Source: Planctomycetota bacterium
GTDB lineage: Bacteria; Planctomycetota; Phycisphaerae; Phycisphaerales; UBA1924
Length of the DNA: 64,000 nucleotides
NCBI GenBank assembly: GCA_023432465.1
Contig: JAEYUO010000117.1
Span: forward strand, 25,239-89,238
Reading direction: 5' to 3'
Shown here: piece after piece, positions 1 to 64,000 of the stretch
How the letters are laid out: the number at the start of each line of letters is the position of its first letter
Numbering within the stretch: the first letter of the stretch is position 1
Position numbers and translations under genes: made by a program
Notes under the pieces: generated by a model
Told to the model about the DNA's origin: nothing
The model's input: the letters and a program-made list of their open reading frames with translations, nothing else
Databases searched by the model: none

Positions 1-1262
1 CGCTGCTGATCGACCTGCAGGGCCTCGTGACCGCCGCCGCGAACGACGACGGTATCTCGACGCAGGAGAAGCAGGCGAACCAGTTGCAGATCGATTCGAT
101 CCTGCAGACGATCGACCGCATCTCGGGCGCGACTTCGTTCCAGGGCAAGAAGCTCCTGAACGGCAATCTCGACTACACCGCGACCGACGTCGATGGCGGC
201 GTGGCGGACTTCCGCGTCAACGGCGCGAAGCTCGCGTACGGCAGCGAGCTTGAAGTGCAGGCGGTCATCACGACCTCCGCGCAGCAGGCCGGCCTGTTCC
301 TCTCGCTCGGCGGCCCGCTGAACCTCAACGGCGGCACGAACTCGGCGTTCACCATCGAGATCACCGGCTCGCTCGGCAGCCGCGAACTCTCGTTCGCATC
401 GGGCACGTCGATCGACAACATGGTCGCCGCGATCAATACGTTCTCCGCCGTCACCGGCGTCACCGCGACTGCTTCGGGCACCACGGGCATCCGCCTCGAG
501 TCTCAGCAGTACGGCTCGAACGCGTTCGTCTCGACCCGCATTGTGAACGAGGCGGACATCCAGGGCACCGGCCTTGGCGTCTTCCAGCTCACCGGCAACA
601 ACTTCAACACCGCGAACTCCGGTTCGCGCGTGCAGTTCGACTCGACCGCCGCCAGCAACGGTGTGCGTGATGTTGGTCAGGACATCGTCGCGACGATCAA
701 CGGCATCGCCGCGACCGCGGACGGCCGTACCGCCCGCATCAACACGGACTTCCTCGACGTGCAGGTGACGTTCGATGCCACCACTGCCCAGCAGCGTGGC
801 GACCTGTCGGTGTTCAAGATCAGCGGCGGCGGCGCCGACTTCCAGCTCGCCCCGAACGTTGACATCGCCGGCAAGGTTGCCCTGGGCATCGCCGACGTGT
901 CTACCCGCAAGCTGGGCAACTCTGACCTGGGCTACCTGTCGGACCTGGCTTCCGGCAAGTCGTTCAACGTCGTGAGCGGTGACCTGTCCAACGCTCAGAA
1001 GGTCGTCTCCGAGGCGATCGACTCCATCTCCGCGATCCGCGGCCGCCTGGGCGCGTTCCAGAAGAACACCGTCGGCGCCACGATCCGGAACCTGAGCATC
1101 TCGCTCGAGAACACCACGGCCGCTGAGTCCGTGATCCGCGACACCAACTTCGCGGCGGAGACGGCTGCTCTGACCCGCAACCAGATCCTGGTCTCGGCCT
1201 CGACCAACATCCTGGCCCTGGCCAACAGCCAGCCGCAGTCGGCCCTCCAGCTGCTCGGCTAA
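1..1262 (+). CDS. fliC: Flagellin (5' partial, continues upstream of window)
   Basis: The frame of ORF 27..1262 is open to the window start. The N-terminal helix region 'QEKQANQLQIDSILQTIDRISGATSFQGKKLLNG' and the C-terminal 'TRNQILVSASTNILALANSQPQSALQLLG' are typical flagellin D1/D0 segments. Confidence 0.85.
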   Translation, partial: LLIDLQGLVTAAANDDGISTQEKQANQLQIDSILQTIDRISGATSFQGKKLLNGNLDYTATDVDGGVADFRVNGAKLAYGSELEVQAVITTSAQQAGLFLSLGGPLNLNGGTNSAFTIEITGSLGSRELSFASGTSIDNMVAAINTFSAVTGVTATASGTTGIRLESQQYGSNAFVSTRIVNEADIQGTGLGVFQLTGNNFNTANSGSRVQFDSTAASNGVRDVGQDIVATINGIAATADGRTARINTDFLDVQVTFDATTAQQRGDLSVFKISGGGADFQLAPNVDIAGKVALGIADVSTRKLGNSDLGYLSDLASGKSFNVVSGDLSNAQKVVSEAIDSISAIRGRLGAFQKNTVGATIRNLSISLENTTAAESVIRDTNFAAETAALTRNQILVSASTNILALANSQPQSALQLLG

Positions 1263-1306
1263 GCCTTGAGCCCCTTCGCGGGGCGAAGTATGTGACACCC
1301 TCCAAG

Positions 1307-1342
1307 GCCGCCCCGGTTCATCCCGGGGCGGCTTTCTTGTTT
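1307..1342 (+). terminator. Rho-independent terminator after flagellin
   Basis: 10-bp GC stem GCCGCCCCGG / CCGGGGCGGC with a 6-nt loop, followed by TTTCTTGTTT. Confidence 0.6.
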
Positions 1343-1366
1343 GATCGCCGGGCCATTGCGCCGCGA

Positions 1367-2449
1367 GTGGCCGATAGACATGGAGCTTTGAGCTCAACCG
1401 CGTCCAGCCAGAGTTCCCGCCGCGACCGCCGCCGCCGCGCGGCTTCTCGACCCGATGCCGCGCCGCTTCCGCCCGGGCTCTCACGGTCTGTGCGGGCGTT
1501 CCTGGTGTTCGCGCGGGTGGAGTGCGGCCTTGCGCCGAACTCACTGGAGGCCTATGAGCGCGATCTGACCGATCTGATCACGGACCTAGCAGCGCGCGGG
1601 CGGGAATCGTTGGGCACGGTGCAGGCACGCGACCTGACCGATCACCTCGCGGGTTTACGCTCGGTGCGGAACCTCGCGGCGACATCGGTTATCCGCCACC
1701 TGGCGACAATCCGGGTCTTCTTTCGCTGGGCGGAGTCAACAACGGAGCTGCCGCGAGATGCGGATGGGAGGCCCATCAACCCCGCGGAGGCGCTTGATCG
1801 GCCCACGAAGTGGAAGAAGCTGCCCGGCGTGCTGACGCCTCGCCAGGTGCGGGACCTTCTCGCGGCGCCGCGGCCGGAATCAGAGACAGATGATGGGGGC
1901 GGGGGGGATGGACGTATCCCGCTTTATCTCCGGGACCGCGCCCTGCTGGAGTTGATGTACGCGTGCGGGCTGCGCGCGACCGAGGCGGCGAGTGTGACGG
2001 TTCGCGACTTCAACGACACGCTTGGCGTTGTGTTGGTGCAGGGGAAGGGGAATAAGCAGCGGCTTGTGCCGGTCGGGAAGCCGGCCCAGGAAGCGGTGAG
2101 GAAGTATCTTGCGGAGTGCCGGCCGCGGCTGACGGGGGTGACCGAGAGTGAGGAGGCAGCTCGGGGCGGGAAGCCGGGGAGGCTGCTGCTCTCACGCACT
2201 GGTCGGCCGCTGGAGCGCGTGGCGATCTGGCAGATCGTCCGGAGGAATGCGTTTGTCGCGAAGCTGCCGAACGTGCACCCGCACATGCTGCGGCACTCGT
2301 TCGCGACTCACCTGCTCATGGGCGGGGCGGACCTGCGCGTGGTGCAGGAGCTTCTGGGCCATGCGGATGTGGGCACGACGCAGATTTACACGCACGTTGA
2401 TTCGCGGAGGCTCCGGGCGGTCCACGGGCAGTTTCATCCGCGAAAGTAG
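1367..2449 (+). CDS. xerD: Tyrosine site-specific recombinase XerD/XerC
   Basis: ORF 1292..2449. The C-terminal catalytic region 'HMLRHSFATHLLMGGADLRVVQELLGHADVGTTQIYTHV' and the N-terminal SAM-like 'LAPNSLEAYERDLTDL' are present. The track start at 1292 lies inside the flagellin terminator, so I moved the start to in-frame GTG 1367; this start is uncertain. Confidence 0.8.
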   Translation: MADRHGALSSTASSQSSRRDRRRRAASRPDAAPLPPGLSRSVRAFLVFARVECGLAPNSLEAYERDLTDLITDLAARGRESLGTVQARDLTDHLAGLRSVRNLAATSVIRHLATIRVFFRWAESTTELPRDADGRPINPAEALDRPTKWKKLPGVLTPRQVRDLLAAPRPESETDDGGGGDGRIPLYLRDRALLELMYACGLRATEAASVTVRDFNDTLGVVLVQGKGNKQRLVPVGKPAQEAVRKYLAECRPRLTGVTESEEAARGGKPGRLLLSRTGRPLERVAIWQIVRRNAFVAKLPNVHPHMLRHSFATHLLMGGADLRVVQELLGHADVGTTQIYTHVDSRRLRAVHGQFHPRK

Positions 2450-2450
2450 C

Positions 2451-3443
2451 TTAGATGAGGCGTTTGAAGCCGCTATCGACCGTGCTGCGACCGCCGACGA
2501 GCTTGCCCGCGGCGTTGAGCCGGGGACCGCTCTCGCGTGCGAGCGAAGAGGCGATCTCCGCCGCCTCATCGACGGCATCCTCGGCGGGGTGGGGCATGAC
2601 CGGGGCATCCTCGCCCAGCGCTCTGTTGAGCGCGCCGACCGACTTGCCCACCGCGTTCCGCACACCGGAGCGGTTGATGAGCGCCATCTCGCGCTCGGCG
2701 ATCTCGTCGAGCTCGCTGACGCTGGTGATGATGATGCCGCGGGAGACCCCTGCGCGGAACCAGATGGCGATCATGGCGGCTGCGCCGGCGGCGAGCAGGG
2801 GGGCAACGACCCACTGTGCGAGCGTGCCCGCTGCGCCGACGCCGGTGGACGACCACACGCCGCTTCGGTGCGTCATGGATTCGTAGCTTGCGAAGACTCC
2901 CGCCATCGGGAGGGATGGGAGCACATCGCGGATCGGGAGTGACAACGCGGCCAGGACCATCGACCAGACCGTTGCGGTCACAACCCGCTCGACGCCGGGC
3001 ACGCTGCCACCCCCGGCGACCACTGTGCCGAGCAAGGTGAGAATGAGCAGGGCAAGGGCGGCAAGCCCCCCCACGCTGCACGCCAGGCCGCTCGCGCGGT
3101 TCAGGACGACGTCCCAGCCGGTGCTTGCGGTGTTGACTTCCGTGGCCTCGACCCGAGCCGCAGCGCGGCTTCGGACTCCGCCGACCGCTGCCTGAGCCGC
3201 GGCATCCGGGATCTCCACCACTCCGCCGGGTCCCTGGAGTTGTCCGGGCGTGCCGACGACGGTGAGTTCGCCCGACGGCGCTTCTCGGAGTTCGACCGTT
3301 CGCACATCGGTGTAGTGGACGAAGCCGAAGGTCAGGGCCTGGGTGACTCCGGCGATGATGACGAGCATCGCGGCGAGGGTGACCCAGCTTCGAAGCTGAC
3401 GGATCGCGCCGCTGACATGGGGCTTGGGCATCGGTGGGGGCAT
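2451..3443 (-). CDS. Hypothetical multi-pass membrane protein
   Basis: ORF 2451..3485. I moved the start to ATG 3443, which is preceded by GGGAGG 8 nt upstream. Several hydrophobic helices are visible (e.g. 'WVTLAAMLVIIAGVTQALTFGF', 'GGLAALALLILTLLGTVVAG'). I recognise no family. Confidence 0.55.
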   Translation of the reverse strand: MPPPMPKPHVSGAIRQLRSWVTLAAMLVIIAGVTQALTFGFVHYTDVRTVELREAPSGELTVVGTPGQLQGPGGVVEIPDAAAQAAVGGVRSRAAARVEATEVNTASTGWDVVLNRASGLACSVGGLAALALLILTLLGTVVAGGGSVPGVERVVTATVWSMVLAALSLPIRDVLPSLPMAGVFASYESMTHRSGVWSSTGVGAAGTLAQWVVAPLLAAGAAAMIAIWFRAGVSRGIIITSVSELDEIAEREMALINRSGVRNAVGKSVGALNRALGEDAPVMPHPAEDAVDEAAEIASSLARESGPRLNAAGKLVGGRSTVDSGFKRLI

Positions 3444-3665
3444 GAAAGCGACCTCCCGGGGAATGGGGCGAATCGATACCCCCAATATCGGGTATGCGAA
3501 TTGAGATCTGCACTCCAGTGGGGTTTTGCAGCACGCCAGAGGCGGTATGGTCGCTGTGGATTCGCACGGCGTGGTTCTCGGACGAAGTGATCGGGATTGC
3601 GAGTGGACTCTGTCCGGTCAGCTTTCAATGATTCCTGAAAACTGAATCAGGAGCAAGGGCGAGCA

Positions 3666-5123
3666 ATGAGCATCTATCACCAGCCGAGAGAGCATCCGAA
3701 TCTCGCCGCGACGGACCCAGGCCTGATGGAGGCGGTCGCCGCGGGAGAAGCCCGGCTGACGCCTGAGCAGGGGCTGGGGCTTTTGTTGACGGCGGACCTT
3801 CAGAGCCTTGGTCGGCACGCGGACGCTCGCGCCCGGACGCTGCATGGCGACGATCTGCGGACGTATGTCATCGACAGGAACATCAACTACACGAATGTCT
3901 GCTCGGCCAAGTGCACGTTCTGTGCGTTTCGGCGGGATGCGGATGATCACGATTCGTACACGCTCGAGCCCGAGGCGATCTATGACAAGGTGGCGGAGCT
4001 CGCGGCGATCGGCGGGACCCAGATCCTGATGCAGGGGGGGATGAACCCCGCGCTCCCGCTGGAGTGGTACATCAAGCTGCTGAAAGGGCTGAAGGAGCGA
4101 TTCCCGAAGATTCACGTGCACGCGTTCAGCCCGCCGGAGTTCATCGAGTTCGTGCACTTCTTTGATCCGCCGGGAGAGACGCTGGAGGCGAAGCTGCGGT
4201 GGGTGATGGTGCGGCTTCGCGATGCGGGCCTCGACTCGGTGCCCGGCGGTGGGGGGGAGATCTTCTCGCATCATGTCCGGAGAAAGATCGGCCTGGGCAA
4301 GTGCGATGCCGACGCCTGGCTGACGACGATGTACGTCGCGCACACACTCGGGATGTTCACCAGCGCGACGATGATGTTCGGCCATATCGAGGGGTACGCC
4401 GACCGCGTGCACCACATGTGGCTTGTGCGGAAGTGGCAGGACCGGGCCCTGCGAGAGGCGGGCGAGCGGGGCGGGGACGGGCCGATCGGACATTACAAGG
4501 CGTTCATCGCGTGGCCGTTTCAGCGGGAGAACACGCCGCTGGGCCGCGTGCCGGACTTCGGCGCGCGTGAGGAGGACTTTGCATCGCCGGGCCGGATGAC
4601 CGAGTTCCCCGGGGATGCTCTGGCGATGGAGAACGGCACGCTTGCCGGCGAGAACCGGCTGAGCAACGAGCAGGTGGTCGAACGGTTCCCATCGTTTGGC
4701 AGGCGTGTTCGGATGAGCAGCGCGACCGACTACCTGCGCACTCAGGCTTTCTCGCGGCTGTTCCTGGACAACATCTACTCGATCGGGGCCTCATGGGTGA
4801 CGATGGGGCCGCACATCGGACAAGTGGCGCTGGCGTATGGCGCAAACGACATGGGCAGCGTCATGATGGAGGAGAACGTGGTCTCCAGCGCGGGCACGAC
4901 GTACTGCCTCGATGAGGCGGTGCTGTGCCGGCTGATTCGCGATGCGGGGTTCACGCCGGCGCAGCGCAACAACACCTATGACATCATCCGTGTGCACGGA
5001 GCCACGCCCGATGCGCCGGACCTGCGGGTCAAGGACTGGTCGCATCACCGCGCACGGCGCATGCATCAGGAAGCGCCGCGCGAGCCCCGGCCCGCGTCCA
5101 TCACGGTGAGCGTTTCCCGCTGA
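3666..5123 (+). CDS. Radical SAM enzyme, futalosine-pathway menaquinone biosynthesis (MqnC/MqnE, CofH-like family)
   Basis: It carries 'NINYTNVCSAKCTFCAFRR' (a CxxxCxxC cluster) and 'GGTQILMQGGMNPALPLEWY...IHVHAFSPPEF'. It is longer than typical family members because of an internal insertion. Confidence 0.75.
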   Translation: MSIYHQPREHPNLAATDPGLMEAVAAGEARLTPEQGLGLLLTADLQSLGRHADARARTLHGDDLRTYVIDRNINYTNVCSAKCTFCAFRRDADDHDSYTLEPEAIYDKVAELAAIGGTQILMQGGMNPALPLEWYIKLLKGLKERFPKIHVHAFSPPEFIEFVHFFDPPGETLEAKLRWVMVRLRDAGLDSVPGGGGEIFSHHVRRKIGLGKCDADAWLTTMYVAHTLGMFTSATMMFGHIEGYADRVHHMWLVRKWQDRALREAGERGGDGPIGHYKAFIAWPFQRENTPLGRVPDFGAREEDFASPGRMTEFPGDALAMENGTLAGENRLSNEQVVERFPSFGRRVRMSSATDYLRTQAFSRLFLDNIYSIGASWVTMGPHIGQVALAYGANDMGSVMMEENVVSSAGTTYCLDEAVLCRLIRDAGFTPAQRNNTYDIIRVHGATPDAPDLRVKDWSHHRARRMHQEAPREPRPASITVSVSR

Positions 5124-5719
5124 GCGTCGGCGAGGTCTGCGGATGTCTCTGCGACCATCTTGGCTCGGCGCGCCAGCCAGAATCGCCGCACCGACCAGCC
5201 GAGGAAGCCGAGTCCCATCAGGCAGAGGATCACCTCGATCTCGTGCTCGCTCACTTCTGTGAAGAGTCGGCTCGCGGCGTGACCCGCGAAGTATCCGATC
5301 AGCCCGATGATCAGTGACCAGGCGGCTGCACCGATCAGGTTGTAGACGAAGAACCGTCGTTGCGGGTAGCCCGCCATGCCAAGCACGATGGGCGTCAGGA
5401 AGCGGACCCCGGGCACAAATCGGAACGCGAGAAGCAGCCATCGCTCGTGGATCGCGACCTGCATGAGGATCCACTTTGCCCGAGGCTGCCACTTGGGGGA
5501 GCGGTCCAGGATCAACCGGCCCTTGAGCCGTCCGAAGATAAAGCCCACCTGGTCTCCGAGCATTGCGCCCAGCCAGGCGAGCAACAGCACCAGCGGCAGG
5601 GAGAGATAGCCGCGGTGCGCGAAGTAGCCTGCGAGCAGCAGCACCCCCTCCCCTTCCAGACAGGTGCCGATGAAGACGGCCAGGTAGCCATACTGCTGGA
5701 TGATCTGTTCGAGTGTCAT
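5066..5719 (-). CDS. DedA family inner-membrane protein
   Basis: It shows 'YGYLAVFIGTCLEGEGVLLLAG' and 'RFVPGVRFLTPIVLGMAGYPQRRFFVYNLIGAAAWS'. Its start overlaps the stop of the upstream lipoprotein gene by 4 nt. Confidence 0.8.
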   Translation of the reverse strand: MTLEQIIQQYGYLAVFIGTCLEGEGVLLLAGYFAHRGYLSLPLVLLLAWLGAMLGDQVGFIFGRLKGRLILDRSPKWQPRAKWILMQVAIHERWLLLAFRFVPGVRFLTPIVLGMAGYPQRRFFVYNLIGAAAWSLIIGLIGYFAGHAASRLFTEVSEHEIEVILCLMGLGFLGWSVRRFWLARRAKMVAETSADLADAQRETLTVMDAGRGSRGAS

Positions 5720-6195
5720 CGGGTGGGCTGGTCATCCTCGCCCGCGAGCTTGATCTGGATTCGCCCATCCGAGTCGCTTGCGGGCGGAACCTCAGGGGTT
5801 ATCCACTCGCGCGTCTTGAGACTCAGCTGCGCAGGCCCGAACACCACCGGCGCGCGGCCGGTTGCCCAGACCACGATCCGGAACTCGCGTTCGTCGAGGA
5901 CGGTCACGGTGACGAGTCCGGTGTGATCCGTCGTGCCAGCGGAAGAAGACGGCCCGGTCTGGCCCAGGATGGATGCGGCGGAGAAGGAGTGATCCCTCGA
6001 GGTTGTCTCCGCAGCGACCGCCGCGCCTTCGATTGGTCGGTGTGTGGCGTGGTCGCGGACGAGCACCCGGACCTGGACCGGAGAGCCTCCGGGGGAACGA
6101 AAGATCCCGCTTTCTGCGGTGCATCCCGAGATGCACGCGGCCACGCCGGCGAGGGCCAGGAGGAGCAGGAGCGAGGTTGGTGTGGGGATCGCCAT
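5716..6195 (-). CDS. Hypothetical lipoprotein
   Basis: It has a signal peptide with lipobox 'LLLLLALAGVAACISGC'. It is probably co-transcribed with dedA. Confidence 0.6.
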   Translation of the reverse strand: MAIPTPTSLLLLLALAGVAACISGCTAESGIFRSPGGSPVQVRVLVRDHATHRPIEGAAVAAETTSRDHSFSAASILGQTGPSSSAGTTDHTGLVTVTVLDEREFRIVVWATGRAPVVFGPAQLSLKTREWITPEVPPASDSDGRIQIKLAGEDDQPTR

Positions 6196-6305
6196 GAGGA
6201 GCCTGAGGGCCTAACATCCCGCCCGCTTTGCCGCCGCGGTCCGTCCGTGGCGTCTTGAGCGGGCCGTGACGAGACCTACACGATACCCGGATCAGGACCT
6301 CGACG

Positions 6306-6866
6306 ATGAAGGCCATTGACTGTCGACAAGGCTACGGCGTGAAGATGGACGGCAAGCTGTGCGTCATCTCCGGCTATGAGTTTCGGAACCCCGGCAACCT
6401 CCGTTCGTTCGTCAACTTGAAGTTCAAGAACGTGAAGGATGGCGGGCAGTTCGAGCGCCGTTTTCAGCCGAGTGAAGACATCGAGGTGGTGGACCTTGAT
6501 CGGCGCGAGATGGAGTACCTGTACTCCGACAGCCATGGCGCGACGTTCATGGACACCGAGACCTTCGATCAGGTGGTCATTCCGGCGGACGTGCTGGGCG
6601 ATGCTTTGCTTTATCTGCGGCCCAATGGCATGACGATAGTGCTGAGCCATGACGGCAATCCGATCACGATCGAACTGCCGGCATCGGTGGATCTCAAGAT
6701 TACCGAGTGCCCGCCGGGCATCAAGGGCGCGACGGTCACGAATCAGCTCAAGGATGCGGTCTGCGAGACCGGGCTGAAGACGCGCGTTCCCGGCTTCATC
6801 GAGCAGGGCGAGACGATCCGCGTCAGCACGGCTGACGGTTCGTACCAGTCTCGCGCGAAGGAGTGA
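6306..6866 (+). CDS. efp: Translation elongation factor P
   Basis: 186 aa with an EF-P-like N-terminus 'GYGVKMDGKLCVISGYEFRNPGNLRSFVNLKFKNVKDG' and three-domain length. Confidence 0.9.
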   Translation: MKAIDCRQGYGVKMDGKLCVISGYEFRNPGNLRSFVNLKFKNVKDGGQFERRFQPSEDIEVVDLDRREMEYLYSDSHGATFMDTETFDQVVIPADVLGDALLYLRPNGMTIVLSHDGNPITIELPASVDLKITECPPGIKGATVTNQLKDAVCETGLKTRVPGFIEQGETIRVSTADGSYQSRAKE

Positions 6867-6898
6867 GCCTGGCGTGCGCTCCTGAGCGCAGCGCTGGA

Positions 6899-7441
6899 TC
6901 AGGCGGTGAAGAGCTCCACGATCTGGCCGGCCAAGTCATCGGCCGTGCGTGTTCCGACTTCGATCACGTGTGTCGCCACGCGCTGGTAGAGGGCGTCGCG
7001 TGCATGGAAGATCTGCTCGATTTCGTCAAGCGTTCCCGCATCGGTGAGCGAGGGACGGGTGGTAATGTCGGTCGCGGCCAGTCGCGCCCGCAGAATCGCC
7101 GGGCTCGCCCGCAGGTAGATGATGACCGCCTGACCGCCATCGCGAGCGAGCCTGAGCATCCGCTCCGCTCCGGGCGCGGTAGGCGTTCCGCCTCCGAGCG
7201 CGTGGACCACGCCGGTGCCTGAGAGAAGACCGGGAAGCTGCATGGCCTCGGTGTTTCGGAAGGCCTGCTCGCCGTGCTGTTTGAAGGCCTCCCCCGCCGT
7301 CCTGGCGCCGAGCAGGAGCGCTGTGTCGTCGTCAAGGTCCGCGAAGGGCCTCCCGAGCATCTGCGCCACACGACGGCCGAGCGTGGACTTTCCGCTGCCG
7401 CGCAGGCCAATGAGTATCAAGTTCGTGCCGGGCACGTTCAT
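6899..7441 (-). CDS. aroK: Shikimate kinase
   Basis: It has the P-loop 'LILIGLRGSGKSTLGRRVAQMLGRPFADLDD' and is 180 aa. Confidence 0.85.
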   Translation of the reverse strand: MNVPGTNLILIGLRGSGKSTLGRRVAQMLGRPFADLDDDTALLLGARTAGEAFKQHGEQAFRNTEAMQLPGLLSGTGVVHALGGGTPTAPGAERMLRLARDGGQAVIIYLRASPAILRARLAATDITTRPSLTDAGTLDEIEQIFHARDALYQRVATHVIEVGTRTADDLAGQIVELFTA

Positions 7442-8079
7442 GCGTCCAGTTCCGCATCCGCCCTCCGCACCGCCCGACAGAACGCCTCGATCATGTCAAG
7501 GTCCTTCACTCCGGGGGAACTCTCCACTCCGCTTGAGACATCCACCGCGAAGGGCCGCACGACCCGGATCGCCTCACCCACGTTCTCCGGGTTCAGCCCT
7601 CCGGCCAGGATCAGCGGTTTGCTCAGACGCTCGCGTGCCGCGGCGAGCTTTGTCCAGTCGAAGCTCGTTCCCTGGCCGCCCGCCGAGCCATCGACGAGGA
7701 TGGCATCGACTTCATCGATGCGGTCCCATCGCTCGAGGTCATCGGCGATCGTCGTAGGGTCGAACCGAACGGCCTTGATGACGTTTGGTCCACACTGCTT
7801 GACGAGGTCTTCGGGTTCGTGGCCGTGAAGCTGGGACATGTCTGTCGGGCACTCTTCTTCGATCATCATAAAGCGGTCGATATCCGCATTCACAAAGAGC
7901 CCGACGCTTGAGACAAACGGCGGGAGCATCCCGACGAGTTGCCACGCCTCATCGGGCTCGATGTATCGGGGGCTCTGGGGGTAGAAGACCAGTCCGATGG
8001 CGTCGGCCCCGGCATCCGCCGCGGCGAAGGCCGACTCTTCATCGCGAACTCCGCAGATTTTGATCCGTGTTCGTGCCAT
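7438..8079 (-). CDS. trpF: Phosphoribosylanthranilate isomerase
   Basis: It carries 'RIKICGVRDEESAFAAADAGADAIGLVFYPQSPRYI' and overlaps aroK by 4 nt. Confidence 0.85.
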   Translation of the reverse strand: MARTRIKICGVRDEESAFAAADAGADAIGLVFYPQSPRYIEPDEAWQLVGMLPPFVSSVGLFVNADIDRFMMIEEECPTDMSQLHGHEPEDLVKQCGPNVIKAVRFDPTTIADDLERWDRIDEVDAILVDGSAGGQGTSFDWTKLAAARERLSKPLILAGGLNPENVGEAIRVVRPFAVDVSSGVESSPGVKDLDMIEAFCRAVRRADAELDA

Positions 8080-8100
8080 GGCGCACGATAGGTGCGAGTG

Positions 8101-9258
8101 TCAGCCGAGGTTGGCGAGTTCGGACTTGGCGAGTTCAAGGTCCTGACCCTCCAGCTTGGTCGCCGCCTCTGAGATCAGCGCCTTGGCCCGGATCGGGTCG
8201 TTGAGCTCGCGGGCATAGATCCGGCCCAGGAGCAGGCGGACGGCGGGGGACTCGGGGTCCCTGCTGTATGCCAGCAGGAACTGCTCGTATGCATAGGCGG
8301 CGTCCTGGAACCTTGCAGCCGCATAGAGATGGTTGGCCAGCTCGTACTGGGCGCGGCGAGACAGCGCCGTCGCGCCCGGCTTGTCCCCGAATCGATCCGC
8401 GAGGGAGCGATAGGCAGCGGCGGCGGACGACATGTCGCCGGAGGCGATCAGTCTGGAGACTTCGGCGCGAGCGGCGGCGAGCGCATCGCTTTCTTCCGCC
8501 GCGGGTCCGGATCGTGCCTGCTCCCATTTGCGCTCGTTGGCTTGCTTGGCAAGTCGCGTCGCTTCCTGAAACTGCCTGCGTCGCACCGCCTGCCTGCCCA
8601 TGCTGAAGAGATCGAACGGTTCTCGGGGAAGCACTCGCAGCCACAGGAGACCCGCGGCGACGATCGCGCCAAACGCCGATCCGCCGAGGTGGGCGGCGTG
8701 CGCGATGCCCGTTCGTGCGCCGGTCGCCTGGAGCAGGATGTCCCAGGTGACGGCGAGCACAATGAACCACCACGCGGAGACCCGCACGACACCGATGAAC
8801 CCCAGCATCATGAAGCACTTGATCTGGGTCTTGGGGAACAGCACGAGATACGCGCCGGTGCACGCGGCGACGGCGCCGGAAGCGCCAATCGCCGGATTGT
8901 CAGAAAAGAAGGCGTGCACACCCCCGGACGCGGCGGCACCCAGCAGGAAGAACAGGGAGAACCCGATTCTTCCGAAGCGGTCTTCAATGTTCGGCCCGAA
9001 CACCCAGAGAAAGAGCATGTTTCCCAGGATGTGCCAGGGGTGGCTCTCGGCGTGGAGGAAGGCACTGGTGATGAGCGTCCAGGGCTTGAAGTCGCCGCCC
9101 CAGACCCAGAGGGCTGCGAGGAACCGCTGATATTGATCGGGGTCGCTGCGGGACAGAACAAGCTGAACACCGAACATCACGAGGTTGAGCGCGATGATCG
9201 CCGGCGTGACCAACGGGGGACGGTGAAGCGGGCGATCTGTGCCGAGGGGGAAGAGCAT
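8101..9258 (-). CDS. Rhomboid family intramembrane serine protease with C-terminal TPR-like region
   Basis: Rhomboid motifs 'HILGNMLFLWVFGPNIEDRFG', 'GASGAVAACTGAYLVLFP' and 'HAAHLGGSAFG' are present. The C-terminal ~150 aa is helical and repeat-like. Confidence 0.8.
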   Translation of the reverse strand: MLFPLGTDRPLHRPPLVTPAIIALNLVMFGVQLVLSRSDPDQYQRFLAALWVWGGDFKPWTLITSAFLHAESHPWHILGNMLFLWVFGPNIEDRFGRIGFSLFFLLGAAASGGVHAFFSDNPAIGASGAVAACTGAYLVLFPKTQIKCFMMLGFIGVVRVSAWWFIVLAVTWDILLQATGARTGIAHAAHLGGSAFGAIVAAGLLWLRVLPREPFDLFSMGRQAVRRRQFQEATRLAKQANERKWEQARSGPAAEESDALAAARAEVSRLIASGDMSSAAAAYRSLADRFGDKPGATALSRRAQYELANHLYAAARFQDAAYAYEQFLLAYSRDPESPAVRLLLGRIYARELNDPIRAKALISEAATKLEGQDLELAKSELANLG

Positions 9259-9385
9259 GCTTTGAGCATGCTAACCCGGCGGGGAACTTCCGGCCCGGAG
9301 GCCGGTTGAAGGCCATATCCACGGTCCCGGTCAAAATGGCCCGGAACGCGCCCTATAGTGGCGTCGAAACGGAGGAATCCACAGC

Positions 9386-10588
9386 ATGAGCACCGGTCTC
9401 GCCAATCCTCAGACGCCCGCGGCCCGCCCGTTCTCCAAGGGTCTTGAAGGCATCACCGCCGCCGAGACCCGCATGTCGTTCATCGACGGCGAGAAGGGAA
9501 TCCTCGAGTACGTGGGGATTGAAATCGACGCCCTGGCTCGGAACTCGACCTTCGAGGAGACGGTGTATCTGCTCTGGAACCTCCGGCTCCCGACCAAGGA
9601 CGAACTCGCGGCGTTCACCGCCGACCTCCGCAACCAGTACGAGCTTCCCAGGGGGATGCTCGAGCGGATCCAGTCGTGCCCGAAGGATGCCGCTCCGATG
9701 CACGTGCTCCGCACGATGGTGAGCGCGCTGGCGATGACCGACCCCGATGCCGATGCCAATGACCTGGCATCCGCACGGAAGAAGTCGCTTGCCGTTCTCG
9801 CCCAGACGCCCGCGATCATCGCGGCTTTTGACCGCCACCGCCGCGGCGAGGCGTATGTGCCGCCCCGCAAGGACCTGACGTTTGCCCAGAACTTTCTGTA
9901 CATGCTCAACGGGAAGGAGCCCACGCCCGCGATGTCGCGTGCGTTTGACGTGTGCATGATCCTCCATGCGGATCACGGGCTGAACAACTCGACGTTCACT
10001 GCGAGAGTGATTATCAGCACGCTCTCGGATGTCTACTCCGCTCTGACGGGCGCGATCGGCTCTCTCCGCGGCCCGTTGCATGGCGGCGCAAACGAGGAAG
10101 TCATGGTGATGCTCGACGAGATCGAGCAGGAGGCCAAGAAGCAGGGCAAGCCGACGAGCGAGGTGATCGAGCCGTTCATCATGGACAGGCTCAAGCGTCG
10201 GCACGAGGGGGCCCGCATCATGGGCTTCGGCCATCGCGTGTACAAGACGATTGATCCGCGGGCGACCTTCCTCAAGACCTTCAGCAAGCAGATCGCCGCC
10301 GATACAGGCAACATGAAGCTCTACGAGATGTCGAGCGCGATCGAGGCGATCATGGCCCGAGAGGTCGGCGCCAAGGGCATCTATCCGAACGTCGATTTCT
10401 ACTCGGCGACGACGTATCACAGCATCGGACTGAAGCTCGATCTCTTCACGCCGATGTTTGCGATGAGCCGTATCAGCGGATGGGCCGGCCACGTGCTTGA
10501 GCAACTCGCCGACAATCGTCTGTATCGCCCGACGGCCTCGTATGTCGGCCCGCACGGTTCACCGTACGTTCCCATCGACAAGCGCTGA
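9386..10588 (+). CDS. gltA: Citrate synthase
   Basis: It carries 'ILHADHGLNNSTFTARV', 'GPLHGGANEEV' and 'GFGHRVYKTIDPRA'. Confidence 0.9.
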   Translation: MSTGLANPQTPAARPFSKGLEGITAAETRMSFIDGEKGILEYVGIEIDALARNSTFEETVYLLWNLRLPTKDELAAFTADLRNQYELPRGMLERIQSCPKDAAPMHVLRTMVSALAMTDPDADANDLASARKKSLAVLAQTPAIIAAFDRHRRGEAYVPPRKDLTFAQNFLYMLNGKEPTPAMSRAFDVCMILHADHGLNNSTFTARVIISTLSDVYSALTGAIGSLRGPLHGGANEEVMVMLDEIEQEAKKQGKPTSEVIEPFIMDRLKRRHEGARIMGFGHRVYKTIDPRATFLKTFSKQIAADTGNMKLYEMSSAIEAIMAREVGAKGIYPNVDFYSATTYHSIGLKLDLFTPMFAMSRISGWAGHVLEQLADNRLYRPTASYVGPHGSPYVPIDKR

Positions 10589-10591
10589 GAT

Positions 10592-11035
10592 TCAGCGGCC
10601 GAGCCGCGCAAGCATCGCATCCATGAGCGCCCGAGAGGCGGCCTCATCGCCGAAGGGCTCGGAGGTGAAGCTCACTCGGGGCTGCGCTCCGGCCAGGCTC
10701 GCCTCAAAAACGACCTTGTCAAGCCATCCGTCCCCGTGCGACTTGGCCTCGATCCGTGAGTGATCGGAGGTGGTGTCGGCCTTGGTGATGATGTACCCGC
10801 GGGAGCGGAGGGCGCTTTGGGCCGCCGCGGCGGCGGCCCGGACGCTGATCCCTTCGGGGAGGTCGGCCGAGAGCGATCGGAACTGGTAGGAGGCTTGGAT
10901 GTCGCGCCCGGTTCCGGCTCCCTCGATTCGGGCTTTGCAGCCGGTCAGGAGGATGCTGGCGAGGGCAATCGTGACCGCCACCCAGGCCGACAGGCTCAGG
11001 TATAGCCGCCATCGTGGGACTTTGTTGGTGGGCAT
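10592..11035 (-). CDS. Hypothetical lipoprotein
   Basis: The signal/lipobox 'VAVTIALASILLTGC' is present. I recognise no catalytic motif. Confidence 0.55.
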   Translation of the reverse strand: MPTNKVPRWRLYLSLSAWVAVTIALASILLTGCKARIEGAGTGRDIQASYQFRSLSADLPEGISVRAAAAAAQSALRSRGYIITKADTTSDHSRIEAKSHGDGWLDKVVFEASLAGAQPRVSFTSEPFGDEAASRALMDAMLARLGR

Positions 11036-11257
11036 GTGAGGCCGGGCGGGCGAATAGGGGGGTGGGGGTGGGGCGAGCGGACTGCCCGATCCGGCCCTTC
11101 AAGTTCGACCAGCGGGCACCCGGATCGCCACAAGATGGGGAGATCCTGCCCGGCCGGAGGTTGGCGGCTTGATCGGAGGGGGAGGTCAGCCTTTACTTCC
11201 GCCCTGTCGGAGGGGTTGGGCATAAAGAGCGTTCCCGCACGCGTTTTGAGGGTTTGC

Positions 11258-11530
11258 ATGGCGATTCGGATTAAATCCCGTGCCGGCGAAGGTGCCGAGC
11301 AGATGCTCCGTCGGTTCAAGAAGCTCTGTGAGAAGGAGGGGCTGACCAAGGACATCAAGCGGAAGGAGTTCTACGAGAAGCCTTCCGAGCGTGCCCGTCG
11401 CGATGCGCGCAAGTCCATCGCCCGCCGGCTCCGGGAGTCCGGGGTGCCGATGAAGGGCCGCAAGTTCGGTCCCGACAAGGACAAAGACAAGGATAAGGAC
11501 AAGGAGCGGAAGCCCGCTCCGCGTTACTGA
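11258..11530 (+). CDS. rpsU: 30S ribosomal protein S21
   Basis: An internal ATG of ORF 11036..11530 gives 'MAIRIKSRAGEGAEQMLRRFKKLCEKEGLTKDIKRKEFYEKPSERARRD', a classic S21 sequence. It has a Lys/Asp-rich C-terminal tail. Confidence 0.9.
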   Translation: MAIRIKSRAGEGAEQMLRRFKKLCEKEGLTKDIKRKEFYEKPSERARRDARKSIARRLRESGVPMKGRKFGPDKDKDKDKDKERKPAPRY

Positions 11531-11673
11531 GCTATCGCTTGTCCGCGTGGCCGCTTATGCCGCGGTTTGAGATCATCCAGCCTGACCCACGGCGGCGAAA
11601 GGGAAGCGGTTCCTTGCGCGGTGGTGTTGGTTTCAATCGGGCACATCTGTTGATTCTGCTCGATTCTGTCCGA

Positions 11674-14388
<2,715 letters not shown>

Positions 14389-14417
14389 GGCGGAGGCCAC
14401 CGGATCGGTTTCCACAG

Positions 14418-14451
14418 GGCCCCGGCAAATGCCGGGGCCTTTTCTTGTTTT
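14418..14451 (+). terminator. Rho-independent terminator between the two pyrophosphatase genes
   Basis: Stem GGCCCCGGC-AAAT-GCCGGGGCC followed by TTTTCTTGTTTT. Confidence 0.65.
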
Positions 14452-14495
14452 GGCCGGGGAGGGGGATAAACTGGGCTTCAAACGGAGACCAAACC

Positions 14496-17306
<2,811 letters not shown>

Positions 17307-17334
17307 GCCACCCGTCCATCCAGGCAAAAACAAC

Positions 17335-17375
17335 AACCCCCGGCCCATGAGGACCGGGGGTTGTGCTTTTCAGCG
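17335..17375. terminator. Bidirectional intrinsic terminator hairpin
   Basis: 10-bp stem CAACCCCCGG / CCGGGGGTTG. It is followed by TGCTTTTC on the + strand and by TTGTTGTTTTTGCC on the - strand. Confidence 0.6.
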
Positions 17376-17751
17376 TTCGGGCCAGGCCTTTTCGGGCCGA
17401 CTCCGTCGAGCGGCCGCACTCAGCGGCTTGGCCCCTTCAGACAATCCTTAAGCACTGGATCACCTCCTTCCCAAAAGACCTTCCGGCCATCACGGGGTTG
17501 TCTGCCCGCTGCCGGTGTTCTTTCCCGCGGACCGTCGCCCGCGGCTCATCGCCCGAGTTGTGATCATCAACCCGGTCGTCGCGATTCCCGGTCTTCGCCG
17601 AAGACGTGGTTCTCACGCCGCGGCGGGGCCGTTCCACGCGATTGCTTCCAACAGTATCGCCCACAATCGGGGCGACGCAACATTCTTCGTACGGAAAACA
17701 GGCATGGTTCGACAGATTCCGGCAATAGGTGGTCAAATCGGTGTCGGTTCG

Positions 17752-17949
17752 CTATCTCTCCAGATCGTCGAACGCGCCCTTGGCGGCCTGTTCATCCAGA
17801 TACTTCTGGAAATCGCCGGTTTTGTACGAGATGAAGCAGAAGGCGTGGTGCAGCGCGAGCCACTCCATGTCGCTGGGGTCTTCATCGAGGTCTTTTCGCA
17901 GCCGGTTCAGCTCTGCCAGAAACATCTCCGCCTTGATTGGCTTGGCCAT
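17752..17949 (-). CDS. Small acidic hypothetical protein (65 aa), last gene of the znu operon
   Basis: Internal ATG 17949 of ORF 17752..18033 is preceded by GGAGGTGA. The product begins 'MAKPIKAEMFLAELNRLRKDLDEDPSDMEWLALHHAFCFISYKTGDFQKYLDEQ...'. It starts 38 nt after the znuB stop. Confidence 0.5.
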   Translation of the reverse strand: MAKPIKAEMFLAELNRLRKDLDEDPSDMEWLALHHAFCFISYKTGDFQKYLDEQAAKGAFDDLER

Positions 17950-17986
17950 AGTCACCTCCATCAGGAGCGATCGTAGATCGGCCAGC

Positions 17987-18856
17987 TCAGGCCGCCGCGC
18001 GACGGGAGCCTGCCCATCCCCATACCGCCGCAAGGGCGAACATCAGCGTCAGGACGAGCACCATGCTCGGCCCCGCCTGCCAGTTCAGTTCGATGCTCGC
18101 AATGAACCCGCCGATCAGCCCTGCGACGCCCGCACCTACGGACAACGCAACCACGGCCCACAGCCGATCGCTCAGTCGAAGCGCGATCGCACCCGGCAGG
18201 ACGAGCAGCGCTGTGGCGAGGATGACCCCTGCGAGTTTCATCGCCGTCACCACGGAGAGAGTCAGCAGGATCATCAGTGTCAGCTTCATGCGCTTCGCGG
18301 GCACACCAAAGGCCGCCGCCGAGTCCTCATCGAATGTCCAAAAGAGCATGGGTCTCCGCCACCACCACGCCGCGAGGGCAATCGCGCTCGCAAGCGCCCA
18401 GCCCGCCATGGCTTCGCGTTCTCCGGCAACGAGGATGGATCCGAACAGGATCGACTCCCAGCTTGTCTGCGAGCCGCTCGCCTGCACGAGCACCGCACCA
18501 AGGGCCATCGAGCCCACGAGGAACAGGCCGATCGCGGTGTCCACCGGCGTGGTTCGGCGGTCTGAGACGCTCGCCATGCCGAGCGCGGCGGCGATGCAGA
18601 ACGCGACGATGACGGCAAACTCCGCCGCGCCGCCGGGGCTGATCCACCCGGCCGCGCCGAGCACCGCGGCGATTCCGATGCCGCCGAACGCCGAGTGGCT
18701 CACCCCCTGGCCGACGAATCCGAGTCTCTTGACCACCACCAGCGGGCTCAGGATCCCGCACATGACGGTGACGCTGAGGCCCGCGACGAGGGCGGTGAGC
18801 ACGATGTGCCGCATGTCGGCAAGGTCGGGATCGGTCAGCAGGGCATAAGTCTCCAT
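17987..18856 (-). CDS. znuB: Metal (Zn/Mn) ABC transporter permease, ABC-3 family
   Basis: It is a polytopic membrane protein with 'ILSPLVVVKRLGFVGQGVSHSAFGGIGIA'. It is adjacent to the ATPase and TroA-like binding protein genes. Confidence 0.8.
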   Translation of the reverse strand: METYALLTDPDLADMRHIVLTALVAGLSVTVMCGILSPLVVVKRLGFVGQGVSHSAFGGIGIAAVLGAAGWISPGGAAEFAVIVAFCIAAALGMASVSDRRTTPVDTAIGLFLVGSMALGAVLVQASGSQTSWESILFGSILVAGEREAMAGWALASAIALAAWWWRRPMLFWTFDEDSAAAFGVPAKRMKLTLMILLTLSVVTAMKLAGVILATALLVLPGAIALRLSDRLWAVVALSVGAGVAGLIGGFIASIELNWQAGPSMVLVLTLMFALAAVWGWAGSRRAAA

Positions 18857-18858
18857 GC

Positions 18859-19776
18859 TCAGGCTTGCCCCTTTCGTTTGGCGCTCACGCCAAGCTGAAC
18901 GGGCGGCCCAGCCGCGGGGATGTGCTCATGCTCTTCGGTGCAGCACTCAGCGGCGCTGTGGGCGTGCACGTGCATCCCCGTCAACGTTCCCGGCGCGCCG
19001 GCGACCTCATGGCTGAAGAGCTCGGCGAGAACTTGCGGGGTCAAACCCTGCGGAGCGGCATGCGCGTGCAGGCGACGCGCCAGGCAGGCGACGCGGTCGC
19101 TGCCCGCGACGATCGCACGAAGGTCGTGGCTGACCACGATCATGGTGACGGCCATTTCGGCATGCACCCTCGCGAGCAGATCCGCAAACACTCTCTGGCC
19201 GACGGCATCGATTCCGACCATGGGCTCATCCAGCACGAGAATCCGCGCCTGGGCGGCGAGCGCTCGCGCGATCATCACCCGCTGGAGCTGTCCACCGGAG
19301 AGCTTGCCGGCGGGCCTGTCGGCGAAGTCGGTCGCGCCGACGAGTTCGATCATGTGTGCAACCCGCTGGCGTGTTGCCGCGGTGATTCTCTGCCATGGTC
19401 TGCATCGCCATGCAGCGCCGAGCGTGACGAGCTCGCGGGCTGACATGGGCATGCCGAGTTCGGCCTCCAGCCGCTGGGGCACATACCCGATCACACCGGC
19501 TCGTCGCGCCTGATCGGGGGGCATGCCGAGCACCCGGATCGTGCCGGTGTTTCCGCGGAGCAGACCCAGGCAGAGCTTGAGTAGTGTGCTCTTGCCACCG
19601 CCGTTGGGTCCGAGGATGCCGAGCCGCTCGCCTTGATTGACGCGCAGGCTGATGTTGTCGAGCACGCTCCCCTCGTGCCCGGGATAGGCAAAGCTCACGC
19701 CGGTGCACTCAACGGCCGGAGGGCCTTGAGCGGTGGTGGGCGCGGAGGAAGCAGGGTTTGAAGCGGTGGGGGGCAT
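18859..19776 (-). CDS. znuC: Metal ABC transporter ATP-binding protein with His/Cys-rich tail
   Basis: Walker A 'GPNGGGKSTLLK', signature 'LSGGQLQRVMIARAL' and Walker B 'ILVLDEP' are present. The C-terminal tail reads 'HVHAHSAAECCTEEHEH'. Confidence 0.85.
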   Translation of the reverse strand: MPPTASNPASSAPTTAQGPPAVECTGVSFAYPGHEGSVLDNISLRVNQGERLGILGPNGGGKSTLLKLCLGLLRGNTGTIRVLGMPPDQARRAGVIGYVPQRLEAELGMPMSARELVTLGAAWRCRPWQRITAATRQRVAHMIELVGATDFADRPAGKLSGGQLQRVMIARALAAQARILVLDEPMVGIDAVGQRVFADLLARVHAEMAVTMIVVSHDLRAIVAGSDRVACLARRLHAHAAPQGLTPQVLAELFSHEVAGAPGTLTGMHVHAHSAAECCTEEHEHIPAAGPPVQLGVSAKRKGQA

Positions 19777-19817
19777 GCGTACTCGCGCCGCGGGGAAACG
19801 GTCCCGCCGCGGAGAGT

Positions 19818-20819
19818 TTACTCGCTCTTGGCGGGCTTCCGCCCGAGCCCCTTCTCCAGCGACGCAAGATTTGATTCCATCATGCGGAACCAGTCGCCAT
19901 CTCCCAGGGGATCAAGCAGGAGCACGGGCACCTTGGTGCGTTCGGCGATTCGCTTGCCCGCCGCCTGAGAAAGCTGAGGCTCGACAAAGACGGCCTTTGC
20001 ACCTCGCTGGCGGATCGCGGCGATCGCGGCCTGAACAGCCTTGTTGGTCGGCTCCTGGGCGTTCAGCCCCGCGATGGCGATGGTGCTGAGTGAGTAGCGT
20101 CGTGACATCCAGCCATAGGCGTCGTGCCCAACCACGAGCGTGCGCGTTTCGGCGTTGTCCGCCGCATCGCGATACGCGGCATCGAGAGCGTCGATCCGGT
20201 CGGCGAGCTGCCTGGCAGAGGCCAGGACCGGGTGCTCAGTCTCGGCGGATTCGCTGGCCGGAAAGCGCTTGGCCAGCTCGGGAGCCAGCTTCTCCACAAA
20301 CTTCTTCACCATGCCGGGGTCGAGCCACAGGTGCGGGTCCACCGCGCCGTGCAGACACTCTCCGTTGGGCCCGTGAGCGTGGGCGGCGTGGTCATTCGGA
20401 TCGGCCTGAACATCCACCAGGTCCGCCATGGTGACGGCCATGCGCGAATCGCTCGGGTTGTTCTTCAGGAACTTGTCGATCTGCGGCTCAAGACCGAGTC
20501 CGATGGTGATCACGAGATCCGCCCGGGTGATCGCCGTCAACTTCGCCGGCGGGATCTCGTAGCCGTGCTCGCTCACGCCGGGCGGGATGAGCATGTCCAC
20601 GGTGCTGCCACCGGGGAGGAGGGGCTGGATCAATCCCCGAAGGGGGGCGATCGACACCACGACGCGGAGGGGCCGCCACGTCGCTGTGGCGCTCTCCGGG
20701 GTGGCTGACGCCGCCGCGGGCTGAGCCTGCGACTGGAAAGACCCTGCGAGCCCCTGAGGAACGAAGGCGAGGGAGAGGGCCAGAGCAGCAAGAACGTGCC
20801 GGTTGAAGGTTCGGATCAT
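19818..20819 (-). CDS. znuA: Periplasmic metal-binding protein (TroA/ZnuA family)
   Basis: It has a signal peptide, 'SEHGYEIPP', the His-rich loop 'DPNDHAAHAHGPNGECLHGAVDPHLWLD' and 'GHDAYGW'. Confidence 0.8.
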   Translation of the reverse strand: MIRTFNRHVLAALALSLAFVPQGLAGSFQSQAQPAAASATPESATATWRPLRVVVSIAPLRGLIQPLLPGGSTVDMLIPPGVSEHGYEIPPAKLTAITRADLVITIGLGLEPQIDKFLKNNPSDSRMAVTMADLVDVQADPNDHAAHAHGPNGECLHGAVDPHLWLDPGMVKKFVEKLAPELAKRFPASESAETEHPVLASARQLADRIDALDAAYRDAADNAETRTLVVGHDAYGWMSRRYSLSTIAIAGLNAQEPTNKAVQAAIAAIRQRGAKAVFVEPQLSQAAGKRIAERTKVPVLLLDPLGDGDWFRMMESNLASLEKGLGRKPAKSE

Positions 20820-21016
20820 ACCTGTAGTATTGCCGGGACCACTGCTAGATGCAACTCAGTGGCGTTAAGGATCGGCGTGTCGGGCTTTCCGCGTCCATGG
20901 GTTCAAAGCCCGAGAAGTCCGACCAAGGGCGGCGGGCTGCTGGAAGAAGACGGGGCAAGCCGGGATCTGCTTGACGCTGCCCCTTTCAGGACTTACGGTG
21001 TTCTCCTGCCAACCCC

Positions 21017-21097
21017 GGCCGAGTGCCCGAGTGGTCTAAGGGGACGGATTGCAAATCCGTTGCGCAAGCTTCGTGGGTTCGAATCCCACCTCGGCCT
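21017..21097 (+). tRNA. tRNA with anticodon GCA (Cys) but class-II-like body (12-nt variable region)
   Basis: Hand fold. Acceptor stem is GGCCGAG/CTCGGCC. D arm is CCCGAGTGGTCTAAGGG. Anticodon stem is ACGGA/TCCGT with loop TTGCAAA. Variable region is TGCGCAAGCTTC. T arm is GTGGG-TTCGAAT-CCCAC. The discriminator is T and no CCA is encoded. Confidence 0.8.
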
Positions 21098-21109
21098 TTC
21101 GGCAGACAC

Positions 21110-21140
21110 AACCCCCGCCCGTCGGGGGTTGTTCGTTTTT
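21110..21140. terminator. Hairpin terminator between the tRNA and the convergent giant gene
   Basis: Stem AACCCCC / GGGGGTT with a 7-nt loop, followed by GTTCGTTTTT on the + strand. Confidence 0.55.
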
Positions 21141-21158
21141 GGTTCGGAGCCCGATCAT

Positions 21159-24100
21159 TCAGGGGGCCCGGGTCAACTCCCGGATCCGGATGTTGCGGAA
21201 GCGCGCCCGGAGCTCGTCAGCCCGATCGCCGACGCTGTGGACCTGCAGGGCGATGCGTCCGCTCTGATCCAAGGCGTCAAACACATCCGCCGCGGGGATA
21301 CCGTTGAGCCATGTGCGGAGGCTCGGTCCGACCGCGACGATTCGCAGTTGGTTCCAGTCGTCGGACTTGAGAGCTCCGCGTGCGGCGGGGTTGTCGATGA
21401 GGGGATAGATCCAGCCGCGGCGTCCTTCGTCATAGATCCCGCCTGTGTACGCACGGGAGGTGGGATCGATCTCGACCTGATAGCCGACGAGCCGTCCGTC
21501 GCGGTTTGCAAAGCCGCCATCGACGGCGCTGCGGATCTGGATGCCGGAGTTGAACTCTGCATCGATCTTGAACTCGACGAGTAACTCGAAGTCTGCGTAC
21601 TCCTGTGTCGACACGAGAAACGTGTTCGGCGAGTTGGGTCTGGATGTGCCGACGATCGCGCCATCGTGTACCTGGAAGTCCGCATTGCCGCCGCGGACCG
21701 CCCACCCTTCAAGAGACTCGCCATCAAAGAGCGACCGCCATGGCCCCGGGCTTGAGGGAACAGGATCAAGAGGCGCGATCCAGACATTGCGGTATCGAAC
21801 CGGGCCTTCGGCTGCGGAAGCGTGGTCCTGAAGCCGGAGCGAGCCGACTTGCATCGGGAGGGTCGAGCGCTCCGCCCCGCCCGCCGCGGACCCTGTGGGG
21901 CCATTGACCTCAACGTCATCATGGATGAGGATGCCGTTCCAGTAGGCGGTGATCCGCGCGTTTGAGACTTTCTTGCCATCTTCGAAGCGGGGTGCGCGGA
22001 ACCAGATGTCGTAGGCCTGCCATGCCCCGGGCCCGGTCGAGGCATTGACCGAGGCGGGTTTGAGGTTGTAGATCGCTCCGGCTTCGTTGGCCTGGAGCGC
22101 ACGATCGCCCGCGAGCGTTCCGAGAACCTGGATTTCGTAGCGTTCCTGGAGGTACACGCCGCTGTTGCCGGCCATCTGGCCCTCGCCTCCGGGCGGCGAG
22201 TACCACTCCACGTGCAGTCGACAGTCGCCGAAGGCGTTGCGAGAGATGAGGTCGCCGGATCCGTTGCCGACTTCGACATACTCCGGCGCGGCGAGGATGT
22301 CCGCCTGTGAGCGCCCATCGGTGGGGCGATCCTTGAGCCGGGGCGCGAACTCGCAGGCGTTGCGGGCAGCGCGGCCGATGAGCACCGCGGCATCCGCGGG
22401 CGGGGGAACACCCACGCCCACACCGGACACCGTGGGATCGATCGGCGTACCGGCGAGGTTCGATGGGGCGGGAGGAGCCTGTGCGGGAATCTGGTTGAGG
22501 GTGTACCACGCTTCGGTAGACCACATGACATCGCCATCGACCGACTTCGGGTCGGTGCGCAGGAGGATGCAGGAGTCGGGCCTCAGCCCCTTGATCGTGA
22601 GCCGCACCGTCAGTCCGTCCGCCGACGGTGCGGCAGAGGTGATCTCGAGCTTCTGTTCCCGAGACTTCGGTCCGCCGTATTCCTTGGTGTGGATGTAGCC
22701 CCACTGGGAAGCGGTGAAGTTTGAGACATCTGAAAGCCAGGCGCGGTCGACCGGCTTGGTGAAGCGGATCTCGAACCCGTCTGCAAGGGCAGACACAGAG
22801 TGCATCTCGAAAGTGACAGTGTCGTTGGGGACGAGACGGTCCAGCCCGGATCGCTTGTCTTCCCAGGACCAGTTGCCACTTGCGCCGATGCCACCGGCGT
22901 AGAGCGCCCCGTCTGGTCCCCATGCCAGGCGGTTGATTCCGCAAGAGAGGCCCTGTGTGAATCGGAAGGCCGCGCCCTGCCAGACGCCGTTGACTTTCTC
23001 GAGCGCGACGCGACGAATGCCGCCGGCGGTGATCTCGCCGACGAACATCTGCCCGGCGTATGGGCCGCGATCGATCAGGAGCGGCTGGCTGGGCGAGTTG
23101 GCCAGTTCATTCTGAGGGAGGTAGATCGCCGTGGGCGCGCGGAGACGGTCGCCCCATGCGCTCGGCGAGCCGCCAGAGGGGAACCGCTCGGCGAGCTTCG
23201 GCACGAACTCGGTGTTGTTGTAATGGCCGAAGAACCTGCCCGGCACGACCTCTCCGAGTTGACTCGTGGACATCCATACGCCCTGGTTGTCGGAGTAGAA
23301 CATCGTGCCGGCAGGGCCCCAACCGATGCCGTTGGGCGTGCGCGTGCCCGCGGCGATGACACTGAAGGTTCCGGATGCGATGTCGGCTTCGATGATGCAG
23401 CCGCGCAGGGGACCGTTGGGGCCTGCGTTGGTCCCCATGCCCTCCCACGCGGGGGGCGCCATCGCCGTCGAGAGCGCGGCGTAGAGCTTGCCATCGCCAT
23501 GCAGCAGCCCGAAGGTGAACTGGTGGTAGTTCCAGCATTCCCAGCCGGAAGCGATGTCGCGGCGAGATTCGAAGAAGCCGTCGCCATCGGTGTCGGTGAG
23601 TTCTGAGATCGCGCAGCGATGAGAAACGTAGAGTTTGTCACCGACGGCCACAAGGCCGGAGGGTTCAAAGAGCCCGTCGGCGATGGGCACCACCTGCACC
23701 TTCGAAGGATCTCCCGTCGTGACATTGCTCAAGGCGTAGAGCTTGTCGGGGACTTTCGACTCGATGTCGGGCAGGTCGGTTTCGGTTCTTTGGAGCGGAC
23801 TGAAGGTGCCGACGACCAGCCGCCCGTCAGGCAGAAAGCACATCGCTCCGACTTTCGGAGAGAAATCCGGAGGCAGGATTGGTGTGAGCGTGAATGACGG
23901 ATGCACGCCCTCGACGGGCCGGCCATCGCCCGGGCGCCCCTCTTCAAACAGGCTCTTCACGCCGGGCGAGGTGACCCGCGCGGCATCGGCATCGGTTGAC
24001 AGCACCTCGGGCGTGATGAGCGAGAACTCGGGTGCGCCGGGGGGCTTCCATTCGAGGCGCAGCATGCGCCGTCCTCCGGAATCGAAGTGCTCGACCAGCA

Positions 24101-24527
24101 GCGCGTGCAGGCCCGCTTCGAGAAGTACGGGGCCGCTCTCTTTCGCGGTCGCGCCGTGGCGGCCGTCGTGATCAATCTCTACCTGATTGGCAATCAGGAG
24201 ACGCGAACCGTCATCGCTGGTGAGCCGAAAGCGGTATGTTCCCTTGTCCACGATTTTCAGATATCCCCGAACGTGGGTCAGGATGGGTGCGGGGAGATCC
24301 GGGAAGGGGTGCACTTCGCCCAGATCCAGTGTGGGAATGACCGTGTCAGCATTAGGTGTCTGGCTCGCGGCCAGCCGCGGAATCGAGCGTACATCGCCGC
24401 TGACCTGGTACACGCGAACAGTCAGACCGGGCATATGCTCGGCATCGGGCTGTTGACCGGCGAGCGCGCCAAGGGCGACAAGCGATACGGCAAGCCAGAT
24501 CGCTGCGGCAAGCAGGGGACTGTTCAT
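21159..24527 (-). CDS. Secreted multidomain protein: PA14 domain + quinoprotein (glucose/sorbosone) dehydrogenase-like beta-propeller + two DUF1080 (3-keto-disaccharide hydrolase-like) domains
   Basis: ORF 21159..24677. I moved the start to ATG 24527, which gives the signal peptide 'MNSPLLAAAIWLAVSLVALGALAG'. A PA14-like stretch 'TYRFRLTSDDGSRLLIANQVEIDHDG' is present. The propeller region carries 'DTDGDGFFE'. The C-terminal DUF1080-like repeats read 'HVEWYSPPGGEGQMAGNSGVYLQERYEIQVLG' and 'FELLVEFKIDAEFNSGIQIRS...GRIALQVH'. Confidence 0.8.
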   Translation of the reverse strand: MNSPLLAAAIWLAVSLVALGALAGQQPDAEHMPGLTVRVYQVSGDVRSIPRLAASQTPNADTVIPTLDLGEVHPFPDLPAPILTHVRGYLKIVDKGTYRFRLTSDDGSRLLIANQVEIDHDGRHGATAKESGPVLLEAGLHALLVEHFDSGGRRMLRLEWKPPGAPEFSLITPEVLSTDADAARVTSPGVKSLFEEGRPGDGRPVEGVHPSFTLTPILPPDFSPKVGAMCFLPDGRLVVGTFSPLQRTETDLPDIESKVPDKLYALSNVTTGDPSKVQVVPIADGLFEPSGLVAVGDKLYVSHRCAISELTDTDGDGFFESRRDIASGWECWNYHQFTFGLLHGDGKLYAALSTAMAPPAWEGMGTNAGPNGPLRGCIIEADIASGTFSVIAAGTRTPNGIGWGPAGTMFYSDNQGVWMSTSQLGEVVPGRFFGHYNNTEFVPKLAERFPSGGSPSAWGDRLRAPTAIYLPQNELANSPSQPLLIDRGPYAGQMFVGEITAGGIRRVALEKVNGVWQGAAFRFTQGLSCGINRLAWGPDGALYAGGIGASGNWSWEDKRSGLDRLVPNDTVTFEMHSVSALADGFEIRFTKPVDRAWLSDVSNFTASQWGYIHTKEYGGPKSREQKLEITSAAPSADGLTVRLTIKGLRPDSCILLRTDPKSVDGDVMWSTEAWYTLNQIPAQAPPAPSNLAGTPIDPTVSGVGVGVPPPADAAVLIGRAARNACEFAPRLKDRPTDGRSQADILAAPEYVEVGNGSGDLISRNAFGDCRLHVEWYSPPGGEGQMAGNSGVYLQERYEIQVLGTLAGDRALQANEAGAIYNLKPASVNASTGPGAWQAYDIWFRAPRFEDGKKVSNARITAYWNGILIHDDVEVNGPTGSAAGGAERSTLPMQVGSLRLQDHASAAEGPVRYRNVWIAPLDPVPSSPGPWRSLFDGESLEGWAVRGGNADFQVHDGAIVGTSRPNSPNTFLVSTQEYADFELLVEFKIDAEFNSGIQIRSAVDGGFANRDGRLVGYQVEIDPTSRAYTGGIYDEGRRGWIYPLIDNPAARGALKSDDWNQLRIVAVGPSLRTWLNGIPAADVFDALDQSGRIALQVHSVGDRADELRARFRNIRIRELTRAP

Positions 24528-24534
24528 GGCGGAA

Positions 24535-24726
24535 CTATAACGGATGAGGGCCGCGGGCAGGATCCGGAGCGGGCGTTGCCGCCGGCTCGTCATCGTCAAA
24601 GAGCATGCGGTGGGACGGGGTGTCGAGATCGTCAAACTGTCCCTGCCGGACGGCGTAGGCGAAGGCGACAACGGCACACCCGGCGAGGATGAATGCCAGC
24701 GGCAGAATGACGAAGAGCACGCTCAC
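24535..24726 (-). CDS. ccoS: cbb3 oxidase maturation protein CcoS/FixS (63 aa)
   Basis: Only the last 63 codons of track ORF 24535..25362 are used. A GTG start at 24726 overlaps the ccoI stop (GTGA). The product '(M)SVLFVILPLAFILAGCAVVAFAYAVRQGQFDDLDTPSHRMLFDDD' matches the CcoS pattern of a TM helix followed by SGQFDDLD. Confidence 0.8.
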   Translation of the reverse strand: MSVLFVILPLAFILAGCAVVAFAYAVRQGQFDDLDTPSHRMLFDDDEPAATPAPDPARGPHPL

Positions 24727-27293
24727 GGTCTGCCTCCTCTGCAACGGAAGGCATCGGTGCGCATGCAGATCGCGAGAACTGTCAGTGAGCTCGCGGGCAT
24801 GACAATCGCCGCAATGAGCGGGTTGATCAGCCCGGCCACCGAGAGTGTACCTGCCACGATGTTGTAGCAGAGAGATGCCCCAAGGCAGACTTTGATCGTC
24901 CGCATGGTCAACCGGGCACCGGTCGTGAGTTCGACGATCGATCCGAGGCCCGGCTTTGACAGGTACACATCCGCCGCGGCAAGGCTTGCCTCGGCACCGC
25001 CGTGGACGGCGATGCCAACGCTCGCCATCGCGAGTGCCGCGGCGTCGTTCACACCATCGCCCACCATCACCACAGGCTGGCCGCTTTGGGCCTGGAGCGT
25101 GCGGACGGCCTCGAGCTTGCCCTCGGGGCTGACTCCGCCGCGAGCCTGCGATGCAGGGACTCCGAGCTCGCTCGCAACGGCGCGAACGACGCCGGGGTGA
25201 TCGCCGGAGAGGATCTCCGGTCGCCACCCGGAACTGCGGAGCGTCTGCAGTGCGGCGGCCGTATCCGTGCGGATCGGATCGCCCAGACCAAGACAGGCGA
25301 CCACCCGGTGGCCCTCCGATACAAGGACCGGTGTCAGCCCGGAAGTAGCCAGCGATGTGCACCGGTTGGCCGATTCATCGTCCAGCCCGCCGAGGCGAGC
25401 GGCGATGAAGGCCGGCGACCCGATGGTCAGGGTGCGGCCGTTGACGGTGCCTTCGATCCCGGAGCCAAGCGTCTGGAAGGCTTGAACCTTCGTGGGGATC
25501 GATGGCGAGAAGGCCTCGGATACCGCCCGGGCGATGGGGTGGTTCGACTGACTCTCGATCGCGCCGATGAGAGGCTTCAGGGCCTCATCACCACTCCAGC
25601 GGACAACGCTCATTCGGCCTTCGGTCAGCGTGCCGGTCTTATCCAGGAGCATTGTGCCGGGGGTCGCGACCACCTGGAGCGCCTCACCGCCCTTGATCAG
25701 GATGCCCCGCCGAGCAGCGCGGCCGATCGCGACTGTGAGCGCGAGTGGTGTGGCCAGACCCAGCGCGCAGGGGCACGTAACCACCAGCAGCGCGGTTGCG
25801 TGATCGATCGCGAGCGACGGGTTTGATGGGTGCAGCCAGAGCCAGAGGCCGAGCGTGATCGCGGCGAGGGCGAGCATTCCGGCTAGGAACCACCCCGCGA
25901 TGCGATCCGCCAGCCGAACGATCGGGGCCTTCTGATCCAGCGATTGCTGGACCAGCAGCATCAGTCTGCCAACTCGTGTCTGGGTTCCCGTCGCCTCGAC
26001 GCGGACCCGGATCGTTGAGCCGAGGTTGACGGTCCCGGCACAGACGTGATCACCGGTCTCGACACTCACCGGTCGAGACTCTCCCGTGAGCAGGGACTGA
26101 TCGACCTGTGTCAGCCCGGCCACAACAACTCCATCGACCGGGACGGACTCTCCCGGGCGGACCTCCACAATCTGCCCGCAGAGGATGCTCTGAACCGAGA
26201 CCTCGCGGATCGTGCCGTTGCTCGCCGGATCCGTGTCGCTCTCCTCCACGATGCGGGCGCTGGTGGGTGTCAGCGAGAACAGCATCTCGACCGCATCCGA
26301 GCTGCGTCTCTGCTGGCGATGCTGGATGAAGCGGCCCACCAGGAGCAGGAACACCAGCACGCTCAGCGTGTCGAAGTAGATCTCGCCGGTGCCGCGGATC
26401 GTGTTGACAACTCCCCAGATGCCGCCAGCGCCCAGGGCAAGGGCGATGGGGATATCCAGGTGCATGGTCCGGGTGCGCACCGCCGCCCACGCGGAGCGGA
26501 AGAACACCGACCCCGGCCAGACAAGCGCGATCACCGTGATCGCCATGCTGCTGACGCGGAACAGCGTTGCGTAGGCCGGTTCCATGGCATCGAACAGGCC
26601 CGCGTAGAGCGCGAGCCCCAGCAGCATGACGTTGCCCGCGCACGCCCCCGCCACACCGAGTCGGATCAAACGCTTGCGGTCATCGGCCCGGCGAGCCTCG
26701 CGGTCGGTTGCATCCCGTGCGGGATGTGGGGAGTACCCAAGAGCATTGAGACTCCGAGCGACCTGGGACAACGCCACACGCCGATCTTCCCAGACGATGC
26801 GGACCATGCCGCGGCGGAGATCGAGCCGCGATTCCACAACTCCCGGGCACACACGAGGGAGCCTCTCCACAAGCCACACACACGCGGAGCAGTGAACGCC
26901 TTCGATGAACAGTTCGACGGTGCGCAGCCTCGTCGATCCGTCTGCGCTCGTCGTGCCTTCGTCATCGGCTTTGGCCGGCGCTTCGAGAGAGCGGCAGTAC
27001 AGCGCTTGAAACGCAGCGTCGTCGAACTCCGCGAACCGGGCGTTGGTCGATCGCGCAGGAGTGCGCTCTTCCTCGCTTTCAAGGCGTTTGCGGAGCTCGT
27101 AGTACCGGTCGAGGCCGCAGGAGTGGATGATCTCGTAGGCGGTGCGGCAACCGGCGCAGCAGAACTGTCGCTCTGCGCTGGGATCAATCAGGCCCGCGGG
27201 CACGGGGAGCATGCAGTGCGTGCAGGAGACGTGTCGCGCGGGCGACGCGGCCAAGTTTGAAGGAGCCTGCGAAGACGTCGTGTGCGGACTCAT
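24723..27293 (-). CDS. ccoI: Copper-translocating P1B-type ATPase CcoI/FixI
   Basis: Motifs 'VVTCPCALGLATP', 'DKTGTLTEG' and 'MVGDGVNDAAALA' are present, along with N-terminal Cys pairs. It sits inside the cco maturation cluster. Confidence 0.9.
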   Translation of the reverse strand: MSPHTTSSQAPSNLAASPARHVSCTHCMLPVPAGLIDPSAERQFCCAGCRTAYEIIHSCGLDRYYELRKRLESEEERTPARSTNARFAEFDDAAFQALYCRSLEAPAKADDEGTTSADGSTRLRTVELFIEGVHCSACVWLVERLPRVCPGVVESRLDLRRGMVRIVWEDRRVALSQVARSLNALGYSPHPARDATDREARRADDRKRLIRLGVAGACAGNVMLLGLALYAGLFDAMEPAYATLFRVSSMAITVIALVWPGSVFFRSAWAAVRTRTMHLDIPIALALGAGGIWGVVNTIRGTGEIYFDTLSVLVFLLLVGRFIQHRQQRRSSDAVEMLFSLTPTSARIVEESDTDPASNGTIREVSVQSILCGQIVEVRPGESVPVDGVVVAGLTQVDQSLLTGESRPVSVETGDHVCAGTVNLGSTIRVRVEATGTQTRVGRLMLLVQQSLDQKAPIVRLADRIAGWFLAGMLALAAITLGLWLWLHPSNPSLAIDHATALLVVTCPCALGLATPLALTVAIGRAARRGILIKGGEALQVVATPGTMLLDKTGTLTEGRMSVVRWSGDEALKPLIGAIESQSNHPIARAVSEAFSPSIPTKVQAFQTLGSGIEGTVNGRTLTIGSPAFIAARLGGLDDESANRCTSLATSGLTPVLVSEGHRVVACLGLGDPIRTDTAAALQTLRSSGWRPEILSGDHPGVVRAVASELGVPASQARGGVSPEGKLEAVRTLQAQSGQPVVMVGDGVNDAAALAMASVGIAVHGGAEASLAAADVYLSKPGLGSIVELTTGARLTMRTIKVCLGASLCYNIVAGTLSVAGLINPLIAAIVMPASSLTVLAICMRTDAFRCRGGRP

Positions 27294-28075
27294 TTGTCCT
27301 CCCCGTGACAGCAGGGGGGAAGGTCGGTGTTCACTTCTGCCCGGGTGGTGCCGTTGTCATTGACCAAGCGGACCGCCGCCTCGGGCTTGGCGAGCGCCGG
27401 CAGCGTCAATCGCCCAAAGACCGTGTACGTCCCGACGACAACCAGCAGGATGCTGGTCAGCACCGGCAGGCGTGACCGCAGTGGCCCGGCGAGCGTCTGT
27501 GCTCCAAGACCGATCCCCGCCAGTATGGGCAATGTTCCCGCCCAGAACACCGCCATCACCGCCGCGCCGTACAGGGGGTGGGCAGTGCCCGCCGCGGTGA
27601 CCGCGAACGCGTACAGCCAGCCGCAGGGCAGCAGCGTCGTGAGCAATCCCACCGTCCATGCGCGGGCGAGCGGGGAAGCGCCTGCAACAGCGCGGTGCCC
27701 CGCGGCCACAAGCGTCGTGAGAAGCGTGGGCATCGGGAGACGACGGATGCGTACGCCGCGAATGCGAAGCAGCGCCACGAGGCCGAAGCAGATCATGAGC
27801 CCGCCGGCGAGAACCGCTGCGGCACGCTGAACACCGATCATCGAGCCGCCAAGGTCCAGCGCGGCCCCGAGAGAACCCGCCGCGGCACCGAGCAGGGTGT
27901 ACGTCACCAGCCTTCCCGTGCTGTATGCGATGTTGAGCGCGATCCGTGAGCGCCAAACGCTTGGCGCATCTTCGGGCGTCGCGACCGCGAACAGCACGAA
28001 CGCGCCGCACATGCCGGCGCAGTGTGTGCTGCCGAGCAGGCTTGCGATCAGGACTGCCAACAGAAGCGAGGTCAC
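27290..28075 (-). CDS. DsbD_2 / TauE-SafE-like membrane protein
   Basis: The N-terminal 'GSTHCAGMCGAF' motif, six or more TM helices and a C-terminal 'PPCCHGEDK' are present. It overlaps both neighbouring genes by 4 nt. Confidence 0.7.
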   Translation of the reverse strand: MTSLLLAVLIASLLGSTHCAGMCGAFVLFAVATPEDAPSVWRSRIALNIAYSTGRLVTYTLLGAAAGSLGAALDLGGSMIGVQRAAAVLAGGLMICFGLVALLRIRGVRIRRLPMPTLLTTLVAAGHRAVAGASPLARAWTVGLLTTLLPCGWLYAFAVTAAGTAHPLYGAAVMAVFWAGTLPILAGIGLGAQTLAGPLRSRLPVLTSILLVVVGTYTVFGRLTLPALAKPEAAVRLVNDNGTTRAEVNTDLPPCCHGEDK

Positions 28076-28554
28076 TTCGTCTCCAACGCCGGAATGCTGG
28101 TCTTGTGGATCACGGTGTGACCACGAGACTCGATGGTGAGTTCAATGTTCCACTGGCCGGAATAGTTCAGGTCGATCGGCGAGGTGTAGATGCCGGGCTC
28201 GGTCTCGCGGCAGAGAAGCCGGACCCGGGCGGTTGCCCGCTGGCTGGGGAAGGCCTCCGCGCGGATCGATGCACCCACGATGGGTGCGCCGGAGTTCTCG
28301 CGGATCGCGGCTCGCAACACGGTCGCCTGGGACTCGGCATCACGCTCGAACGTCGTGACGTAGGTCCAGCCGAGGGCGGCGGCCTCGCGCTCCTGCTTGC
28401 GGATCTCGTCGTGCGCGAGGGCCTTGCGGTAGTAATCGGGCTCGATGGCCGCGCCGCCGTTCATGTTCGCGGCGTAGACCGTGACCCCCACGATGAGGAC
28501 ATTCATGCCCAGCAGCACAAAGACAATGCCCGGGAAGATGCGCGGCCGTTTCAT
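28072..28554 (-). CDS. FixH-like protein
   Basis: ATG 28554 overlaps the ccoG stop (ATGA). There is a single N-terminal TM helix 'IFPGIVFVLLGMNVLIVGVTVYA' followed by a periplasmic beta-rich domain. Its position between ccoG and ccoI matches fixGHIS order. Confidence 0.7.
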   Translation of the reverse strand: MKRPRIFPGIVFVLLGMNVLIVGVTVYAANMNGGAAIEPDYYRKALAHDEIRKQEREAAALGWTYVTTFERDAESQATVLRAAIRENSGAPIVGASIRAEAFPSQRATARVRLLCRETEPGIYTSPIDLNYSGQWNIELTIESRGHTVIHKTSIPALETK

Positions 28555-30005
28555 TGTGGCGACCCTCTCGATCGGGAGCTTGGCCCGACCATGATAAACC
28601 GTGAATCTCGCGTCCTGTCCTCGCCGCTTTCCACGCGGATCACGGCGACACACCTGCCGTCCTTGAACGCCGATGGCGGGACGATGATCCCGCCGGTGAT
28701 GGCGCGCGTTTCACCCGGATTCAGCGTCGCCGGCGGATCGTCGAGTCGAAGCTCGGCGCCCTCGGGCGAGATGACGGTGAAGGTGACCGGTGCGACGACG
28801 TCAAGCCGATTGGCGAGCTTGAGACTGACAGGGTTGCGGATGTTGCCGTCGCTCAGCGTCGAGAAGGGGAGCCCCAGGCCGCGCGTGACGATCAGTTCCA
28901 CGCCCCCGGTCGTTGAGAGGACAAGGAGGAAGAGCGTCGCCACGACGAGCAGGATCGCGGGATACACGATGACGCGCGGGCGGAGGATGTGCGGCTTCTC
29001 TCCGGCCATCGACGCCTCGGAGCTGTAGCGGATCAGCCCCTTGGGACGACCGATCTTGGTCATCACCGCATCGCATGCATCGATGCACTGCGCACAGCCG
29101 ATGCACTCCATCTGCAACCCGTTGCGGATGTCGATTCCGGTGGGGCAGGTGGTCACGCAGAGATGGCAGTCGATGCAATCGCCCAGCGCTGCGGGTTCAT
29201 CGGTCTGGCCGACTGTCAGGGTCACTGGCGTCGCGACCTTGCGGCGGGCCTTGCCCCGGGGCTCGCCGCGTTTGCGGTCATAGCTGATGATGAGGGACTG
29301 GCGATCAAGCAGGGCGGCCTGGAAGCGGCCGTAGGGGCAGGCGACCAGGCACACTTGTTCGCGGAAGAAGCCGAAGTCAAAGAGCATGAGCCCGGTGACA
29401 ATGACCACCACGGCAAATCCGATCGGGTGATTCAGCGGCGAGCCAAAGATCCAGTGGCGAAGCTGCTCCACTCCCACGAAGTAGGCGAGGAATGTGTGTG
29501 CGAGGAATGCGGCAGCGATGAGGTAGACGACGTACTTCAGAAACTTGGCCAGGCCGGAGCCCTTGAAGCCGCCCGTGCGAACGCGGCCGGGCGCACCCTC
29601 GAAGAGGCGCTCGATCGGACGGAACAGGAACTCCATGTACACCGTTTGCGGACACCCCCACCCGCACCAGACGCGGCCGAACAGGGCGGTGATGAAGAAG
29701 ATGGCCAGGAACACGCCGACCATCAGCAGAGCGATGAGGAGCGTGTCAGTGGGGAGAAAAGTCTTGCCGAACAGCGTGAACCGGCGAGCAGGCAGGTCCA
29801 GCAGCACCAGCGGCTTGCCGTTGATCGACAGATAGGGAATGAGCGTGAAGATCGCGATGAGCAGATAGGCGACAGCGCGACGTGCGGTCAGAAAGCGGCC
29901 GAGGGAGAGCTTCGGGGTGATCCAGCGACGCGATCCGTCGTCGTTGAGCGTCGAGAGAATGCTCCCCGCCTCGGAGTCGACCGGCGGTGAGTTGTCGGCG
30001 TTCAT
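28551..30005 (-). CDS. ccoG: Cytochrome c oxidase accessory protein CcoG/FixG (4Fe-4S ferredoxin membrane protein)
   Basis: It carries 'CGWGCPQTVYME' and 'CIDCHLCVTTCPTGIDIRNG...CIGCAQCIDACD'. Confidence 0.9.
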   Translation of the reverse strand: MNADNSPPVDSEAGSILSTLNDDGSRRWITPKLSLGRFLTARRAVAYLLIAIFTLIPYLSINGKPLVLLDLPARRFTLFGKTFLPTDTLLIALLMVGVFLAIFFITALFGRVWCGWGCPQTVYMEFLFRPIERLFEGAPGRVRTGGFKGSGLAKFLKYVVYLIAAAFLAHTFLAYFVGVEQLRHWIFGSPLNHPIGFAVVVIVTGLMLFDFGFFREQVCLVACPYGRFQAALLDRQSLIISYDRKRGEPRGKARRKVATPVTLTVGQTDEPAALGDCIDCHLCVTTCPTGIDIRNGLQMECIGCAQCIDACDAVMTKIGRPKGLIRYSSEASMAGEKPHILRPRVIVYPAILLVVATLFLLVLSTTGGVELIVTRGLGLPFSTLSDGNIRNPVSLKLANRLDVVAPVTFTVISPEGAELRLDDPPATLNPGETRAITGGIIVPPSAFKDGRCVAVIRVESGEDRTRDSRFIMVGPSSRSRGSPQ

Positions 30006-30062
30006 GGCCTGTTTCTCCAGTCGACTTGGGCGAACATCGAGTCGGACACCTTCGATCTCGGC

Positions 30063-30674
30063 CTACTTCGTCTCAGTCTCAGCCGGGATGGGCGGCCACG
30101 GGTCGATCGGCTGCCCTTCGGGCGGCTTGGGATTGGCGGGGGTTGTGCCGCGAAGGTTCGCGACATACGCGGTGAGGATGACCCGCTCATTCTGCGAGAG
30201 GCGGTTCTCCCACGCAGGCATCGCCTGTCCGCCGGCGCCGCGCGTGATGACGTTGTACAAGTCCTCGAGCCTTCGAACGTTCTTGTAGCTTTCGTCGGTG
30301 AGGTTGACGCCGCTGCTGTCCACGCCGCCGCCGTCCTTCGCATGGCACTGGGCGCAGTTGCCTACGAAGATCGCCTCGGCGACTTCCAGCAGGCTGGTGT
30401 TGGCTCGCATCGCCTGAATGGTCGCCGCATCGTCGGCGAGATCGCCGACTTTGCCGAAGAGCCTTCTGCTCTCCTCGACCTTCGCGGCCTGCCAGGCGTC
30501 GGTCACGGTCCACGACTCGGAACTGGCCTGGAAGAACAGGAAGTAGAACACCGAGAACACGATGCTCGCAAGGAAGAGCATGTGCCACCAGCCCGGGGTC
30601 GGGTTGTCGTACTCTCGGATGCCGTCATACTCGTGCGCGAGAAGGTTCTCTTCGCTGTGGTGCTTGCCGCTCAT
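30063..30674 (-). CDS. ccoP: cbb3-type cytochrome c oxidase subunit III (CcoP), single CxxCH seen
   Basis: I moved the start to ATG 30674, which has AAGGAAGG upstream. It carries 'HEYDGIREYDNPTPGWWHMLF' (the CcoP N-terminal signature) and one haem site 'CAQCH'. Confidence 0.8.
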   Translation of the reverse strand: MSGKHHSEENLLAHEYDGIREYDNPTPGWWHMLFLASIVFSVFYFLFFQASSESWTVTDAWQAAKVEESRRLFGKVGDLADDAATIQAMRANTSLLEVAEAIFVGNCAQCHAKDGGGVDSSGVNLTDESYKNVRRLEDLYNVITRGAGGQAMPAWENRLSQNERVILTAYVANLRGTTPANPKPPEGQPIDPWPPIPAETETK

Positions 30675-30710
30675 CTTCGGTGATCCTTCCTTCAATCCGC
30701 GGTTCCGGGT

Positions 30711-30887
30711 TCAGCGGTCGCGGGGCGCATCTTCGAGGGGGAGCTGGGCCGCTTCGGCGTAGTCCTTGGCGTGGCGGTTTCGCAGCACACGCCACGATAC
30801 CGCGATGAACACGCCCAGAAAAATGACCAGGGCCACTTGGGGAAACGTCGCCAGATTCATGTTGCTCACGATGTCGCTCATACGCAT
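30711..30887 (-). CDS. ccoQ: cbb3 oxidase small subunit CcoQ/FixQ-like (58 aa, not in ORF track)
   Basis: My own translation gives 'MRMSDIVSNMNLATFPQVALVIFLGVFIAVSWRVLRNRHAKDYAEAAQLPLEDAPRDR'. AGGAGA lies upstream of the ATG. It is a single TM helix followed by '...AAQLPLED', as in FixQ. It sits between ccoNO and ccoP. Confidence 0.65.
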   Translation of the reverse strand: MRMSDIVSNMNLATFPQVALVIFLGVFIAVSWRVLRNRHAKDYAEAAQLPLEDAPRDR

Positions 30888-30905
30888 CGTCGGTCTCCTG
30901 CGGGG

Positions 30906-33281
30906 TTACTTCGGTTCATCCGCCGGCGCGGGGGCATTGATGTCCGTGCCCAGCCGCTGGAGATAAGCAAGCAGTGCGATGACCTGCTTGTCCGCCATGC
31001 CGGAATAGCCGCCCTGTCCTTCGAGTTCCGCGGCGAGACCCGCGGCCTGTTCTCTGGCCATCTCGGCCGCACGCCCGGGTTTCACGGCCTCGCCATACGG
31101 GATACCCAGCATCGCCATCGCGTTCACGCGCTCCTGAATCCGATCGAAATCAAGGTTGTTCTCGAGCAGATGGGCGTACGCGGGCATGACCGACTGCTGA
31201 ATCAGAACGCGAGGGTCTTCGAGGTGCCGGATGCGCCAATCGTGCGACTGCCTTCCGCCGATGCGAGCCAAGTCCGGCCCGATGCGTCGGGAGCCCCACT
31301 GGAACGGATGGTCATAGGCGAACTCTCCGGGCTTGGAGTAGTCGCCGTAGCGCTTCGTCTCGGCGAAGATCGGACGGATCATCTGCGAGTGGCAGTTGTA
31401 GCAGCCCTCGGCGATGTAGATGTCGCGGCCGACGAGTTCGAGCGGCGTGTACGGCTTCACGCTCGCAAGCCTCGGGACGTTCCTCTCCCGCCACGAACTG
31501 GAGAACATCGGGACGATCACCATCGGCACGAGTTCAAGCGCCGATGCGATCACCACGGCGATGACCACCCAGACCGTGAAGCGAACGGGCAGCCGCTCCC
31601 ACCGGCGGTGCCACCATGCCTGAAGGAACACATCGCCCTTGTGGCCCAGCTCCGTGTTCGCGGCGAGGCGTGAAGTCGGCCGCGGCGGATCGCGATACAC
31701 CGCGCCAAGCCGCGGCGCGGAGTGCACGACCTGGGCGTACTGCTTCGGACGCATTGTCCAGGTCATGACCACGTTCCAGGCGCACATCAGCATGCCCGTG
31801 AGGAACAGCGTTCCGCCGAGCACGCGGAGCCAGTACATGGGGATCAACCGGATGACGGTGTCAACGAAGTTGGGGTAGGCGAGGCTGCCGTTCTGATCGA
31901 AGGCTCGCCACATCAGGCCCTGCGTCACGCCGGCGAAGTAGATCGGCACGATATAGAGAAGAATGCCGATCGTGCCGACCCACACGTGCGTCTCGGCAAG
32001 TTTCTTGCTCCAGAGCCTGTCCGTCTGGAAGAGCCGCGGCGCCAGCCAGTACAGCATCCCGAAGGTCATGAACCCGTTCCAGCCGAGCGCGCCCGCGTGC
32101 ACGTGGGCAATGGTCCAGTCGGTGTAGTGGCTCAGCGCGTTGACGCTCTTGATCGAGAGCATCGGGCCCTCGAACGTCGACATCCCGTAGAAGGTGATCG
32201 CGATGACGAAGAACTTCAGCACCGGATCGGCCGCAACCTTGTTCCATGCTCCACGGAGCGTGAGGAGCCCGTTGATCATCCCGCCCCAGGAGGGCATCCA
32301 GAGCATGAGCGAGAACAGCATGCCCAGCGTGCTCGCCCATTGCGGGAGCGCGGTGTAATGCAGGTGGTGCGGTCCCGCCCAGATGTACAGGAACACCAGG
32401 CTCCAGAAGTGCACGATGCTCAGGCGATAGCTGTACACCGGCCGCTCCGCGGCCTTGGGCAGGAAGTAGTACATCATGCCCAGGAAGGGCGTCGTGAGGA
32501 AGAACGCCACGGCGTTGTGGCCGTACCACCACTGGATCATCGCGTCCTGCACGCCGGCATACACCGAAGAGCTCTTCAGCAGGCTCGAGGGAATCACCAG
32601 CGAGTTGACGACGTGAAGCACGGTGACGGTGGCGATCGTCGCGATGTAGAACCACAGCGCGACATACATGTGCCGCTCGCGACGCTTGATCAGCGTCATC
32701 ATGAAGTTGACGCCGAAGAACCCGAGCCACACAACCGCGATCGCCAGATCGATCGGCCATTCAAGCTCGGCATACTCCTTGCTCTGGGTGTATCCGAGCG
32801 GGAGCGTGATGGCGGCGGAGACAATGATCGCCTGCCAACCCCAGAAATGCAGATTGCTGAGCTTGTCGCTCCACATGCGGGCCTTGCACAGCCGCTGTGT
32901 CGAGTAGTACACCGCCGCGAAGATGGCATTGCCGGCGAACGCGAAGATCGCGGCGTTGGTGTGCAGGGGTCGAAGCCGTCCGAAGTTCAGCCAGGACGTC
33001 TCGTAGAGGAACGCGAAGGCCGAGCCCATCCACGCGAACGGCCGGAAGCCGCCGATGGAGTACTCGGAGGCCACCGGCAGCACTAGTTGGAGGGCGACCA
33101 GCAGCCCGACGAGCATCGCAACCACGCCCCACAGGATGATCGCGAACGTGAACTTCCGGACAATGGCGTCGTCGTAGACGAACTGCTCCATCGGCCCGGG
33201 CTGGATCTCGCCGTGATCGCGGTGGGGAGCGGTTGCGCCGCTTGCGGAAGGGTGATCCGTCGCCGTTGACATCGCGCTCAT
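30906..33281 (-). CDS. ccoNO: Fused cbb3-type cytochrome c oxidase subunits I+II (CcoN-CcoO)
   Basis: ORF 30906..33329; the likely start is ATG 33281. The N-terminal ~530 aa is haem-copper oxidase subunit I ('WYGHNAVAFFLT', 'HVHAGALGWNGF'). The C-terminal part is CcoO ('IYIAEGCYNCHSQMIRP', 'GPDLARIGGR'). Confidence 0.9.
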   Translation of the reverse strand: MSAMSTATDHPSASGATAPHRDHGEIQPGPMEQFVYDDAIVRKFTFAIILWGVVAMLVGLLVALQLVLPVASEYSIGGFRPFAWMGSAFAFLYETSWLNFGRLRPLHTNAAIFAFAGNAIFAAVYYSTQRLCKARMWSDKLSNLHFWGWQAIIVSAAITLPLGYTQSKEYAELEWPIDLAIAVVWLGFFGVNFMMTLIKRRERHMYVALWFYIATIATVTVLHVVNSLVIPSSLLKSSSVYAGVQDAMIQWWYGHNAVAFFLTTPFLGMMYYFLPKAAERPVYSYRLSIVHFWSLVFLYIWAGPHHLHYTALPQWASTLGMLFSLMLWMPSWGGMINGLLTLRGAWNKVAADPVLKFFVIAITFYGMSTFEGPMLSIKSVNALSHYTDWTIAHVHAGALGWNGFMTFGMLYWLAPRLFQTDRLWSKKLAETHVWVGTIGILLYIVPIYFAGVTQGLMWRAFDQNGSLAYPNFVDTVIRLIPMYWLRVLGGTLFLTGMLMCAWNVVMTWTMRPKQYAQVVHSAPRLGAVYRDPPRPTSRLAANTELGHKGDVFLQAWWHRRWERLPVRFTVWVVIAVVIASALELVPMVIVPMFSSSWRERNVPRLASVKPYTPLELVGRDIYIAEGCYNCHSQMIRPIFAETKRYGDYSKPGEFAYDHPFQWGSRRIGPDLARIGGRQSHDWRIRHLEDPRVLIQQSVMPAYAHLLENNLDFDRIQERVNAMAMLGIPYGEAVKPGRAAEMAREQAAGLAAELEGQGGYSGMADKQVIALLAYLQRLGTDINAPAPADEPK

Positions 33282-33347
33282 GCCCTGCGTCTCCCTGTGA
33301 TGCGATTGTCCATCCAGTCGGCAGGCCATTGCGGACTAAGAGACAAT

Positions 33348-33371
33348 CATATCGACATATCGTGATTATCG
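33348..33371. promoter_or_regulatory. AT-rich tandem CATATCG-like repeats in the ccoNO / rrf2 divergent region (candidate operator)
   Basis: The sequence CATATCGA-CATATCGT-GATTATCG lies 67-90 nt upstream of the ccoNO start. It is embedded in AATCA-N13-TGATT dyad symmetry. Confidence 0.3.
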
Positions 33372-33481
33372 TCTATTCTTCGATCAAGTCAAGTTGCTGG
33401 GCCGCTGCCTGGAAAAGTTCCTGTCCTACCGGAAGTGGGATGCTTGACTCACTGGACGTTTGGATCAAGATTGGTGGCGGG

Positions 33482-33510
33482 TTGACTAACAGACTTCTGT
33501 ATCTTATACT
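33482..33510 (+). promoter_or_regulatory. Sigma70-like promoter for the Rrf2 regulator gene
   Basis: TTGACT, a 17-nt spacer, then TATACT, ending 17 nt before ATG 33527. GGAGGG serves as the RBS. Confidence 0.45.
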
Positions 33511-33526
33511 CCGCATTACGGAGGGC

Positions 33527-33964
33527 ATGTCAAAAATGCTAGCACAGGCCGTCGGTTACGCCGCCGCCGCGCTCGGCTGCCTCGCATCTCGTGAGGGCAA
33601 GCCCTTGTTGGTGAAAGAGATTGCGGAGGCCTGTGGGATTCCCCAGGCGTACTTGGCGAAGATCGTCAACGTGCTTGCTCGACGCGGACTCGTCACGACC
33701 CAGCGGGGTATCGGCGGGGGCGTTGCTCTCGCAAGGCCGGCCGAGGAGATCACTCTCCTGGACCTCTGCGAGGCGCTTGGAGACCCCATCGTGCAGCCGC
33801 GCTGCATGCTGGAGAACGCTCCGTGCTCTGATGAGCGTTCCTGCCCTGCACATCGCTTCTGGACGGCGCATCGGGACGAGCAGATCGCGTTCCTCCGGTC
33901 CACGACCGTCGCGGCCATGGCCGAGTTCACGCGCCGGCAGAGTTCGCCGAACACGGCTGGCTGA
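33527..33964 (+). CDS. Rrf2 family transcriptional regulator (IscR/NsrR-like, Cys-containing)
   Basis: Uses an internal ATG of ORF 33233..33964. The wHTH region reads 'LLVKEIAEACGIPQAYLAKIVNVLARRGLVTTQRGIGGGVALARP'. Candidate cluster cysteines occur in 'CMLENAPCSDERSCPAH'. Confidence 0.85.
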   Translation: MSKMLAQAVGYAAAALGCLASREGKPLLVKEIAEACGIPQAYLAKIVNVLARRGLVTTQRGIGGGVALARPAEEITLLDLCEALGDPIVQPRCMLENAPCSDERSCPAHRFWTAHRDEQIAFLRSTTVAAMAEFTRRQSSPNTAG

Positions 33965-34121
33965 TGCCGTCGCCGGCTGCCGGATGCGCCGGATTCTTCG
34001 TCCTTGCGCGGAGCCGATTCGCGTGGGATGGCAAAGCACTGTGAGCGCGTGTGTCGATGAACCGTTCCCGGACTCGCGTGAGTCATGGGTCAGGGGCCGA
34101 TAAACCGCCACGGGATCCAAG

Positions 34122-36839
34122 GTGCCGATTTCAGATCCGAACGACATCATGGCCTTGGTACGGCAGGCCATCCTGCTGCCGGCATCCGGGCGAGAGGCCT
34201 TCCTTCGCTCCAGGTGCCACGACGACCCGGCGATGCTCGGGCGTGCCCTCGCTGCGCTTCGGGCACAAGACGTGTCGACGATCGCCCGCGACACAGCGCA
34301 GCCTGAACGCGACCGGGATGAACCGCCGCTCGCGGCGTCGGTCTGCGGCATGCCGGCGCGCCTTGGACGTTACCAGATCCTCGGCCTCCTCGGTGAGGGA
34401 GGCATGGGTGTGGTGTACCTCGCCGAGCAGGACAGTCCGCGGCGTAGCGTCGCGTTGAAGGTCATGCGGCCCGGTGCGCTCTCGCCCCAGCTTCTACGGC
34501 GGTTTGAACTCGAGTCACAGGTGCTCGGGAGGTTGCAGCACCCGGGCATCGCGCAGGTGTTCGAGGCAGGGGTGTTTGATGCGGCGGAGCTCGGCGGCGC
34601 GGCGACGGGCGGGGGCAGCCGGTCCGCCCAGCCGTTCTTCGCCATGGAGCACGTGCGCGGCGTGCCCCTGACGATGTTCGCGGATGGAGCGAACCCGACT
34701 CACGAATCGCTCGATCGGACCGCGCGACTGGAACTGCTCATCAAGGTGTGCGAGGCCGTGCAGCACGCACACGCGAAGGGCGTGATTCACCGCGACCTGA
34801 AGCCGGCGAACATCCTCGTGGTCGAGGATCCCGCCGCGACAGGGTTCGGCCAGCCCAAGGTGCTCGACTTCGGCGTCGCGAGAGCGACCGATGGCGACAT
34901 CGCCGCCGCGACACTGCAGACGGATGTCGGTCAGCTTGTGGGCACTGTGCCATACATGAGCCCTGAGCAGATCGCGGGCGATCCCAACGAGCTGGATACG
35001 CGCTCGGATGTGTACACGCTTGGTGTGATCCTCTACGAACTGCTGTGCGGTCGGCTGCCGCACCGGCTCAGCGACAAGACAGTCCCGGAGGCTGTCCGCA
35101 TCATCGGTCAGGAGGACCCAGATCCTCCGTCCTCAGTGGACCGTGCTCTTCGCGGCGACCTGCAGACGATCATTCTTAAGGCTCTGGAGAAGGATCGATC
35201 GCGGCGATACCAGTCCGCTTCGGAGTTTGCCGCGGACATCCGCCGCTTCCTCTCCGATGAGCCGATCTCGGCTCGACCCCCGAGCAGGACGTACCAGCTT
35301 CGCAAGTTCGCGCGCCGGAACAAGGGCTTGGTAGGGGGCCTGTGCGCTGCCGCATTCATGCTGGCCGCGGGTGTGATGGCCGTGTCGTGGCAGGCTGTCC
35401 GTGCCACTCGCGGCTGGGATATGGCACAGACCGAAGCGGACAACGCGCTGGCGGTGAATGAGTTCCTGAATCAGATGCTCGCTTCGGCGGACCCGGAGAA
35501 CAGCGGGGGGCGCGAGGTGACGGTGCGGGAAGTGCTGGACTTGACGGGGCAGAGCGTCGGCGAGATGCTCGGATCGCGCCCACGAGTGCACGTCTCGATC
35601 CGTGGCACACTCAGCAACACGTACCGGAGCATTGGGGAACTGGATCGTGCGATCGAGCATGCACGCGCGGGGTATGAAGCCGCGCGGGAAGGCTTCGGAC
35701 CCGACAGCGCGTTCGCGGTGGACGCTCAGCGGGTGCTCGCGATCATGCTTGTGGAAAAGGGCATTCACGAAGAGGCGGAGGCTCTCAATCGTGACGCGAT
35801 CGAACGGGTGAGACGAACGCGGGGAGATGACAGCGCCGACTTTGTGCTCGTCAACGGGGAACTGGCGAGGATCCTGCTGGAGACAGGCCGGATCAAGGAA
35901 TCCGTCGAGGCCTGGCGGAAGTGGATCCCCGAGGCAGAGCGGCTGCTCGGCAAGGAGCACCGCGAGACGCTCACCATGATGAACAACATGGCGATCGCGC
36001 TCAAGGACCTGGGCGAGTATCAGGAAAGCGATGACCTGCTGAGAAAGCTCGTCGAGATCCGCCAGAGAATCTACGGTCCGGATCATCCTCAGACGCTGTA
36101 TGCAATCAACAGTCTCGCGGCGAACATCCAACGGCAGGGACGCAACTCGGATGCAGAGCCTCTGTTCCGCGAGACACTTGAACGCAGGCGCCGAATCCTC
36201 GGAAACGACCACGTCTCCACGATCGCCAGTGTCGGCAATCTTGGGGTGACGCTCATCAGCCTGGGTCGGCTGGCGGATGCCGAGCCGCTGATTGCCGAGG
36301 CGCTCGCCGGGAACCGTCGATTGCTTGGCGATGAGCACGCAAAGACGCTCATCATGATGGCGAATCAGGCATACCTGCTTGAAGAACTTGGACGAAGCGA
36401 CGAGGCCGAAGCGCTCTACCGCGAAACGATCAGCATTCGCAGGAAGGCGTCGGGCGGTCAGGATCCGGAGACCTGGGCTCCGATGAACAACCTCGCCACG
36501 CTGTACCACCGCCGCGGGAAGCTGACCGAGGCCGATTCGCTCTTTCGTGAGCTGCTCGAGCTGTGCGGCCGGTCGTTGCCGCCGGACCACCCCTACACAG
36601 CCATCTTCAGCAACAACTACGCCGATTGCCTGGTCGATCAGAAGCGGTACGACGAAGCAGAGCGGCTCCTGATTTCCAGTCAGGCGGTGCTCGACAGCAA
36701 GTTCGGCGTCGATCACGCGAGGAGTGTGAAGGGGCGAGCACGGCTTGCGAGACTGTACGACCTCACCGGCCGATCCGAGATCGCCTCAAAGGTCCGCTCG
36801 GAGTCTCCGCCGGCGGAGCTCGGCACGCAGGGTCGGTAG
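34122..36839 (+). CDS. Ser/Thr protein kinase with one TM segment and C-terminal TPR repeats
   Basis: Kinase motifs 'LGEGGMGVVYLA', 'VALKVM', 'HRDLKPANILV', 'DFGVA' and 'GTVPYMSPEQ' are present. The C-terminal half has repeated 'TL..MNNLA......G...EAE.L.RE.L' TPR_12-like units. Confidence 0.9.
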   Translation: MPISDPNDIMALVRQAILLPASGREAFLRSRCHDDPAMLGRALAALRAQDVSTIARDTAQPERDRDEPPLAASVCGMPARLGRYQILGLLGEGGMGVVYLAEQDSPRRSVALKVMRPGALSPQLLRRFELESQVLGRLQHPGIAQVFEAGVFDAAELGGAATGGGSRSAQPFFAMEHVRGVPLTMFADGANPTHESLDRTARLELLIKVCEAVQHAHAKGVIHRDLKPANILVVEDPAATGFGQPKVLDFGVARATDGDIAAATLQTDVGQLVGTVPYMSPEQIAGDPNELDTRSDVYTLGVILYELLCGRLPHRLSDKTVPEAVRIIGQEDPDPPSSVDRALRGDLQTIILKALEKDRSRRYQSASEFAADIRRFLSDEPISARPPSRTYQLRKFARRNKGLVGGLCAAAFMLAAGVMAVSWQAVRATRGWDMAQTEADNALAVNEFLNQMLASADPENSGGREVTVREVLDLTGQSVGEMLGSRPRVHVSIRGTLSNTYRSIGELDRAIEHARAGYEAAREGFGPDSAFAVDAQRVLAIMLVEKGIHEEAEALNRDAIERVRRTRGDDSADFVLVNGELARILLETGRIKESVEAWRKWIPEAERLLGKEHRETLTMMNNMAIALKDLGEYQESDDLLRKLVEIRQRIYGPDHPQTLYAINSLAANIQRQGRNSDAEPLFRETLERRRRILGNDHVSTIASVGNLGVTLISLGRLADAEPLIAEALAGNRRLLGDEHAKTLIMMANQAYLLEELGRSDEAEALYRETISIRRKASGGQDPETWAPMNNLATLYHRRGKLTEADSLFRELLELCGRSLPPDHPYTAIFSNNYADCLVDQKRYDEAERLLISSQAVLDSKFGVDHARSVKGRARLARLYDLTGRSEIASKVRSESPPAELGTQGR

Positions 36840-37015
36840 CGGGTGCGAGGGTTCGTGCTGCGCCGGCGTGCCTTACCGAGATCTGCGCGGTTCAAGAGGT
36901 GTGCGTGTTTGCTCGATGCGCGTGGCAACCCGCCCCTCGCTTGCGAGCTTCGCGAGAGTTGGCGCCAAGACGCTGGCAGAGGGACTCTTCCCCTCCCAGA
37001 CCGGAGCGACTTCGG

Positions 37016-38683
37016 CTACTCCGCACTCCCCAGATACTCAATGCTGGCAGCGGTCGCATCATCGCTGGGCGGAGCGCCATCCGCGAAGCGTGCGATCGCC
37101 TTGAAGATCTCCACGATGTCGGCATCGCAGCCTCGACTCGGCGCGAGAGCCTGCTCCAGCCGTACATTTCCAAACGGCTCACCGGACGCGTTGCGCTCGT
37201 CGAGGATGCCATCGGAGTAGAGGATGATTCGGTCCGACGGTGCGAGACGAATGGTTGAGGAGTGGTATCGGGTCTCGGGGTCGATTCCCACGGGGATGGC
37301 GGTTCCGCCCTGCGACGGATGGAGCGTCGCTCCGGTGCGATGGAACCAGTACCCGTGTCCGGCATCCACATACTCCACGGTGCCGTCGGGTGAGAATACT
37401 CCGAGCCAAAGCGAAACGAACCGCCCGCCCAACGATCGCTCGCCGAGATACCGGTTCAGCCCTGAGACCGCCTTCGCCGGGTCTCGCGTCGCCAGGATCT
37501 GTGCGTTGAGCTGAGATTGGGCCGCGGCCATGAGCATCGCGGATGCAGCCCCGTGCCCGGAGACATCGCCCAGGCAGATGGCGACGCGCCCGTCCCCGAG
37601 CGGGACGACATCGAACAGATCGCCCGCAACAAAGACACCAGGACGCATCTGCATGGCATACCCCAGGAATCCCTGGGCCGCCTGTGCCGGGGGCATGATG
37701 AACTGCTGGGCTTCGCGTGCCGCCGAGAGCTCCGCGGCAAGGGCGGACTGACGCCGTTCCAGTTCCATGCGCTTGAGGTTTGAGAGCGCGAGCCCGCAGG
37801 CGTTTGAGATCGCCTCGCAGAAGGATGCCGCCTCACCCTGCGCGCCGCCTTCGCCGTGCTGTGCATCGATGTACAGCAGCGCGACCAACTCGTTTCCAAC
37901 GAAGACCGGTGCGCAAACGGCCCAGCGGATCGAAAACTCGCAGACGCTTTGAGCCTTGCCCTCCCCGCCCAGGGCTTGATCCTCGTGGAGGATCGCCGTC
38001 TGTCCGCCGGAGGCCGCATGGATCAGCGTACGGCTGAACGTGAGCTCGGGGCTTCCGTCGGCGGACCGGGGACCGGTAAAGGCGACAATCCCGAGTTCGT
38101 CGCCAACACCCCCGGTCGGCCTCAGGACGGCCCCGCGAGAACTCCCGGCACCGGCGAGCGCCGCTTCCAGCGCGCTTCGCGCCAAGGAAGCCTCGTCGGG
38201 CGCGGAGGCCATCCGGGCCAGCCCCTCCATCAGCATCCGAAGCTGCCGGGCGCCCGCCGGCAGCGGCCGCTCGCCGACGCGCTCGATTCGCGCGGTCCTG
38301 CGGCTGTCGTCATCGATCGTTGCCGATGTGCTCGGACTCGAGAGACCGATCGCGACTCGAAATGACCACGGACCGATGCGAACAAGGTCGCCCGAAACCA
38401 GGGGGAGGGGAACGGAGGTGGAGAGTCTTTGCCCGTTGACCCACGTCCCGATGACCGAGCCCACATCCATGATGAACCACGCGCCATCGCGAAGGGAGAG
38501 CACGGCGTGGCGACGCGAAACGGCTTCGTTCAACAGGCAGATGTCGCATTCGATCGCGCGGCCGATCGTCATCTGCTTCGAGCCGGTGCTCGAATAGCTT
38601 CCGCCGTGTGGCCCGGCGAGGGTGTGAAGGGTGATGTCGGGTTCGCGCGTGAGCATTCGTCCGGCGGCGACCGCCGTGCGCAT
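37016..38683 (-). CDS. FHA domain - GAF-like - PP2C/SpoIIE-type protein phosphatase
   Basis: The FHA region reads 'TIGRAIECDICLLNEAVSRRHAVLSLRDGAWFIMDVGSVIGTWVNGQRL'. The PP2C region reads 'GDLFDVVPLGDGRVAICLGDVSGHGAASAMLMA...YSDGILDE'. The exact start is uncertain. Confidence 0.85.
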   Translation of the reverse strand: MRTAVAAGRMLTREPDITLHTLAGPHGGSYSSTGSKQMTIGRAIECDICLLNEAVSRRHAVLSLRDGAWFIMDVGSVIGTWVNGQRLSTSVPLPLVSGDLVRIGPWSFRVAIGLSSPSTSATIDDDSRRTARIERVGERPLPAGARQLRMLMEGLARMASAPDEASLARSALEAALAGAGSSRGAVLRPTGGVGDELGIVAFTGPRSADGSPELTFSRTLIHAASGGQTAILHEDQALGGEGKAQSVCEFSIRWAVCAPVFVGNELVALLYIDAQHGEGGAQGEAASFCEAISNACGLALSNLKRMELERRQSALAAELSAAREAQQFIMPPAQAAQGFLGYAMQMRPGVFVAGDLFDVVPLGDGRVAICLGDVSGHGAASAMLMAAAQSQLNAQILATRDPAKAVSGLNRYLGERSLGGRFVSLWLGVFSPDGTVEYVDAGHGYWFHRTGATLHPSQGGTAIPVGIDPETRYHSSTIRLAPSDRIILYSDGILDERNASGEPFGNVRLEQALAPSRGCDADIVEIFKAIARFADGAPPSDDATAASIEYLGSAE

Positions 38684-38719
38684 CAGACTACCGGGAAATC
38701 GAACTCCGTGCTGGCCGGT

Positions 38720-41700
38720 TCAGGTGGGGCAGCCCGCGAACCACGCGGCGAGGAAGGCGAAGATGTCCGACACTTCGATACCGCCCACACCATCAAAGTT
38801 CGCGGCGGGTTCCATCGCAAACCACGCCGAGAGGAATCCGAAGATATCGGGGACATCTGCGGTGCCGTTGGCGTTCCAATCGGCCGGGCACGGCGGGAGT
38901 TCGCATTCATCGGGCACGCCGCTCTCGTCTTCATCAAGGGAGTACCCGAGGGCGATGTCGCAACTGTCGATCCTGCCATTGTTGTTGCAGTCGGGCTCGA
39001 GCGGGGTGACAGGGACCGCGAAGGTGATGCTCAGCACCGGCCCGAGCGCGCCGCCATCGGCTTCCGATGACCAAAACTCCACAATCGGACCGGATGTTCC
39101 GACCGTCTCGACGATGTAGCCGTAGTTCAGCGAAGGGTTGGCCATCCAGAAGCGAAACGCGTCGGTGATCCCGCTGCCGGCAAACTCGATGCGGGACTCG
39201 ACGTTTGTCATCGCGACTTCACCATCCGTCGATCCGGCGGCATCAACGAACGTTTGGCTGGGGTGATACTCCGCCGGGGAAGTACCGGTGCCGCCGAGCA
39301 ATCGCGCGCCGGTGATCGTCCATGGAACCGTGTTGAAGCGTGCATGATTGTTCGTCACAGCGCCGGGACAACTGATGCAGTTGTCCCGCTCCGGGTCTCC
39401 CCAGGGCTTGAGCACGCGTCGGACCTCGAGCGTCGTTGGGGCTCCGAAGTCCGGAAGCACACTGAATCGGGCATCGAGGATCAGGTTGGGGTCACTGAGA
39501 CCACAGTCGGCCGCGAGCACATCTGTGAAGCCAAAGCGAACAAACCCCTTGGTCTCCGGGACCGTGGTCGGATTGATAATCATCCGGTCGAGCGAGGTGT
39601 TCGCCTGGCCCTGACGGGGATCGAACGATGCATCGGACGCAACGCCGGGGAAAGTCTGGATTCCCGCATCACCGAAGGTCACGGTGATCGTTCCGTCCAT
39701 CACAAAAGACTTGCGGTTGTCAAGGTCCTCAACGTCCAGAACGTTTGCCTGCGGCGCACCGAGCGCCTGCGCGAGATCGGCGATCGGACCCGGGATGAGT
39801 GTGTATGTGCTCGTGCACCCGCTGTACACCAGCGGAACGGTCAGCCGCACCCGGTTGCCAAGCTCGGCGTTGACCGTGGCCGCGGTGGGTTCAAAGACGC
39901 TTGTGCCGTCGGTCAGCGTGTAGTTCCCGGGGTCGGAAGCGGTGACAGGATCCACGGCCTCGCTGAACACAACCTCAACGGAGGTCATGCTGACCGGCAG
40001 CATGGCGACGACCCGCGGTGGCGTGCTGTCCGTCAGGGTGGTGATGTCGACCGCCGCAAGGTTTCCATCGAGTTCGTTCAGGAATGCCTCCAGGTCGCGC
40101 ATCAGGGCGTGCGAGAGCTGACTCACGTTGCCATGCAAGTCTGGCTGCAGACCGCCCGTGTCGGTTGAGCGCAGGACGTCCCACATCTTCAGCCCGACCT
40201 GACGCGTGATCGCCGCGCCACTGATCGGCACGACCTGGCGGAACCCGCCCGAGTCCCACGATGAGACGAGGGAGGGCGTGTTGAAGGCGGGTCCCTCGAA
40301 GTCCGGCAGCGGTCTGAACCCACCCACATTGTGAAACGCGAAGTCGGTGTACGCCGGCGCGGGGTGACAGGTGATGCATCCCGTGGCCAGCGGCCCCTCC
40401 GTGAGCTGATACAGCATCGCGCCACGGATCGCCGCCTCCGTGAGGGTGCCATCGGTGTTTCGATGCGGGCTTCGCATCAGCGGAGGAAGACTGAGGACAA
40501 ACGCGGCCATCGCATCGAGCTCGGGACTCAAGCCCGCGTTCGGCGCCCCGAGCGGATCGTTCGGGAGCCCGAGGAATCCCGACCCCAGCATGAAGTTGCC
40601 GCTGAACGTGAACTCGAAGTCCTGGACTTCATCGCGGTCCCCGGATCGATGGAGCTGGCCGCGGCCGTTGGCCTGCGGAGCCATCGAGATCGATTGCCCC
40701 CGCATGGTGAGCGTCTTGCGGCGACCGGCGTTGAGCGTCGAGAAGTCCCACACAAAGCCGTCGGTCTCTCCGCCGGGGTGGCACGATGCGCAGGAGACTT
40801 TCTGATTACTGCTGATGCGAAAATCGTTGCTCGAGTTGAAGATCTTCGCGCCGAGCAGAATGTCCGCATCCAGGGGCTCTTGCGACGCCACAGCCGCAAC
40901 GCGGGCGATCTCCGTCCATGTTTGTGCGTCCAGGATCGAAACGTCACGAGAGAGGTAGTTCAGCACGTAGACGCGGTCGGCTACGGGCGACCATGCCAGA
41001 CCGATGGGATTGTCGCCGACGGGCAGTTCCTGGAGCGGCGGCGCATTGAACGGTTTGGCGATGCCTGTGGAGCTGGGCACAACCAGCACATCGTTGCTGT
41101 GCGCCATCGAGATCAGCGCAACCGAGCCGTCGCTGTTGAAGGCGATGTCGGATGGACCCGCGACGCCGGCATTCCAGCCATCGCCCAGGAGCTGGCTGGT
41201 CTGGCTGTGGGCGATCACAGCGCTGAACACGACTCGGTTGTTCAGATCAAACTCGAGGGAAGCGAGATCGTGCTTGAGCACGGCCGCCTGGATCACCGTA
41301 TCCGAACTGAAGGGGTTCGCTCGGAAGTTGTGCAACTGCATCGGAATCCACAGTTCGCTGGTCGTGGGACGAACAGCGATCTGCGAGGTGGGGAAGATCC
41401 ACCCGCCCTCGGGAACGCGAGGGTCCTCGCTGGGAATTTGAAATCCGAACTTCGGATCGATCGAGCGGATCCGGTGCACCGTGCCCATGGTCAGGGTGTC
41501 CGTGTCGATGACACTGACATAGCCGTGATCGCCGTCGTTGAACTGGTGCGCGACGGAGGCGGTGGTCGCCCCCGTAAACGTGATGGACAGAGGCTTGGCC
41601 GCCATGTTCTCGAACGACTTGAGGACCGTGCGAGTCGTCGCGTCCACGATGGAGACCGTGTCGGATCGATACATCGCGATGAGCGCGGAATCGCCGGATG

Positions 41701-42124
41701 GAGGGAAGGCGATCGCCACCGGCCCGCTCCCATAGGGCAGACTGATCGTGGCCGTCTCCATGCCTGTCGCCGCGTCGATCACAAAGACCCGGTCGGAATC
41801 CTGAGCGGCGACCCAGATCTCGCTCCCGCCGGGCCTGATCGCCAGAGCCCGCGGGTTGTGCGGCCCGCCGGTCGCCGGCAGCGCAAACTCCAGAATGCTG
41901 TTGTCGGCGGTCGCCAAACGCGAGATGCTGTTGTGATCCGGGTTGACGAACCAGACGAACGCGCCGTCGGCCGTGGCATGGATCGGGCCGCTCTTATGCA
42001 GGATCGCGCCATCGCCGCGCGCAATACCGCCAAGGGCCAGCACCGCCGCCACGCCGAAGCCAAAATATCGCCCCACGATCGGTTGAGATCCCATCCCTAT
42101 CCTCATTATGCCTCCGAAGAGCAC
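38720..42124 (-). CDS. Secreted giant protein: beta-propeller (YVTN-like) + di-haem cytochrome c peroxidase-like region + Ig-like domain + C-terminal dockerin/EF-hand-like module ending in GC
   Basis: A signal-like N-terminus is present. Propeller-type repeats include 'RVFVIDAATG' and 'DTVSIVDATT'. Two CxxCH sites are present, 'CASCHPGGETDGFVWDF' and 'CITCHPAPAYTDFAFHNVG'. The Ig-like segment reads 'DSTPPRVVAMLPVSMTSVEVVFSEAVDP'. The C-terminus reads 'DCNNNGRIDSCD...DWNANGTADVPDIFGFLSAWFA...VSDIFAFLAAWFAGCPT'. Confidence 0.8.
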   Translation of the reverse strand: MLFGGIMRIGMGSQPIVGRYFGFGVAAVLALGGIARGDGAILHKSGPIHATADGAFVWFVNPDHNSISRLATADNSILEFALPATGGPHNPRALAIRPGGSEIWVAAQDSDRVFVIDAATGMETATISLPYGSGPVAIAFPPSGDSALIAMYRSDTVSIVDATTRTVLKSFENMAAKPLSITFTGATTASVAHQFNDGDHGYVSVIDTDTLTMGTVHRIRSIDPKFGFQIPSEDPRVPEGGWIFPTSQIAVRPTTSELWIPMQLHNFRANPFSSDTVIQAAVLKHDLASLEFDLNNRVVFSAVIAHSQTSQLLGDGWNAGVAGPSDIAFNSDGSVALISMAHSNDVLVVPSSTGIAKPFNAPPLQELPVGDNPIGLAWSPVADRVYVLNYLSRDVSILDAQTWTEIARVAAVASQEPLDADILLGAKIFNSSNDFRISSNQKVSCASCHPGGETDGFVWDFSTLNAGRRKTLTMRGQSISMAPQANGRGQLHRSGDRDEVQDFEFTFSGNFMLGSGFLGLPNDPLGAPNAGLSPELDAMAAFVLSLPPLMRSPHRNTDGTLTEAAIRGAMLYQLTEGPLATGCITCHPAPAYTDFAFHNVGGFRPLPDFEGPAFNTPSLVSSWDSGGFRQVVPISGAAITRQVGLKMWDVLRSTDTGGLQPDLHGNVSQLSHALMRDLEAFLNELDGNLAAVDITTLTDSTPPRVVAMLPVSMTSVEVVFSEAVDPVTASDPGNYTLTDGTSVFEPTAATVNAELGNRVRLTVPLVYSGCTSTYTLIPGPIADLAQALGAPQANVLDVEDLDNRKSFVMDGTITVTFGDAGIQTFPGVASDASFDPRQGQANTSLDRMIINPTTVPETKGFVRFGFTDVLAADCGLSDPNLILDARFSVLPDFGAPTTLEVRRVLKPWGDPERDNCISCPGAVTNNHARFNTVPWTITGARLLGGTGTSPAEYHPSQTFVDAAGSTDGEVAMTNVESRIEFAGSGITDAFRFWMANPSLNYGYIVETVGTSGPIVEFWSSEADGGALGPVLSITFAVPVTPLEPDCNNNGRIDSCDIALGYSLDEDESGVPDECELPPCPADWNANGTADVPDIFGFLSAWFAMEPAANFDGVGGIEVSDIFAFLAAWFAGCPT

Positions 42125-42362
42125 GGACCCTCTTCGTGCGTTCCGGCTTCACGGGAAACTCAGGCGCCCTGCACCGACAGCGTCAGAGCGGTGGCTCCCG
42201 GATCGCAGAAAGAAGCAGAACGTAGCCTACCCCATGATCCGGCAAAGACGAAGAGGTTCCAGAAACGATTCGTGAATCCGAATACGATCAGAATGCGAAC
42301 ATTCTTGTTCGCTTGGTCCCGTCAGCCGCGTCATATCGTCGGTGGGTCCGCAGGAGGGTTTG

Positions 42363-43442
42363 ATGACAGAAGCACGTGAGTCTGCTCCCCGGCCCCAGGA
42401 GTCGTTGATGGACGATGCAACCGCCGAGATTGCCCGGTTTCGGACCGACTATCTCGCGGTTCGCGAGCAGGTCCTTCGGGTCATCGTCGGACACGAGGAT
42501 GTCGTCGACGGGGTCCTCACCTGCCTGTTCTGCGATGGCCACGCGCTCCTTGAGGGAGTTCCCGGGCTGGGCAAGACGCTGTTGATTCGCACGCTTGCGC
42601 GCGCCCTGCAACTGACGTTCTCACGCGTCCAGTTCACCCCGGACCTCATGCCCGCGGATATCTCCGGAACGACGGTGGTGATGGAGTCGGAGCAAGGCTC
42701 CACAGCGCCATCGCGGCAGTTTGTGTTTCAGCCCGGCCCGGTGTTCGCACAGATCGTCCTCGCCGACGAGATCAACCGCGCGACGCCCAAGACCCAGTCC
42801 GCGATGCTCGAAGCGATGCAGGAGCGCAGCGTCACTGTGGGAGGTGTCACACACGCGCTCCCGAAGCCGTTCCTGGTCATGGCAACGCAGAATCCGATCG
42901 AGCAGGAGGGCACGTACCCGCTCCCGGAGGCGCAGCTGGACCGGTTTTTCTTCAAGCTCCTCGTGAGCTTCGGCGGCAGGAGCGAGCTTGCGGAGATTCT
43001 CAACCGCACCACCTCAGGCCGATCGGAGGATGTGCTCCCCGTGCTCACCGCCGAGCAGATCACCGCCCACCAGCGACTGGTTCAGCGTGCGGTGATCGCA
43101 CCGCCCGTTCAGGACTATGCGGTGCGTGTAGTGCTCGCGACCCACCCGCGCGGGCGCGCCGGCTCAGGCACGCTGCAGGAATCGTTCTCGACTCCCCTGG
43201 TGGATCGCTATGTGCGACTTGGCGCCTCGCCCCGGGCCGCGCAGGCAATCGTTCTCGCGGCCAAGTGCCGGGCGCTTCTCGATGGCCGGGCGGCCGCATC
43301 GATCCACGATGTGCAGCAGATGGCACGCCCAGCGCTTCGTCACCGCCTCATTCTCAACTTCGAAGCCCAGGCGGAGGGCGTGTCGGCCGACGCTCTCATT
43401 GAGAACATTCTCGCGACGCTCCCCACGCGATCAGACACCTGA
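42363..43442 (+). CDS. moxR: MoxR-family AAA+ ATPase
   Basis: The start is ATG 42363, with GGAGGG upstream. It carries 'HALLEGVPGLGKTLLIRTLA', 'RVQFTPDLMPADISGT' and 'VLADEINRATPKTQSAMLEAMQERSVTV'. Confidence 0.9.
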   Translation: MTEARESAPRPQESLMDDATAEIARFRTDYLAVREQVLRVIVGHEDVVDGVLTCLFCDGHALLEGVPGLGKTLLIRTLARALQLTFSRVQFTPDLMPADISGTTVVMESEQGSTAPSRQFVFQPGPVFAQIVLADEINRATPKTQSAMLEAMQERSVTVGGVTHALPKPFLVMATQNPIEQEGTYPLPEAQLDRFFFKLLVSFGGRSELAEILNRTTSGRSEDVLPVLTAEQITAHQRLVQRAVIAPPVQDYAVRVVLATHPRGRAGSGTLQESFSTPLVDRYVRLGASPRAAQAIVLAAKCRALLDGRAAASIHDVQQMARPALRHRLILNFEAQAEGVSADALIENILATLPTRSDT

Positions 43443-43451
43443 GTGCGGCCC

Positions 43452-45296
43452 TCACCGCGACTTGCCGGGGAAGCCATCCCACGCGCCGAGTTCGATCGCC
43501 GCATGCGGCGGACGGTCCTCCCACGGGAACACCGGCCGCGGCCACGAAGACCGCATGCCCGTGGGGTCTGTTCGAGTGATGCCCAAACGAATCCAGTGAC
43601 CGTCCGCGAGCACACTCTCGGGGAGCGGAACCCACGCACTCCACCCGCCGTCTGCCTGTTCGACGGCCGCGAGGCTGCTCTCGCCGCGAGAAGTCACGAC
43701 CTGGCCATCGGCGAAAGCTCGTAGTGTGACCTCACCACCCTTGCCGGCGAGATGGATCAGAACCTCATCCGTCCATTCACCCGCGGAAGCAGGCGGGACG
43801 CGGCACTCCACATACAAGAGCCATCGGCGCCGTGTCGCGGGCGACTCGCCCGAGCCCGCGATGTCCTGCGTAAGCAGCATCGCGGCGGTCTTTCGCAGAT
43901 CATCGCTGACTGGTTGGCCGAGCCCTGCCGGCGTGGGACCGGTGCGGGTGCTGCCGGAATCGGTGCACGCTTCCAGCCAGGTTCCCATCGTCCAGTCGTG
44001 GAAGAACGGGGCGAGCGATAGACCCGGCGGACGAGCGGGCAGCGCGCGATGAACGACCGACCGTCGCGCTGTCCAGTCTCCCAATCCCACGATCAAGCCG
44101 GCATCGCCCCCAAGCCCGGGGTCTGCGCCAACCAGCGTTGTCTCGACCACAGCGGGATTCAGCGACACGATCTCCTCTGGCCGCGAGGCGGCGGGGCGGC
44201 TGATCATCATCGCCGTCGGGCCGGACCGGGGATTCAGTATCAGGCCTGCGACTCGGGCCGCGGTGACGCCCGAGGCAAAGTCAACAAGCGCCGCATCGTC
44301 CGCGACCCACGCGGCATGCCGTGGCAGCGCATGCAGCCAGTCGCGAACACGCCGAGATCGAGCCTGCGCGGAGACGGAGGGCGAAAGCAGATCCCGGAGG
44401 AGGCGTCCGAGAGAGCCGTCATCGACAGGCCACGCGGGTACCCGGGCAGAGCCGAACTCCGTCAGCAGTCCGAGTCGGTCCCGGAACTCCCCGGCAAGGG
44501 CGGCATCCGCCGCGCCCAGACGATCCAAAGCCTCACTCCATTCAGACTCGATCTGTTCCGCAAGCGACTCAAGCGTCTTGTCGCCGAATTCATCGCGAGC
44601 CGGCCCGGGTGCGACCAGGGGTTCGCCCGCGGCCATCCGGGCCCGCCAGCGGTCATAGGGGGACCGGCGTGCCGAGTCGAGACAGGCCTCGGCCCAACCC
44701 GTGATTGCTCCTCGATCCCGTGGCGGCGTGTCGAACGGCACGCGTCGGAGCCAGCCGGTCGCGATGCGGCGTCCGTCGAGCACAAGCTGTTGCCCCTCTA
44801 CTTCAGGGGGAATATCTATCGCAAGGTACCATTGCCCCTCATGCAGGGGGGCTTCTCGGCGAATCGCCGCGCTGGCCGAGAGTGCCTCCCACGAGGCTCC
44901 GGCATTCATCCATGTCGCCGCTCGAAACGCGACAAGCGCGGCACCGATCGTCTGCCGAGCCTTCGGAGCGTTCTCTCCCGGCCCGTTCCGCACGCCCGGT
45001 CCAACCCACCAAAGGGGGGCATACAGAACCGCGCCACCGCTCATTCGCGCGAGCACCAGCCCTTCGCGAATCTGCGCCTGTGACGGATCGAACGGCACGA
45101 CCAGTTGGGCGCCGGAACGGGCCCAAACCTCGATCTGACCGGCGTTCCGCTCGTCCGGGGCGGAGACGGGTTGGGTCGAATCGACCCGCTCGGTGTTGGC
45201 CGAGCCGCTCGCCGCGAACAGCGCCATCGAAAGTAGCGCGATGAGAAGCAGGAGGGGTGAGCGCCGAAAGTCACGCCCCGGGGTCTCCGATAACAC
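43452..45296 (-). CDS. Hypothetical secreted protein (about 615-637 aa)
   Basis: ORF 43452..45365. The signal-like sequence 'RRSPLLLLIALLSMALFAASGSA' is present. The track start overlaps the divergent gene at 45340, so in-frame GTG 45296 is more likely. I recognise no family. Confidence 0.5.
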   Translation of the reverse strand: MLSETPGRDFRRSPLLLLIALLSMALFAASGSANTERVDSTQPVSAPDERNAGQIEVWARSGAQLVVPFDPSQAQIREGLVLARMSGGAVLYAPLWWVGPGVRNGPGENAPKARQTIGAALVAFRAATWMNAGASWEALSASAAIRREAPLHEGQWYLAIDIPPEVEGQQLVLDGRRIATGWLRRVPFDTPPRDRGAITGWAEACLDSARRSPYDRWRARMAAGEPLVAPGPARDEFGDKTLESLAEQIESEWSEALDRLGAADAALAGEFRDRLGLLTEFGSARVPAWPVDDGSLGRLLRDLLSPSVSAQARSRRVRDWLHALPRHAAWVADDAALVDFASGVTAARVAGLILNPRSGPTAMMISRPAASRPEEIVSLNPAVVETTLVGADPGLGGDAGLIVGLGDWTARRSVVHRALPARPPGLSLAPFFHDWTMGTWLEACTDSGSTRTGPTPAGLGQPVSDDLRKTAAMLLTQDIAGSGESPATRRRWLLYVECRVPPASAGEWTDEVLIHLAGKGGEVTLRAFADGQVVTSRGESSLAAVEQADGGWSAWVPLPESVLADGHWIRLGITRTDPTGMRSSWPRPVFPWEDRPPHAAIELGAWDGFPGKSR

Positions 45297-45339
45297 CCGG
45301 GGTGGGTTGCACGGCTGCTGAAACACCGGGAGGCACGAG

Positions 45340-45648
45340 ATGGTGCTTTGTGAGTCGGATTGCACGCATGTGTTCCGTGTCTACCTGCCCCAGGCCACGA
45401 CTGTTGAACTGGTTGGGGCGTTCAGCAACTGGCGTGAGAGCCCCATCGCACTCGTGCGCGAGCATAGCGGATGGTGGTCTGTACGGCTGGAACTCCCTCC
45501 GGGTGACCACGAGTTTTCATATCTCGTCGATGGCTCCACGTGGCTCCCCGACTACGCGGCATCCGGCGTCCGGCGGAACGGCTTTGGCGGCTGGGTGAGC
45601 CAGGTTGTTGTACCGGCCCAGCGCCGCCCAGCCGCACGCGCGGCCTGA
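45340..45648 (+). CDS. Small E-set / CBM48-like (glycogen-binding, AMPK-beta-like) domain protein
   Basis: The sequence 'VFRVYLPQATTVELVGAFSNWRESPIALVREHSGWWSVRLELPPGDHEFSYLVDGSTWLPD' fits the CBM48/early-set pattern. Confidence 0.6.
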   Translation: MVLCESDCTHVFRVYLPQATTVELVGAFSNWRESPIALVREHSGWWSVRLELPPGDHEFSYLVDGSTWLPDYAASGVRRNGFGGWVSQVVVPAQRRPAARAA

Positions 45649-45678
45649 CCTGCTCTGGGACTGGCCGCCGGAATGAAA

Positions 45679-45703
45679 ACGGGCCGGCGAGGTGCCGGCC
45701 CGT
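45679..45703. terminator. Hairpin between convergent genes (CBM48-like gene / gdh)
   Basis: 10-bp stem ACGGGCCGGC / GCCGGCCCGT with a 5-nt loop. The flanking U-tracts are weak. Confidence 0.45.
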
Positions 45704-45732
45704 CGGGAAACCAATGAATCGGCCCCGTAGAT

Positions 45733-47076
45733 TTACGGGAAGAGGCCGCGGACCTGGTAGACCTTGCCGATGTTCTCAAGCGCGGCGATGTAGGACGCGG
45801 TCCGCATGTCGCAGTTGTACTTCTGACGCGAGAGCTTGGTTCGGCGGGCGGCCATGACCATGTGGCGGTTGAGCGCCTGGTCAACCTCTTCGGCATCCCA
45901 CGAGACGCAGCTCTTGTTCTGAACCCACTCGAAGTAGGACACGGTCACGCCACCCGCGTTCGCGAGGATGGCGGGGATGACCTCGATGCCGCGCTCGGTC
46001 AGGACGCGGTCACCGGCGGGAGTGGTCGGGGCGTTGGCGCCCTCGACGACAACCTTGGCGTTGATCCAGCCGGCCTGCTGCTCCTGCACCATCTGCTCAA
46101 GAGCGGCCGGGATGAAGGCATCGACCTTGGTCTTGTAGAATTCCTCAACGGAGATCTTGGACGAGTTCGCGAAGCCGGCGACGCCGCCGGTCTTGGCGAC
46201 ATGGACCGCGAGCGCCTCGGTGTCGATGCCCTTCTCGTTGAAGATCGCGCCGGTGTGATCCATGACGCTCAGGAGCTTTGAGCCCATCTTGCCGAGGATG
46301 CGCCCAGTCCAGGAGCCGACGTTTCCGTAGCCGATCAGGCTGAAGGTCATTCCCTCCATCTTGATGCCAAGCTCAGGGGCGAGCTCGACGAGGGTGTCGA
46401 CCAGTCCCTGGCCGGTGGCCTTCTCGCGTCCGGCCGAACCGCCGTACTCAATGGGCTTGCCGGTGACCACCGCTTCGGGATTGTGCCCGCCCATCTCGGA
46501 CAGGAAGGTGAACGTGTCAGCGATCCACGCCATGTGCTGAGCGTTGGAGCCGACATCCGGCGCGGGAATGTCGTAGTCCGGTCCGATCTGGTGCGCGATC
46601 GCGGTGGTGAATCGTCGGACGATGCGCTCCATCTCGCCGGCGGAGTGCTTCCTTGGGTCAACCTTGATGCCGCCCTTGCCGCCGCCGAAGGGCACGCGGA
46701 CGAGCGAGGTCTTCATGGTCATCAGGAACGCGAGGCTCTTGACGTCGTCGAGGTGCGTGTCGGGGTGGAATCGCACGCCGCCCTTGTACGGGCCGAGCGC
46801 GTTGTTGTGCTGAACGCGGTAGCCCTTGAACAGCTTGAAGGTTCCGTCGTCCATCCGGACGGGGAAGTGCACCATGATCTCGTTCTTCGGCTGCGCGAGG
46901 ATCAGCTGAATCTCGTGCGGCAACTCCATCATCTCCGCCGCGGTCAGCATGGTGTCCACGGTCTGGAGGTACAGGTTGTTCGGGTCGCGCGGCAATCCAA
47001 CCTCGTCGAACACCGGGCTCTTGAACAACTCGCGGCGCGGTGCGGTCGACGGCTTCGAAGGGGCGATCGTGGTCAT
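45733..47076 (-). CDS. gdhA: Glutamate dehydrogenase (Glu/Leu/Phe/Val dehydrogenase family)
   Basis: ORF 45733..47265; I moved the start to ATG 47076. It carries 'GYRVQHNNALGPYKGGVRFHP', 'VPFGGGKGG' and the Rossmann motif 'LIGYGNVGSW'. Confidence 0.9.
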   Translation of the reverse strand: MTTIAPSKPSTAPRRELFKSPVFDEVGLPRDPNNLYLQTVDTMLTAAEMMELPHEIQLILAQPKNEIMVHFPVRMDDGTFKLFKGYRVQHNNALGPYKGGVRFHPDTHLDDVKSLAFLMTMKTSLVRVPFGGGKGGIKVDPRKHSAGEMERIVRRFTTAIAHQIGPDYDIPAPDVGSNAQHMAWIADTFTFLSEMGGHNPEAVVTGKPIEYGGSAGREKATGQGLVDTLVELAPELGIKMEGMTFSLIGYGNVGSWTGRILGKMGSKLLSVMDHTGAIFNEKGIDTEALAVHVAKTGGVAGFANSSKISVEEFYKTKVDAFIPAALEQMVQEQQAGWINAKVVVEGANAPTTPAGDRVLTERGIEVIPAILANAGGVTVSYFEWVQNKSCVSWDAEEVDQALNRHMVMAARRTKLSRQKYNCDMRTASYIAALENIGKVYQVRGLFP

Positions 47077-47194
47077 GATCCTCGCCTGATGCGTGGTGCA
47101 ACATCCGCCGCGGCGTTGATTGGCCCAATTGAGCGGACCGCTTCCGGCAGGTTGCCTGATCGCGGCGTACGCTCCGTGATCGGGCAAGAAAGTC

Positions 47195-47232
47195 GGAAAC
47201 GCGCCGGCCGCGGCGTGTGGCGGCGCGTTTCC
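47195..47232. repeat. Perfect 11-bp inverted repeat in the gdh / hypothetical-gene divergent region
   Basis: GGAAACGCGCC - 16 nt - GGCGCGTTTCC. On the - strand it is followed by GACTTTCTTG, about 120 nt upstream of the gdh start. Confidence 0.4.
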
Positions 47233-47266
47233 CAGTCGTCGGTTGGCCCGGCGAACAGGGAACACG

Positions 47267-47677
47267 ATGATACTCTACCACTCCGCGGATCTCTTCTGGG
47301 CGACGCGGATCAAAGGCACCGCCGATGGACTGGGAATCCCCGCCCGCCCGGTGCGAACCATCGACATGCTCGAAGCGCGGCTGGCCGACTCCACCATCAA
47401 GGCGATGGTTGTGGATCTCGATGCGCCGGAAATCGCGGTACTTCTGATCAATAGGCTCCGATGCCCGAACGCGACCCCCACGGAACGTGGTATCGTGATC
47501 CTCGCGTATGGCCCTCACGTCGCCGTCGATGCCTTTGAGACCGCGCGCAAGGCCGGTGCGGACCGGGTTCTGGCTCGGGGCGCGTTTGCCCGCAACCTGC
47601 CGGACTGGCTTCGGGCACTGAGTGGTGGGGCGGGTACGTTTGCGCACGCCCGGGACTCTCTGCCGATCGAGGAGTAA
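47267..47677 (+). CDS. Hypothetical protein, receiver/Rossmann-like fold suspected
   Basis: Uses internal ATG 47267 of ORF 47243..47677. The sequence 'MILYHSADLFW...IKAMVVDLDAPE...IVILAYGPHVAVDAFETARKAGADRVLARG' shows an alternating beta/alpha pattern. I recognise no catalytic motif. Confidence 0.45.
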   Translation: MILYHSADLFWATRIKGTADGLGIPARPVRTIDMLEARLADSTIKAMVVDLDAPEIAVLLINRLRCPNATPTERGIVILAYGPHVAVDAFETARKAGADRVLARGAFARNLPDWLRALSGGAGTFAHARDSLPIEE

Positions 47678-47960
47678 GGCGCAGCGGAATTCTGGCCGCA
47701 ACTGTGTGCGGCGACTATCCTTGCCGCTCCGGCAAATGGCCGGGCCGAGTATCTCCTGCGTGGTGCAGGAGCGGCAGACCGCACCCCTAGCCGCCCCTGT
47801 GGGGCATCCAGACGCACGATCGTCCCTGACCCGGCCGCCCGCGACCAACGTGGCGGCCCGTTTCTTCGGGACGGATCAGCGCACCGGAGCCACCCTCAGG
47901 AGTCCTGTTCACACCGCGCCGGCGGCCGCGAAGTGTCATCGATCGGAAAGCACAAAGCAC

Positions 47961-49754
<1,794 letters not shown>

Positions 49755-49780
49755 GCCGTCCGATAGCCCGTCAAATGCAC

Positions 49781-49818
49781 AACGCCCGGCCTGGTTCGCA
49801 GGCCGGGCGTTTTCAATT
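49781..49818. terminator. Strong hairpin terminator after rpsA
   Basis: 11-bp stem AACGCCCGGCC / GGCCGGGCGTT with a 9-nt loop, followed by TTCAATTGTT. Confidence 0.65.
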
Positions 49819-49884
49819 GTTCAGTCTCAAGATCAAGTGCGTGAGGCGTGGCTCCGACGCGGCGGCCGGGCCGTATAACCTCTA

Positions 49885-49968
49885 TCAGCACAGAGCGATG
49901 AAGCTCAGGATGGCCAGGAGAGCGATCTTCTTGCGGTTCTCGGTGAGCTGGGTGAGTGCGGCGATCAT
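49885..49968 (-). CDS. Candidate 27-aa hydrophobic mini-protein
   Basis: ATG 49968 lies 6 nt after GGAGA. The product is 'MIAALTQLTENRKKIALLAILSFIALC'. It sits in an otherwise non-coding gap, antisense to the implausible N-terminal extension of track ORF 49604..52066. Confidence 0.35.
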   Translation of the reverse strand: MIAALTQLTENRKKIALLAILSFIALC

Positions 49969-50092
49969 GATGTATCTCCAGTTGTCTGATGGACTTAGTA
50001 CAACACCCATGCCACACGAGTCCAGCCCGTGCCAGTGCCGCGAATCAAGCCGCCAACGAAGTTGCCGGTCCTGTAACGTAGCACCCCCGGAG

Positions 50093-52066
50093 ATGGTGAT
50101 GAGATTCCACAACGCGATACGTTGCCTGGCCGCATCGTGGTTCGTCTTGGCAACATGCTGCCTGGCCACATTTGGCCACGCGTCGGCCTCACAAGCGCTC
50201 GAGTCAGACCCCGGGGTGGCGCCCTCGCCCGCCGCGGCGATGGTGGCCTATCGCGAGGTTGACGGCTGGGTGAGGTCGTGGAGCGTGCCCGACCTGAGCC
50301 CCGAGGCTGCTGCGGCCTTCGTCGAAGCAGCGGGCGGAAGGGTGGGCGGGGTGCATGTGCAGCTTCGGCTGGATGGGCTGCTTGTGGGGCGTGGGCAGGC
50401 GCTCGTGGCGGCTGGAAAGTCTCCGGTTGCCTCGCTGCTTGCGGCGACCCGGGATGCAATGCTCGCGGCGGAATCGCGGATGCAGCTCCCCAATGACGCG
50501 ATGCGAGATGCCGCGCTTCTGGAGCAGGCGTCGCGATTGATGATCAGCCTCGAACTGGCCGGGCAGATGATCGCGTTCGATCCCGCAACGTGGGCAGAGG
50601 CGGAACTCATGCTCTCGCCGGGGCTGGAAGGTGTCGCCGTGATGATTCATGACGGCGCCGGCGGGACGGGCGAGCTGCACGCCGCCTTTCCTTCGATGCT
50701 GATCACGACCAACACGCTGCCGCATCGGGCCTTGGGCGGTCTGTGTGCGAGCGCGCTGGGCGAGGGCGGGGCCGCGGCAGCGCTGGACCAGCCGCAGCAG
50801 ATCCGCTCGCGCCACGGTGTGCGGATGTACCGGTTTCGTACGACGCACCTGGCCCAGTGCAAGCCCGGGGCCGAGCCGGTGTTTCTGTTTCGAGGCGCGA
50901 GGTTAATCGATCAGTCGGAGATGACGGCGGCGGAGCTTCGGCGGATGGCGGACCGAATGGTCATGCACATGGCGGCGACACAGGCCGGACACCTCGGGCG
51001 CACATACTTGCCGGGAACCGGCACGTACAGCGGGTCACGCCCACTGAAGGAGTCGATCGCTCTTCGATTGGTCGCTCTGCGGGCGTACATGGAGGCTGCC
51101 CAAAGCGGCGCGAGTTTGGGCGCGGTGGAGCAGGCGCAGTCCGCATGGACCGCGGCGGCGACGTGGTCGCATTCCGCGGCGGGTTCCTTCGATGGCGATG
51201 CCGATGCCGCAATGTTCCTTCAGGCCATCGCTGCTTCACGCAGAGATGACGCAGATCTTTCAGCGGAACGCGCTTCGGATCCTGCGGCGGCTGCCGCCGG
51301 ATCGGTGCGCTGGGTAGCAGGGCGATCGTGGTCCGATGGCCGGATGCTCGACACCCTCTCGAAGCCTGTGAAAAGCGTTGCCGCCTTGGCCTATGCAAAG
51401 TACCCAGCATCGCGGCGATCGCTCTCCAAAGGTGAGTCGGAGGCGCGGACATTTGAGGAGCACGAGATCGAGATCAGGAACTGGGTCGCCACGGTTCCGC
51501 ACGGCGAGTTTGTGTCGCACATGCCGTGGCTGGGGTGGGCGGAGGTCGAGCTTGCCAAACGCAAGGCGGAGGCGAGCGGGCAGTCCGCTGACATTCCCTC
51601 CGCGATCGCGCTGCGTGAGATGCGCCAGCAAGTGTGGGAGCACCAGGTCGGCGCGGTTGACATCGATGAAGACTCGCTCGATCTTGCCGGCGGGATTGTG
51701 TTCACCAAGGGGGCCTCGCCCTTGCCGACGTGGCAGTGCACGCGGCCGCTCGCGTTCATCGCGACGATGCTCGCCGATGCCCGTTTGACCGAGCCCAAAG
51801 AGCGGAATCAGGAACTCGGCAGGCTGCTTCATGCCCTCCGGTTCATCCGGCAGTTGCAGGTCGATGAGTCTGTCGGTTGGATGGCACCCAAGCCCGGTCA
51901 GGCGGTGGGCGGTGTTCGCGCTGCACCGTGGGACCACTCGATGCCCCCCGATGCCACGAGCATGGCGCTGCTCGTGGTTGTCGAGACGCTGAAGTCGCTC
52001 GAGGCGCTCAGCAAAGCGGCCAAGCCGGCGGCGGAGCCGGCTGCACCCGCCGGAATGGTGCCCTGA
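50093..52066 (+). CDS. Hypothetical secreted protein (~657 aa)
   Basis: ORF 49604..52066 cannot start before the rpsA terminator. ATG 50093/50099 gives the signal peptide 'M(VM)RFHNAIRCLAASWFVLATCCLATFGHASA'. I recognise no confident family. Confidence 0.55.
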   Translation: MVMRFHNAIRCLAASWFVLATCCLATFGHASASQALESDPGVAPSPAAAMVAYREVDGWVRSWSVPDLSPEAAAAFVEAAGGRVGGVHVQLRLDGLLVGRGQALVAAGKSPVASLLAATRDAMLAAESRMQLPNDAMRDAALLEQASRLMISLELAGQMIAFDPATWAEAELMLSPGLEGVAVMIHDGAGGTGELHAAFPSMLITTNTLPHRALGGLCASALGEGGAAAALDQPQQIRSRHGVRMYRFRTTHLAQCKPGAEPVFLFRGARLIDQSEMTAAELRRMADRMVMHMAATQAGHLGRTYLPGTGTYSGSRPLKESIALRLVALRAYMEAAQSGASLGAVEQAQSAWTAAATWSHSAAGSFDGDADAAMFLQAIAASRRDDADLSAERASDPAAAAAGSVRWVAGRSWSDGRMLDTLSKPVKSVAALAYAKYPASRRSLSKGESEARTFEEHEIEIRNWVATVPHGEFVSHMPWLGWAEVELAKRKAEASGQSADIPSAIALREMRQQVWEHQVGAVDIDEDSLDLAGGIVFTKGASPLPTWQCTRPLAFIATMLADARLTEPKERNQELGRLLHALRFIRQLQVDESVGWMAPKPGQAVGGVRAAPWDHSMPPDATSMALLVVVETLKSLEALSKAAKPAAEPAAPAGMVP

Positions 52067-52264
52067 CCCGATGATTCCCAGGCTCTTTGGAGCCCTTTGA
52101 GAGGGGTGGGAATCGCCTGGTTGGCGGGGAAATCCAGTGGCGTTTCGCCTAGAATACTTGCTCGATTTTCTCGCGCAAGCAACGCGGGTTTCGACGCGAC
52201 TTTGCCCCTTGTTTTGCGGCGATTTCCGGCACGCTCCGGCCGGCCGATTGAACCGAGGAAACGG

Positions 52265-55084
52265 ATGTCCGACACCCCTTCGACCCCCGGCTCTGCAACG
52301 ACCTCCAGCCGCCCGCCAACCGAGGTGAGCGCAAACGGAAGCGGACCCGCGGCGGCCGGCGGCAGCGCAGACTCGGGAGGGGCGATCCCTCCCGGCGACG
52401 GCGGTGGTGGGGGCGCATCGGGAGGCAGCGAGTCCGGCGGGGGCGGCGGCCACATCGTTGATCTCAATCTCGAACGCGAGCTGCAGGACTCGTACCTGAC
52501 CTACGCGATGAGCACGATCATGGACCGGGCGCTGCCCGATGTCCGCGACGGGCTCAAGCCGTCTCAGCGACGCATCCTGGTCGCCATGAACGACCTGAAG
52601 CTGTCGCCCGGGAAGAAGCACCTGAAGTGCGCCAAGATCTGCGGCGATACCTCGGGCAACTATCACCCGCACGGCGAGTCGGTGATCTATCCGACCATGA
52701 CCAACATGGGCCAGAACTGGCGCATGCGGGTGACACTGGTCGATCCGCAGGGCAACTTCGGCTCCATCGCGCCCGACCCGCCGGCCGCGATGCGTTACAC
52801 CGAGGCCCGCATGACGCAGGCAGCGGTCGACATGCTCGAGGACATCAACCTCGACACGGTCGACATGGTGGCCAACTACGATGACCGCCTGCTCGAACCG
52901 ACCGTCCTGCCGGGGAAGTTCCCGAACCTGCTGGTGAATGGCGGTGTCGGCATCGCGGTCGGCATGGCGACCTCTCTCTCGCCGAACAATCCCGTCGAGG
53001 TTCTGGATTCCATCATCCGTGTCGTCGAGAACCCCGAACTGCCCCTGTCGGACATCATGCAGGATGTCCTCGATGCCGAGGGCAACATCCTGCGCCGCGG
53101 CATGAAGGGGCCGGACTTCCCTACCGGCGGCCTCGTGCTGGGTATCGGCGGCATCGTCGATGCCTACGCGACCGGGCGCGGCAAGGTCACGCTCCGCGGC
53201 CGTGTCCGTGTCGAGCCGCTCGAGGGCTCCAAGGACCGCCAGCAACTGATCATCGAGAAGATCCCGTTCAACCTCGGCCTGACCACGCTGATCGAACGCA
53301 TCAGCGATGCGATCGAGGCGGGCAAGATCACCGACATCTCCGATGCCCGCGATGAAAGCTCGGCCAAGAGCCCCGTGCGGGTGGTGATCGAGCTCAAGCG
53401 CGGCGCGGATGCCGCCGTAGTCGAGAACCAGCTCTACGAGTTCACGCCTCTCCAGCAGACCTTCAGCATCTCCAACATCGCGCTGGTGAACCGCCAGCCG
53501 CGAACGCTGTCGCTCAAGGAACTCATCCGGTACTACATCGAGCACCGGGCCAACGTCATCCGCCGCCGCACCGCGCACCTGCTGGCCGAGGCCAAGAAGC
53601 GGGCCCACGTGCTGGAGGGCATGATCTTTGCGGTCTGCGATATCGATGAGGTCATCCGGCTGATCCGTTCCAGCCAGACGCGGGCCGAAGCGCTCGACAA
53701 GCTCATGGAGAAGCGGTTCCGCATCGCGGCATCGCACCCGTTCGCTTCCCAGATTCCCGCTCGACTGATGGACCAGGTCCGGCGGTCGGAGAATCGCGAT
53801 GGCGGTCCGGGCGTTTCGCTCTCACGTGTGCAGGCCGAGACGATCTGCAACATGCGGCTCTCGCAGCTTGTCGGGCTGGAGATTGAACGACTGGTCGATG
53901 ATTACCGCCAGGTGGTTGAGCAGATCGCGGACTTCGAGGACATCCTCGCGACGCCGGCACGTGTGAACGCGATCATCATCGCGGACTGCGAGCAGATGAA
54001 GGCCCGGTACGGCGGGAAGCTGGGCGATCGGCAGACCGAGATCCAGGAGGCCGGCGACGGCGCGAACATCAACCTCGAGCACCTGATCCAGGTCGAGGAC
54101 ATGGCCGTGACCATCTCCAACCAGGGGTACGCCAAGCGCGTCGTGCTCTCGACCTATCGCCAGCAGGGCCGCGGCGGGAAGGGCATTATCGGCGGGGCCA
54201 CCAAGGACGATGATTTCATCGAGCACATGTTTGTCGCGTCCACGCACGACGATCTGCTGTGCTTCACCAACACCGGACGGGTGTTCAAGATCCGGGTGTA
54301 CGAGCTGCCCGAACTGCCGCGGACCAGCAAGGGCCGCCCGATCGTCAACTTCATCGACCTGAAGCCGGGCGAATCCGTTCGCGCGTTCCTGCCCGTGAAG
54401 AACTTCGAAGCCGGGAGCACGTACCTCACCTTCGTGTCGGCCCAGGGCATCGTCAAGCGAACACCGCTCAAGGACTATCGCAATGTTCACAAGAGCGGCC
54501 TGATCGCGGTCGGCCTCAAGGACGATGACCGTCTGCTCGATGTGCTCGAAACCACGGGCAGCGACGACATTCTTCTCGCGACTGCCGAGGGCATGTCGAT
54601 CCGCTTTGATGAACAGGATGTCCGTGTCATGGGCCGTCCCGCCGCGGGTGTCAAGGGCATCGACCTTGCCGAGGGCGATGAGGTAATCGGCGTCGTCCGC
54701 GTGCCGATGCGGCGCGAGGGCGACGAGACGACCACCATCGATCCGACGCTCACGCTGCTCACGATCTGCGAGAACGGATACGGCAAGCGAACGCTCGTTG
54801 ATGAGTACCGCGTCGCGCCCGAGACAGGGCCGATGCGGTCGCAGTCTCGCGGCGGCAAGGGCCGTGTGGACATCAACACCTCCGAACGCAACGGCCGCGC
54901 GGTTGCCGCTCTGGGTGTGTGGTCAGGCGACGATGTCGTCGTCACAAGCCGCGGCGGAATGACCGTCCGCATGCCCGTCGGCGAGATCCGCGAAACCGGC
55001 CGAGGTACGCAGGGCGTGCGCATCGTCAAGCTCGACGAGGGCGACAAGGTCGTCGCCGCGGCGCGAGTGGCCAACGAGGAGTGA
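52265..55084 (+). CDS. gyrA: DNA gyrase subunit A
   Basis: ORF 52097..55084; the start is ATG 52265, with AGGAA upstream. It carries 'YLTYAMSTIMDRALPDVRDGLKPSQRRIL' and 'GNYHPHGESVIYPTM'. C-terminal beta-pinwheel repeats are present. Confidence 0.9.
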   Translation: MSDTPSTPGSATTSSRPPTEVSANGSGPAAAGGSADSGGAIPPGDGGGGGASGGSESGGGGGHIVDLNLERELQDSYLTYAMSTIMDRALPDVRDGLKPSQRRILVAMNDLKLSPGKKHLKCAKICGDTSGNYHPHGESVIYPTMTNMGQNWRMRVTLVDPQGNFGSIAPDPPAAMRYTEARMTQAAVDMLEDINLDTVDMVANYDDRLLEPTVLPGKFPNLLVNGGVGIAVGMATSLSPNNPVEVLDSIIRVVENPELPLSDIMQDVLDAEGNILRRGMKGPDFPTGGLVLGIGGIVDAYATGRGKVTLRGRVRVEPLEGSKDRQQLIIEKIPFNLGLTTLIERISDAIEAGKITDISDARDESSAKSPVRVVIELKRGADAAVVENQLYEFTPLQQTFSISNIALVNRQPRTLSLKELIRYYIEHRANVIRRRTAHLLAEAKKRAHVLEGMIFAVCDIDEVIRLIRSSQTRAEALDKLMEKRFRIAASHPFASQIPARLMDQVRRSENRDGGPGVSLSRVQAETICNMRLSQLVGLEIERLVDDYRQVVEQIADFEDILATPARVNAIIIADCEQMKARYGGKLGDRQTEIQEAGDGANINLEHLIQVEDMAVTISNQGYAKRVVLSTYRQQGRGGKGIIGGATKDDDFIEHMFVASTHDDLLCFTNTGRVFKIRVYELPELPRTSKGRPIVNFIDLKPGESVRAFLPVKNFEAGSTYLTFVSAQGIVKRTPLKDYRNVHKSGLIAVGLKDDDRLLDVLETTGSDDILLATAEGMSIRFDEQDVRVMGRPAAGVKGIDLAEGDEVIGVVRVPMRREGDETTTIDPTLTLLTICENGYGKRTLVDEYRVAPETGPMRSQSRGGKGRVDINTSERNGRAVAALGVWSGDDVVVTSRGGMTVRMPVGEIRETGRGTQGVRIVKLDEGDKVVAAARVANEE

Positions 55085-55139
55085 TCGGCGCGAGCGCGTT
55101 GCGACCGCACCCGCAACCTGCAAAGCCGGCGATCGAGTC

Positions 55140-58100
55140 TCACCAGTCCAGCGGGCTCATCCAAACCTGCGCCAGCTTTTCGACCGGGATCGGGCGAAGC
55201 AACTGCTCGCTCAGGTCCAGACTGCCCGAGTCATCGAGCACGGCGACCACGGCTCTCGACAGCCCGGATGCGGCGAGTGTCGCCTTGACCGCCGGGAGGT
55301 CCTGCTGCCGGACTTCCAGCAGGTAGCGAGAAGGCGATTCGCTGAAGGCGGCGACCGTTCGTCCCAGGAGTGTCTGTGTCTCGCTTGGGACCGCGGAAAG
55401 GTTGACGGCCGCGCCGATAGGCCGCGACGGTGTCGATCCGCCGATGAGCATCTCGGCGAGGGCGACGAGCATGCCGCCCTCTGAGCAATCGTGGGCCGAT
55501 CGCACCAGCCCCATCTCGTGGAGGCGGTAGATCACCCGTGCGGACGTGGGGCCGTTGCGGAGATGGACCCTGGGCACCGCGAGCGAGGGGGGCAGGCCGC
55601 GGTTTGGCGCGTTGCCCTCTGCCGCAGCGGCCAGCTGCGCATCATCGATCCCGATGACCCGCTGATACAGCGAGCCGCCCATGGACGCATCCGTATCGCC
55701 GACGAGCAGGATGGCATTCCCCGGCTGCTTCGCATCGCTCGTCAGACACTTGCGCACATCCGGAACGATTCCGATCCCGGTGATGAGAAGAGTGGGGGGG
55801 ATCTCGATGGTCTTCCCATCACGCGTGGTGAACTGGTTGTTGAGCGAGTCCTTGCCCGAGACAAACGGAGTCCGGTAGGCCAACGCGCCGTCGTAGCACC
55901 CCTCCGCAGCGCGGACGAGCGAGCCCAGGTTCTCCGGCTTGGCGCAGCTTGGCCAGCAGAAGTTATCGAGGATCGCGACCCGATCCGGATCCGCCCCTAC
56001 GCACACCAGGTTGCGAACACATTCGTCGATCGACGCCAGCGCCATCAGATAGGGGTCGCCGCCGACTTCAGGATCGCCCACACCGGTCTGCAAGCCCTGC
56101 GAGACAGCAAGGCCGCGAGTGGACCCTTCAACGGGCAGCAGCACGCTGCCGTTGCCCGGACCGCGCTGCCGCGGGCCGACAAGCGGCTTGATCACCGTCG
56201 CTCCGCGCACCTCGTGGTCATACTGCCGAACGATCCAGTGCTTGCTCGCGATCGTGGGGTGCGAAAGCAGCGCAAGAAGCGAAGCCTCCAGCGACTGGGC
56301 CGCGGCCGCATTCACCGGCGTTCGAGCCTTGCGACGGGGCGTGGCCCATGTCGCATCTCGCGTCGGCGTGGGAATCCCCTCGTGCAGGAAGTGCATCGAG
56401 AGTCGGCCGACCTCGCGGCCCTCCCACATGAGCCGCAGATCCGGGTTCTCTTCGGTTGAGCCCTCCGGTGGCGCAAACTCACCAAGCACCGCGAGTTCGA
56501 CACTCTCTTCATCGCAGATCCGCCGGAGCGCATCGAGGCTCTCCGCCGGCACCGCCAGCACAATTCGCTCCTGCGCCTCGCTGATCCAGATCTCCGTGAA
56601 CGAGAGTCCGGAGTACTTGATCGTCGCACGATCCAGGTGCACCGTTGCGCCGGTGGCCTTTCCCAGCTCGCCGATCGCCGAGGAGAACCCGCCCGCGCCG
56701 CAGTCCGTCATCGCCGAGAACAGCGGTGCATCGGCGCCAAAGCCCTCACCCGCGGCACGCATGACGGCATCAAGCACCTGCTTCTCGGTGATGGCGTTGC
56801 CGATCTGCACCGCATGCGAGAACTCATCGGATGCCGAGTGCTCGAGCTCGGCCGAGGAGAAGGTCGCGCCATGGATGCCGTCCCGCCCGGTGCGCCCGCC
56901 GAGCGCCACGATCAGGTCTCCACGGTTCACCTGGCCGCGAACCCGCGATCGCGGCATCACACCGATGCACCCGCAATACACGAGCGGATTGCCGATGTAT
57001 CGCTCATCAAAGTGCACGCCGCCCGAGACCGTCGGGATGCCCATGCGGTTCCCGTAGTCGCGAACGCCGGCGACGATCTGGGAGAGGATTCTTCGCGGGG
57101 GTAGGCACCCTTCCGGAACGTCCTGTGTGTCCGGCGGTGCAACACAGAACACGTCCGTATTGGCGATCGGCCTCGCGCCAAGGCCCGTCGCGATGACATC
57201 GCGGATGCATCCGCCGACGCCGGTCGCTGCCCCGCCGTAGGGTTCGATCGCGGACGGATGGTTGTGGGTCTCAACCTTGATGCACACGGCGTGATGCGCG
57301 TCGAAGGCGATCACGCCAGAGTTGTCGACAAAGATGGACAGCGTCCAATCCACACCATCGGCGATCAGCCGGTGGGTGGCCGCGGCCACGGTGGACTTGA
57401 GCAGGTTGCGGATGACGATCGAGCCATCGGGCTGTCTCTCGTGGCCGGGGCGGTTGGACCAGTCGATCGGGTCGCTCTGGTCGCTGGATCGCAGCCGGAT
57501 TGTGCTCTTGAGCGTCTTGTGGACGCAGTGCTCGGACCACGTCTGCGCGAGCGTCTCGAGCTCGATCTCCCGAGGATTCCGTCCGAGCGTGCGATAGTGC
57601 GACTGGAGTGCACGCATCTCGTCGATCGACAGGAACAGGTGAGCCTCGCGGGAGAGCCTGGTAAGCTGGTCATCATTCAGCGAGAGCAACTCCACATCGC
57701 GCACGGCATTGTCGTGCGGGCTGGACCGCGGAAAGCTCTGCGGGTGATACGGTTCGGTGACGACGCGCTGGATGACCGGGTTGGCGAGCAGCCTCGCGGC
57801 CAGTTCCGCGGCCTCGTGGGCCGAAAGAACCGTGCCCTTGCTCGGGGTCAGGTCATATCGCCACCCCGTGGTGACTGTCGGCGCCTCTGTGAGCCGGAGC
57901 ATCTCGCAAATGGACGTCTGCACCGAGAGCGCGACCGGGTCCATCACGCCCGGCAGGGGATGGATCTCGACAACCTGCGTGCCCGGGGCAGCCGGGGCGC
58001 TGCCTGTTCGTGACACTTCGGTTACCGGGTCGGTGAGCAGTCGTGATCGGATCGAGTCAACTTGTTCTTCAGACAGCGCGCCCTCGATCAGGTACACATG

Positions 58101-58238
58101 TGTCGCGCGAGCATCGGAGAGCTTGATTCCGGCGGCCGCCGAATCCCGCCGCAGCGAATCGCCAATGGGGTCAGAGACGCCCGGAGCGGGGGAGACTTCG
58201 ATCCGGTGGATGGCGGTCGCGGCGGGAGAGGAGGGCAT
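55140..58238 (-). CDS. purL: Phosphoribosylformylglycinamidine synthase, PurS-PurS-PurL fusion
   Basis: ORF 55140..58910; I moved the start to ATG 58238. The PurL core carries 'QTWSEHCVHKT', 'VETHNHPSAIEPYGGAATGVGG' and 'GRDGIHGATFSS'. The N-terminal ~215 aa holds two PurS-like modules. Confidence 0.9.
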   Translation of the reverse strand: MPSSPAATAIHRIEVSPAPGVSDPIGDSLRRDSAAAGIKLSDARATHVYLIEGALSEEQVDSIRSRLLTDPVTEVSRTGSAPAAPGTQVVEIHPLPGVMDPVALSVQTSICEMLRLTEAPTVTTGWRYDLTPSKGTVLSAHEAAELAARLLANPVIQRVVTEPYHPQSFPRSSPHDNAVRDVELLSLNDDQLTRLSREAHLFLSIDEMRALQSHYRTLGRNPREIELETLAQTWSEHCVHKTLKSTIRLRSSDQSDPIDWSNRPGHERQPDGSIVIRNLLKSTVAAATHRLIADGVDWTLSIFVDNSGVIAFDAHHAVCIKVETHNHPSAIEPYGGAATGVGGCIRDVIATGLGARPIANTDVFCVAPPDTQDVPEGCLPPRRILSQIVAGVRDYGNRMGIPTVSGGVHFDERYIGNPLVYCGCIGVMPRSRVRGQVNRGDLIVALGGRTGRDGIHGATFSSAELEHSASDEFSHAVQIGNAITEKQVLDAVMRAAGEGFGADAPLFSAMTDCGAGGFSSAIGELGKATGATVHLDRATIKYSGLSFTEIWISEAQERIVLAVPAESLDALRRICDEESVELAVLGEFAPPEGSTEENPDLRLMWEGREVGRLSMHFLHEGIPTPTRDATWATPRRKARTPVNAAAAQSLEASLLALLSHPTIASKHWIVRQYDHEVRGATVIKPLVGPRQRGPGNGSVLLPVEGSTRGLAVSQGLQTGVGDPEVGGDPYLMALASIDECVRNLVCVGADPDRVAILDNFCWPSCAKPENLGSLVRAAEGCYDGALAYRTPFVSGKDSLNNQFTTRDGKTIEIPPTLLITGIGIVPDVRKCLTSDAKQPGNAILLVGDTDASMGGSLYQRVIGIDDAQLAAAAEGNAPNRGLPPSLAVPRVHLRNGPTSARVIYRLHEMGLVRSAHDCSEGGMLVALAEMLIGGSTPSRPIGAAVNLSAVPSETQTLLGRTVAAFSESPSRYLLEVRQQDLPAVKATLAASGLSRAVVAVLDDSGSLDLSEQLLRPIPVEKLAQVWMSPLDW

Positions 58239-58277
58239 CCGCGATGATACGCAGGATTGGACGTACACTCGGCGGCC

Positions 58278-58757
58278 ATGACCAACGCCTCGAAGCCCAG
58301 TTCCATGCCGCACGTGTTGCTCTTCACCGACGGCGCGTGCTCCGGCAACCCAGGTCCGGGTGGCTGGGCGTTCGTTCTCAAGCACCCCGCGAGCAACTCC
58401 GTCCGTGAGGATTCCGGCGGAGAACCGCAGACCACCAACAACCGCATGGAGCTCACCGGCGCGATTCGTGGGTTCCAGGCCCTCACCCGCCCATCTCGGG
58501 TTGAGCTTTGGTCTGATTCTGAGTACGTCCTGAAGGGCTTGCGAGAGTGGCTGGCTGGTTGGAAGGCCCGCGGCTGGCGGACGGCCGCCAAGCAGCCTGT
58601 CAAGAACGTGGACCTCTGGCAGGAACTTGACGACCTGGTGCAGGCCCATCAGGTGACCCACCACTGGGTCCGGGGGCATGATGGCCACCCCGAGAACGAG
58701 CGGTGCGACCAGTTGGCGGTCGCGGCCATCGAGCGTGTGCGGTCGGGAAGCCGCTGA
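58278..58757 (+). CDS. rnhA: Ribonuclease HI
   Basis: It carries 'LLFTDGACSGNPGPGGWAFVL', 'TTNNRMELTGAI', 'WSDSEYV' and 'HWVRGHDGHPENERCDQLA'. The start could be 58278 or 58305. Confidence 0.85.
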   Translation: MTNASKPSSMPHVLLFTDGACSGNPGPGGWAFVLKHPASNSVREDSGGEPQTTNNRMELTGAIRGFQALTRPSRVELWSDSEYVLKGLREWLAGWKARGWRTAAKQPVKNVDLWQELDDLVQAHQVTHHWVRGHDGHPENERCDQLAVAAIERVRSGSR

Positions 58758-58974
58758 TCGCCCGAGGCAACCTGGATGCGGGGATGGCCAGGCCCGGGTC
58801 CGGGCACAGCAGTGGGGTGGGTCTGTACGGTCTGTACGGGCGCGTCGGCAAACCTTGCCGCGCTTGCGCCAATCCCCCGTCAATGCGAGGCCCCGCCGGG
58901 CCGATCCCAAGACGCCGAGCGTTCGGCGACCGCTGCGTTGATGCGGCGCGGGACGCGGATGGAGCGACCGACCG

Positions 58975-60030
58975 ATGAAGCTGCTCGATATTCTTAAGAC
59001 GGCGTACGAGTCGGACGCATCCGATATCCACCTGGTTCAGGGGCACGTGCCCATGATCCGGGTGCATCAGGTGATGGCGCCGATGGATCTGCCGGTGATC
59101 ACGCCCGAGATCGCCCGCTCATTCGTTGAGCAGATGGCCAGCAAGGAAGCAGTCGCGAAGTTCGAGCAGGTCAAGGACTCGGACTTTTCATTCTCCGCGC
59201 CGGGCATCGCTCGCTACCGTGTGAACGCCCACATGCAGAAGGGCGGCATCGCGATCGCGATGCGTGCCATCAAGACCAAGGTGCCGCCGCTGTCGGCGCT
59301 CAACCTGCCGGAGGTCATCGCCCGTCTCACCTACCTGCCCCGCGGCCTGGTGCTGGTCACCGGGGACACGGGTTCGGGTAAGTCCACGACGCTCGCGGCG
59401 ATGATCCAGGCGATGAACGATCGCTATCGCAAGCACATCATCACGCTCGAGGACCCCGTCGAGTATCTGTTCCAGTCCAATCGGTGCTTGCTCGAGCAGC
59501 GCGAGCTTGGGCAGGACATGCCCAGCTTCGCCTCCGGTCTGAAGCACGCGCTTCGTCAGGACCCGGACATCATCCTGGTCGGCGAAATGCGAGACCTTGA
59601 AACCACGGCGCTGGCAATCTCCGCCGCCGAAACCGGCCACCTGGTGCTCTCAACCCTCCACACCGTCAACGCCTCGCAGACGGTTGAACGAATCATCGAC
59701 ATGTACCCCGCCGCGCAGCAGAACCAGATCCGGTCCATGCTGGCCAACACGCTGCAGGCCGTCGTCTCCCAGACGCTGTTCAGCCGCATCGACAAGCCGG
59801 GCATGGTCCCCGCGGTCGAGGTGCTGCTGTGCACGCCGGCCGTGCGCAACCTCGTCCGTGAGAATCGAAGCTTTGAAATCCCCAACGTCATCGAGACCAA
59901 CCGCGCGATGGGCATGGTCGGCCTCGATACCGCCATCGCGGAGCTGTACTTCAACGGCATGATCAGCCGCGAGGACGCCATCGCCCAGTCCGCCTTCCCC
60001 GACAAGCTCGAGCGACAGCTCGCCGCATGA
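58975..60030 (+). CDS. pilT: Type IV pilus retraction ATPase PilT family
   Basis: Walker A 'GDTGSGKSTTLAAMI' and 'ILVGEMRDLETT' are present, along with the PilT-type 'PAVRNLVRE' motif. Confidence 0.85.
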   Translation: MKLLDILKTAYESDASDIHLVQGHVPMIRVHQVMAPMDLPVITPEIARSFVEQMASKEAVAKFEQVKDSDFSFSAPGIARYRVNAHMQKGGIAIAMRAIKTKVPPLSALNLPEVIARLTYLPRGLVLVTGDTGSGKSTTLAAMIQAMNDRYRKHIITLEDPVEYLFQSNRCLLEQRELGQDMPSFASGLKHALRQDPDIILVGEMRDLETTALAISAAETGHLVLSTLHTVNASQTVERIIDMYPAAQQNQIRSMLANTLQAVVSQTLFSRIDKPGMVPAVEVLLCTPAVRNLVRENRSFEIPNVIETNRAMGMVGLDTAIAELYFNGMISREDAIAQSAFPDKLERQLAA

Positions 60031-60097
60031 CCGTCGGCGGTTTGTCGAGTGTGTGTTCGATCCGTAGCCCGTTCCTCCGTCAAGGTTGTTCGCACCC

Positions 60098-61324
60098 ATG
60101 CCCAGCTATCGCTACCAGGTCCGTACGGCCGCAGGCGAACTCCAGGTCGGGGTACTTGCGTCGGACAATGTCGCGACGGCCGCCGCCGTCCTGCGGAATC
60201 AGGGCCACCGCGTCGTCAGCGTCAGCCCCGTCGCGACGACGGCAAACTCCGGCAGCCTGCTGGAGAAGTTCAGCGAGCTGAACGCGGGTCGACCGAAGCA
60301 GCGTCACGTGCTCGACTTCACCACGCAGCTGGCGGTCATGGTGCGAGCGGGCATCAACCTTCGCGCCGCGCTCGATGGCATCGCCGAACAGACCGACCAC
60401 CCCCGCTTCAAAAAGATCATCCTCGGCGTCAAGACGGATGTCGAGGCGGGCAAGCAGTTCTCCGAGGCGCTGGCGCGACACCCCAAGCTCTTCGGACCGC
60501 TCTACATCAACATGGTGCGGGCGTCGGAGATGTCGGGCTCGTTTGCCAAGATGCTTGATCGAATCGCCGGCTACATCGGCCAGGAGATCGAGACCCGCAA
60601 GATGGTCGTGGGCGCCTCGATCTACCCCGGCGTGATCGGCACGATGGCCGTCGCCGTCACGATCTTCCTGCTGACATTCGTGCTTCCCAAGTTCGCGATG
60701 GTGTTCAAGGGCAAGGAGGATGTCCTTCCCTGGGCGACCAAGTTCCTGATGTCCCTCTCGGACTTCATGGTCGCGAACTGGTACTTTGTCATCGGCGGCC
60801 TCATCGCCATGGTGGGCTCGCTGTTCGCGCTGAACAAGACCGAGGTCGGCGGGTTCTTCTTCGATCGCCTCCGGCTCTCGATCCCCGTCGTCAAGTCCAT
60901 GTTCCGCGCGCTGTACATCAGCCGGTCGCTCCAGACCATGGGCCAGTTGATCAACGCCGGTGTGCCGATGCTCGACACGCTCGCCATCACCGGCGATGTC
61001 TCGGGCAACCGGCTCTACAAGGGCATGTGGCGATCCGTGTACACCAGCGTCAAGCAGGGTCGCAAGATCGCGGCCCCGATGTCCAAGACCACGCTGCTGC
61101 CGCAGGCGGTCGTGCAGATGATCTCCGCGGGCGAGGAGTCCGGTAAGCTGGGCGAAGTGCTCGACGAGATCTCGTCGTACTACGCCAGGCTGTTGAAGGA
61201 ACGCATCAAGGCCGTGACCTCGATGATCGAGCCCATCATGATCATCCTTATGGGCTCTGTGGTTGGGTTTATCGCGATGGCGATCATCCTGCCCATCTTC
61301 AAGATGTCCTCGATCGTCAAGTAA
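60098..61324 (+). CDS. pilC: Type II secretion / type IV pilus platform protein (GspF/PilC family)
   Basis: Two GspF repeats are present ('FTTQLAVMVRAGINLRAALD', 'ISRSLQTMGQLINAGVPMLDTL'). The C-terminal TM region reads 'EPIMIILMGSVVGFIAMAIILPIF'. The likely start is ATG 60098. Confidence 0.85.
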   Translation: MPSYRYQVRTAAGELQVGVLASDNVATAAAVLRNQGHRVVSVSPVATTANSGSLLEKFSELNAGRPKQRHVLDFTTQLAVMVRAGINLRAALDGIAEQTDHPRFKKIILGVKTDVEAGKQFSEALARHPKLFGPLYINMVRASEMSGSFAKMLDRIAGYIGQEIETRKMVVGASIYPGVIGTMAVAVTIFLLTFVLPKFAMVFKGKEDVLPWATKFLMSLSDFMVANWYFVIGGLIAMVGSLFALNKTEVGGFFFDRLRLSIPVVKSMFRALYISRSLQTMGQLINAGVPMLDTLAITGDVSGNRLYKGMWRSVYTSVKQGRKIAAPMSKTTLLPQAVVQMISAGEESGKLGEVLDEISSYYARLLKERIKAVTSMIEPIMIILMGSVVGFIAMAIILPIFKMSSIVK

Positions 61325-61397
61325 CCCGTTCCGGGTGCCGAAACTCCCAGTACCGCATGGGCTGACGGAGGCGGACGATCGTTCGCGAGGATGTGCA

Positions 61398-62117
61398 ATG
61401 GCCAACCGGCAACCAGTCCGACACACCCCGTGCCCCAACCGTCGTCAGTCGAGGCGGCTGGAACGCGGGTTCACGCTGATCGAGACCTCGCTCGCGCTGA
61501 TCATCATCGCCGTCGGGGTGCTCGCGCTCATCGAGGCCCAGACGGCCTTCATCCGGTCAAACAACTGGTCCAGCCACGCCGCGACTGCCAACTACCTCGC
61601 CAACGAGGTCCGGGAGTTGATGCGCAAACTGCCCAAGCACGACCCGGTCACCGGGCTGTACTTCCAGAACGGCGCGGAGGGGGCCGAGCTGCGCGGCTGG
61701 GGTCCGGATGGCGGCGAGCTGGGGGTGGAAGACTTCGACGACATCGACGACTTCGATGGGATGTCGCTGGCATTCAACGGCACCGCCGCGCTCGACAACG
61801 GGGACCTCCCGGGGCCGATCGACGCCTTCGGCGCGGTGATCCCGGAGATCGGCAACGACGGCGCGATCGTGCTCGGCGCGAACGGCCAGGTGCTCCCGCT
61901 GCGCGGCTGGTCTCAGAGGGTCCGGGTCGTGAAGGTGAACCCCTTTGACCCGAGTGTCGAGTATCCGGCGGAGCAGGTGCTCGCGACCCAGGCCAACGGC
62001 TTCAGCGGGCTTGAGGTGGATCAGTTTCCGCTGAAGGTCAGCGTCGATGTCTTCTTCAGGGGTGTGTACGACACCGAGGATCAGCTTGTGACGACCGTCA
62101 CGTGGATCGTGCCCTGA
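61398..62117 (+). CDS. Pseudopilin / prepilin-type N-terminal cleavage-methylation domain protein
   Basis: Uses internal ATG 61398 of ORF 61263..62117. The prepilin signal 'RGFTLIETSLALIIIAVGVLALIE' is present. Confidence 0.7.
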   Translation: MANRQPVRHTPCPNRRQSRRLERGFTLIETSLALIIIAVGVLALIEAQTAFIRSNNWSSHAATANYLANEVRELMRKLPKHDPVTGLYFQNGAEGAELRGWGPDGGELGVEDFDDIDDFDGMSLAFNGTAALDNGDLPGPIDAFGAVIPEIGNDGAIVLGANGQVLPLRGWSQRVRVVKVNPFDPSVEYPAEQVLATQANGFSGLEVDQFPLKVSVDVFFRGVYDTEDQLVTTVTWIVP

Positions 62118-62166
62118 CGCACGCCGTCCCGATCGGAATGTTGAGGGGCAAGGAAGGGCTGCATTG

Positions 62167-64000
62167 ATGAGGGCTCAGCTACGAACAGCAACTCGGCGGA
62201 GGCCGGTGACCAGCTCGCCGCTGGGGGCGCTTCGATCTCGCCGCGGCATCGCCTCGGTGCTCGCGATGATGTTCCTGGTCATGTTCAGTTCTCTCGCCGT
62301 CGCGATGGCCGTGGCGAGCCAGGGCAATCTCCGCACCGCCAGCACGCACCTGCATGTGCTTCGCGCCATGGGCGCGGCCGAAACCGGCATGGCCGTCGCC
62401 GAGAGGCGTCTGACGGATGCCGTTGCGAGGTTCGTCATCGAGCGCGGCCGAGTGGATGAGAGTCTGGGCCGAAGGCTCTGGGATGGGTCATACGGCGCGG
62501 GTGACGGGATCGTGAACATCCGCCCCTCCGCCGACGGCCGGCCCGATGTCTCGCAGACGCGCAGCATCGCCGATGCTCTGGTCAACTCGCACATGACCGA
62601 TGCCAACCTCGTCACCGTGACGGGGTTCCCGTTCCAGGCGGACATCTTCACGCCCTCCGGCGACATCGATACCGACGAACTCGGCGCGGACAACTGGGTC
62701 CGAACCGGCCTGACCGGCATCGACGCGTCCGTGGCCGATGAGGGCGCAAAGCCGGCGGCGTATCAGATCACCTACATCCCGCTCGCAAACGGCACCGATG
62801 TGCGCGTCATCGTGACCGGGTACTCCTCGATCGGCACCACGGGCTCCACCTACGGCTATCGCGCCGCTGCCGGTTCGCAGCAGTCGCGCCCGGTCACACG
62901 CACCATCCAGCAGGACTACCGCATTGTCAAGCGGCCCGCGCACGCCATGCTGAGCCCCAGCCGGATCATGATCGGCAAGAACGTCATGATCAACGGCAAT
63001 CTGGGCGCTCGCTACGACGATGTCGATCAGAACAATGGCCATCCGATCACCATGAGGTCCGACTTCTTCGGGCTTGATCCCGCCCTGGATGCCCGCCTCG
63101 ATCGTCTGTTCCAGGCTCTGGCAGCGGGCGATGTCGATGGCGACAACCGCCTGCGGGTGGGTCACGCGGCCGAGAGCGCCGCCATCCCGAGCGGTTCCGA
63201 GGATCTCGACGGCGACGGCCAGCCCGACAACGCGTTCGATGATGTGACGAGCGACGGCTTTGTCGATGAGTTCGACGTCTTCATCAAGTTCTACGATGCC
63301 AACGGCGACGGCAAGGTCACTCTCTCGGCCGCCCTGACGGCGGGCACGCCGGCGCAAGGCAGCGCAAGCGAGTTCACGGGCGACGATGACCTTGCACTGC
63401 TCATGGACTCGGCCTATCCGGATCGCAATCGCAACGGTGTGTCGGGGTTCATTGACAGCAACAACAACGGCCGTTGGGATCCCGGCGAGACGATCCTCGA
63501 TGTCGATCCCCGCAACGGCAGCTTCGCCGATCGTGTGCTCGGTTGGCGCGACGGCGTGATCGATCGCAAGGACCAGTACGCCAAGCTCCGCGGCCGGCTG
63601 GTGTTCCGAAGCACCGAGTCCGCCTGGGCCGCGGCCAACGACGGCAGCTACGACGATCAGCTCCGTGGCCCGATGCGCCCGCTGAACCGTGGCGAGAGCG
63701 CCACCGAGTTTGGCGCGGATGACGACGAACTGCCCGCGATCACGGCGGACTCTTTCACCAACAGCGCAAACCCGCTGCGTGCCGCGGCGGATGGTCAGCC
63801 GTTTGCTTCACAAGTCGCCACGCAGCTGGGCATCGGGCCCGGCCAGCTCGCGACCTACACCGAGGCCAACACGGATGCCACCCAGCCTCGCTTCTGGCGC
63901 TCGGACCTCGACGATACGTACGTGTTCGGGCGCACGGGGCGGCACATCTACGAGAAGATGCCGTTCAACAGTCCCGCCTATGCCGACTACTACTACCGGC
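62167..64000 (+). CDS. Large PilX-N-like pilus/pseudopilus-associated protein with EF-hand-type Ca-binding loops (3' partial)
   Basis: This ORF is not in the track because it has no stop inside the window. My own translation from ATG 62167 is open to position 64000. The N-terminus 'RRGIASVLAMMFLVMFSSLAVAMAVASQGNL' is PilX_N-like. Downstream come 'DVDGDNRL', 'DLDGDGQPDNAFDD', 'DANGDGKVT' and 'DSNNNGRWDPGE'. Confidence 0.65.
   Translation, partial: MRAQLRTATRRRPVTSSPLGALRSRRGIASVLAMMFLVMFSSLAVAMAVASQGNLRTASTHLHVLRAMGAAETGMAVAERRLTDAVARFVIERGRVDESLGRRLWDGSYGAGDGIVNIRPSADGRPDVSQTRSIADALVNSHMTDANLVTVTGFPFQADIFTPSGDIDTDELGADNWVRTGLTGIDASVADEGAKPAAYQITYIPLANGTDVRVIVTGYSSIGTTGSTYGYRAAAGSQQSRPVTRTIQQDYRIVKRPAHAMLSPSRIMIGKNVMINGNLGARYDDVDQNNGHPITMRSDFFGLDPALDARLDRLFQALAAGDVDGDNRLRVGHAAESAAIPSGSEDLDGDGQPDNAFDDVTSDGFVDEFDVFIKFYDANGDGKVTLSAALTAGTPAQGSASEFTGDDDLALLMDSAYPDRNRNGVSGFIDSNNNGRWDPGETILDVDPRNGSFADRVLGWRDGVIDRKDQYAKLRGRLVFRSTESAWAAANDGSYDDQLRGPMRPLNRGESATEFGADDDELPAITADSFTNSANPLRAAADGQPFASQVATQLGIGPGQLATYTEANTDATQPRFWRSDLDDTYVFGRTGRHIYEKMPFNSPAYADYYYR

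Follow-up and report, generated by a model that had tools for sequence, protein, structure and literature searches.

Sequence comparison indicates that the tRNA gene described here is a planctomycete-type tRNA-Cys with a hairpin inserted at position 45, and that it is not derived from tRNA-Tyr. Very probably its product is a working tRNA-Cys, charged by CysRS and descended from a class-I ancestor, in which this GNRA-capped hairpin is the sole structural change; its charging and expression we infer from the features presented below.

A long variable arm is assigned to tRNA-Leu, tRNA-Ser, bacterial tRNA-Tyr and tRNA-Sec, and tRNA-Cys is placed in class I (PMC4033280, PMC3333845, PMC4810241). The only Cys exception described is the long-arm selC* family, which has an 8/4 arrangement (PMC5389517). 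We found no published 7/5 long-arm tRNA-Cys in the full-text literature searched, which held few subscription journals. As a structural variant, the 7/5 long-arm tRNA-Cys is probably new, while its function is probably ordinary. If that function is just ordinary decoding of Cys codons, which we think most likely, the matter is one for specialists only.

The gene and its surroundings

The window, as we call the whole 64-kb stretch of DNA that was analysed, matches a 71.8-kb metagenome scaffold (ENA ERZ28594556, scaffold_165). The base composition of the window is flat, at about 65% GC. ARAGORN found a single tRNA in it, tRNA-Cys(gca), at 21017-21097 on the plus strand. The features of the window used in this work are as follows, with their basis in parentheses.

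20971-20976, plus strand: candidate -35 element TTGACG (sequence, upstream comparison)
20994-20999, plus strand: candidate -10 element TACGGT, which would put some 10 nt of leader ahead of G1 (sequence, upstream comparison)
21017-21097, plus strand: tRNA-Cys(GCA) gene of 81 nt, a 7/5 cloverleaf with a long variable region and no encoded CCA (ARAGORN, RF00005, fold)
Within 21017-21097, plus strand: acceptor stem GGCCGAG/CTCGGCC, followed by U8 and G9; G26 between the D and anticodon arms (sequence)
21026-21042, plus strand: D arm CCC-G-AGTGGTCTA-A-GGG, with a 3-bp stem, G13.A22 and a 9-nt loop (sequence, RF00005)
21044-21060, plus strand: anticodon arm ACGGA-UUGCAAA-UCCGU, with A36-A37-A38 and the anticodon GCA at 21051-21053 (sequence, ARAGORN, RF00005)
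21061-21072, plus strand: variable region TGCGCAAGCTTC of 12 nt, U44-(GC-GCAA-GC)-UUC, with an 8-nt hairpin at 21062-21069 (sequence, RF00005, fold)
21073-21089, plus strand: T arm GUGGG-UUCGAAU-CCCAC (sequence, RF00005)
21097, plus strand: discriminator U73, T in the DNA (sequence)
21043-21099, plus strand: 57-nt stretch from G26 to 2 nt past U73 that is attP-like in temperate-phage contigs (98% identity to viral contigs L247 and L282)
21108-21142, plus strand: intrinsic-terminator-like hairpin of 10 bp, 7 of them GC, followed by TCGTTTTTGG (terminator-like hairpin in the sequence)
42342-43442: MoxR-type AAA ATPase gene, window copy

The Rfam tRNA model (RF00005) matched 21017-21097 with 60.6 bits (gathering score 29) over model positions 1-71 of 71, not truncated. 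The alignment had an acceptor stem of 7 bp, a T stem of 5 bp, an anticodon stem of 5 bp and a 10-nt insertion in the variable region. The minimum-free-energy fold was the same 7/5 cloverleaf, with a 2-bp GC/GC stem under GCAA (z = -2.55). All five helices are intact and the gene is full length; its variable arm is minimal, with 2 bp and -1.3 kcal/mol for the arm alone.

A preliminary description of this DNA had given the same anatomy, with a GCA anticodon, a U discriminator, a 7/5 fold and a 12-nt variable region forming a 2-bp stem with GCAA. The sequence, ARAGORN, RF00005 and the minimum-free-energy fold all agree with it. ARAGORN called tRNA-Cys(gca) at the same coordinates, the covariance model showed the 10-nt insertion and not a short variable loop, and the sequence contains the proposed 3-bp D stem, with G13.A22.

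Class-II tRNAs are defined as those whose variable region has 10 nt or more (PMC3333845). With 12 nt forming a stem-loop, the window tRNA is class II in shape; its isotype is Cys, outside the class-II set of Leu, Ser, bacterial Tyr and Sec. The anticodon G34-C35-A36, U73 and kinship to accepted tRNA-Cys outside the variable region all mark it as tRNA-Cys.

The gene would form a stand-alone transcription unit, with the candidate promoter, a short leader and the terminator, and CCA would be added after transcription. The arrangement TTGACG-17 nt-TACGGT is present at the same distance in the syntenic loci L037 and L110 and also in L056, and TTGAC occurs within 70 nt in 57 of the 115 upstream regions compared. 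A scan for the sigma-70 consensus upstream of the window tRNA called no promoter, because the -10 candidate matches at just 3 of 6 positions.

On one side the neighbours are znuA-znuC-znuB, and on the other a gene for a PA14/3-keto-disaccharide-hydrolase protein. The closest relatives of the window among the fetched loci, L110 (an uncultured Phycisphaeraceae MAG) and L037 (a Planctomycetota MAG), are collinear with it on both sides of the tRNA with 74-77% DNA identity, and both keep a long-arm tRNA-Cys between znuA and the PA14 gene. This alignment of orthologous loci, proposed in the preliminary description, gave GCA and not GTA in both. The L056 tRNA differs from the window tRNA by 1 nt, and that of L105 is identical across the portion present. 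An assembly error at the anticodon was ruled out, because GCA is found in the syntenic loci, in L056 and in 115 further tRNA-Cys genes, and more than 100 independent assemblies have it. Within the 64-kb window, no second or partial tRNA copy was found as a mark of an integrated element.

The long-arm form and its class-I counterpart

In one genome per GTDB species, we searched for Cys anticodon arms with 8 nt or more of variable region behind them. This gave at least 119 stretches, and loci were fetched as 8-kb pieces. The counts from the genome and metagenome scans are not estimates of frequency. The scan patterns themselves contained part of the anticodon arm (GGATTGCAAATCC); that this part does not vary among the matches is therefore no independent evidence. 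Judged by record titles, the 119 matches listed included 97 from Phycisphaerae, Phycisphaerales or Phycisphaeraceae, 17 from a 'Planctomycetota bacterium', 1 from a Planctomycetaceae MAG and 3 from other phyla.

At the loci of the matches listed, ARAGORN called 115 tRNA-Cys(GCA) genes with 95 distinct sequences. The anticodon was GCA in all 115, and the discriminator was U wherever the 3' end was present. With the window tRNA included, the variable regions of the matches listed were 12 nt (27 genes), 13 nt (3), 14 nt (34), 15 nt (7), 16 nt (40) and 17-18 nt (2) long. The same long-arm design was seen in at least 113 Phycisphaerales/Planctomycetota assemblies, and the five chromosome-scale records had one long-arm match apiece. 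Two long-arm genes each were found in L008 and L094. In L079 and L100, a class-I copy of 74 nt lies about 200 bp downstream of the long-arm gene; therefore, the two forms can coexist.

At least 113 species-level genomes of the Phycisphaerales type thus have the long-arm form as their usual tRNA-Cys. Because it is common to more than 100 related Phycisphaerales bacteria and to many phages, the shape is a lineage trait and not an error. The preliminary description had offered a lineage-specific class-II tRNA-Cys as one reading, and this is borne out by the wide occurrence in Phycisphaerales and by the covariation that keeps the extra helix. It had also allowed that such a tRNA might be ordinary across the phylum and hence not novel. 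The form is ordinary for the order but not for the phylum, and no published description of it was found. Isotype models and annotation pipelines should expect tRNA-Cys genes of 81-88 nt in such genomes.

In all length classes the variable region consists of U44, a stem of 2-5 bp, a tetraloop and an unpaired 3-nt tail that ends in UC. Most of the tetraloops are of the GNRA type (GCAA, GAAA, GUAA, GGAA or GUGA), and some loops are CUUG or UUU. In the 14-nt class (83 nt, 26 distinct sequences), each of the three pairs of the arm shows changes of both partners (G-C, U-A, A-U, C-G), and 98.7% of cells pair; none of 500 shuffles reached the observed values, and slid controls gave 30-53% pairing. The 16-nt class (85 nt) covaries similarly, except for a subgroup with a bulged U. 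In the 12-nt class of the window (81 nt), the 2-bp stem is paired in 21 of 21 distinct sequences, and the inner pair changes from C-G to G-C in four. The acceptor, D and T helices covary too; for example, the D pair 12-23 is C-G, A-U or U-A in relatives. Such compensatory changes in the arm and in the other helices are marks of a working tRNA. On these alignments, the extra arm appears to be a selected helix that is maintained by compensatory base change. The short GNRA hairpin at position 45 also marks an insertion site, already validated in nature, at which tRNAs could be tagged by engineering.

Metagenomes were scanned for tRNAs in which this D loop and this anticodon arm go with a short variable region. 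The scan gave at least 120 loci, and 119 of the 120 listed carry a class-I tRNA-Cys, mostly of 74 nt. The 'Tyr-like' D arm of the window tRNA is present in these genes, and so are its acceptor stem, anticodon arm, T arm and U73. The closest among the matches listed (L136, L155, L197 and L207) have 2 mismatches to it in the 69 positions outside the variable region (67/69 identical). Their variable loop, among the matches listed, is UAUUC (69 genes) or GAUUC (20). The loop of the window tRNA can be written U44-(GCGCAAGC)-U-U-C48, which is the class-I loop UAUUC with A45 replaced by the 8-nt hairpin.

In comparison with class-I tRNA-Cys of B. subtilis, E. coli and the 74-nt planctomycete type, the window tRNA shares GCA, U73, G1-C72/G2-C71/C3-G70, U32 and A37-A38, as well as the anticodon arm CGGAUUGCAAAUCCG and a D stem of 3 bp with the purine13.A22 mismatch. 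The difference lies in the 5-nt UAUUC loop, where the window tRNA has a 12-nt hairpin region and its relatives have up to 18 nt. A short GNRA-capped hairpin at position 45 would thus turn a class-I tRNA of 74 nt into a class-II-shaped one of 81-88 nt. In the preliminary description, this D arm was read as a sign of long-arm tRNAs, but bacterial tRNA-Cys in general has a D stem of 3 bp with a purine13.A22 mismatch (A13.A22 in E. coli). The core would already have what class II needs, namely the 3-bp D stem and the purine13.A22 mismatch, and a tRNA-Cys core of this kind may be easily converted to the class-II shape.

The two forms alternate at one locus. In many Phycisphaerales loci, tRNA-Cys lies beside a gene for a MoxR-type AAA ATPase. 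Metagenome contigs L163 and L200 have a class-I tRNA-Cys 2 kb from a MoxR ortholog 65% identical to that of the window. In a neighbor-joining tree of MoxR without support values, these two nest beside the long-arm carriers L076 and L006. The tRNAs of L163 and L076 differ almost solely by UAUUC versus U-GGGCUUGCCC-AUC. This nesting of class-I carriers among long-arm carriers, in an unsupported tree, suggests that the arm is dispensable in at least some lineages. The presence of both forms at MoxR loci, together with the mixed copies in L079 and L100, suggests that the arm was gained, lost or swapped more than once. Among the metagenome class-I loci, L163 and L200 are MoxR-linked and Phycisphaerales-like, and L148 shares synteny with L024, a locus of a Planctomycetaceae MAG.

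Across a whole bacterial order and in many phages, a 7/5 tRNA-Cys that is canonical in other respects carries an arm, while sister lineages keep an arm-less ortholog. Such natural class-I/class-II pairs of one isotype could be used to test the cost or benefit of the arm for charging kinetics with CysRS and for rejection by SerRS, TyrRS and LeuRS, and also for modification, stability and sensitivity to nucleases.

Viral copies and a possible role of the arm

A long-arm scan of viral contigs gave 57 matches, and ARAGORN called tRNA-Cys in 53 of them. In the 52 viral tRNA-Cys that were measured, the variable region was 10-20 nt long, position 73 was always U and CCA was encoded in 45; nearly all of them were in tRNA arrays. 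Class-I tRNA-Cys (at least 120) outnumber the long-arm versions in viral contigs. Related tRNA arrays were seen in a Marivivens MAG and on a Paracoccus plasmid. A search of cultured-phage records with the window tRNA found no long-arm tRNA-Cys; the same search turned up a long-arm tRNA-Lys.

In viral contigs L247 and L282, genes for a tyrosine integrase and a CI/S24-type repressor adjoin a 57-nt copy of the tRNA, hairpin included. This arrangement suggests that temperate phages use the 3' 57 nt of tRNA-Cys, with the hairpin, as an attP-like attachment site. In four genome loci (L044, L074, L078 and L090), the tRNA is present only as a 3' half that runs from the anticodon stem to U73. The full gene of L003 lies directly against a tyrosine integrase gene, and the half copy L074 is on the same contig at a distance of 37.6 kb. 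As in other cases of phage or island integration at tRNA genes, the far end of the element bears a second copy of the 3' part, and the integrase gene is next to the tRNA. The difference from the usual tRNA integration sites is that the exchanged segment spans the variable region here, so that an arm could be swapped. Integration restores the gene with a 3' half that comes from the element; therefore, arm variants could travel from host to host on such elements. Both att copies were readable in two cases; the hairpins were identical between copies, and no event of arm transfer by integration was caught in the loci examined.

These observations bear on whether the hairpin was selected for something beyond decoding, such as docking a lineage-specific protein or serving as an anti-determinant for a tRNA-cleaving toxin or a phage nuclease, and was spread by temperate phages. 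This explanation, which is compatible with Cys decoding, is possible though on the whole doubtful. It would account for the maintenance of the helix and its GNRA loops by compensatory change, for the long variable regions of the 52 viral tRNA-Cys and their place in arrays, for the hairpin-bearing 57-nt copies beside integrase and repressor genes in L247 and L282, for the integrase next to L003 with its distant 3'-half repeat, and for the patchy distribution of the two forms in the MoxR tree. However, no partner protein or nuclease was identified, and an arm of 2-5 bp with differing loops argues against a sequence-specific ligand. Lineages that have no arm are apparently fine, and the identical hairpins of the two readable att pairs record no transfer.

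In a stronger form, the arm would be a mobile selected module: integrating phages or islands would overwrite the variable region through the 3' 57-nt att site and spread nuclease protection or a mark for a partner. We regard this as improbable. If it were true, the same pressure would explain the frequent long-arm tRNA-Cys in the tRNA arrays of lytic phages, and the locus would be a live example of a class-I tRNA becoming class II.

Charging, descent and known long-arm tRNAs

The favored reading, a CysRS-charged tRNA-Cys with an inserted hairpin, requires that the synthetase accept the arm. CysRS is a class-I synthetase, and this class binds tRNA with the variable region facing the solvent. 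The strong marks for TyrRS are A73 and U35. The extra arm would be tolerated because CysRS leaves the variable region to the solvent and because the core is already suited. The tRNA would read UGU and UGC and would be charged by CysRS via G34-C35-A36, U73 and G1-C72/G2-C71/C3-G70. The identity elements of tRNA-Cys include U73, and C3-G70 is found in 55% of tRNA-Cys (Giege and Eriani 2023, PMC9976931). GCA, U73 and the three acceptor pairs are conserved, and both A73 and U35 are absent from the window tRNA. It would be the normal and, presumably for the whole genome, the sole tRNA-Cys of the cell.

A long arm might admit SerRS, TyrRS or LeuRS, and UGY codons would then be read partly as another amino acid, as with the nev-tRNAs. 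There are precedents, since nematodes have tRNAs that combine a long arm with a class-I anticodon and are mischarged with Leu (PMC3333845), and a long arm together with G73 or U73 was treated as a possible SerRS mark in allo-tRNAs (Mukai et al., PMC5389517). Nevertheless, ambiguous decoding appears unlikely because all known marks for CysRS are present without variation and those for TyrRS, A73 and U35, are missing. The body is that of Cys, not of Leu, Ser or Tyr, and the arm of 2-5 bp is shorter than those of bacterial tRNA-Ser (for example, the 88-90-nt tRNA-Ser genes in L115 and L117), and the 2-bp arm of the window tRNA is far shorter. Moreover, this is the sole tRNA-Cys seen at a conserved locus in more than 100 species, and proteome-wide replacement of Cys would be strongly deleterious. 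As an account of this gene, we consider a mischarged decoder very improbable.

Another origin was proposed in the preliminary description, which had aligned the gene segment by segment with tRNA-Tyr and suggested a tRNA-Tyr gene recruited to Cys codons: a duplicated class-II tRNA-Tyr would have changed GUA to GCA and A73 to U73 and taken over Cys decoding. The window tRNA does resemble E. coli tRNA-Tyr in silhouette, in its D-arm layout, with C10-G25, a 3-bp stem, G13.A22 and a 9-nt loop, and in the geometry of the extra arm, with one nucleotide on the 5' side, a short stem and three nucleotides ending in UC on the 3' side. However, the same D arm is present in class-I tRNA-Cys, and the 3' tail UUC is simply the end of the class-I loop UAUUC. 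Bacterial tRNA-Tyr has GUA, A73, C32 and another acceptor stem, with a Tyr-type body, and the window tRNA has GCA, U73 and U32; its U32 and G1-G2-C3 acceptor are of the Cys type. The tRNA-Tyr of E. coli and that of B. subtilis, compared in place of a Phycisphaerales tRNA-Tyr, have 22 and 24 mismatches in 69 positions to the window tRNA, against 2 in 69 for abundant class-I tRNA-Cys genes that share its D arm, acceptor stem, anticodon arm and T arm. Recruitment from tRNA-Tyr thus finds no support, and we think it extremely improbable. The sole tRNA-Tyr among the fetched loci was on a Paracoccus plasmid. A class-I tRNA-Cys that took up an arm bears on how class-II tRNAs, bacterial tRNA-Tyr included, arose.

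That the gene is a pseudogene or an attachment-site remnant resembling a tRNA, of the kind seen as 3'-half repeats in L044, L074, L078, L090, L247 and L282, is scarcely credible for a full-length copy with five intact helices, a candidate promoter and terminator, a position conserved in L110 and L037, and acceptor, D, variable and T helices that show compensatory changes across species.

The window tRNA was also compared with bacterial and eukaryotic tRNAs that combine a long arm with an unexpected anticodon. The allo-tRNAs likewise have a long arm on non-Leu/Ser/Tyr anticodons in bacteria, but they have a 12-bp acceptor branch (8/4 or 9/3) and SerRS identity (PMC5389517), neither of which is found in the window tRNA; its 7/5 arrangement rules out membership.

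The selC* tRNA-Cys is likewise a Cys tRNA (U73, with GCA or UCA) with a long variable arm (PMC5389517). It has an 8/4 arrangement, a bulged A51a, longer anticodon and acceptor stems and linkage to selB*/cysS*; it mimics tRNA-Sec and is found in anaerobic Firmicutes and deltaproteobacteria (PMC5389517). In contrast, the window tRNA is a plain 7/5 molecule from another phylum with a 5-bp anticodon stem, and its neighbours are znuABC and the PA14 gene. Membership in selC* was ruled out by the 7-bp acceptor, 5-bp T and 5-bp anticodon stems and by neighbours other than selB*/cysS*.

The nev- and nov-tRNAs likewise combine a class-II shape with a class-I anticodon and are conserved in one lineage (Hamashima et al. 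2012, PMC3333845). In nematodes and other eukaryotes, the nev-tRNAs have a body of the Leu type and carry Leu; their expression is weak, and canonical tRNAs exist alongside them (PMC3333845). Membership in this type was ruled out by sequence comparison, in which the body of the window tRNA appears equal to that of class-I tRNA-Cys. In contrast to the nev-tRNAs, its body is of the cognate Cys type and agrees with the anticodon, and the gene lies at a conserved tRNA-Cys locus.

Copies of the tRNA-Cys 3′ part in phage contigs and apparent integrated elements

The 3′ part of the long-arm tRNA-Cys was found in phage contigs and in arrangements resembling integrated elements at the following loci.

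L282, positions 6331-8860: temperate-phage contig (IMG/VR 3300034103_001682)
L247, positions 1480-2957: temperate-phage contig (IMG/VR 3300044949_001417)
L003, positions 1-1289: tyrosine integrase and full tRNA-Cys (contig CBDCYN010000030.1)
L074, positions 3602-3644: copy of the tRNA-Cys 3′ half (same contig as L003)

Both phage contigs are high in GC and encode a CI/S24-type repressor and a tyrosine integrase. Beside these genes, each carries 57 nt with 98% identity to positions 21043-21099 of the window, including the hairpin of the variable region. Their hosts are probably close relatives of the window organism, and their attP probably lies within tRNA-Cys.

In L003, the full tRNA-Cys is directly adjoined at its 3′ end by the tyrosine integrase, and the copy in L074, which holds the 3′ half only, lies 37.6 kb away on the contig. 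This arrangement looks like an integrated island or prophage that has tRNA-Cys as its attachment site. Comparable 3′-half copies were present in three further loci (L044, L078 and L090); for the copy in L044, the full gene of the same MAG is in L085. About 2 kb from the L078 copy, Cas1 and a Cas9-like RuvC-III fragment were observed (L078, 5529-7999), which suggests a CRISPR-Cas locus bordering an integrated element.

Long-arm tRNAs in viral and Rhodobacteraceae arrays

A tRNA-Cys(GCA) that has U73 and a variable region of 10-20 nt forming a hairpin was found in 52 viral contigs (in the range L240-L296), almost without exception in tRNA arrays, and CCA was encoded in 45 of the 52 genes. By sequence, these genes fall into several families, none of which is related to the Phycisphaerales body. 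A Phycisphaerales-type copy is present in one viral contig of 122 kb and 45% GC (L251).

L039, positions 57-140: long-arm tRNA-Cys, Marivivens MAG contig
L115, positions 4671-4753, minus strand: long-arm tRNA-Cys, 535-kb plasmid of Paracoccus sp. ME4
L297, positions 1499-1586 (MH015255.1, 15257-15344): tRNA-Lys(CUU) of 88 nt, Ruegeria phage vB_RpoS-V10

The first two genes, both in tRNA arrays of Rhodobacteraceae, place the long-arm form outside Planctomycetota. The plasmid array has about 17 tRNAs in 8 kb; its long-arm tRNA-Cys scored 40.8 bits with Rfam and was not called by ARAGORN on L115. In the tRNA-Lys(CUU) of the Ruegeria phage, a D arm of class-II type is combined with a long variable arm, AUGCGAAAGCACA. 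This adds Lys to Cys among the class-I isotypes that have an extra arm in the tRNA array of a phage. The same array encodes a tRNA-Cys of the normal 74-nt length.

Gene neighbourhood in the window

14445-27293: metal-handling neighbourhood around the tRNA
38720-42124, minus strand: 1134-aa secreted-looking protein with two CxxCH haem-binding motifs and a dockerin-like C terminus
42342-43442, plus strand: MoxR-type AAA ATPase

The genes around the tRNA encode an H+-pyrophosphatase, ZnuB-ZnuC-ZnuA, a P-type heavy-metal ATPase with an HMA domain and a 1172-aa PA14/3-keto-disaccharide-hydrolase protein. The MoxR gene of the window adjoins that of the 1134-aa protein. Among the matches listed, a MoxR ortholog is directly beside tRNA-Cys in most other Phycisphaerales; therefore, either the tRNA or the MoxR gene was relocated in the window's lineage.

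Tandem pairs, an intermediate form and a remnant

L079, positions 1659-1993: tandem tRNA-Cys pair, long-arm (81 nt) then class-I (74 nt)
L100, positions 3383-3684: tandem pair in the same order and lengths
L024, positions 1765-1841 (syntenic with metagenome locus L148): tRNA-Cys of 77 nt, Planctomycetaceae MAG
L117, near 2205-2253, minus strand: Cys-type anticodon arm fused to part of tRNA-Ser(GGA), Halpernia humi

In both pairs, the class-I copy lies about 200 bp downstream of the long-arm copy. In neither pair are the two genes recent duplicates of one another. The short copy in L079 has an A31·C39 mismatch and may be decaying. The 77-nt gene has the same body with an unpaired variable region of 8 nt, UAUAUGUC, intermediate in length and without a helix. 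In Halpernia humi, the anticodon arm is joined to the 3′ part of the adjacent tRNA-Ser(GGA), and this fusion looks like a chimeric remnant rather than a gene.
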